From Pseudidiomarina andamanensis (GTDB taxonomy: Bacteria > Pseudomonadota > Gammaproteobacteria > Enterobacterales > Alteromonadaceae): DNA of 32,000 nucleotides. The stretch lies in assembly GCF_009734345.1 (NCBI RefSeq), contig NZ_CP032551.1, forward strand, positions 660,001-692,000, given 5' to 3'. Below the pieces are notes generated by a model. The model was not told the DNA's origin and searched no databases. It saw only the letters and a program-made list of their open reading frames with translations. This document shows positions 1 to 32,000 of this stretch, piece by piece (positions within the stretch are counted from its first letter, which is position 1; every line of letters begins with the position of its first letter). The position numbers and the translations under genes are program-made.

Positions 1-1
1 A

Positions 2-433
2 TTCGCTTTGACAGGCTTCATGGGCTACACCCTTGGGCCTATTCTTGGCATGATTAGCGCGATTGGTCCTGCTGGCGATCAGATTATTATGACCGCGCTG
101 GGCGGCACCGCATTAATTTTCTTTGCGTTATCGGCTTACGTGCTAACAACGAAGAAAGATATGTCGTTTTTAGGCGGCATGATGATGGCGCTATTTGTTG
201 TACTCATTGTCGCGTTTATCGCTAACATTTTCTTGAATATGCCGGCATTAAGCTTGACGTTGTCAGCGTTATTCATCTTGTTCTCAGCTGGTGCTATTTT
301 AATGCAAACCAGTGCGATTATTCATGGTGGCGAGCGCAACTACGTTTTAGCAACCGTAACGCTTTACGTTTCTATTTATAATATCTTCGTCAGCCTATTG
401 AATATTCTTATGGCATTCGGCGGCGACGAATAA
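2..433 (+). CDS. yccA: Bax-inhibitor-1/YccA family inner-membrane protein, 5'-truncated by the window edge
   Basis: The frame is open from the window edge; the tracker's 'M' at 8 is an internal TTG. The translation matches the C-terminal two-thirds of E. coli YccA by eye ([59 protein letters not shown]). It contains several hydrophobic helices. Confidence 0.9.
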
Positions 434-446
434 GCAAGGAATACCC

Positions 447-815
447 GTGGCGCGGATTGTCATCGCTTTACATGCAGCTCCTGCTGCTGACACCCCAGCC
501 CAACATCGCAGCCTGTTAGCGTACCATTACGCGCAGGCTGCGCTCGTTTCTGGGCATCAAATTGACATGGTCTTTTTCTACAGTGACGCTGTTTTACATG
601 CAGCTAAGCTCGATAATTCTGGCGAAGCACATCAAGCAGTAACGCAGTGGCAAAAGTTTGCAACGCAACATAACGTACCGCTGGTTATTTGTAATACAGT
701 AGCCGAAGTCGACCACCAAATGACGACTGAAAATTTGGTCGCACCGTTTCAAAATGGCGGCTTAACTGAATTTTCTATGGCTGCAGCAGCTGCCGATCAC
801 GTGATCCAATTTTAA
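447..815 (+). CDS. tusD: Sulfurtransferase TusD (DsrE family)
   Basis: GTG start 14 nt after yccA. 122 aa, colinear with E. coli TusD, including the active-site Cys context (PLVICNTVA vs NICVAAA) and the C-terminal VIQF (E. coli VVQF). It is followed by tusC/tusB as in the tusDCB operon. Confidence 0.88.
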   Translation: MARIVIALHAAPAADTPAQHRSLLAYHYAQAALVSGHQIDMVFFYSDAVLHAAKLDNSGEAHQAVTQWQKFATQHNVPLVICNTVAEVDHQMTTENLVAPFQNGGLTEFSMAAAAADHVIQF

Positions 816-825
816 AGGTTAGCTT

Positions 826-1173
826 GTGAGTATTGCCGTTATTCAAACCAAAAATGCAAAGCACAACGCCGCCTGGCACGGTCAAGATATGTTGCTCGCA
901 TTGGCGAGCATGGATCTCAATCCACAACTCATTCTCACCGGCGGCGGCATAGAATTATGGTTAAACAACCATGATGAAACTCGCAATAATCGTTCACTGC
1001 AAAAACGTTATACCATGCTCGAATTATTCGACTGCCCTGCCCCTTGGGTAAATCAGCGAGAGCTTGATACAACGGGTTATGCTGCCAATGATTTTATCGC
1101 TGAAGTTAAAATTCTCGACGATGAAGAGTGGCAGCAGCGACTTGCAGAATTAACCAAAGTTCTTACCTACTAA
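826..1173 (+). CDS. tusC: Sulfurtransferase complex subunit TusC (DsrF family)
   Basis: 115-aa ORF between tusD and tusB with 10-nt gaps on both sides. Size and DsrE/F-like pattern match TusC, and the C-terminus (KVLTY) is similar to E. coli (VILRF). Confidence 0.82.
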   Translation: MSIAVIQTKNAKHNAAWHGQDMLLALASMDLNPQLILTGGGIELWLNNHDETRNNRSLQKRYTMLELFDCPAPWVNQRELDTTGYAANDFIAEVKILDDEEWQQRLAELTKVLTY

Positions 1174-1182
1174 AGGCCAACC

Positions 1183-1500
1183 ATGATTGATACAGCTGCA
1201 TTAGACCATCCAAAATCAGCGGTTTTCGTGGTACGGCATTGGCCAACAGAGGAATGGCTAGCACAGTGGTTAAGCCCGAATGCAACGCTCATATTGAGTG
1301 AACAAGCACTTATGGATGTGCTTAATGACCCAACGCTATTAGAAAGCTTAACGATAACGCCGTATGCGCTGCACAGTGAACTAAAACTGTTGAATATTGA
1401 TGAAGTGCCGGCTTCTATCATACAGCTTGGTGATGCGCGCTGGGTGGAGCTTTCTCTAGACGCATCAACGTATATCGTGTGGGATGATCCACAAAACTGA
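1183..1500 (+). CDS. tusB: Sulfurtransferase complex subunit TusB (DsrH family)
   Basis: 105 aa. The segments YALHSELKLLNI and IQLGDARWVELSLDASTYIVW parallel E. coli TusB VYALNEDLIARGL and IDYTDFVRLTVKHPSQMAW. It is third in tusDCB order. The true start could lie a few codons downstream. Confidence 0.78.
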   Translation: MIDTAALDHPKSAVFVVRHWPTEEWLAQWLSPNATLILSEQALMDVLNDPTLLESLTITPYALHSELKLLNIDEVPASIIQLGDARWVELSLDASTYIVWDDPQN

Positions 1501-1533
1501 TTTCTGTCACTGATTAACGAATAGAGAAGATGC

Positions 1534-1863
1534 ATGTTTGAGTTGAACGGACGCCAATATGAAACGGATAAGCACGAGTATTTAGCGAATTTTGATGAAT
1601 GGTCGCCGGAACTTGCTGAGTATATTGCTGCGCTAGAATCTATCGAGCTGACCGATGCGCATTGGGAAGTTGTTCATTTCGTGCGGGAATTTTATCAAAC
1701 TTACGATACCAGCCCTGCTATGCGGGTATTGGTCAAAGCCATTGGGCAGAGTTTGGGAGCTGATAAAGCTAACAGTATGTATTTATACAAATTATTCCCA
1801 AAGGGTCCTGCGAAGCAAGCAACGCGCATAGCGGGCTTACCTAAGCCCGCCAAGTGCATTTAG
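1534..1863 (+). CDS. tusE: Sulfurtransferase TusE (DsrC family)
   Basis: 109 aa, near-colinear with E. coli TusE (HWEVVHFVREFY, YLYKLFPKGPAKQATRIAGLPKPAKCI), including the penultimate functional Cys. Confidence 0.92.
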   Translation: MFELNGRQYETDKHEYLANFDEWSPELAEYIAALESIELTDAHWEVVHFVREFYQTYDTSPAMRVLVKAIGQSLGADKANSMYLYKLFPKGPAKQATRIAGLPKPAKCI

Positions 1864-1878
1864 TTCGCTAAGTTTGGT

Positions 1879-3189
<1,311 letters not shown>

Positions 3190-3196
3190 TCAAAAG

Positions 3197-3562
3197 TTAT
3201 GACTTTAACCACAGCGCTAACAGCACCGCAGCAATGCATCCAAAAGTATTCAAAAGTGCGTACAAAATGGCCTTTAACCAGTCGCCTTGTTGCACCATCA
3301 GTACGACATCAAGCGAAAACGTCGAAAATGTCGTAAAGGCACCTAAAACCCCAACGCCAAATAGCAACCACAGCTGTTGGTTCGCGCCTTCTTGTTGAAT
3401 TTGCCAAGCGAATAAAAGAGCCAGTAAAAACGAGCCTGTTATGTTAACGATTAGTGTGGCGAAAGGAAATAATTTGCTGAGATTAATTAGCCATAATCCC
3501 ATACCATATCGCCCCATAGCGCCAATGGCTCCACCTAAAGCTACCCACATAAAATTAATCAT
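3197..3562 (-). CDS. crcB: Fluoride ion channel CrcB/FluC
   Basis: 121 aa with four hydrophobic helices and CrcB-type motifs ([20 protein letters not shown]). The ATG at 3562 overlaps the rarA stop (3555-3557). An alternative ATG lies at 3550. Confidence 0.9.
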
Positions 3563-4895
3563 CTTCGCCCCGCTGCCATGAACTTGTTTGATGCTGCAGG
3601 TTCATCCAATTAAGTTTTTCTTGTAGTTGTTTTTCTAACCCGCGATCATTCGGCTGATACAACTGTATCTCTGCAATCGCACTCGGCAAGTAACGTTCGC
3701 CGGCAACAAAAGCATGTGGGTAATCATGGGCATATCGATAGTCGACGCCATAGCCTTCGGCTTTATGAAGCGTTGTTGGCGCATTGGTTAGGTGTTTCGG
3801 CACTGGTAAATCTGGATATTGCTCAGCCAGTTTTTTCGCTTGATTAAAAGCGTTATAAACAGCGTTACTTTTCGGCGCCATCGCACAAAAGATTAAAGCC
3901 TGTGCAATGGCCCGTTCGCCTTCAGCGGGTCCAACACGCGTAAAGGTATCCCATGCGTTCAAAGCAAGCTGTATGGCGCGCGGATCAGCATTGCCAATAT
4001 CTTCTGATGCAATGGCTAATACTCGCCGTGCGACAATGAGTGGATCGCCACCACCTTGTAAGATGCGCGCATACCAATACAACGCACCATCAGGAGATGA
4101 GCCTCGCACTGATTTGTGCAATGCTGAGAGCAATTCATAATAGGCATCGCCTTGTTTATCAAACACTGCTTGGCGGCTACCAACTGCCTCTTGAACAAGT
4201 TCTAACTTTATCTGATTACTAACAGCTGCATCAGCGCATATCTCAAGAAAATTTAGCGCGCGTCGCGCATCACCAGCCGCCGCATAAATCAAATAGTTGA
4301 ACGCATCATCGGCAACCTGCAAGCGCCGCTCTCCAAGGCCGCGTTCCGTATCTTCAAGAGCTTGGCGAAGCACGTGTTCAATATCGGCGTCATCGAGATG
4401 CTTTAAGCGATAAACCCGAGTACGTGATAACAAAGCGTTGTTCAGCTCGAACGCTGGATTTTCAGTGGTTGCGCCGACAAAGATAATGGTGCCATCTTCG
4501 ATATGCGGCAAAAATGCGTCTTGTTGGCTTTTATTAAAACGATGCACTTCATCCACAAACAATACGGTGCGCCGCTGTTGTGACTGAGCACGTTGTTTCG
4601 CCGTATCAATCGCTGCTCGAATGTCTTTGACACCGGCTGTCACCGCACTAATTCTATCGAGTGTCGCTTCGGCACTATGCGCCACCATCTCGGCTAAGGT
4701 TGTTTTCCCTGTACCTGGTGGCCCCCACAGAATCATGGAATGCAAAAGCCCCCGGTTGATCGCTTCATAAAGCGGCTTACCAGGGGCTAAAAGATGCGAC
4801 TGCCCAATGTATTCATCAAGCCGCCGTGGCCGCATTCTTGCAGCTAGCGGCCTAAAATCAGGCTCTAAGTCTAAACGACCGTTAGCGTTGGTCAT
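3555..4895 (-). CDS. rarA: Replication-associated recombination protein A (AAA+ ATPase RarA/MgsA)
   Basis: Walker [10 protein letters not shown], Walker [12 protein letters not shown], and an MgsA C-terminal domain. I prefer the ATG at 4895 ([11 protein letters not shown]...), which overlaps the lolA stop by 14 nt. The tracker's 4937 start adds 14 unlikely residues. Confidence 0.95.
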
Positions 4896-5535
4896 CCACG
4901 TCAATGCCTTCCGGCACCTCAAATTTGAATAAATCACGGCTTAACGCACGGTTTAACTGCACGTTATCAAGTTCAATCGTACTAATTTGTCCTTGACCAT
5001 CATCAAGGATAATACGTTGCAACTGCGCAGCATTGCCTTGTTCATTAAACACCAGTTGCAAACTCTGCGTGCTATCGGCACTTGGCAATGGCTGCAAGGC
5101 GTAACTATTAGCTTCTGCTTTGACTTCGTAGTCAGCCCACGCTTGGCTGTCACCATTTAGTAAAAGCAACAACGGGCTCTGTGCTACAGCATCAGCTTGT
5201 GCATACACCGTCACCTGCTCAACAAATGGATTGTAATACCAAAGATTCTGACCATCTGCGACCATCAAGGTCTCATCTGGTGCATCGGTTTGCCAATGCA
5301 ATAAATTCGGGCGAGCTAACGCCATATGGCCATGTAATTGTTGAACCAACTCACCATTCACATCGGTCACTTCCTGCGAAAAGTCAGCTTCTAGGGTTGT
5401 TAAACCATCAAGACGCGTCAGCAACGCTTGACGGTCTGCTTCTGAACCTATTGCAGGGAAAACCAAACCTGCGCTCAATAGCGTACCGGCAATAGAGCCT
5501 ACAAAGACCTTCGAAACTTTCTTAAATACGTTCAT
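4882..5535 (-). CDS. lolA: Outer-membrane lipoprotein carrier protein LolA
   Basis: Signal peptide ([30 protein letters not shown]) and LolA-type core ([16 protein letters not shown]). Synteny ftsK-lolA-rarA supports it. The ATG at 5535 is preferred over the tracker's GTG at 5553. Confidence 0.9.
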
Positions 5536-5559
5536 AATTTTGTCCGTTACCACTTTAAA

Positions 5560-7950
5560 TTAATCGCGCGGTGGGCGCGGGGCGAGAACTTCGCGTTGGC
5601 CGTTATTTCCGGCACTACTAACGACACCTGTCGCCTCCATTTGTTCCACAATACGCGCTGCACGATTGTAACCAATTCTGAATTTTCGCTGCACACTTGA
5701 AACCGAAACACGTCGCGTTTCAGTCACAAATGCAACCGCTTCATCGTAAAGCGGGTCACTATCTTCATCGCCGAGATCAAGTTGTTCGCCAGGCAATAAG
5801 TTGTCTTCGTCTAAACTGCCGTTGAGAATTTCATCCAGATAGTTTGGCTTACCGCGTTTTTTCCAATCGGCAACCACGGCGTGAACTTCATGGTCATCCA
5901 CAAAAGCACCATGTACCCGCGTAGGAACACCGCTACCTGGCGGCAGATACAGCATATCACCCTGCCCCAACAACTGATCCGCACCTGGCTGATCAAGAAT
6001 CGTGCGCGAATCAATTTTTGATTGTACTTGAAACGCAATACGCGTTGGAATATTGGCCTTTATCAAGCCAGTAATCACGTCGACAGATGGTCGTTGCGTT
6101 GCCAAAATCAAATGGATTCCCGCCGCTCGAGCCTTTTGTGCGATACGCGCAATAAGCTCTTCAACTTTCTTACCGACAATCATCATCATGTCAGCAAATT
6201 CGTCAATGACCACCACAATACTTGGCAACTTCTCCAAATACGGTGGCAATTCATCCATTGAATCACCCGGCTTCCAAATAGGGTCGCGCAACGGTTCACC
6301 AGCGTCCTTCGCTTCCTGAACCTTTTGGTTATAGCCTTTCAGGTTACGTACACCAAGGGCTGACATGAGTTTGTAACGACGTTCCATTTCACCAACACAC
6401 CAACGCAGCGCGTTCGCGGCATCTTTCATGTCGGTAACAACTTCTGTCAGCAAGTGCGGAATGCCCTCGTATACTGAAAGCTCAAGCATTTTCGGGTCAA
6501 TCATAATCAAGCGAACATCCTCAGGTGAACTCTTATAGAGCAAGCTGAGAATCATCACGTTCACACCGACTGATTTACCTGAGCCGGTGGTACCTGCTAC
6601 CAACAAATGCGGCATTTTGGCAAGGTCAACGACCACTGGTGCACCTGAAATGCCCTTACCAAGCACCATAGTTAATGGCGATTGGCTCTGTTGGAATGCA
6701 TCACAAGCTATGACTTCACTAAAGAAAACGGTCTCTCGCGACTTATTCGGTAATTCCAAGCCAACATATGATTTGCCGGGAATCACTTCCACCACCCGCA
6801 CCGATATGGCACTTAGCGAACGCGCTATATCTTTATCGAGGTTAGAAATTTTTGAAACCTTTACACCTGGCGCCAAATCAAGTTCAAAACGCGTAATTAC
6901 TGGCCCCGGCTGCACGTTAGCAACCTTCACTTCAACCCCGAAATCTTGCAATACCGCTTCAACAGTTTGACTAATTTGCTGTAATTCTTCTGGCGTTAAC
7001 GGGTTACCGGTTTTATTTGGCCGATCAAGCAACTCAATCGATGGCAACGGATCGACGCTTAAAACTGGCGCATCGCCACCATCGTCGTCGGTTGTTGTGT
7101 CATCAACAGCTGCGGGCTTCTTAGGTTTTGGTTTAAAGCGAGCGTCGTCAGCTTTTTTCGGGACTTCTTTGGCTGCTTTAAAGTCATCTGCATTTTGTTC
7201 GTCAAGAAATGGTTCGTCATCGTCTAGCGCCGATAATGTCATATCCAAATCGAGTTCAGGTTCCTGCCGAATTGTCGTTGCCGGCAATGTCTTTTGGCTC
7301 GGCGATAATTTCTCAGGAGCCTTCGATTTGTCAGCTTTTACTGGGCGCTCGTAATTTCGAGCTTTGTTCAGCAGTTTTTTGGTTATACCAATAAGACCAA
7401 GCGTTCCGGTAATGGTGACCTCGCCCAGCTTATCTGCTAACCAAATCCAAGAAATACCCGTGACTAGCGTTAACCCAGTGCACAAAAAGGTTAATAACAA
7501 CAGCGTTGTGCCAATCAGATTGAAGTACGGCAGTAATGACGAACTGATTACGTCGCCAACCACACCGCCGGCCGAAAACGAATAAATATCGCTAAAGTTG
7601 AGCGCAGCCAGCGCTGAAGCCCCTACCAAGGTGAGTACTAAACCAATTAAACGCAGGCCAACGGCTAAATAATCGAGCTCGAGTAATTTATGCGGCTGAC
7701 GAAACATCATATAGCCGAGAGAAGCCAACCCGAACGGAATTAAGTAGGCAACAAAACCAAAGGCAAACAGCAACGCATCAGCGAACCAAGCGCCAATAGC
7801 GCCGGCAGCATTATGAATACTTCCTTCGTAGGCTGTTTGTGACCAACTTGGGTCTGCTGGATTAAAGCTCGCTAATGCTAAAAATAGAAAGATAGCGAAC
7901 GCACCGCAGAGCAAGAGCCCAACTTCTAAAACGCGTTGCACACCGCTCAT
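5560..7950 (-). CDS. ftsK: DNA translocase FtsK
   Basis: 796 aa with N-terminal TM helices, an acidic/Pro-Lys linker, a motor domain (Walker [10 protein letters not shown], Walker [12 protein letters not shown]) and a C-terminal gamma winged helix ([24 protein letters not shown]). Confidence 0.97.
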
Positions 7951-8095
7951 ACACTACTCCAGCTCATTGCTTGACTTGCCATAGGGTTCTGTCGTCCTTT
8001 TGTTCTGAGCTTCATATTCTTATGATTTTGATATTTTTATTGAAGCTATTGTAACTTGCTTGACCACGTTATACAGCAATTTATCCTGCCTTTTC

Positions 8096-8587
8096 TTAAC
8101 CTTTAATCAGCACTTTATTATCGTCTTTTACTTCTTCCATCACGACATAAGTGCGTGATTCGTTGACACCCGGCATGGTTAAAATGGTTTCGCCTAACAA
8201 CTTACGGTAGGCCGGCATGTCAGGCACACGCGCCTTAATTAAGAAATCGAAATCACCGGCTACTAAATGGCATTCAAGTATTTCAGGTGTTTTTCGCACC
8301 GCCTCACTGAACTCAGCAAAGGCATCAGATGATGTACGCGTGAGTGTTATTTCAACAAACACCATTAGGTTAGCCCCAAGTTTAGCGGGATTGATACGCG
8401 CATGATAACTGTCAATCACCCCTTCTCGTTCCAGCTTACGCACACGCTCATTACAAGCGGTCGGGCTAAGACCAACGCGCTGTGCAAGATTAACATTGCT
8501 GATGCGGCCATCGTCTTGCAGAATTCGTAGAATCTTCCGATCAATTCTATCGATAGTTATTTCCACTGGTTCTTCGGCATTAAACAT
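8096..8587 (-). CDS. lrp: Leucine-responsive regulatory protein (Lrp/AsnC family)
   Basis: 163 aa, strongly Lrp-like (DRIDRKILRILQDDGRISNVNLAQRVGLSPTACNERVRKLEREGVI). Located immediately upstream of ftsK as in E. coli. Confidence 0.95.
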   Translation of the reverse strand: MFNAEEPVEITIDRIDRKILRILQDDGRISNVNLAQRVGLSPTACNERVRKLEREGVIDSYHARINPAKLGANLMVFVEITLTRTSSDAFAEFSEAVRKTPEILECHLVAGDFDFLIKARVPDMPAYRKLLGETILTMPGVNESRTYVVMEEVKDDNKVLIKG

Positions 8588-8755
8588 TGTTTTTCTCTAT
8601 TTTATGTATTCTATAACTATTTATAGCCTATAAAATGCCATAAAAAAAGTACGAAACACACCTATCTAATCATCTATAATTGCCGCCGAAATAAGTAGCT
8701 ATCATGAAGCTATGAATCAAACTCAACGACAAGTTATTATCGGAGAAGCACAACC

Positions 8756-9883
8756 ATGCTGATTGGTGTACCTAAAGAAATTAAAAACCACGAGTATCGT
8801 ATTGGATTAACCCCTGCGGCAGTTCGCGAATATGTTGCCCATGGTCATCAAGTGATGGTTGAGCAAAACGGCGGTTTAGCAATTGGTTTCACCAACGAAG
8901 ACTATGAACAAGCTGGTGCGACAATCGTTGCTGACGCGAAAGAAATTTTCACCAAAGCCGAAATGATTATTAAAGTAAAAGAGCCGCAGCCACACGAGTG
9001 CGAACAACTGCGTGAAGGTCAAATTCTTTATACTTACCTGCATCTTGCACCAGACCCAGTTCAAACTGAATTGTTAGCAAAAGCTGGCGTCACTGCCATT
9101 GCCTACGAAACCGTCACTGACCGTAACGGTGGTTTGCCATTGTTAGCGCCAATGAGTGAAGTAGCTGGTCGTATGTCAATTCAAGCCGGTGCGCACAACT
9201 TAGAAAAAGCAAACGGCGGTAGCGGCACCTTGTTGGGTGGCGTACCTGGCGTTGCTCCTGCAAAAGTTCTCGTCATCGGTGGTGGCGTGGTTGGTACTCA
9301 GGCAGCGAAAATGGCTGTAGGTATGGGCGCCGATGTGACCATTCTTGACCGTTCATTGCCCCGTTTGCGTCAATTAGACGATATCTTCGGTGGTCGTGTA
9401 AAAACCATCTACTCAACCGTAGACGCTATCGATGTGTTCTCTCGCGAAGCTGATTTGGTTATCGGTGCGGTACTTATTCCAGGTGCAGCAGCGCCGAAAT
9501 TGTTAACTCGCGAACACTTACAGAACATGAAACCAGGTTCTGTTGTCGTTGACGTTGCAATTGACCAAGGTGGCTGCTTCGAAACATCGAAAGCGACCAC
9601 GCACCAAGATCCAACCTACGTCGTTGAAGATGTCATTCACTACTGTGTAGCAAACATGCCTGGTGGTGTTGCGCGTACCTCAACGATTGCATTAAACAAC
9701 GCAACCTTGCCGTTTGGCTTGGCGTTAGCAAACAAAGGTTTGAAAGCGATGGCTGATGACCCGCACCTATTAAATGGCTTGAACATGCACAAAGGTAAAA
9801 TCACCTATAAAGCGGTTCATGACGATTTAGGAGCGCAGCTTGGCCTTGATTATCAAGATCCAGCGGAAGCGATTAAAGCCTAA
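8756..9883 (+). CDS. ald: Alanine dehydrogenase
   Basis: 375 aa. The N-terminus [23 protein letters not shown] and the Rossmann motif [12 protein letters not shown] are typical of L-alanine dehydrogenase. Confidence 0.95.
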
Positions 9884-9921
9884 ACTGCTTTTGGCGATTG
9901 TGCCGGAGCGATAGCTTGACA

Positions 9922-9959
9922 AGACCCGCAGTGGATTTCCACCGCGGGTCTCTTGTTTC
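9922..9959 (+). terminator. Rho-independent terminator downstream of ald
   Basis: 13-bp GC-rich stem AGACCCGCAGTGG / CCACCGCGGGTCT with one mismatch and a 4-nt loop ATTT, followed by CTTGTTT. It lies 39 nt after the ald stop. Confidence 0.75.
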
Positions 9960-10007
9960 AAAGACTTGTAATGCCTACAATCGACCCCCATAGTGACAAG
10001 TATCTAG

Positions 10008-11000
<993 letters not shown>

Positions 11001-11039
11001 TCGCCTTGGTTCAGAATTTGGTTCATAGAGAGAACTCTG

Positions 11040-11738
11040 GTGTTATTTGAACTGACGACCGATTCGGTCTGGTTTCCATCGCCAGAGTTCGCTTTACGCG
11101 AACCTGATGGTTTGCTCGCGTTCGGCGGCGATTTATCTCCAGAACGCCTTATCGAAGCCTATAACCATGGTATTTTCCCTTGGTACAGCTCTGAAGACCC
11201 TATTTTGTGGTGGAGCCCCAACCCGCGTACCATATTTACTGCCGAAAGCCTTCACGTCAGTCGTTCAATGAAACGCTTTTTGAAACACACCGATTTCCAG
11301 GTGACTTTGAACAATGCCTTTAACGAAGTTATAAAAGCCTGTGCCGATGTTCATGAACAAGCAAATCGCGGCGTATGGATACACCCAGAAATGCAGGCCG
11401 CTTATAATGTACTTCATCAATTGGGGCACGCTCATTCGGTAGAAGTCTGGCACGATAGTCAGTTAGTTGGTGGGTTATATGGTATTGGTGTTGGAAATAT
11501 TTTCTGCGCCGAGAGTATGTTTCACACTCAAACCAACGCCAGTAAAGCTGCCCTGTTAATTTTTGCGCAAGAATTTTTCGATGCCGGCGGCGAATTAATC
11601 GATGCTCAAATTCGTAACGAGCATACGGCAAGCCTTGGTGCTCACGATATTTCGCGACAGCAGTATCTGCACAAATTACACACACAAAAGAATACATTGC
11701 GTACAAATTTCTGGACACCAACGTGCTTAAAAGCTTGA
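11040..11738 (+). CDS. aat: Leucyl/phenylalanyl-tRNA--protein transferase
   Basis: GTG start. Aat motifs GLLAFGGDLSPERLIEAY, GIFPWY and ILWWSPNPR. Adjacent to infA/clpA/clpS as in E. coli. Confidence 0.93.
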   Translation: MLFELTTDSVWFPSPEFALREPDGLLAFGGDLSPERLIEAYNHGIFPWYSSEDPILWWSPNPRTIFTAESLHVSRSMKRFLKHTDFQVTLNNAFNEVIKACADVHEQANRGVWIHPEMQAAYNVLHQLGHAHSVEVWHDSQLVGGLYGIGVGNIFCAESMFHTQTNASKAALLIFAQEFFDAGGELIDAQIRNEHTASLGAHDISRQQYLHKLHTQKNTLRTNFWTPTCLKA

Positions 11739-11879
11739 ACAATCACGATAAGCAGTGGCAATTGTCATGAAAAACGGCTAAAATTCTGCCACTTTTCGCG
11801 GCGTAAGCCTTATCTACGTTAGCAACTTAATAAAATTTGCGAGTTCATCGCATCATTAGAAAATTTATCGAGGACTTGA

Positions 11880-12098
<219 letters not shown>

Positions 12099-12109
12099 TT
12101 CAGGCCACT

Positions 12110-12136
12110 CGCGGTTCAATCAGTGGTTGAACCGCG
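12110..12136. terminator. Strong hairpin spanning the convergent infA/clpA junction (possible bidirectional terminator; no U-tract)
   Basis: 10-bp perfect stem CGCGGTTCAA / TTGAACCGCG with a 7-nt loop. It overlaps the last clpA codons (stop at 12116-12118). Neither side has a clear T-run, so terminator function is uncertain. Confidence 0.35.
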
Positions 12137-14389
12137 CGCCTCCCGCTCTTCAATTTTAAGTTCCAACTGGCCTTTAGCAACAGACACGTTGACCGCACCA
12201 CCATGTGCAAGCTTACCGAACAAAATTTCGTTCGCTAATGGTTTTTTCAAGTGTTCTTGAATGACACGCGCCATTGGACGAGCCCCCATCGCTTTGTCGT
12301 AGCCTTTTTCCGCTAACCAACGAATTGCAGCTGGTTCAAGTTCAAGTGACACATGCTTTTTATCCAATTGTGCTTGTAGCTCACAGATAAACTTATCAAC
12401 CACCTGCTCTATCACTTCTTGATTCAAGTGATTAAACCAGACTATGCCATCTAATCGATTGCGAAACTCTGGTGAGAATGTTCGGTTAATTTCGGCCATC
12501 GCATCTGGCGCATGGTCTTGCTGCTGAAAACCAATGGATTGACGCACTGTTTCTTGCACGCCGGCATTGGTTGTCATTACCACAATCACATTACGGAAAT
12601 CCGCTTTACGGCCGTTATTGTCGGTCAAAGTTCCGTGATCCATCACTTGCAACAGAATGTTATAAATGTCGCTATGCGCTTTCTCAATTTCATCTAATAG
12701 CAATACGCAATGTGGGTGTTTGATTACGGCGTCTGTCAGCAAGCCACCTTGTTCAAATCCGACATAACCTGGCGGTGCGCCAATTAAGCGGCTCACGGCA
12801 TGACGCTCCATGTATTCCGACATATCAAAGCGAACAAATTCGATTCCCAATACTTTTGCAAGCTGTTGAGTTATCTCAGTTTTACCAACACCCGTTGGGC
12901 CGGCGAACAAAAATGAACCGATTGGCTTGTGTTCTTGACCTAAGCCTGAGCGTGATAATCGAATTGCGGCAGTGAGTTGATCAATCGCTTGATCTTGCCC
13001 AAACACCACCAGCTTCAAATTGCGATCGAGTTTTTTCAAAATCTGCTGATCACTGCGTGATACAGACTGCTCTGGAATGCGTGCGATTTTCGCAATAATG
13101 CTTTCAATATCTTGCACGCCGATGGTTTTCTTGCGCTTCGATGGCGGCAGTAGACGCTGACTAGCGCCCGCTTCATCCAGCACATCAATCGCTTTATCTG
13201 GCAAATGACGCTCGTTGATATAGCGCGCTGACAACTCCGCCGCGGCACGAATAGCCGGCTGGGTATATCGAATGCCATGATGTTCTTCGTAGCGCTCTTT
13301 TAAGCCCTGAAGAATTCGCGTGGTGTCGTCAACTGATGGTTCCGCCACATCAATCTTCTGAAAACGGCGCACCAATGCACGATCTTTTTCAAAAATATTC
13401 TTATATTCGGTGTATGTGGTTGAGCCGATACACTTCAGTTCACCGCTGCTCAACAACGGCTTCAATAAGTTAGAAGCATCTAACACCCCACCACTTGCCG
13501 CACCTGCACCGATAATGGTGTGAATTTCATCAATAAACAAGATGGCGTCAGGTTGTTCTGCAAGCTCTTTTAATAATTGCTTAAAGCGCTTCTCGAAGTC
13601 GCCTCGGTACTTCGTACCAGCTAATAAGCCGCCCATATCCAATGAATAAATAACCGCGTTTTGCATGACCTCTGGCACATCGTCGGTAACGATTCGGTGC
13701 GCTAAGCCCTCGGCAATCGCCGTTTTACCCACACCCGCCTCACCAACTAACAATGGGTTATTTTTACGGCGACGACATAGCACTTGAATGCAGCGCTCGA
13801 GTTCAAAATCACGCCCAATTAATGGGTCGATTTTGCCTTCACGTGCTCGTGCATTGAGATTGGTACAAAAACGCTTTAAGAAACTCTGTTGTTCTTCGGT
13901 TTGCGCTTCAATGGTCTCGGCATCACTACTATCAGTTTGCGACGACTCATCATCAATTTTAGTCATCCCATGTGACAAATAATGAACCACATCAAGTCGT
14001 GTAATATCGTGCTTATTTAATAAATAGACAGCGTGTGACTCTTGCTCGCCGAAAATTGCGACCAGCACGTTGGCGCCGGTTACTTCGCTGTTACCTGATG
14101 ACTGAACGTGGAAAACCGCGCGCTGTAATACGCGTTGAAACCCAAGCGTTGGCTGCGTATCGGTGTCAGCACTTTCATCATCAAAACTCGGTGTACTACG
14201 ATCAACATAGCTCAATAATTCTTGCTTTAACTGCGTGAACTCAAGCCCACAAGCGCGTAACGCTTGCGCTGCCTCTGGATTATCCAGCAACGCTAACAGG
14301 AGATGCTCCACCGTCATTAATTCATGACGATGATCTCGGGCTAACCGAAACGCATCATTTAACGTAATTTCTAGCGCTTTATTTAACAT
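12116..14389 (-). CDS. clpA: ATP-dependent Clp protease ATP-binding subunit ClpA
   Basis: 757 aa with a Clp N-domain and two AAA+ modules ([17 protein letters not shown]; [19 protein letters not shown]). Preceded by clpS. Confidence 0.98.
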
Positions 14390-14429
14390 GAGCTACTCCT
14401 TAAAAGGCTCAGTGCACAGCTTGCAAGCC

Positions 14430-14744
14430 TCAGGCTTTTTCCATCGAGCATAACAACGGATGCTGATGCTCGCGGGCGTACTGGTTCACTTGTACTACTT
14501 TGGTTTCTGCGATTTCTGCAGAATAGACGCCACAAATGGCGCGTCCTTTATAATGGATGGTCAACATGGTGTCAGTTGCCCGCTCTTGATCCATCCGAAA
14601 AAACTTAATTAAAACCTCAACGACAAAATCCATTGGGGTGTAGTCGTCATTATTTAATATCACCTTGTACATTGGGGGCGGCTGTAGCTTTTGCTTTTCA
14701 GCAACCCTTTCGCTGCCTTGTTGGTGATGATCTGCCATACCCAT
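14430..14744 (-). CDS. clpS: ClpA adaptor protein ClpS
   Basis: 104 aa with the ClpS core [23 protein letters not shown]. It lies 40 nt upstream of clpA. Confidence 0.95.
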
Positions 14745-14862
14745 GGATGACCCTTTCTTTATATATAGTAGCTATTTGCGCAAATGGCTTAAAAATTTGT
14801 AAGTTCGGTGAAAAATACCCACCATGAGACTAAGTTTGTTCACAAAACAATCAAAAAACGGC

Positions 14863-14890
14863 TTGACTATCACCAGAACTCACCTAGAGT
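14863..14890 (+). promoter_or_regulatory. Candidate sigma-70 promoter for cspD (TTGACT-N16-TAGAGT)
   Basis: -35 TTGACT at 14863-14868, a 16-nt spacer, and -10 TAGAGT at 14885-14890. This implies a roughly 100-nt 5'-UTR, as is common for csp genes. Motif match only. Confidence 0.4.
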
Positions 14891-15000
14891 AAAACATGGT
14901 GTTAACAAAGCAACATTTCAAGTGTGTCAAACACGTCGTTTCGTTAGCAACCATTCTAACAATAACTAAATTTTAAATGCAGAATAAAGGATGTAGAAGT

Positions 15001-15216
15001 ATGGCAACCGGTAAAGTGAAATGGTTCAATAATTCCAAAGGTTTTGGCTTTATCGAGGCAGAAGATCGCGAAGGCGATATTTTTGCACATTACTCAACAA
15101 TTGATATGGAAGGCTATCGCACGCTGAAGGCTGGACAAGACGTTGAGTTTCAACTCGAGGAAGGGCCTAAAGGTCTTCATGCAACCAACATTATTCCGGT
15201 GCAAGGTAGTAAGTAA
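15001..15216 (+). CDS. cspD: Cold-shock-domain protein, CspD-like
   Basis: MATGKVKWFNNSKGFGFI with RNP motifs. The ATG at 15001 is preceded by AAAGGA. It is divergent from clpS as in E. coli. The tracker's start at 14977 adds 8 unlikely residues. Confidence 0.88.
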   Translation: MATGKVKWFNNSKGFGFIEAEDREGDIFAHYSTIDMEGYRTLKAGQDVEFQLEEGPKGLHATNIIPVQGSK

Positions 15217-15235
15217 GACGCCACACGCACCATAT

Positions 15236-15264
15236 AAAACGCCGACTTTAAAGTCGGCGTTTTT
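15236..15264. terminator. Bidirectional Rho-independent terminator between convergent cspD and yejK
   Basis: Perfect 28-nt palindrome AAAACGCCGACTTT/AAAGTCGGCGTTTT. It has a GC-rich stem core flanked by an A-run on one side and a T-run on the other, and sits between the two stop codons (15216 and 15284). Confidence 0.8.
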
Positions 15265-15283
15265 CGTTTATATTGGCGCTGAC

Positions 15284-16327
15284 TTAACTATCAATACCGA
15301 AATAGCGGCGTAATTGATCACGCAGGTTCGGCGGCGTGCCGTGAATCGTCAATTTATCGGTGTGTGGATCATATTCAACCCGAGCACCAAGTAGCTCTTG
15401 GTCAAAACCGACACTCAAGCCACCACCCTGCCCTTGAAACTTCACGAGTTTACGCAACGTACCTCTATCCGCTCGAATCTCTTCTGGTAACGGTTGTGAT
15501 TGCTCAGCAGTGAAGTCAGCAAAGCTTCGCTCAGTCGGCACGGCTTGTTGTAACTGTTCAGATAAATCTTTGACTCGCACCGGCTCATTACTTTTCCATG
15601 AACTGTCGCAGATGTCGTATACCGATTTACGCAATGTATTCGCCTGCTCCGTCGGTAACTCCGCCGCTTTCACATAATCGTGCAAGCTCTCAACTAAATG
15701 TTGTGACTGCTTCTTCGCATTCAAACCTTCTGCACACCCCAAAAAGTCCAAGAAGAAATCAGATACTTTACGTCCAACTCGGCCCTTAATAAATGAAATA
15801 TAGGTGGCTGACTCCGGTTCTTCCTGCCATTCAGTAAGATTAATGGTGGCGGCTAATTGAACTTTATTGATATCAAGTTGCGATGAACGGTCCACCGATA
15901 AATCAGGCGCTATAGTGACACCATCTTTGCTTGGCAAAAAAGCGACAACTAAATAATCTTGTCCTAACTCGGTATAGCTGGCGATAACCAAAAAACCATC
16001 TTCCAAAATGCCATAGTGCTGTAGCTGTTGATGAAGAATCTTTGCTGCTTGTTGAGAAAAACCAATAAACTCATCATCGCCACTTCGCCAAGCTTTCAAT
16101 TTATCCGGGAACTCACTTATCTGATGTTCTTCCGCATCATCGTTGACGGGATCAATAAAGCGCGCATAGCCTTTACTTGGTTTCGCGTTATAAACTTCCG
16201 TTAGCTCACTCAATAACAGACCAACTTCGTCATTAATAGCCAGAGTTGCTGGAGCAATTCGCAGACCAATCTGCCCGTCGTTGGTATAGAATTGATGGAT
16301 AATGCTATGTTTCACATCAGCTTGCAT
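15284..16327 (-). CDS. yejK: Nucleoid-associated protein YejK (NdpA)
   Basis: 347 aa with an NdpA-like N-terminus (IIHQF...) and overall layout. Divergent from yejL-yejM as in E. coli. Confidence 0.9.
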   Translation of the reverse strand: MQADVKHSIIHQFYTNDGQIGLRIAPATLAINDEVGLLLSELTEVYNAKPSKGYARFIDPVNDDAEEHQISEFPDKLKAWRSGDDEFIGFSQQAAKILHQQLQHYGILEDGFLVIASYTELGQDYLVVAFLPSKDGVTIAPDLSVDRSSQLDINKVQLAATINLTEWQEEPESATYISFIKGRVGRKVSDFFLDFLGCAEGLNAKKQSQHLVESLHDYVKAAELPTEQANTLRKSVYDICDSSWKSNEPVRVKDLSEQLQQAVPTERSFADFTAEQSQPLPEEIRADRGTLRKLVKFQGQGGGLSVGFDQELLGARVEYDPHTDKLTIHGTPPNLRDQLRRYFGIDS

Positions 16328-16398
16328 GTTATCTCGGTGTCCTCTGTGATTCCCTGTGATACTATGTGCGCTAGTTTAACATGTTGAGATTTAAAACC

Positions 16399-16620
16399 AT
16401 GCCGATTGTTTCGAAATACGATGTAAAAACCCAACAACAGCTGCTTGATGCGGTAATTGATGTCTTGAATCAACATAAAGCGCCAACCGATTTAGCTCTC
16501 ATGACGCTTGGTAACGCCGTTTCAAATATTATCAATGCTAGCTATAAATCCGAAGATGCGTACAAGGTTGCTGAACAATTTGGCAAAGTACTGCTACAAT
16601 CGATGCAAAAACAAGCATAA
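16399..16620 (+). CDS. yejL: UPF0352 protein YejL
   Basis: MPIVSKYD...LLDAVIDVLNQHKAPTDLALMTLGNAVSNIIN aligns with E. coli YejL ([46 protein letters not shown]). The ATG at 16399 is preferred over 16381. Confidence 0.87.
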   Translation: MPIVSKYDVKTQQQLLDAVIDVLNQHKAPTDLALMTLGNAVSNIINASYKSEDAYKVAEQFGKVLLQSMQKQA

Positions 16621-16635
16621 AGGTTTAGTCACCGC

Positions 16636-18255
16636 ATGAAACAACGTAAACAACGTCGCGATAAAATTGCTCGATTAATTAGCTGGGGCCACTGGTTTAC
16701 GTTTTTCAATATCCTACTCGTGCTCGCAATTGGCACACTCTATATTGAAGCCACCGAAGCGCCAGGAAGTGCGCTAGGCGTTCTTTATCTGATCATGAGT
16801 TGGCTGGGACACTTTGCATTTTTGCCGTTCATTGTTTTTATTATTCTTATTTTTCCGTTCTGTCTTCTCATTCCATATACCCGAATTTTGCGTGGTATCG
16901 CCACTTTAGTCGCCTCGTTTGGGCTGATAGCGCTGGTCGCTGATGCGCTGTTCTATAGACAATATGGCTATCATTTAAATACCTACTCGTTATCGCAGTT
17001 GGCAACTGACGCTGAAACAGTATTCGCAGGGGCAAGCTTTCTCATTCTAATAGGTATGCTACTCATTTTTGTGGTGCTGCTTATTTTCGAACTTGGCCTG
17101 GCCAATATTGCGTGGAAAAGGCTTGACCAATTACAACAGAAACATTGGGGCAATGCGTTCAGCGCCGTTTTCGTATTGTGCTTTTTAACCAGTCATAGCA
17201 TTCATATCTGGGCTGATGCGGTGTTCTACACCCCTATTACCAAGCAAGATGACATGTTTCCGTTGAGTTATCCCACTACAGCAAAAACGCTCATGAGCAA
17301 ACACGGATTGCTTGTTGAACAACGCCTTGAGGCGACTGAAAATCTTATTCGTCAAGGTACAGCAATTAAATTGGCATATCCGAGCCGCCCACTGCAGTGC
17401 GCGCGTGTACCTGATGCACCAAATACATTGGTGATTGCGCTAAACCAACTTGACGCAGCTACCTTAAAAACGTTGTTACAAGAGTTTCCAGAATTAAAAG
17501 CATATGAAAGCTCAGTTCTTGGCCATCGTGATAGCACCAGCGGTCTGTTTGAACTCATCTATGCACTGCCTGATCTTTATCAAGCACCAATTCAGCACGC
17601 AAACAAACAACCAGTCTATTTTTCTACGTTACGCGATTATCGGGTTGAAGTGACGTTACAAAATCAATTGCAATCGTCGTCATTACCGGCCGCACTTGAC
17701 GCGTTTAGCGCTTTTAACTTACCTGAGCCGTCGGCGTATATTGGTATTGCTGCAGCAGACACTATGACACCAGAAATGAAACGTGTTCTACGTCGACAGC
17801 TCGATCAACACACAGAAGTGGTGATACTAGGTATACAACCACAACAGCCGGAACAAAAAGAGGCGCAGTCTATTTCAGCCATGCAAGTGCCGTTGCTCTA
17901 CACTGAGGGGCTATCGTTAAAATCACAGCCGTTAGTGTTACTTACCGACATCATGCCAACCGTACTAGCGCGTTACATTAATTGTGTTGATGAAGCCGAT
18001 GCGTATTCTATTGGCATTGATTTAACCGAAGAACAACGTCGCTTGCCTGTCATGACAAGTTTCGGCCATGACCTTGTTGTTTACGATGAAGAAATGACAT
18101 CAATTATTAAGGCCGATGCAACTATTCGTACGTTTGATAATGTTGAGCACAAATTATTACCAGGAGTTTCTCCTGCAACACCAGTTTTAGTTGATGGTAT
18201 TCGGAAATTGAAACGCTTCAGTCAAGAGCAACAACCAAACCCTATTGAGCAATAA
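16636..18255 (+). CDS. yejM: Inner-membrane YejM/PbgA/LapC-like protein
   Basis: The N-terminal region is colinear with E. coli YejM (ISWGHWFTFFNILL, HIWADAVFYTPITKQDDMFPLSYPTTAKTLMSKHGLL). It has five hydrophobic helices followed by a large C-terminal domain. The yejK-yejL-yejM-tRNA-Pro order is conserved. Confidence 0.82.
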   Translation: MKQRKQRRDKIARLISWGHWFTFFNILLVLAIGTLYIEATEAPGSALGVLYLIMSWLGHFAFLPFIVFIILIFPFCLLIPYTRILRGIATLVASFGLIALVADALFYRQYGYHLNTYSLSQLATDAETVFAGASFLILIGMLLIFVVLLIFELGLANIAWKRLDQLQQKHWGNAFSAVFVLCFLTSHSIHIWADAVFYTPITKQDDMFPLSYPTTAKTLMSKHGLLVEQRLEATENLIRQGTAIKLAYPSRPLQCARVPDAPNTLVIALNQLDAATLKTLLQEFPELKAYESSVLGHRDSTSGLFELIYALPDLYQAPIQHANKQPVYFSTLRDYRVEVTLQNQLQSSSLPAALDAFSAFNLPEPSAYIGIAAADTMTPEMKRVLRRQLDQHTEVVILGIQPQQPEQKEAQSISAMQVPLLYTEGLSLKSQPLVLLTDIMPTVLARYINCVDEADAYSIGIDLTEEQRRLPVMTSFGHDLVVYDEEMTSIIKADATIRTFDNVEHKLLPGVSPATPVLVDGIRKLKRFSQEQQPNPIEQ

Positions 18256-18319
18256 AGCATCAGTTGATGCCCTAGCCTCTTGCCAATTCAGTGGTTATCG
18301 GTAATATAGCCAGCTCGGT

Positions 18320-18396
18320 CGGCGTGTAGCGCAGCTTGGTAGCGCACTGTCATGGGGTGTCAGGGGTCGCTGGTTCAAATCCAGTCACGCCGACCA
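18320..18396 (+). tRNA. proL: tRNA-Pro (anticodon GGG)
   Basis: 77 nt, folded by hand. Acceptor CGGCGTG/CACGCCG; D-arm GCGC-AGCTTGGTA-GCGC; anticodon arm CTGTC-ATGGGGT-GTCAG (U33, GGG at 18354-18356, G37, one T:T mismatch at 30:40); variable loop GGGTC; T-arm GCTGG-TTCAAAT-CCAGT; encoded ACCA end. Position after yejM matches E. coli proL. Confidence 0.9.
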
Positions 18397-18406
18397 ATAA
18401 ATTCTA

Positions 18407-20281
18407 TTACTCTGCGAAATGGTATTGATTGCGACCGCTCTCTTTTGCTTGATACATGGCAGCATCAGCAATCTTCAACAACTGTTTCGGGGTATCAGCA
18501 TGTTCGGGGTATAACGCGACCCCCATCGACGCACCAATCTGTAATGTCAGCGTACCAACACGAAATGGCTTTTGCAGCGCCTCAATAACGTCAGAAGCAA
18601 TTTTCTCGATATCGCTTCGTTGTTGAATAGTCTCAATTAAAATAACGAACTCATCACCACCCAAACGCCCGACAATATCTGAAGAACGCAGACATTCTCG
18701 AACGCGCGGACCAATCGCTTGCAACAGCGCATCACCAACATCATGTCCGTATGAGTCATTGACTGGTTTAAAGAAATCCAAATCAAAAAATAAAAGCGCA
18801 CAGGATTGATTCGACTGGTGCGTTCGTTTGATGGCATCATCAAGATGCTGAAGCACAGCAAAACGATTAGGGAGATGTGTGAGCGTATCGGTTAACGCCA
18901 GTTGTTGCATCCGCTCTTGGTCGTGTTTTTCGGCAGAGATATCGTTAAAAATATGAATGAGCTGCAACGCATCGTCATGATTATTCCGCACAGGCGTTAT
19001 GGTTTGTAATGCAGGAAAAACATCGCCACTCGGCTTTTTGTACCAAACCTCACCCTGCCAGCTATCATTTTTTTGAATGTGACGTCTAACCTGACGTTGG
19101 ATATCATCAGTCATTCGATTGTCGTCGATAAACGTCAATAAACAGGTGCTTTTAACCTTGTCCACTTCAACATCAAACAGCTGCGCAAATGCTTTGTTTG
19201 CGCGTAAAATAACCAGCGCTTTATCAGTAATCACAATGGCTTCCTGAGCTCGCTCAAAAACTGTATTGGCGAGTTTTAACTTGCGATTCGATTCATGTAA
19301 TAATCTGTGTTGTGTTAACTGAGCGCGAATAATCGGCTGCGAATATTTATGCAGCAACCAAGTGCCAATTGCTACCGTCAAGAATATAACCAACGCGATC
19401 GAGACAAACTCGGTAAATAAAGCTTCAAATAAATTTGCTTGCGCATGAATGACGACTAAGCCCCACGCTGAATCTTGAAATGGAATAAAATAGTGTAATC
19501 GAGTGTCTTCTTTTGATGTATCCCGATATACAAACGGAGCATTGCCGTAGGCAGCTATATAGAAATTCTCGTTAGTGCCGAATTCACGTTGCTTTAATTG
19601 ATTCGAAGTTTGATCAAATTCGATGTACAACCGCTCACGAGAATTCACCAAACGAAAATTAGTACCGTTTCCGAATGTGTTTAATTCACGCAAAATATCA
19701 ATGATCTCGGTGGGTCCAAACAACAAGATATCGATACCAATTGTGCGGTTGTTATCATCGGCTATTGGTGCCGCTGCAGAAATAAAAAGATTGTCCGCTA
19801 AGGTCACGTAATGCAAACCGTAGGGTCTTAATTGCTGCGGGTCAAAACTTAATTCAGTGGCAAAAGAATTCCTCGCCGGACCACTATACTGGGCAATCAC
19901 TTCGCCAGTATTAGTCATTCGAATACCAACAACTAAATTCGGAATAAACGCCGCCGCATCAGTAATACGCACACGTGTTTCTTGTTTAACTTGTGCTGAA
20001 TCTATCTCACCTGCGGTGTAGGCAATTAGAGCCTTTCTAATTTGGGTTCGACTGGCAAACTGTTTGGCAATTGATTGATAATGTTGAAGCTGTTTTTGCA
20101 CCGACATCGCCTGCGCTGAGGCATAGGCTAAACCGGTTCGGTCTTGTGATTGAGAAATATAATAAGACAGTGGAAGAAATGTCATTAAACTTGCAACGAC
20201 ACCAGTCAGCAAAATACCCCATACGACTTTGCGAATAAGCGTTCGATATTTTCCTGAAATGTCTGTAGCAGTTTGTCGCAC
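18407..20281 (-). CDS. Sensor diguanylate cyclase (periplasmic sensor domain-TM-PAS-GGDEF)
   Basis: GTG start preceded by AAGGA. TM helices at about residues 20-41 and 289-310 flank a periplasmic domain of roughly 245 aa. A PAS-like segment follows (ERAQEAIVITDKALVILRANKAF...). GGDEF domain with RLGGDEFVIL and an RxxD I-site (RSSD) five residues upstream. Confidence 0.9.
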   Translation of the reverse strand: MRQTATDISGKYRTLIRKVVWGILLTGVVASLMTFLPLSYYISQSQDRTGLAYASAQAMSVQKQLQHYQSIAKQFASRTQIRKALIAYTAGEIDSAQVKQETRVRITDAAAFIPNLVVGIRMTNTGEVIAQYSGPARNSFATELSFDPQQLRPYGLHYVTLADNLFISAAAPIADDNNRTIGIDILLFGPTEIIDILRELNTFGNGTNFRLVNSRERLYIEFDQTSNQLKQREFGTNENFYIAAYGNAPFVYRDTSKEDTRLHYFIPFQDSAWGLVVIHAQANLFEALFTEFVSIALVIFLTVAIGTWLLHKYSQPIIRAQLTQHRLLHESNRKLKLANTVFERAQEAIVITDKALVILRANKAFAQLFDVEVDKVKSTCLLTFIDDNRMTDDIQRQVRRHIQKNDSWQGEVWYKKPSGDVFPALQTITPVRNNHDDALQLIHIFNDISAEKHDQERMQQLALTDTLTHLPNRFAVLQHLDDAIKRTHQSNQSCALLFFDLDFFKPVNDSYGHDVGDALLQAIGPRVRECLRSSDIVGRLGGDEFVILIETIQQRSDIEKIASDVIEALQKPFRVGTLTLQIGASMGVALYPEHADTPKQLLKIADAAMYQAKESGRNQYHFAE

Positions 20282-20399
20282 CGCATATCCTTAGGCTGGT
20301 TTTTGAATGACTGCGTTACATCCTTTAATTGGTCTTAGTATAGCTAACTTTGTAAAACAATTACTCAGCTAAATGTAGGTAAGAGGTTACCCACAACGG

Positions 20400-21800
20400 C
20401 TAATTCGCCTGGCTCCAAAAACCGCGACAAAGTTCGGTCACATCACGCACACACTCTTGACGTTGTGCGTCGCGCACAAAACTGCGCTGATTCAAACTCG
20501 ACCATTGCGGGTGTCGACGTGCTAATTTTAAACGTCCTGACAATGCCCGCAGAAATTGTTCGCGCAATTTCGAAGACTGCGTTACTAGCAATAAATCTTG
20601 TGAACCGTGGCCACGTGTTGCTAATTGCTGTAATAAATTCATTTGCCGCAGTGTAAGCAGTTTTAGAATCTCATCATCGACAATCAACTCACGCTCACCT
20701 TTGAAGTGACCAAGCAGTTTTTTTCCGTAATGGTTCCAGCCCTGCCAAATACCGCCAATAGCAGCGCCTAGAGCTGTACCAGTACCTAAACTCATCCCGC
20801 CAACCATCAAATCAATACCGGCACCAATCGCCGCACCACTGCCAACACCCACACTGGTTTTAATTCCAAACTCTTTCAGTGTTTCTAACTCAAACAGGTC
20901 GTCTTTCCATGTACCATCAGTCAAACGAAGCTGTTGTAAGCGAACATGTTCTAAACGAAACGCATAAAGCGCTAACATTTCAGTGACACAATTACGCTCG
21001 CGTCGTTTTACTAAATTCTGCATTTGCTCAACGATTGGCTTAAGTTGCGCATCACCAAAATCAGCGTTGACTTGCTCGTGAAATGCGGCCACATCAACAA
21101 GTAGTTCGGCTATTTGAGTTAACCCCGTATTTAAACGATGCGCCCGCTGCTGCGTGCGATATTCAGCGAGTTGTTCAAGTTGCTGCTGAAAGCCAGGCAC
21201 TATCGCACTAAGCCGATTAAACAAGATAGCTTCGCCCCCTTCTGGAGGACTCACCGCATCGAATTCAATATGCGCATGCAGATTAACTTTGGTAAGAGCC
21301 AGCTTCCATTCGTTCACATTATTTGGTTTTTGTGCCGTGAAGTTCAAAATTGGCAGTATCGGCTTGCCACAACGCGCAAGAACACTCAGTTCGTCTTGAT
21401 ACTTCGGTAATACCGGATCACGTACATCAATGACATATAACGCTGCATGACATTTCAATAACTGGCGCAATACCTTCGATTCTTGTTCGAATTGTTGTGC
21501 TGCCGCCATGGTGTTTAGAAAGTGACGAACTTGTGCTGGACCATCGTGGCGAAAGTTTGATTCGCTCTTTACCAAGTGTTCGTACAAATCAGAACCGGCT
21601 TCTAACCCCGGCGTATCAAATAAGCGCAGTAATAATTGGCCATCCGCATCAACATCGATGCTGGTCACTTCACGAGTTGTACTTGGACGCGAATCAACCT
21701 CGCCGAATTGGCTATCATGCAACAAAGTTCGCATTAACGAGGTTTTACCGGTATTTGTGTGTCCAACTACGGCGAGCATGAGTGCGTTTACTGTTTCCAT
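20400..21800 (-). CDS. Membrane-anchored P-loop GTPase of unknown function (resembles GTPase/DUF3482 family from memory)
   Basis: The ATG at 21800 is preceded by GAGGAGGG plus a 6-nt spacer. G1 GHTNTGKTS, G2 region PSTTRE, G3 DTPGLE. No canonical NKxD; LNFTAQ sits at the expected position. Then a helical Q/L-rich middle, the glycine-zipper hydrophobic segment GVGSGAAIGAGIDLMVGGMSLGTGTALGAAIGGIW, and a basic C-terminal tail. The tracker's start at 21833 reads through the RBS. Confidence 0.8.
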   Translation of the reverse strand: METVNALMLAVVGHTNTGKTSLMRTLLHDSQFGEVDSRPSTTREVTSIDVDADGQLLLRLFDTPGLEAGSDLYEHLVKSESNFRHDGPAQVRHFLNTMAAAQQFEQESKVLRQLLKCHAALYVIDVRDPVLPKYQDELSVLARCGKPILPILNFTAQKPNNVNEWKLALTKVNLHAHIEFDAVSPPEGGEAILFNRLSAIVPGFQQQLEQLAEYRTQQRAHRLNTGLTQIAELLVDVAAFHEQVNADFGDAQLKPIVEQMQNLVKRRERNCVTEMLALYAFRLEHVRLQQLRLTDGTWKDDLFELETLKEFGIKTSVGVGSGAAIGAGIDLMVGGMSLGTGTALGAAIGGIWQGWNHYGKKLLGHFKGERELIVDDEILKLLTLRQMNLLQQLATRGHGSQDLLLVTQSSKLREQFLRALSGRLKLARRHPQWSSLNQRSFVRDAQRQECVRDVTELCRGFWSQAN

Positions 21801-23101
21801 GTTACGCCCTCCTCGGTTAAGCAATCTTGCCAATGCACAATACGTCTCTCGTCAGTTTTATCTGGCACGACTAACAGCGCTTCAACATTCAAACAATATT
21901 GCTGAAGCAATGTTAAAAATCGCATCGCCGCTCGGTCTGGAGTTAATCGAGCATTCAACCGCACTGTTAAGCGAGCAACCGGATGTTCATCTAAACGCGC
22001 CAACAGCCGCTGCTTGTCTTCACTTCTAGCAATCACACCTGCATACCAACTTTCTTTCTGATGTTGCTTCAACCAAGCTGAGTCGGCTTCATGATCGAGA
22101 CTGATCACTAGTTCACCTTGGCCCGGTTTTGGCGTGCGCCACTGCGCGTTGTCAATCCCCGAAACATCGCTATCCGCATCAACCAACTCGGTTGCTGCCG
22201 ATATCGTTAATTTCCGAATAATTGGTGCGTAACCCGGCAAGGTTAAATCAATGGTCATTTTTCGAATGCGCCCAATCAAAACAATAATAGAGCCAATCAA
22301 AAATAGGAATCGCCAGGCAACACCATAAATGATAACGCAGCTGAGCAACCAACGACCCGCTTCAAGCTGAGCACTCTCACTGGGTTTGTCCCACAGTGCC
22401 GCAACCGACGGCGCATCAACACCAAACAAGGTCGGAATTAAACCGATTACACTTACCCATGTTTGCAGGGTTTCAGCAGGCCAGATAGTAGTTGCCCAAG
22501 TAAATACATACGCACTGGTGCTTAAGTGAAAAAACAAGACAAACCACACCGCTAACATGAACAGCGTCCAATAGCCGTGGGTTAACGCCGAACCAGCTGG
22601 CTTTGTTAGTCCGTACTGGTTGGCTATGGTGAGCAAGGTATTATTGAACTGCTGGTTATACTGGCGCTGTCCAATGTGTTCTAGTGCCCACAGTGACACA
22701 CGCCCCACCCAGCCAAAGCTATCTTTAATAATCAGAGAAAAGCACCAGAGTAAAAATAAAATGATGTGTAAACCCAATAACATCATTAAGGCGTAACTTA
22801 GCGAGATAGGCTGTGTAACACTTAATGTGCCACGCACAATGGCAACGGCACCAACAATGGCAAATACGCTGAGAAGAATTGCGATGAGTCGTCGAAAGTG
22901 GTCCCACACCCGTAATTGATGCACAAGCCCAAGTCGTGCTGCTAATAATTCGGCACGCTTGAACACCCGCTGTTCCATTGTTGGTAACTGGCGAGCTTGT
23001 TGTTCGATGGCATCGGCGCGTTGAAAGCCATTTTGTAATTCATGGCGGCGAACGAGTTCCGCCATCCATACTGAACGAAAACGAGAGAATATTTTAAGCA
23101 T
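21788..23101 (-). CDS. Polytopic membrane protein of unknown function (resembles DUF2868 family from memory)
   Basis: 437 aa. About 5-6 hydrophobic helices (e.g. LIAILLSVFAIVGAVAIV, ALMMLLGLHIILFLLWCFSLII, YWTLFMLAVWFVLFFHL, LLSCVIIYGVAWRFLFLIGSIIVLIG) and a soluble C-terminal domain of about 150 aa. Its stop overlaps the downstream GTPase gene by 13 nt. Confidence 0.75.
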   Translation of the reverse strand: MLKIFSRFRSVWMAELVRRHELQNGFQRADAIEQQARQLPTMEQRVFKRAELLAARLGLVHQLRVWDHFRRLIAILLSVFAIVGAVAIVRGTLSVTQPISLSYALMMLLGLHIILFLLWCFSLIIKDSFGWVGRVSLWALEHIGQRQYNQQFNNTLLTIANQYGLTKPAGSALTHGYWTLFMLAVWFVLFFHLSTSAYVFTWATTIWPAETLQTWVSVIGLIPTLFGVDAPSVAALWDKPSESAQLEAGRWLLSCVIIYGVAWRFLFLIGSIIVLIGRIRKMTIDLTLPGYAPIIRKLTISAATELVDADSDVSGIDNAQWRTPKPGQGELVISLDHEADSAWLKQHQKESWYAGVIARSEDKQRLLARLDEHPVARLTVRLNARLTPDRAAMRFLTLLQQYCLNVEALLVVPDKTDERRIVHWQDCLTEEGVTWKQ

Positions 23102-23214
23102 TGAACCGCTGTCTATTTAGCTAACTACATTGTAATTATTATTTTGAATAGCCTTCATTTAACCTGAGAAGCGGTCGATTTACAACGCTTGATTCCGGTA
23201 TTTCTAACGAAGAT

Positions 23215-23451
23215 TTATAATTGCGTGCGTTGGCGGCAAGTCGCTTCAGATAAGTCGTAATTCACACTAACATAATGGTCATTTGGACAAACCAACCGTT
23301 CTGACTCTTTCTTATTATTAGTGGATAACTGCGTTAATTTTACCGCCCAATCATTTAAGTTTACGTTAGGGGTAATATCGATCTGTTGGTCGCGGTTATA
23401 GTACTGAAACGCAACGCCGCCGAAGATAAGAAGCAACAATAATTTGCGCAT
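23215..23451 (-). CDS. Small hypothetical exported or membrane-anchored protein (78 aa, two Cys)
   Basis: The ATG at 23451 gives MRKLLLLLIFGGVAFQYY, an N-terminal hydrophobic signal or anchor. The mature part has two cysteines. I recognise no homolog. Support comes only from ORF length, the signal-like N-terminus and its position in an otherwise empty gap. Confidence 0.45.
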   Translation of the reverse strand: MRKLLLLLIFGGVAFQYYNRDQQIDITPNVNLNDWAVKLTQLSTNNKKESERLVCPNDHYVSVNYDLSEATCRQRTQL

Positions 23452-23500
23452 GGCTATTTCCACCTAATTTACAATCAAATAAGAAAATGGCAATTTTGCC

Positions 23501-23517
23501 CTCAATGCAGCATTGAG
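23501..23517. repeat. 17-nt palindrome CTCAATGCAGCATTGAG
   Basis: Two 8-nt arms, CTCAATGC and GCATTGAG, around a single central base. Located in the spacer between ybjQ and the small ORF. On the minus strand it is followed by GGCAAAATTGCC and a U-rich run, so it may be part of a terminator. Confidence 0.7.
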
Positions 23518-23540
23518 TCTAAGCAAAACTTGCTATTTGC

Positions 23541-23556
23541 ACCGTAAATTTACGGT
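23541..23556. repeat. Perfect 16-bp palindrome ACCGTAAATTTACGGT
   Basis: Exact dyad symmetry read directly from the sequence, 36 nt downstream of the ybjQ stop on the minus strand. No U-tract follows. It is either an operator-like site or a hairpin. Confidence 0.7.
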
Positions 23557-23591
23557 AAAGCCAGTGTAAATTTTGGTCTGTATTTTTAACT

Positions 23592-23927
23592 TTATGATTT
23601 CGCTTGAGTTAACTTAACCGCAGTACCATAGGCTAATAATTCTGCTGCACCATGCGCAAGCATTGAAGTACTGAAACGCACATCAATCACTGCGTCGGCG
23701 CCTAGTGTTCGAGCTTCATCGACCATTCTATCTAAAGCCTGTTCGCGGCTCTCGCCAAGCAGTTTGGTGTAATCATGAATTTCACCACCAACAATATTTC
23801 TAAAAGCAGCCAAAATATCTCGACCAAGATGACGCGCTCGAATGGTATTCCCGCGTACTAAACCCAGATGCTCGGTAATTTTAAACCCAGCAATATGGTC
23901 ACTACTCACAACTCGCACGTGTTTCAT
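23592..23927 (-). CDS. ybjQ: YbjQ/UPF0145 family protein (putative heavy-metal-binding domain)
   Basis: 111 aa, colinear with E. coli YbjQ (FRNIVGGEIHDYTKLLGESREQALDRMVDEARTLGADAVIDVRF...GTAVKL vs [44 protein letters not shown]...GTAVK). Its ATG overlaps the anti-sigma stop (ATGA at 23924-23927). Confidence 0.87.
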   Translation of the reverse strand: MKHVRVVSSDHIAGFKITEHLGLVRGNTIRARHLGRDILAAFRNIVGGEIHDYTKLLGESREQALDRMVDEARTLGADAVIDVRFSTSMLAHGAAELLAYGTAVKLTQAKS

Positions 23928-24367
23928 AATTGTACCTTCTTGTACCGATCATTCTTAGCGGCAATCCATCGTTGGCGTGCCACTGCTCCAAACAAGAGTA
24001 AAAACCCAAGCCCTAAACTGCTAGTGACGAGTTTGAGTGCCATCGGTATCGATTCATCCGACCAATAGCTAAAAATTCCATATATCGCGAGCAAAGACAA
24101 CGTGGTTAATACAAGAACCCATCCCGCGATGAACGCCCATCGACTCGGCTTATCCTTGTCGAATTTCGCCAGCAGTTGCCCATCATCAAATTTCGGTATC
24201 GCATTGCGCAGTTGCTCTCGCATACCTTGTAACTCTTTTAATTCGCTCTGACACCCCGCACACTCGGCTAGGTGATGATGCAATTGTTGCTGCTGCTGTT
24301 GCGTCAATTCATTATCCATGAAACCAGAAATTAGCGTTGCTGCCTGTTCGCATGTTAAACCACTCAT
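23924..24367 (-). CDS. Membrane-anchored zinc-type (ZAS, HxxxCxxC) anti-sigma factor
   Basis: The N-terminal segment CEQAATLISGFMDNEL...HHHLAECAGC contains the H-x3-C-x2-C motif. Two hydrophobic helices (WAFIAGWVLVLTTLSLLAIYGIF, LVTSSLGLGFLLLFGAVA) are joined by a loop of only about 13 aa. ATGA overlap with the upstream ECF sigma gene. Confidence 0.82.
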   Translation of the reverse strand: MSGLTCEQAATLISGFMDNELTQQQQQQLHHHLAECAGCQSELKELQGMREQLRNAIPKFDDGQLLAKFDKDKPSRWAFIAGWVLVLTTLSLLAIYGIFSYWSDESIPMALKLVTSSLGLGFLLLFGAVARQRWIAAKNDRYKKVQL

Positions 24368-24870
24368 TTTTCACCTCGTTGCAACGTCTCTAACACCTGT
24401 TTTAAAGCTAGCCGGGCGCGATGTAACCGCGACATAACGGTACCTTGTTCAAGCTGCATAATTTGGGTTATATCGGCATAGCTACAGCCATTAATTTCAC
24501 GTAAGACAATAATTTCGCGCTGTTCAATCGGTAACTTCTGAAGCGCCATTCTTACCATTTGTTGGGTCTGCCAAGTTTCGAACTGGTGTTCAGGCTCAAT
24601 CATGGTTGGCGCTTGCTGCTCATAATCTTCGCCCCCTAAGCCTTGTTCTTTGCGCTGACGCCGAATGACGTCAATCGCCGCATTATGAACGGCGCGCAAA
24701 AGCCAAGCTTTCAACTGGTGTTTATCAGTTGGCATATCGGTAACCGTCAACGCTACTTCTAACACCTGTTGCACACTATCGGCAGCACGCTGCTCGCATT
24801 GCTGGATAGCCATGGCATGTGTCATAGCATCGGCTATCAATGGTTTAAGCAGCGCCAAGCGTTCAGACAT
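24364..24870 (-). CDS. ECF-type RNA polymerase sigma factor (sigma-70 family group 4)
   Basis: 168 aa with region 2 (WLLRAVHNAAIDVIRRQRKE) and a region 4 HTH (REIIVLREINGCSYADITQIMQLEQGTVMSRLHRARLALKQ). AGGA lies 7 nt before the ATG. Confidence 0.9.
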   Translation of the reverse strand: MSERLALLKPLIADAMTHAMAIQQCEQRAADSVQQVLEVALTVTDMPTDKHQLKAWLLRAVHNAAIDVIRRQRKEQGLGGEDYEQQAPTMIEPEHQFETWQTQQMVRMALQKLPIEQREIIVLREINGCSYADITQIMQLEQGTVMSRLHRARLALKQVLETLQRGEK

Positions 24871-24904
24871 ATGAGTTCCTAATTAAATAGTCGCTTACCT
24901 ATAA

Positions 24905-24930
24905 AACGAATGAAGCAGTGTGTTTATTCC
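24905..24930 (-). promoter_or_regulatory. Candidate ECF-type autoregulatory promoter (GGAAT-N17-CGTT)
   Basis: The minus strand reads GGGAATAAACACACTGCTTCATTCGTTTTAT. GGAAT is the complement of 24926-24930 and CGTT the complement of 24905-24908, with a 17-nt spacer. It sits about 35 nt upstream of the sigma ATG. It only loosely fits the GGAAC/CGT ECF pattern. Confidence 0.3.
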
Positions 24931-24959
24931 CTCAAATACAAAATAAATTTTGGTTTTAA

Positions 24960-26792
24960 TTAATCTGGAAGAAAACCGCCCGATTGACGCGCCCATAACT
25001 GCGCATACAAACCGCCATGAGCCAGTAACTCTTCGTGGCTCCCTTGCTCTACAATTCTTCCCTCATCCATCACTACTAATCGATCCATAGCAGCAATGGT
25101 CGATAAACGGTGCGCAATCGCGATAACGGTTTTACCTTCCATTAAGCGATACAGATTTTCTTGTATCGCCGCTTCCACTTCGGAATCGAGTGCCGATGTC
25201 GCCTCATCTAGAATTAAAATTGGCGCATCTTTTAACATGACCCGAGCAATCGCAATACGCTGGCGCTGACCGCCGGATAACTTCACGCCACGCTCACCAA
25301 CGTGCGCGTCATAACCACGTCGCCCCTGAGAATCTTCGAGGTCCGCAATAAATAAATCCGCTTCCGCTCGATGCGCCGCTTGCTCAATCATATCTTGTGT
25401 TGCATCAGGGCGTCCGTAGGCAATATTCCCTCGTACCGATCGATGTAACAACGAGGTATCCTGCGTCACCATGCCAATATGCTGGCGCAAGCTTTCTTGA
25501 GTGACCGATGAAATATCTTGGTCATCAATGGTAATACGCCCATTTTTAACCTCATAAAAACGCAGCAATAAGTTAACCAACGTTGATTTGCCGGCACCTG
25601 AACGGCCTACTAAGCCAATTTTTTCACCGGCTTTAATGGCGAGATCGAGGTCACGTAGTACAGGCTTGTCTTCACTGTAATAAAAATTAAGATGGTCGAA
25701 ATGAATATCGCCGTGGTGAACCGTGAGTGGTTTTGCATTTGGTTTATCTTGAATATCTTGCGGTACCGAAACGGTTTTGATGCCATCCTGAACCGTACCG
25801 ATATTTTCAAACAACGATGAAATTTCCCACATAATCCACTGGCTCATCCCCCACAAACGCAACACCAAGCTCAACGCCACGGCAATTGCGCCCACGGTAA
25901 TTAAGCTTTCTACCCAAAGATAAATCGCCAGGAATCCAACACTAAACAGCAATAGGGAATTTAACAGGTATAGACAAGTGTAGAGTTTTGTAACAAGGCG
26001 CATTTGCCGATGCACCGTGCCAAGAAAATCGCTCATGCCCTCTTTCGCGAATGTGAGTTCGCGTTGGGCATGAGAAAACAATTTAACGGTTTGAATGTTG
26101 GTGTAGCTATCGACAATGCGCCCGGTCATAATGGAACGTGCATCCGCTTGATCGGCTGCGACTTTACCCAACCGAGGCACAAAGTAACGTAGTAACACCA
26201 AATAGAGACCTAACCAAGCTATCAGCGGTAATGCTAAACGCCAGTCAGCTGCACCAATGATCACCACAGTACCGATAAAATAAACGGTCACATAATTCAG
26301 CACGTCAAATAACTTGATGACGCACTCGCGCACCGCCAGAGCTGTTTGCATCACCTTCGTTGCAATACGACCAGCAAACTCATCCTGGTAGAACGTCACC
26401 GATTGATTCAGCAGATATTTGTGCACCAACCAGCGAATTCGCATCGGATAATTACCTAACAAGCTTTGATAGGTAATGAGAGAGTGAAAAATAACTAAAA
26501 GTGGCAAACCAATAAGAACAACCGCAGCCATTCCGGTAAGCCCCCAGAACTGCTCCTGCACAAACGTTTCTCGATTTTGCTCAGCTAACCAATCAACAAT
26601 GTTGCCGATAAAGCTGAATAGCCATACCTCGGTTAATGCAATCAGCATCATTAAGAACCCAGCCACAAATATGAACGGCCACGCGCCCTTGCTGTAATAC
26701 AAACAGAAGGCTACCAAGGTTTTTGGCGGTTGTTCGGGGTTACCATCTGGAAATGGCTTTAGACGTTGTTCAAACCAACGAAACATAATCAA
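24960..26792 (-). CDS. ABC exporter, fused permease/ATPase (MsbA/multidrug-like half transporter)
   Basis: 610 aa with six N-terminal TM helices, then an NBD carrying Walker A GRSGAGKST, signature LSGGQRQR and Walker B ILILDEATSALD. The start could instead be the ATG two codons downstream (MFRWFE...). Confidence 0.92.
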   Translation of the reverse strand: MIMFRWFEQRLKPFPDGNPEQPPKTLVAFCLYYSKGAWPFIFVAGFLMMLIALTEVWLFSFIGNIVDWLAEQNRETFVQEQFWGLTGMAAVVLIGLPLLVIFHSLITYQSLLGNYPMRIRWLVHKYLLNQSVTFYQDEFAGRIATKVMQTALAVRECVIKLFDVLNYVTVYFIGTVVIIGAADWRLALPLIAWLGLYLVLLRYFVPRLGKVAADQADARSIMTGRIVDSYTNIQTVKLFSHAQRELTFAKEGMSDFLGTVHRQMRLVTKLYTCLYLLNSLLLFSVGFLAIYLWVESLITVGAIAVALSLVLRLWGMSQWIMWEISSLFENIGTVQDGIKTVSVPQDIQDKPNAKPLTVHHGDIHFDHLNFYYSEDKPVLRDLDLAIKAGEKIGLVGRSGAGKSTLVNLLLRFYEVKNGRITIDDQDISSVTQESLRQHIGMVTQDTSLLHRSVRGNIAYGRPDATQDMIEQAAHRAEADLFIADLEDSQGRRGYDAHVGERGVKLSGGQRQRIAIARVMLKDAPILILDEATSALDSEVEAAIQENLYRLMEGKTVIAIAHRLSTIAAMDRLVVMDEGRIVEQGSHEELLAHGGLYAQLWARQSGGFLPD

Positions 26793-26912
26793 TCCTTAAT
26801 TGCATGATGCGAGTAACAAGCTAGACTTTGGTCGTATGTCAGTTGTTAGTGTGCATGAAGTACCATAACGCAGTTATTGTTGTACCAATAATAAACTAAA
26901 AAGGGTAACGCC

Positions 26913-28598
26913 ATGAATGCAATTCTGCTAATGCTACTCGGTTTAGGTGCGATGTTTTTGGGCTACGTTTTTTATTCGAAATTTGTAGCTGAAAAAATCT
27001 TTAAACTTGATCCGAATTTCCGAACGCCTGCTCACGAATTTGAAGACGGTGTCGATTTCGTTCCAACCAATAAATATGTCCTTTGGGGCCACCACTTTAC
27101 GTCTGTTGCTGGCGCAGCGCCAATTATCGGTCCTGCCATTGCCGTTATTTGGGGTTGGGTTCCCGCCTTCTTATGGGTGGTATTTGGTACTATTTTCTTT
27201 GCTGGGGTACACGATGCTGGTGCTATTTGGGCATCAAACCGAAATAAAGCACGGTCAATAGGCGCACTTACTGGCGATGTCGTCGGCAAGCGGTCGCAAA
27301 GCCTATTTATGATCGTGATTTTCCTTGTACTACTGATGGTGAACGCGGTATTTGCAACTGCTATTTCGGGATTGCTGATTAACTTCCCAAGTTCAGTTGT
27401 TCCGGTTTGGGGCGCTATTTTCGTCGCACTCATTATCGGTCAGGTCATATTCCGTAAATGGATGAACCTAGGAACAGTGTCCATTCTTGGGGTGATTGCA
27501 CTGTATGCTTTAATTTATGCGGGGCCTTCGCTCCCTATCGCGTTACCTGAGACCGTATTCGGTGTCTCAGACAATGCACAATGGATTATTGTCCTATTTT
27601 TATACGCTGCTATCGCATCGTTATTGCCAGTTTGGATGTTGTTACAACCGCGCGATTATATTAACGGTTTGCAATTATTCATTGGCTTAATTTTGGTTTA
27701 CGGCGCTGTGTTGATCAGCGGCCCTGAATTAGTTGCGCCAGCGTTTAATACCAACACCCCAGAGGGTACACCAAGTCTGGTGCCGTTGCTGTTTGTGACA
27801 ATTGCCTGCGGCGCTATTTCAGGCTTCCACGGTTTAGTGGCGTCTGGAACTACCTCGAAGCAATTAGATAAAGAAACCGACGCGCGTTTCGTCGGTTACT
27901 TTGGTGCTATTGGTGAAGGCTCGCTGTCATTAGCCACCATTATTGCGGCGACCGCTGGTTTCGCTACGCTTGCAGATTGGCAGGCGGTGTATCACAGCTT
28001 TGGTCAAGGCGGCGTGTCAGCCTTCGTTCAAGGTGGTGCCAATATCTTAAATAACGGTATTGGTCTTGATGTTGAGCTATCACAAACGTTACTGACCGTC
28101 ATGGCGGTGTTGTTTGCAGGTACAACTATGGATACCGGCTTACGTCTACAGCGTTATATTTTCCAAGAATGGGGAAATATCTACAACATCAAATGGATGG
28201 AAAAAGCCGCTCCAGCAACACTGCTTGCCGTTGCATCATGTCTGTTACTCGCGTTTGGTGCGGGTGGCGCAGACGGTGCTGGTGGCCTACTTATTTGGCC
28301 GTTGTTCGGCACCACAAACCAATTGCTAGCAGGTTTAACGCTCTTAGTAATTACCACCATGCTAGTTAAACTGGGCCGTCCAATGTACGTCACCTTGATA
28401 CCGTTACTATTCTTGTTGGTGATGACAATCTATGCCCTACTGATTCAGCTCATGGGCTTCTACCAGAAGTCTGACTGGTTCTTGTTTGGTTTAGATTTAG
28501 TGGTACTCATTGCAGCAATTTGGATTGCATTAGAAGCTGCCGGTACTCTAACGCGCCTTCGTCGCGAAATGCGACAATCAGCGCCATCAGCTGACTAA
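26913..28598 (+). CDS. Carbon starvation CstA-family transporter (short form, 561 aa)
   Basis: Polytopic membrane protein with CstA-type N-terminal motifs (VDFVPTNKYVLWGHHFTSVAGAAPIIGPAIAVIWGWVPAFLWV, FAGVHD). It is shorter than E. coli CstA, which is about 700 aa. Confidence 0.9.
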   Translation: MNAILLMLLGLGAMFLGYVFYSKFVAEKIFKLDPNFRTPAHEFEDGVDFVPTNKYVLWGHHFTSVAGAAPIIGPAIAVIWGWVPAFLWVVFGTIFFAGVHDAGAIWASNRNKARSIGALTGDVVGKRSQSLFMIVIFLVLLMVNAVFATAISGLLINFPSSVVPVWGAIFVALIIGQVIFRKWMNLGTVSILGVIALYALIYAGPSLPIALPETVFGVSDNAQWIIVLFLYAAIASLLPVWMLLQPRDYINGLQLFIGLILVYGAVLISGPELVAPAFNTNTPEGTPSLVPLLFVTIACGAISGFHGLVASGTTSKQLDKETDARFVGYFGAIGEGSLSLATIIAATAGFATLADWQAVYHSFGQGGVSAFVQGGANILNNGIGLDVELSQTLLTVMAVLFAGTTMDTGLRLQRYIFQEWGNIYNIKWMEKAAPATLLAVASCLLLAFGAGGADGAGGLLIWPLFGTTNQLLAGLTLLVITTMLVKLGRPMYVTLIPLLFLLVMTIYALLIQLMGFYQKSDWFLFGLDLVVLIAAIWIALEAAGTLTRLRREMRQSAPSAD

Positions 28599-28607
28599 GG
28601 TGGCAAG

Positions 28608-28880
28608 ATGAAAATACGAGCAATTGTTGAATGGTTAAAACAGGCAAACGACTACGCAACCAATGTGTATAACGCGCCATACCGCTCAGCTATTGCTCGT
28701 GCCAAGCGGGATGAAGATGATTTATTTATGCTATTAGTTTTCTCAGAGCTAATGGGCGTTCCGAATCCCGCTTCTTATTATACGCTTGAGTTGCAACCGC
28801 TATTGTTAGAGCGGTTTCACGAGTGGCATTTACGTATGGGGATGGAACACTCTCCGCTTGACGGTTTTCGTTGTTGTTAG
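28608..28880 (+). CDS. Small soluble protein ending in Cys-Cys-stop (possibly the RefSeq 'cory-CC-star' family, from memory)
   Basis: The ATG lies 9 nt after the cstA-like stop and is preceded by AGGTGG. 90 aa. Its only two cysteines are the last two residues (GFRCC*). No TM segment. Confidence 0.7.
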   Translation: MKIRAIVEWLKQANDYATNVYNAPYRSAIARAKRDEDDLFMLLVFSELMGVPNPASYYTLELQPLLLERFHEWHLRMGMEHSPLDGFRCC

Positions 28881-28939
28881 GCAACGTCACTCGTCGCATC
28901 TCGATAGTCTGCTTTTTGTTCTAATCTCACGGTGGTCTG

Positions 28940-29941
28940 ATGTTCTCACTCAATACCAAGAAAATCATTTTTGTCGGCGGTAAAGGTGGCGTTGGTAAAA
29001 CGACAATTTCCTCTGCCATCGCCCTGCAACAGGCTGAACTTGGGCGCCAGGTACTACTTATCTCGACCGACCCTGCGCACAGCCTGGCGGATGCGTTTGA
29101 TCACCCTATTGGTGATTCTAAAGTGAGAGTGGCTGCGGGCGTTGATGCACTTGAGATTGACCCAGATCGTGAAGTTGATGCGCATATTGAACGTGTCATG
29201 CGCACCATGAAACGCTTCAGTAAACCAGATATGTTTCCTGAAATTGAACGACAAATGCGTTTAACGCAACAGTCGCCCGGTGCCCAAGAGGCAGCATTAT
29301 TAGAACGTATTGCTCGTATTATTGATGAAGAACCGGAACATTACGACGTAATCATTTTTGATACCGCGCCAACCGGTCATACCCTGCGACTATTAAGTCT
29401 CCCTGAAGCCATGGCCGCTTGGACACAGGGCTTATTGAAACAAAGCCAGAAAGCCAAACAACTCGAAGGCGTGTTGGAACATCTGTCGCCAAAAGCTGGT
29501 AAAGACATTACTAACCCGATGGCCGATCCGACCCAGCATGAAACGGCGACAATGGATGATCGTACGGCAGAAATTACCGAGACGCTATTACGCCGCCAGC
29601 GTTTATTTCATCGTATTCGGCATATATTAACTGACCCAAAGCAAACTGGATTAGTGTTTGTATTAACACCAGAGAAACTACCGATTTTAGAAACAACACG
29701 TGCTGTTGCGGCATTAAAATCAGAACACCTACCAATTGCGGGTTTGGTAGTTAACCGTAATTTACCTGATTTAATTGATAGTGACTTCTTTGCGCAACGC
29801 CGTCAGCAAGAATCGATTTATCGAGAAGAGATTGAAAACACATTTGCCGATTTACCACGTGCCTATTTGCCATTGTTTCCAACCGATTTGCACGGTTTAG
29901 CAGCATTGCAGAAGGTTTGTGCAGAATTACCAAGTGATTAA
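28940..29941 (+). CDS. ArsA/Get3-family P-loop ATPase, single-domain
   Basis: Deviant Walker A GGKGGVGKTT, STDPAHSL, and the ArsA signature DTAPTGHTLRLL. 333 aa, i.e. one ArsA half. A single Cys sits near the C-terminus, and there is no CxxC. Confidence 0.9.
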   Translation: MFSLNTKKIIFVGGKGGVGKTTISSAIALQQAELGRQVLLISTDPAHSLADAFDHPIGDSKVRVAAGVDALEIDPDREVDAHIERVMRTMKRFSKPDMFPEIERQMRLTQQSPGAQEAALLERIARIIDEEPEHYDVIIFDTAPTGHTLRLLSLPEAMAAWTQGLLKQSQKAKQLEGVLEHLSPKAGKDITNPMADPTQHETATMDDRTAEITETLLRRQRLFHRIRHILTDPKQTGLVFVLTPEKLPILETTRAVAALKSEHLPIAGLVVNRNLPDLIDSDFFAQRRQQESIYREEIENTFADLPRAYLPLFPTDLHGLAALQKVCAELPSD

Positions 29942-30528
29942 ATGAGCAAATAGCTGCCGTAGACGACGATGCCGATAGCAAGAAGCCACCACCCTGCTCG
30001 TCGACTTTGCTGCTGCCACCAGTCTAAAACGCGTTCGCCAAACCAATAAACTAGTAACGCGAGGCCGTAATAGCGAATGCCTCGCGCTATCGTCGCAGCT
30101 AACATGAATAATAAAAATGGATATTCTGCGCTACCCGCTGCGAGCATACCCACTTGGAATGGTACTGGGGTAATGCCAACCAGCAATAACGTAGCGAAGC
30201 CATGCTCTTCAAATCGCACTGTGAAGGCCTCAAAGGCATTCTGATAACCCAGCGCAGTCAGCACCCAATCACCGAAATCATCCAGAAACCAAAAGCCAAT
30301 GCTATAACCGATGCTAGCCCCTACCAAACAACCTAGTAACGTTGCTGTGGCAATTGCCCAGAGACGATCTTGCTGATGCAGCAATAACGGTATCAGAATC
30401 AGTTCAAGTGGAATGGGAATGATCAAACTTTCGAGCAAAGAGGCAATAAAAATTAGCGGAAGAATGGCTTTAGAATCAGCAAAACGCGCCAACCAACGGT
30501 CGGCGCGTTTGTTATTCGTAGCTTGCAT
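29938..30528 (-). CDS. YqaA/DedA-type (SNARE-associated domain) membrane protein
   Basis: 196 aa with about 5 hydrophobic helices and a DedA-like pattern (LLESLIIPIPLELILIPLLL, GRFIPGxR-like ARGIRYYG). It starts 5 nt downstream of the M28 peptidase stop. Confidence 0.75.
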   Translation of the reverse strand: MQATNNKRADRWLARFADSKAILPLIFIASLLESLIIPIPLELILIPLLLHQQDRLWAIATATLLGCLVGASIGYSIGFWFLDDFGDWVLTALGYQNAFEAFTVRFEEHGFATLLLVGITPVPFQVGMLAAGSAEYPFLLFMLAATIARGIRYYGLALLVYWFGERVLDWWQQQSRRAGWWLLAIGIVVYGSYLLI

Positions 30529-30533
30529 GAATG

Positions 30534-31910
30534 TTATTCACCAAATGCGCCTGCAGCGCCTGGGTAAACAACCGGGCTTTCAAAATCTTTGTCGCTGACA
30601 CTGGCAACACCAAAGAAATAATTATCAATCACGATGTTTTCGAGGGTGTATTCGGTCACGTTACCGACGTAGCGGCTAAATTCCCAGTTTGGTGCATCCG
30701 TGTGGCGCCAATAGATGCGGTACCCTTTCACATGCTCTTTTTCAGCTTCTGAAGGCGCAGCCCAACTTAACGTTGTGCTTGGACTTACTGCTCCAGCAAT
30801 TTTAACTTCCGCTGGTGGGCTCGGCGCCCATGCCATGCTAGCTAAAGATACCGCATTCAAAGCGGTTAACTTAGCTGCGTAATCAAAATCAACACCATCA
30901 ATGGTATCACCATAGGCAATGCCATTTTCAACCCGTAAATCTTGGTGCTGACGGTTGTAGTTTTCGTTGGTTTCCATAATGCGTACACCTGGGAAACCAA
31001 GGTCGTTAAACGGGCGATGATGCCCACCACGAGCGAAACGATCTAAACGATAAATGACCATCGTATCGAGATTAGGAATATAGCGATCAGCCATCCAATC
31101 GATATAGCGCGCCACATTACGACTCGGGGAATCAACCTCTCCTCCGGTGAAACGACGGCGACGAATATCTTCGGGTGTTTCATCTTGACGTGTGCCTTCC
31201 GCAAAAATACGCGCGGTGGTGTTATTAATTACACCATTGATACCTTCGATATTACCAATCATATCGTTGTTCAAAACGGCCTTAATACGCCAGCCATCTT
31301 TCTGGGCTTGTTCGGCCATGATCTTACCGCCAAAAAGCCCTTGCTCTTCACCAGCTAACGCCGCATAAACAATGCTTCCCGCAAATTTATATTTGCTCAA
31401 TACGCGTGCCGCCTCAAGCGTGCCCGCAACACCTGACGCATTATCATTTGCTCCCGGCGCATCTGAGGTATAATCCATGACATCACTTACGCGCGAATCA
31501 ATATCACCTGACATAATCACATAACGCGATGGGTCGACCGTCCCTTTCTGAACAGCAATGACGCTCACAACCTCAACCGGATCAGGAATACGCGGCTCGC
31601 CAGAAATAACCCGTGATTGATAGTAAACCTCGAGACAACCACCACACTCCGCTGAAATTTTATCAAACTCAGCTTTAATCCAACGACGAGCGGCGCCAAT
31701 ACCACGCGTATCTGACTCGGTTTCTGATAACGTATGGCGCGTACCAAAACTAACCAGCTTTTCAATATCGGTTTGAATGCGGTCGGCTGAGACAGCTTGT
31801 TGGATGGCATGCAGTTGCGGCTGATCGGTGTATTCGACATCAGCATATGCGCTGATAGCAAAAACACCAGCAGCGACAGACGACAATAGCGCCCACGGTT
31901 TAAGTTTCAT
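30534..31910 (-). CDS. Secreted M28-family aminopeptidase with C-terminal fibronectin-III-like domain
   Basis: Signal peptide MKLKPWALLSSVAAGVFAISAYA. M28 metal-ligand contexts (GANDNASGVAG, AGEEQGLFGG, NNDMIG). C-terminal FN3-like segment (PPAEVKI...LSWAAPSEAEKEHVKGYRIYWR). Confidence 0.9.
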   Translation of the reverse strand: MKLKPWALLSSVAAGVFAISAYADVEYTDQPQLHAIQQAVSADRIQTDIEKLVSFGTRHTLSETESDTRGIGAARRWIKAEFDKISAECGGCLEVYYQSRVISGEPRIPDPVEVVSVIAVQKGTVDPSRYVIMSGDIDSRVSDVMDYTSDAPGANDNASGVAGTLEAARVLSKYKFAGSIVYAALAGEEQGLFGGKIMAEQAQKDGWRIKAVLNNDMIGNIEGINGVINNTTARIFAEGTRQDETPEDIRRRRFTGGEVDSPSRNVARYIDWMADRYIPNLDTMVIYRLDRFARGGHHRPFNDLGFPGVRIMETNENYNRQHQDLRVENGIAYGDTIDGVDFDYAAKLTALNAVSLASMAWAPSPPAEVKIAGAVSPSTTLSWAAPSEAEKEHVKGYRIYWRHTDAPNWEFSRYVGNVTEYTLENIVIDNYFFGVASVSDKDFESPVVYPGAAGAFGE

Positions 31911-31986
31911 GGCGACTTCCTCTAGTTGGTCTGTTTAGAATAACGTACTATACCTTTATACGTTATGCACAAAAGAGGACGCAACC

Positions 31987-32000
31987 ATGAAAGCAGTTGG
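31987..32000 (+). CDS. Possible 5' end of a plus-strand CDS truncated by the window edge
   Basis: The ATG at 31987 (MKAV...) is preceded by AGAGGA with a 7-nt spacer. Only 4 codons are visible, so no product call is possible. Confidence 0.25.

Follow-up and report, generated by a model that had tools for sequence, protein, structure and literature searches.

A pair of overlapping genes on the minus strand of the window, a 32,000-nucleotide stretch of Pseudidiomarina andamanensis DNA, raises the question of what a small GTPase-like protein does when it is made together with a polytopic membrane protein. We refer to the upstream gene and its product as A and to the downstream gene and its product as B.

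Gene structure and translational coupling

Gene A (23101..21788, minus strand) encodes a 437-aa DUF2868 inner-membrane protein, as assigned from its open reading frame and Pfam match, and ends in TAA at 21790-21788. Gene B (21800..20400, minus strand) encodes a 466-aa GTPase/DUF3482 protein, running from an ATG at 21800-21798 to a stop codon at 20402-20400. The automatic list of open reading frames begins B at a TTG at 21833; we prefer the ATG at 21800, since homologues begin there (MESINALMLAVVGHTN in homologue P0003). Between the stop codon of A and the start codon of B lies a 13-nt overlap (21788..21800, minus strand), and a Shine–Dalgarno sequence for B, GAGGAGGG (21814-21807, minus strand), can be read within the last codons of A, 6 nt 5' of the ATG. 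An earlier reading made from the sequence alone, hereafter the sequence-only reading, had described this overlap and the ribosome-binding site inside A, and all of its coordinates were verified on the sequence. GGAG-type sites occupy the equivalent position in relatives, and among the 70 loci in which the B start could be placed, 62 show an overlap of start and stop (range 1-29 nt), most commonly of 8 nt (47 of the 70). A scan of the locus for promoters and terminators gave counts at the level of shuffled sequence and was uninformative.

Family assignment

Protein B matches DUF3482 (PF11981; 275.6 bits, E = 7e-82, aa 168-454; gathering cut-off 29.2 bits) and MMR_HSR1 (50 bits, E = 3.7e-13), and protein A matches DUF2868 (PF11067; 118.3 bits, E = 6.6e-34, aa 151-430; gathering cut-off 26.8 bits). 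Both DUF families had been named correctly by the sequence-only reading; the scores lie well above the gathering thresholds, and the same families are matched in Pfam by 78 of 78 B homologues and by all 24 A homologues tested. With a DUF2868 gene immediately upstream of B on the same strand, the window holds the DUF2868–DUF3482 two-gene module. Within Pseudidiomarina, an annotated A orthologue is 92% identical and B orthologues are 89-97% identical; 3460 homologues of B were found, and an exhaustive search of the DUF2868 family yielded 1060 clusters at 50% identity. Judged by sequence comparison, the pair is an ordinary orthologue pair of catalogued Pfam and NCBI families, and the locus itself is routine.

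No function is assigned to DUF2868 or DUF3482, and membership is therefore mechanistically uninformative. Searches of A and B against Pfam, NCBIfam and PADLOC, and of 78 B and 24 A homologues against Pfam, returned only the two DUFs and generic G-domain matches. In profile searches against solved structures, B matched Der, Era and MnmE over G1-G3 alone, and A matched nothing. Across Pfam, NCBIfam, PDB profiles and Foldseek, neither protein matched a functionally characterised family outside the G domain of B, in agreement with the description of the pair from which we started. Literature searches under the DUF and PF accessions found no functional study of either family, and those under guessed PAO1 locus tags found incidental mentions only.

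Protein B

The N-terminal part of B (aa 1-185; 21246..21800, minus strand) is a predicted G domain, matched best in the PDB by Era, Der, MnmE and IF2. GHTNTGKTS, DTPGLE, LNFTAQ and the glycine-rich segment, the motifs originally picked out in B, are all present. The G1 motif (G13-H-T-N16-x-G-K19-T-S), the switch I threonines (T41-T42) and the G3 motif (D62-T-P-G65-L66-E67) are invariant across 78 sequences, and B carries the canonical G1 GxxxxGK(S/T), G2 Thr and G3 DxxG of TRAFAC-class proteins at G13-K19-T20, T42 and D62-G65. The catalytic motifs, which had been singled out for checking, are therefore intact. P-loop Asn together with a hydrophobic residue at the position of Ras Gln61 marks the cation-dependent HAS-GTPases (MnmE, FeoB, Era), and B has Asn16 in 78 of 78 sequences and Leu66 in 77 of 78.

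At G4, where strand 5 ends, B has L152-N153-F154 (21339..21347, minus strand), followed by T155, instead of the TRAFAC (N/T)KxD. N153 is present in all 78 sequences; the next residue is F/Y and the one after it V/T, and the motif contains neither Lys nor Asp family-wide; the absence of NKxD from the single sequence thus extends to the whole family, and an L-N-F-type G4 is likewise found in B from Neisseria, Moraxella and Thiodictyon. With no guanine-reading Asp at G4, the base preference of B may be relaxed, and the protein may bind nucleotides weakly or take ATP besides GTP.

Beyond the G domain, the AF2 model of B (pLDDT 76, pTM 0.74) continues into a helical region (aa 189-310; 20871..21236, minus strand) with long helices at 202-239 and 250-278 and a conserved W298-xx-D-L-F motif. 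This is followed by a glycine-zipper hairpin (aa 314-352; 20745..20861, minus strand) with an invariant D330 at its turn, and by C-terminal helices with an R396-G397-H398 motif and a basic tail (aa 353-466; 20403..20744, minus strand). The hairpin residues G318, G322, G326, D330, G335, G339, G345 and G349 stay invariant down to 24% identity. The Kyte–Doolittle hydropathy of the hairpin is moderate, at 1.1-1.3, with a 19-residue maximum of 1.35 against the usual TM cut-off of 1.6; among family members, the most hydrophobic 19-residue segment averages 1.73. Because the value for the B studied here falls below the cut-off, we infer rather than observe that B is membrane-anchored. Of the membrane hairpin proposed by the sequence-only reading, the glycine-rich segment stands; its insertion is not borne out by the AF2 model (pLDDT 25-46 in the hairpin) or by the hydropathy here. 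By the PAO1 gene numbering, PA0344 may tentatively be equated with B. In a published computational survey the P. aeruginosa orthologue was predicted to lack TM segments, and the PA0344 protein has been detected by 2-D gel analysis of soluble proteins; both observations count against a membrane complex.

Protein A

The AF2 model of A (mean pLDDT 91.7) begins with a K/R-rich helical region (aa 1-70; 22892..23101, minus strand) that is predicted to be cytoplasmic, with helices at 2-24, 30-36 and 42-57, 13 K/R against 7 D/E, and nearly invariant E21 and R49. The membrane domain (aa 72-281; 22259..22888, minus strand) was delimited by hydropathy peaks, model helices and conserved columns. Hydropathy and the AF2 model both give four TM helices (approximately aa 72-92, 100-126, 178-197 and 257-281) plus a weakly hydrophobic loop helix at 217-229, fewer than the five or six TM helices first counted, and the positive-inside charge bias points to a cytoplasmic location of both termini. 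A conserved loop, periplasmic or re-entrant, contributes Y198, T201-W202-x-T204-T205, P223, G227 and P231, and R264 lies inside TM4. The conserved polar and aromatic residues of the membrane domain fit a transporter or a sensor equally well, which counts against the explanation that we favour below.

The C-terminal domain of A (aa 330-437; 21791..22114, minus strand) is a predicted cytoplasmic, flavodoxin-like alpha/beta domain of five beta-alpha units, as indicated by its secondary structure and pLDDT above 90. Its folded part amounts to about 108 aa and follows a partly disordered linker, which revises the original estimate of a soluble domain of about 150 aa. Foldseek returned only weak matches for this domain (EF-Tu, E = 0.053; CheY-like receivers, E ≥ 0.33). 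After strand 3 stands the signature (S/T)-P-D-R-G, represented in the window by P388-D389-R390 (21932..21940, minus strand). In 142 A sequences, D389 and R390 are invariant (142/142 each), as are W424 and R264, and P388 is found in 135.

Conservation and genome neighbourhood

A DUF2868 gene lies directly upstream of B, in the same strand and order, in 80 of 80 related genome loci, and the two genes are also adjacent in N. gonorrhoeae, P. aeruginosa and a Thiodictyon relative (25% identity). Together with the overlap in 62 of the 70 scored loci, this shows A and B to be conserved neighbours, a point that the sequence-only reading had asked to have checked. At least 572 representative species genomes carry the pair; it is spread over several hundred species of beta- and gammaproteobacteria, among them Pseudomonas aeruginosa and Neisseria gonorrhoeae. 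An exception to the two-gene rule is Moraxella: in M. catarrhalis, B is present and a DUF2868 gene was not detected within the 30-48 kb sequence of two prophage records, a finding that counts against the complex proposed below. No natural fusion of A and B was found among the homologues listed; P0284 has the appearance of a gene call arising from read-through or a frameshift.

No third gene is conserved beside the pair across the lineages compared, the flanks being folA and ilvD in Pseudomonas, BacA in Halothiobacillus, DUF1232 in Alcaligenaceae and TetR in Aliidiomarina; A and B thus form a self-contained module. In P. aeruginosa the surroundings are of housekeeping type, with folA, thyA and lgt, and an FkbM methyltransferase gene follows directly. 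The pair is single-copy and, across Pseudidiomarina, keeps its position beside tRNA-Pro(GGG). The sequence-only reading had placed it in an accessory stretch after a synteny break at this tRNA, which does not hold: synteny of the pair is kept within the genus, its GC content is normal, and the variable elements are its neighbours, a GGDEF gene and an ECF sigma cassette. Signalling genes adjoin A and B in two settings, ECF sigma/anti-sigma and GGDEF genes here and a diguanylate cyclase gene in Thiodictyon.

An origin from mobile elements was considered and rejected. The plasmid matches come from N. gonorrhoeae chromosomes wrongly labelled as plasmids and from one Thiodictyon megaplasmid, and the phage matches are host DNA, namely the flanks in Moraxella prophage records and a P. 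aeruginosa chromosome segment deposited as 'phage Y10'.

Relation to dynamin-like proteins and YcjX/YcjF

The sequence-only reading saw in B a miniature of the dynamin/mitofusin layout. The domain order agrees with this: like Nostoc BDLP, LeoA, IniA and DynA, B runs from an N-terminal G domain through helices to a hydrophobic or glycine-rich hairpin and returning helices. The type of G domain and the Dynamin_N score do not. The G domain of B, at about 185 aa, is of the Era/TEES type rather than the larger dynamin type. Its Dynamin_N score (17.1 bits, E = 0.0059) comes from the P-loop region only and lies below the cut-off of 27 bits, and the structural matches of B to LeoA and IniA, poor over the full length (TM approximately 0.24, Foldseek), rank no better than those to Era or IF2. 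No match to dynamin-like structures was found outside the G domain. Dynamins have T/NKxD at G4, in contrast to the L-N-F of B, and the partner of B is a polytopic membrane protein, not a second dynamin-like protein. Given a small G domain of the Era/Der/MnmE type, the likeness is an analogy of domain order only: it is one of layout, not of family membership.

The E. coli pair YcjX (a P-loop NTPase, DUF463) and YcjF (DUF697) resembles A and B as an overlapping two-gene combination of an NTPase with a small polytopic inner-membrane protein; ycjX and ycjF overlap by 4 nt, and their order is reversed relative to A–B. Homology beyond the P-loop was rejected on hhalign probabilities of 5% for B against YcjX and of 0.4% and 0.5% for A or B against YcjF.

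Proposed mechanism

We tentatively propose, while granting it somewhat less than an even chance, that A and B are two subunits of one inner-membrane nucleotide-hydrolysing complex, with membrane reshaping as its favoured output. The proposal starts from what is shown above: the gene structure, the families, the conserved adjacency and overlap, intact catalytic motifs, a G4 that lacks its Asp, and folds as predicted. To these it adds a physical A–B complex, insertion of the hairpin, roles for R390, D330 and R264, and a cellular output, all of which we infer. Translational coupling would yield A and B in fixed proportion. A would be the membrane subunit, with four TM helices, both ends in the cytoplasm, a conserved periplasmic loop and a cytoplasmic flavodoxin-like domain that may dock onto B, where Asp389-Arg390 could regulate the nucleotide site, perhaps in the manner of an arginine finger. 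B would be a small NTPase of the Era/MnmE type, probably dependent on a monovalent cation, whose chain runs through helices to the glycine-zipper hairpin and then back. The hairpin might dip into the cytoplasmic leaflet or pack on the helices of A, and its D330 could meet the intramembrane R264. Nucleotide binding and hydrolysis would move the hairpin, and the inner membrane would be reshaped or maintained as a result. In this action A and B would resemble a bacterial dynamin-like protein without being one.

A bolder form of the proposal, which we regard as a rather doubtful possibility, is that A–B represents a mechanistically new two-subunit membrane NTPase that arose independently of dynamins and FeoB. 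Its Era-type G domain, without guanine read-out and maybe accepting ATP or any NTP, would be activated in trans by the Asp-Arg of A and would drive the hairpin within the membrane, possibly paired with the intramembrane Arg of A; inner-membrane remodelling, repair or gating would be the outcome. The pair is compact, self-contained and strictly co-inherited, and is found in P. aeruginosa and N. gonorrhoeae among others. It is tractable enough to address how a minimal G domain that lacks the guanine-reading Asp couples to a membrane, with N153/F154 and D330 in B and R390 and R264 in A as mutational targets.

Alternative explanations

A fairly unlikely alternative is a split FeoB-like machine, in which the membrane domain of A would be a channel or transporter, probably oligomeric and perhaps completed by the hairpin of B, with B as the gate. 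FeoB likewise combines a membrane domain with a cation-dependent, HAS-type G domain that carries Asn in the P-loop and replaces the catalytic Gln by a hydrophobic residue, and both of these class features are present in B. Weak FeoB_N matches occur in all 78 B homologues (best E = 7.7e-6), strict co-translation is typical of the subunits of one machine, and the invariant H175, T204, T205, Y259 and R264 in the membrane domain of A would be needless for a mere anchor. However, FeoB is one polypeptide with many more membrane helices, whereas here there are two genes and A has only four. The FeoB_N score of B is 15.1 bits, under the Pfam threshold of 27, and neither A nor B matches FeoB_C or Gate; FeoB keeps an Asp at G4 (NxxD), which B lacks. 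A matches no transporter family or fold (DUF2868 only in Pfam; no Foldseek match with E < 0.05), and substrate-related genes are not conserved near the pair.

Transmembrane signalling, which we consider improbable, would have A sense an envelope or periplasmic cue through its outer loop and switch B, as the output, through the receiver-like domain. The membrane part of A is indeed most conserved in the predicted periplasm-facing loop (Y198-T205, P223-P231), its C-terminal domain has a CheY/flavodoxin-like fold, and signalling genes adjoin the pair in the window and in Thiodictyon. Those neighbours, however, are not conserved with A and B, and B has no recognisable output domain. Nor does the C-terminal domain qualify as a receiver: the phospho-acceptor position is Asp in just 76 of 142 sequences (Asn in 32, His in 13; N383 in the window), Pfam returned no receiver match, and the CheY-like Foldseek matches remain at E ≥ 0.33.

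It is very unlikely that B is an Era/Der-like assembly GTPase associated with ribosomes or RNA, its link to a membrane protein being incidental or localising only. Era, Der and MnmE, of the TrmE-Era-EngA-YihA-septin-like GTPases, are closest to B in G1-G3 and share its GxxNxGK(S/T) P-loop, and with IF2 they are the best matches of the G domain in both sequence and structure. These matches, however, do not extend past G3 or are confined to the G domain, and scores against NCBIfam models of the Era/Der/MnmE type are all far below the equivalog cut-offs. B differs from these proteins in lacking NKxD and the KH domain, any other RNA-binding domain or their other C-terminal domains, and in having a helical insert of about 50 residues between G3 and strand 4. 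The strict coupling to A and the invariant glycine zipper favour a membrane role.

That A and B form an anti-phage defence system akin to the dynamin-like Eleos (LeoA/LeoBC) is highly improbable: PADLOC HMMs match B (LeoA, E = 4.9e-12; LeoBC, E = 3.9e-11) and LeoA and IniA are among its Foldseek matches, but the HMM matches are limited to the G domain (aa 7-162 against positions 58-193 of models of 559-601 positions) and are no better than generic MMR_HSR1, A has no PADLOC match, and the single-copy, syntenic pair of normal GC content sits among housekeeping genes in P. aeruginosa, its 'phage' records being host DNA.

A conserved two-gene module

The window carries, on the minus strand, gene A (23101..21788, TAA at 21790–21788), encoding a 437-aa membrane protein, followed by gene B (ATG at 21800–21798, ending at 20400), encoding a 466-aa GTPase. 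The genes overlap by 13 nt, and the ribosome-binding site of B, GAGGAGGG (21814–21807, minus strand), lies inside the last codons of A, 6 nt before the ATG, in agreement with the sequence-only reading. An ORF list places the start of B further out, at a TTG (21833); the ATG is the start in homologs. The families named in that reading were borne out by Pfam: protein A matched DUF2868 (PF11067; E = 6.6e-34) and no other family, with no NCBIfam match, and protein B matched MMR_HSR1 (aa 10–153; E = 3.7e-13) and DUF3482 (PF11981; aa 168–454; E = 7e-82). NCBIfam matches of B to Era, Der, and MnmE were all sub-threshold and covered the first ~80–170 residues. B is 89% identical to its P. gelatinasegens homolog and A 92% identical to that of P. 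marina, both Pseudidiomarina. The locus is a routine ortholog of an already catalogued, uncharacterized two-gene module. A literature search by family name found no functional study of DUF2868 or DUF3482; they are reportedly mentioned only in passing in a machine-learning study of Salmonella and a phylogenomic one of Pseudomonas.

An exhaustive profile search returned 1060 clusters of A at 50% identity, indicating a modest, fast-diverging family; a word-indexed search recovered only 17–24 relatives. For B, scanning one genome per species identified at least 572 relatives, the best 80 loci of which were taken for neighborhood analysis, with A and B detected by HMMs built from our own alignments. 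All 80 had a DUF2868 ORF directly preceding B in the same orientation. With the starts of B placed relative to the conserved AVVGHTN motif, 70 loci could be scored: the genes overlap by 1–29 nt in 62 and are separated by 2–147 nt in the other 8, which upholds the proposal that they are conserved, overlapping neighbors. The overlap is exactly 8 nt in 47 of the 62, and in these the codons for the C-terminal W-L-E of A (TGGCTGGAG) double as a GGAG ribosome-binding site. Clustering of flanking ORFs revealed no third gene conserved across lineages; upstream neighbors include folA and ilvD in Pseudomonas, bacA in Halothiobacillus, DUF1232 in Alcaligenaceae, and a TetR gene in Aliidiomarina. Constant adjacency, frequent overlap, and the lack of any other conserved neighbor thus define A–B as a self-contained module with conserved translational coupling.

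In Thiodictyon the genes are adjacent with a 1-nt overlap, though B is only 25% identical. The DUF2868 protein there (L086, plasmid pTs485, 3869–5980) has 703 aa, ~250 aa above the usual length, with no added domain recognized by Pfam. A proteomics table includes a Thiodictyon DUF2868 protein among the differentially expressed ones. The pTs485 pair adjoins pufBA light-harvesting genes and a diguanylate cyclase gene on the 485-kb plasmid. In the 530-aa database protein P0284, the C-terminal half of a DUF2868 protein runs into the initial ~60 GTPase residues and then into degenerate Arg/Ala-rich sequence; rather than a true A–B fusion, this is probably a gene call from a high-GC genome that contains a read-through or a frameshift.

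Genomic setting

The sequence-only reading had placed the pair in an accessory stretch after a synteny break at tRNA-Pro. This does not hold: throughout Pseudidiomarina, the pair is flanked on one side by the same ABC-exporter gene and on the other by the DUF3413/yejK genes, and its GC content is unremarkable. The tRNA-Pro(GGG) gene immediately follows B in three relatives (L004, L009, and L016); in the window (18320–18396) and two relatives (L001 and L002) it follows an inserted GGDEF-PAS diguanylate cyclase gene (window 18407–20281), which is absent from the first three. The variable insertion at tRNA-Pro is the GGDEF gene, not the pair. Just upstream of A, an overlapping cassette encoding an ECF sigma factor, a zf-HC2 anti-sigma factor, and a YbjQ-family protein (23592–24870) is present in the window and L009 and is not linked to the pair, since it is missing from L001, L002, and L005. 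Between the YbjQ gene and A lies an 82-aa ORF (23215–23463, minus strand) with a hydrophobic N-terminal stretch, MRKLLLLLIFGGVAFQYY, and no Pfam match; its product is possibly a small protein that is exported or sits in the membrane.

Plasmid and phage matches do not indicate mobility. Two 2.17-Mb N. gonorrhoeae records filed as plasmids in PLSDB (L082, NZ_CP119142.1; and NZ_CP119140.1) are evidently chromosomes; both carry A and B adjacent, with a 73-nt gap in place of the overlap. A full-length GTPase/DUF3482 gene is found near the right end of fourteen Moraxella catarrhalis prophage ("phage") records, in the host flank, after a small HTH (excisionase-like) gene and before a host-type ABC1/UbiB kinase gene (L084, KR093656.1, 28153–29553; L085, KR093641.1, from about 48001, record match 48073–49413). 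No DUF2868 gene was detected by HMM in the two records scanned (30–48 kb of sequence), the one exception seen to the pairing; B may stand alone in Moraxella, or else the prophage parts it from its partner. The P. aeruginosa "phage Y10" (L087, OQ572411.1, unannotated and labeled 'UNVERIFIED'; 1859–21156) is chromosomal DNA, because it carries ilvD, a xanthine/uracil permease gene, folA, adjacent A and B, an FkbM methyltransferase gene, thyA, lgt, a TauE exporter gene, and ptsP. On this gene order, and with thyA presumably PA0342, B would tentatively be PA0344 and A PA0345. On a 2-D gel of soluble proteins, a spot of 50.5 kDa corresponded to PA0344 and was reduced in a small-colony variant (PMC3240657).

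Protein A

Hydropathy and charge bias give protein A four TM helices with both termini cytoplasmic, in place of the five or six first counted. The N-terminal ~70 residues form a basic helical region. The TM3–TM4 loop, predicted to be periplasmic, holds a weakly hydrophobic helix and the best-conserved motifs of the membrane part (Y198, T201-W-x-T-T205, P223, G227, and P231), and R264 within TM4 is invariant. In a confident AF2 model (pLDDT 91.7), residues 330–437 form five beta-alpha units with a flavodoxin-like fold; Foldseek returned nothing significant (EF-Tu, E = 0.053; CheY-like receivers, E ≥ 0.33). All 142 sequences have an acidic residue after strand 1, and only 76 have Asp at the end of strand 3; the domain is therefore not a true receiver. 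Beyond strand 3, the loop reads (S/T)-P-D389-R390-G, its Asp-Arg present in all 142, and W424 is invariant.

Protein B

Across 78 sequences, the G1 motif G13-H-T-N16-x-G-K19-T20-S21, switch I T41/T42, and G3 D62-T-P-G65 are invariant, as is E67, and L66 is present in at least 77. Cation-dependent HAS-GTPases such as MnmE, FeoB, Era, and Der are marked by an Asn in the P-loop and a hydrophobic residue where Ras has Gln61; B has both (Asn16 in the P-loop), in accord with its best sequence and structure matches. At the G4 site, ending strand 5, the 78 sequences have L-N153-F/Y-V/T with invariant N and neither Lys nor Asp, and L-N-F/Y recurs in Neisseria, Moraxella, and Thiodictyon; the earlier finding of no canonical NKxD, which left nucleotide preference undecided, therefore extends family-wide. 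Together, these residues point to intact catalytic machinery from which the guanine-reading Asp is gone. In the AF2 model (pLDDT 76, pTM 0.74), the G domain spans ~185 aa, and G3 is separated from strand 4 by a helical insert of ~50 residues. After strand 4, aa 122–138 are near-invariant (Y-V-I-D125-x-R127-(D/E)-P-V-L-x-K133-(Y/F)-x-D136-E137-L138; D125 and R127 at window 21426–21428 and 21420–21422). We know of no recognized counterpart in Era-type GTPases; the segment might contact a partner or act in catalysis in cis.

Beyond the G domain are long helices (202–239 and 250–278), a small beta element, a Gly-zipper segment (315–355; pLDDT 25–46), and three further helices. G318, G322, G326, G335, G339, G345, G349, and the turn residue D330 are invariant even at 24% identity. 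Hairpin hydropathy is 1.1–1.3 in the window protein (19-residue maximum 1.35), and the maximum averages 1.73 across the family. The hairpin could plausibly insert into the membrane. Two complete TM spans are a poorer fit than a hairpin that is re-entrant or packed against a partner. An in silico survey of P. aeruginosa hypothetical proteins gives the adjacent pair and predicted no TM segment for the GTPase.

Proposed function

As judged from sequence and monomer models, a single heteromeric inner-membrane NTPase best fits what is seen: the genes are strictly co-inherited, their coupling is conserved, the NTPase is intact, and its membrane partner has an invariant cytoplasmic Asp-Arg and an invariant intramembrane Arg. 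Tentatively, and at somewhat less than an even chance, we propose that the nucleotide cycle of B would move the Gly-zipper hairpin at or in the membrane in a mechanochemical role, with A as receptor and regulator and R390 as a candidate arginine finger. The family is a reasonable experimental target. The sequence-only interpretation survives in its families, adjacency, and missing G4 motif and not in its island or TM count; added here are a non-canonical G4 throughout the family, a P-loop of the HAS, cation type, the four-TM topology, three invariant features (Asp-Arg, D330, and R264), and quantified gene coupling.

A split FeoB-like gated transporter, with the cation-type G domain and the membrane part on separate chains, is the foremost alternative, and an unlikely one. 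An envelope-sensing switch, for which the conserved loop of A would face the periplasm, is less probable still. Foldseek matched B to PDB structures over the G domain only (Era at 1e-5, and IF2), and a ribosome-associated GTPase is very improbable. A role in defense is the least credible: PADLOC matches to LeoA/LeoBC (about 1e-11) are confined to aa 7–162, and LeoA (rank 12) and IniA (rank 16) align by Foldseek over the G domain only (TM about 0.24). The Dynamin_N match of B is below threshold. The E. coli YcjX/YcjF proteins form an analogous, yet not homologous, pair.

Follow-up and report, generated by a model that had tools for sequence, protein, structure and literature searches.

The cstA–cstX–arsA-like operon of Pseudidiomarina andamanensis and a possible adaptor role for its Cys-Cys-tailed protein

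What might a CstA-family carrier, a small protein ending in two cysteines, and an ArsA/Get3-like ATPase do together? The question is raised by three adjacent genes on the Pseudidiomarina chromosome, in a window of 32,000 nucleotides (NZ_CP032551.1, positions 660,001 to 692,000). A sequence-only reading of this window likened them to the ArsD/ArsA/ArsB system and proposed an uncharacterised transport or insertion module, with Get3-like delivery of the small protein as the alternative.

The three genes and their families

26821..26834, + strand: upstream motif CTAGACTTTGGTCG, picked out by conservation, in a 120-nt divergent intergenic region
26913..28598, + strand: short CstA-family carrier ORF, 561 aa (read from the sequence; Pfam CstA)
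28597..28603, + strand: Shine-Dalgarno AAGGTGG, over the carrier stop and 5 nt 5' of the small-ORF ATG (read from the sequence)
28608..28880, + strand: cory-CC-star ORF (CstX, DUF7990), 90 aa (NF041419; PF25952/DUF7990)
28818..28829, + strand: H71-E-W-H74 codons of the small ORF, the HxxH within an FHxWHxRMG motif
28872..28877, + strand: terminal Cys89-Cys90 codons of the small ORF, TGT TGT, followed by TAG
28940..29941, + strand: single-domain Get3/ArsA-fold ATPase ORF, 333 aa (TIGR00345)

The layout first read from this DNA stands in full: the genes are co-oriented, a 9-nt spacer (GGTGGCAAG) separates the TAA stop of the carrier from the small ORF, AGGTGG at 28598-28603 shares bases with that stop, and 59 nt lie between the small ORF and the ATPase ORF. 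Across related loci the two junctions have medians of 11 nt (76 loci) and 24 nt, with overlapping genes at 28 of 76 first junctions and 19 of 77 second junctions; junctions this short indicate translational coupling of the carrier and the small ORF. Upstream, CTAGACTTTnGTC is unchanged in the window and in six Pseudidiomarina loci while the flanking sequence drifts, and the motif CTAGACTTTGGTCG is a candidate operator or promoter element. A promoter and terminator scan returned nothing convincing, and no riboswitch or other RNA element around the operon matched Rfam at E<=1.

The carrier matches Pfam CstA (PF02554; TC 2.A.114) at 459 bits against a gathering score of 27, aligns with E. coli CstA at 32% identity, and keeps the CstA motifs HHF..AGA.P, LPVW.LL.PRDY, IACGA.SGFH, and WPLFG..NQ.LAG. 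Compared with E. coli CstA it is missing about 30 N-terminal residues, a loop of about 60 residues, and about 100 C-terminal residues. Judged by sequence, it is a member of the CstA family but is not orthologous to the pyruvate carrier that has been characterised, because it scores 235 bits against the CstA equivalog NF011590 (pyruvate/H+ symporter), for which the cut-off is 1188. Since it reaches neither this level nor the architecture of about 700 aa, the substrate of E. coli CstA is not transferable to it. A sequence search found no solved structure for the carrier.

The ATPase carries the motifs GGKGGVGKTT, STDPAHSL, and DTAPTGHTLRLL, and belongs to the ArsA/Get3 family, as first supposed, rather than to the ParA/MinD type: it scores 274.6 bits against TIGR00345 (TRC40/GET3/ArsA; cut-off 135) and 259.5 bits against Pfam PF02374. 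All catalytic motifs of the dimer-sandwich SIMIBI ATPases are kept, and 136 orthologues retain the deviant Walker A, switch I (DPAH), switch II (DTAPTGH), and a VNR motif. Among solved structures, the ATPase is best matched by the archaeal Get3 homologues 3zq6 and 3ug6 and by Chlamydomonas ArsA1 (5zme). The earlier observation that both the metalloid cysteines of ArsA and the CxxC of Get3 are lacking holds as well: the single cysteine (C327) is not conserved, 43 of 76 orthologues have no cysteine at all, and the CEFC of 3zq6 aligns with SDFF. Some functional Get3 homologues are also without CxxC (2019 survey, PMC6593721), so this absence alone is not decisive.

Conservation and partners of the small protein

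The small protein matches NCBIfam NF041419, the 'cory-CC-star' family correctly named by the sequence-only reading, at 134.6 bits (cut-off 80) over 79 of the 80 profile positions, and Pfam PF25952 (DUF7990) is assigned on all of its listed homologues. It ends in ...DGFRCC-stop, and Cys89 and Cys90 are indeed its sole cysteines. Among at least 1487 homologues, the CC terminus is present in all 120 close ones listed, is retained down to about 30% identity, and is found in 84 of 137 distant representatives, most of the others being fragments or frameshifts. The pair is invariant in one alignment (A1) and nearly invariant in a diverse one (A2), and so is no peculiarity of this genome. When representatives at 50% identity are considered, 69 of those covering the region have H71, H74, and CC together and seven have CC only, while about ten seemingly intact representatives without CC also lack both histidines. 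One subclade (L086) has neither CC nor HxxH and still adjoins an ArsA-like gene; the tail is thus not essential for every ATPase partnership. An apparent in-frame CstA::CC-star fusion (P0157) was set aside, there being no DNA on record for it, and the other long CstA/CC-star 'fusions' (P0124, P0255, and P0209) look like frameshifts or chimeras.

Of the three proteins the small one is the most conserved: its identity with Longimicrobiales is 74-80%, that of CstA 62-63%, and that of the ATPase 44-48%. The AF2 model predicts an all-helical protein with a flexible tail (helices 2-49, 54-58, and 60-76; coil 77-90). Its pTM is 0.51 despite a pLDDT of 87.9, which fits a small protein that needs partners. 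No solved structure was found for it, either by sequence or by comparing the model with the PDB in Foldseek. No segment is of transmembrane-grade hydrophobicity by Kyte-Doolittle averages over 19 residues; the maximum is 1.12, in a stretch that contains E47.

A census of relatives at 67% identity or more found the triad in the same order in 80 genomes of other species wherever the flank suffices, with one exception (L039), so that the co-occurrence extends well past the source genome. These genomes span Gammaproteobacteria, Betaproteobacteria, Gemmatimonadota, and Acidobacteriota; the triad also occurs in RefSeq-annotated Alphaproteobacteria and Bacillota, and the operon is present in at least about 570 species-level genomes. 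The triad is the only conserved unit among otherwise different neighbourhoods, an arrangement far beyond chance. That the genes stay side by side through common descent alone and work independently of one another would agree with the literature, in which no experimental study of the operon and no experiment linking the three genes was found. The constant order, the tight or overlapping junctions, and the conservation across phyla in otherwise unrelated neighbourhoods make this very improbable, and they bear out the original view of the three genes as a functional unit.

The triad is not new. A computational study, Castillo & Saier 2010 (Int J Microbiol, PMC2963123), describes cstA–cstX–arsA-homologue operons with the same three gene families and arrangement, Idiomarina among them; its ArsA Cluster 18 lists Idiomarina loihiensis, I. 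baltica, Psychrobacter, Alcanivorax, and P. stutzeri. From congruent CstA, CstX, and ArsA trees it independently arrives at the small protein as a linker through which the ATPase would energise CstA, so the idea behind the sequence-only reading had been put forward before. The present locus is an ordinary orthologue of a described but unstudied operon and therefore not a discovery in its own right. Two statements of that paper differ from the results here: CstX is called a single-TMS protein, whereas no transmembrane-grade segment is found, and it is said never to occur without cstA, which is contradicted by a soil clade and L039 (below). The passages of it that were searched contain no discussion of the CC terminus. 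'CstX' in the sense of a CstA linker was found only in that paper, and the terms 'cory-CC-star', DUF7990, PF25952, and NF041419 were not found in any paper. New here are the conservation of CC and its co-occurrence with HxxH, the hub pattern, and a parallel long-CstA trio.

The hub pattern comes from neighbourhoods in which one partner is not adjacent. In L083/L084 and L087, CstA and CC-star have no ATPase next to them, while in the soil clade CC-star and the ATPase occur without an adjacent co-oriented CstA at all 76 loci with enough flank, as they do in L039. The small protein is thus the hub of the module in terms of gene neighbourhoods, which is as far as the argument reaches, since adjacency does not separate an absent partner from one encoded elsewhere in the genome.

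Comparison with arsenic and Get3 systems

The likeness to ArsDAB lies in the combination of a secondary carrier, an ArsA-family ATPase, and a small protein with vicinal cysteines. The parts are different. ArsA has two domains and a Cys113/172/422 site, whereas the ATPase here has one domain and the site is absent; it falls far short of the ArsA equivalog (TIGR04291, 148 bits against a cut-off of 650) and, with one cysteine and no ars context, was rejected as ArsA. ArsB and Acr3 are unrelated to the carrier. ArsD binds through N-terminal Cys12, Cys13, and Cys18 on a thioredoxin-like fold, whereas the small protein is helical in the AF2 model, has cysteines at its end only, and has no ArsD match in Pfam or NCBIfam; it was likewise rejected as ArsD. 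The analogy with ArsD drawn by the sequence-only reading is therefore weak, the more so as the ATPase has no conserved acceptor cysteine and the CC tail persists in CstA and CC-star pairs without an adjacent ATPase. No arsR, arsC, or other ars gene is among the annotated ORFs of the window. A 145-aa ORF with SGSGCCG in L085, considered as ArsD-like, found no support in Pfam, NCBIfam, or the PDB. The operon probably does not serve an arsenic system.

Energisation of the ArsAB kind is a separate matter. ArsA energises ArsB in exactly this manner, and the ATPase family includes ArsA; here the ATPase would dock through the small protein and turn a pmf-driven carrier into an ATP-driven uptake or efflux pump. 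This was the main idea of the sequence-only reading and the proposal of Castillo & Saier (PMC2963123); the strict conservation of the operon and the congruent CstA, CstX, and ArsA trees speak for it. The carrier, shortened at both termini and in a cytoplasmic loop, would fit a remodelled cytoplasmic face. However, a large clade keeps CC-star and the ATPase with no adjacent carrier, some CstA and CC-star pairs have no adjacent ATPase, the ATPase has neither conserved substrate-binding cysteines nor another candidate substrate site, and the NTPase of the parallel trio described below is a COG0523 GTPase, from a family of metal chaperones and not of transport engines. A pump of this kind is accordingly considered unlikely, if still worth weighing.

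Get3/TRC40 of the tail-anchored protein pathway gives the best solved sequence match and has a comparable build, a homodimer of single-domain ATPases into which a helical subdomain is inserted. The ATPase might then be a targeting or assembly chaperone that brings its client, either the CC-tailed protein or the carrier, to the membrane a single time before leaving. The archaeal Get3 homologues are the closest solved relatives, Get3-like grooves are reported in many single-domain bacterial homologues (2019 survey, PMC6593721), and CC-star with the ATPase is the strictest gene pair. By sequence composition the helical subdomain resembles that of 3zq6 in hydrophobic fraction (0.41 vs 0.41; 0.35 vs 0.38) but has half the methionines (7 vs 14). 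The differences from Get3 include SDFF in place of the CxxC zinc site, the lack in the operon of a tail-anchored client and of any Get1/Get2-like receptor, and a membrane partner that would be a transporter where that of Get3 is a receptor. The small protein, predicted to be soluble and helical, is unlikely to be a Get3-style tail-anchored client, since it has no transmembrane-grade segment; the client proposed by the sequence-only reading is disfavoured on this ground. With CstA and CC-star pairs also found without an adjacent ATPase, delivery of this sort is improbable.

A parallel trio and a possible mechanism

A parallel is found in other CstA-family carriers. In E. coli, YbdD and YjiX adjoin the pyruvate carriers CstA and BtsT, respectively, both long forms of the family (686-716 aa, compared with 561 aa here), and end in R-C-C-COOH with two invariant histidines. 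A trio of long CstA, a DUF466 protein (YbdD/YjiX, ending RCC), and a CobW/COG0523 GTPase was found in the three lineages sampled: E. coli (btsT-yjiX-yjiA), Crenobacter, and Sulfurospirillum. BtsT-YjiX-YjiA thus resembles the present operon in having a CstA-family carrier, a small protein, and a SIMIBI-class P-loop NTPase; YjiA, however, is a G3E GTPase, with a Get3/ArsA ATPase in its place here. E. coli cstA-ybdD has no adjacent NTPase. Deletion of ybdD phenocopies that of cstA for E. coli pyruvate uptake (PMC5847655), and CstA requires YbdD for this uptake.

DUF466 and DUF7990 share the R-C-C-COOH end, the two histidines, an all-helical prediction, and the gene position. Homology between them was rejected: hhalign of A2 against A3 gave a probability of 6.8%, with the tail alone aligning, and none of 57 small-protein members matched PF04328 in Pfam even at E<=10. 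By analogy the small protein may work like a YbdD, but it is not a member of the DUF466 family, and the parallel may be convergence or the coincidence of a short motif. Since the same end occurs in the unrelated YbdD and YjiX, the tail is a theme of the CstA family and not of arsenic; together with the hub pattern, the parallel trio shows that the CC tail goes with CstA-family carriers and a P-loop NTPase.

The shared tail could point to a thiol or metal hand-off, in which the CC/HxxH end binds a metal, metalloid, selenium, or sulfur species and passes it between NTPase and carrier, or receives a metal loaded by the NTPase. In dimers of the SIMIBI class the interface is often bridged by a metal, and the CxxC that Get3 has there and the ATPase lacks could be supplied in trans. 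Vicinal cysteines and two histidines are invariant in both small-protein families, DUF466 in Campylobacter has a Cys-Sec-COOH form (10.1101/2022.07.06.499078), and YjiA is reported to bind Co, Ni, and Zn, but the E. coli yjiA mutant has no chelator phenotype (PMC10763504). A hand-off is further opposed by the substrates of the characterised CstA-family carriers, which are pyruvate and peptides, by the lack of a conserved acceptor Cys or His in the ATPase, by the absence of metal-related regulators and riboswitches near the operon, and by the CC-less subclade, which still pairs with the ATPase. The hand-off seems rather unlikely.

The reading favoured here, tentatively and with its chances put a little below even, is a chromosomal cstA–cstX–arsA-like module in which the small protein serves the carrier as an adaptor subunit operated by the ATPase. 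Every contact between the parts is what we infer, as are the direction in which the ATPase acts, the tail chemistry, and the identity of the substrate. The small protein would be a cytoplasmic all-helical adaptor with a flexible Cys-Cys tail beside HxxH, made in fixed ratio with both neighbours, able to bind the dimeric ATPase and to dock on the carrier from the cytoplasmic side. Driven by ATP, the ATPase homodimer would close and open, and these movements would load the adaptor onto the carrier, position it there, or release it, thereby switching or assisting carrier activity. The working part would be the His2/Cys2 end of the adaptor, as a metal-binding or thiol-reactive site. The module would not pump arsenite; in line with other CstA carriers, its substrate is more likely to be a peptide or a small organic acid.

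A wider claim is speculative, and its chances are slim: that CstA-family carriers in general consist of a carrier, a Cys-Cys- or Cys-Sec-COOH protein, and a dimeric SIMIBI NTPase that runs a His2Cys2 site in transport. If true, there would be two non-homologous versions, long CstA with DUF466 and a COG0523 GTPase, and short CstA with DUF7990 and a Get3/ArsA ATPase. In both, the NTPase would load or operate a His2Cys2 metal or thiol-reactive site used directly in transport, where it would gate, or transiently capture substrate at the cytoplasmic exit; such a transport-coupling principle is not described for any secondary carrier.

To our knowledge, hardly any of the many single-domain Get3/ArsA homologues of bacteria has been characterised. 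Solving this operon would show the role of a Get3-fold ATPase in bacteria and might account for the CstA family as a whole, a family with a central part in scavenging pyruvate and peptides. The operon is compact: for mutagenesis it presents three proteins, an invariant motif of two residues, and a single ATPase, and it occurs in culturable, genetically tractable relatives of Halomonas, Alcanivorax, Vibrio, and Pseudomonas.

Identity and previous description of the operon

The operon in the window is real, conserved, and unusual, and its gene association, its small-protein family, and the main hypothesis about it were previously on record. The study of Castillo & Saier 2010 (PMC2963123) describes operons of CstA, a ~90-aa protein called CstX, and a single-domain ArsA homologue of ~330 aa in bacteria and archaea, based on SEED contexts and tree comparison; ArsA Cluster 18 there includes Idiomarina loihiensis, I. 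baltica, Psychrobacter, Alcanivorax, and Pseudomonas stutzeri. The same study proposes that CstA is energised by the ArsA homologue with CstX as a linker, and states that the three ArsA cysteines are absent from single-domain homologues. Because this proposal was already published, the central hypothesis of the sequence-only reading is a rediscovery. Literature searches found CstX in the operon sense only in PMC2963123, no paper with the names cory-CC-star, DUF7990, PF25952, or NF041419 (all names of the same small-protein family), and no experimental follow-up. The window locus is an orthologue of this described but experimentally unstudied operon, with the following genes:

26913..28598, plus strand: carrier ORF, 561 aa; Pfam CstA, 459 bits
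28608..28880, plus strand: cory-CC-star ORF, 90 aa; NF041419, 134.6 bits against a cut-off of 80
28940..29941, plus strand: ATPase ORF, 333 aa; TIGR00345 (TRC40/GET3/ArsA), 274.6 bits against a cut-off of 135

These co-oriented ORFs lie where the sequence-only reading had placed them, and its details also held: 9 nt between the carrier stop and the small ORF, with AAGGTGG overlapping the carrier TAA; 59 nt between the small ORF and the ATPase ORF; cysteines in the small protein only at residues 89 and 90 (C-terminus ...GFRCC-TAG); and a single cysteine in the ATPase (C327). The cory-CC-star family that it named was borne out by the profile match. The carrier and small ORF share a reading frame, with TAA and 9 nt between them (window 26913-28880); in a metagenomic fragment, P0157, represented here by a protein record, the two read as an in-frame fusion, CstA::CC-star. 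Elsewhere the window is unremarkable chromosome, and its Pfam matches are those expected of seryl-tRNA synthetase, MgsA/RarA, FtsK, alanine dehydrogenase, a thioredoxin-reductase-like flavoprotein, and ClpA; no ars genes were seen among the annotated ORFs.

Features of the three proteins

The carrier retains the motifs of its family and has 32% identity with Escherichia coli CstA; relative to that protein it is shorter by ~30 residues at the N-terminus, a loop of ~60 residues, and ~100 residues at the C-terminus. Its CstA equivalog score is 235 against a cut-off of 1188, and pyruvate transport cannot be assumed for the short carrier.

The ATPase was correctly assigned to the ArsA/Get3 family; it scores far under the cut-off of the ArsA equivalog profile (148, cut-off 650) and far under those of the BagA, BagB, and NosAFP profiles. 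GGKGGVGKT, STDPAHS, DTAPTGHT.RLL, and VNR are kept in an alignment of 136 orthologues from related loci, on which basis the ATPase should be an active ATP-sandwich dimer. Among solved structures, the closest are those of the archaeal Get3 homologues 3zq6 (E 7e-54) and 3ug6 (E 1e-51), together with Chlamydomonas ArsA1. The Get3 CxxC is indeed absent, with SDFF aligned to CEFC of 3zq6, and cysteine is wholly absent from 43 of 76 gammaproteobacterial-type orthologues. Judged by composition, the hydrophobicity of the helical subdomain is similar to that of 3zq6, and its methionine count is half as high.

The small protein is named "DNA helicase" in many public records, a name unsupported by every profile search. 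Its closest homologue among the matches listed is from Pseudidiomarina maritima (98% identity). The terminal CC, which the sequence-only reading singled out, is conserved: it is present in 120 of the 120 close homologues listed and in 84 of 137 representatives at 50% identity, most of the others being fragments, frameshifts, or chimeras, and sequences with only 30-40% identity still keep it, their endings being ...KCC, ...LPCC, ...GVCC, and ...WLRCC. The CC goes together with H71 and H74, both part of the motif FHxWHxRMG (all together in 69 representatives, CC alone in 7). About ten apparently intact representatives, ending ...YHF or ...YDLDA, have none of the four His/Cys residues. A DUF7990 subclade without HxxH and CC was observed (locus L086, 94-387, and homologues P0225, P0227, P0229, P0235, and P0243), and the small gene of L086 is still followed by an ArsA-like gene; the sister group ends ...QYDFCC and lacks the His pair.

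An AlphaFold2 model from a 57-sequence alignment (pLDDT 87.9, pTM 0.51) places residues 2-49, 54-58, and 60-76 in helices and residues 77-90 in a coil tail, and no PDB fold match was found for it. The highest 19-residue Kyte-Doolittle window is 1.12 and includes Glu47, so the protein is not the single-TMS protein stated in PMC2963123 and is unlikely to be a tail-anchored client. This also weighs against the alternative of the sequence-only reading, in which the CC-tailed protein was the client of a Get3-like system; one-time delivery of the Get3 type, despite the kinship of the ATPase, is very unlikely. We infer that it is probably a helical adaptor of the cytoplasm whose His2/Cys2 end is flexible.

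Gene partnerships and the role of the CC tail

At least 573 stretches encoding relatives of the small protein came up in a genome scan that took a single genome from each species. In the best 80 of these, the loci whose neighbourhoods were examined, a CstA-like gene immediately precedes the small gene and an ArsA-like gene immediately follows it, as far as contig ends allow; the sole exception, L039, has a glucose/sorbosone dehydrogenase gene before the small gene. This set covers Gamma- and Betaproteobacteria and MAGs of Longimicrobiales, Vicinamibacterales, and Acidobacteriota, and RefSeq replicons annotated [quoted passage not shown] add Pseudochrobactrum and Paracoccus (Alphaproteobacteria) and Cytobacillus (Bacillota). 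The median gap is 11 nt from carrier to small gene (overlap in 28 of 76) and 24 nt from small gene to ATPase (overlap in 19 of 77). Clustering of neighbouring ORFs left the triad alone common to otherwise differing neighbourhoods, and a lack of any functional link among its genes is scarcely credible. Sequence is conserved most strongly in the small protein, with 74-80% identity to Longimicrobiales (carrier 62-63%, ATPase 44-48%).

More distant relatives have other partners. A full triad persists at 46% identity (L090), and L083/L084 (archaeal-looking context) and L087 have CstA (556 or 560 aa) and DUF7990 in overlapping genes with no adjacent ATPase. In a large, mostly soil metagenome clade with proteins ending ...LPCC, an ArsA-like gene is directly downstream in 76 of 76 loci with enough flank, often overlapping, and a co-oriented CstA is upstream in 0 of 80, even with 6 kb of flank; one of its loci, L157, has a divergent CstA, and L089 has an O-methyltransferase gene upstream of the small gene. 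The soil clade and L039 contradict the claim of PMC2963123 that there is no CstX without cstA. The strictest and most tightly coupled pair is the small protein and the ATPase, and the small protein is probably the hub of the module, as argued from neighbourhoods, where a partner missing next door may be encoded elsewhere in the genome. L085 and Cytobacillus L176 have an additional small ORF between CstA and DUF7990, followed by the ATPase. These ORFs (L085 355-792, 145 aa, SGSGCCG, on an actinobacterial-like contig; L176 5633-5920, 95 aa, from Cytobacillus spongiae) are weakly alike (E 9e-5 over 48 aa), and no Pfam, NCBIfam, or PDB match was found for either.

Canonical CstA carriers have a comparable arrangement. 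E. coli YbdD and YjiX, of family DUF466, end ...GGARCC and ...GGMRCC and are encoded just after CstA and BtsT, respectively, resembling cory-CC-star in tail and position; the next gene after yjiX, yjiA, encodes a COG0523 GTPase. Long CstA, a DUF466 protein, and a CobW-family GTPase also form a trio in Crenobacter and Sulfurospirillum. DUF466 has two invariant His plus CC, and its low-confidence model (pLDDT 68) has three helices and a disordered tail. The RCC-COOH ending has been described, with a Lys-Cys-Sec-COOH form in Campylobacter (Haft, bioRxiv 10.1101/2022.07.06.499078); ybdD deletion phenocopies cstA deletion for uptake of pyruvate and 3-fluoropyruvate (Hwang et al., PMC5847655); and YjiA reportedly binds Co, Ni, and Zn and is linked to carbon starvation (PMC10763504). 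Neither a Pfam scan of members nor hhalign detected homology between DUF7990 and DUF466, which makes this one design in two versions with differing small proteins and NTPases. The shared design, a CstA-family carrier with a small helical Cys-Cys-ending protein and a dimeric SIMIBI P-loop NTPase, exists, the trio having been sampled in three lineages; no statement of the two-version parallel was found in the papers searched. In the most novel, and rather improbable, reading, a CC-tailed protein with a SIMIBI NTPase would be the general means of coupling for all CstA-family carriers.

It is with CstA-family carriers and P-loop NTPases that the CC tail is associated, and not with arsenic. Since it persists without an adjacent ATPase, its role cannot be only to feed an ArsA-like acceptor; with acceptor cysteines absent and a fold that is not ArsD-like, the likeness to ArsD is weak. 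Thiol or metal hand-off or loading, which a conserved His2/Cys2 end could accommodate, is distinctly unlikely. ArsAB-like energisation, with the carrier made ATP-driven, has the conserved triad on its side and the carrier-less neighbourhoods of the soil clade against it, and is rather unlikely. The observations on the tail, together with the strict pairing of small protein and ATPase, point to action of the ATPase on the small protein, which in turn would act on the carrier or be part of it. An adaptor subunit of the carrier operated by the ATPase is tentatively favoured, at somewhat less than even confidence; all contacts, the tail chemistry, and the substrate are as we infer them.

Genes and elements flanking the operon

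23924-26792, minus strand: ECF-type sigma factor, putative anti-sigma factor, and MsbA-like ABC exporter genes, divergent from the operon
29938-30528, minus strand: DedA/VTT-domain membrane protein gene, convergent with the ATPase gene
30534-31910, minus strand: M28 peptidase gene, adjoining the operon; also in other Pseudidiomarina

The ABC gene is syntenic only in Pseudidiomarina and one Idiomarina locus. The sequence CTAGACTTTnGTC (window 26821-26834), ~80-90 nt upstream of the carrier start, is invariant in seven Pseudidiomarina loci (the window and L003-L008) within varying surroundings, and may be an operator or promoter element of the operon or of the divergent ABC transporter gene. The DedA/VTT neighbour is kept only within Pseudidiomarina, and its coding region shares 4 nt with that of the ATPase at the 3' ends, leaving no space for a terminator.

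Other peptidase genes were observed beside the operon: a ~875-aa putative zinc carboxypeptidase, M14-like by eye, upstream and co-oriented in Idiomarina loci (e.g., L029 1229-3856), an M24 peptidase downstream in Cytobacillus (L176 7314-8567), and an adjoining M17 peptidase in an archaeal-looking contig (L083 6227-7672). Different peptidase families in several lineages give a weak hint of peptides or amino-acid-derived substrates; the adjacency may be chance in peptidase-rich genomes.

Eight Halomonadaceae loci (L041, L054, L056, L063, L065, L068, L078, L082) have genes for a ~686-aa protein, with a 3'-5' exonuclease-like region at its C-terminal end, and a single-domain response regulator, divergent upstream of the triad; of these two genes, Alcanivorax (L070/L071) has the response regulator only. 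A 3'-5' exonuclease gene is near the Pseudochrobactrum triad (L177 1-210), and DUF294 and RNase_T genes follow the Sulfurospirillum CstA-DUF466-CobW trio (L174 6670-9094). Exonuclease-type genes recurring near CstA operons may be regulators.
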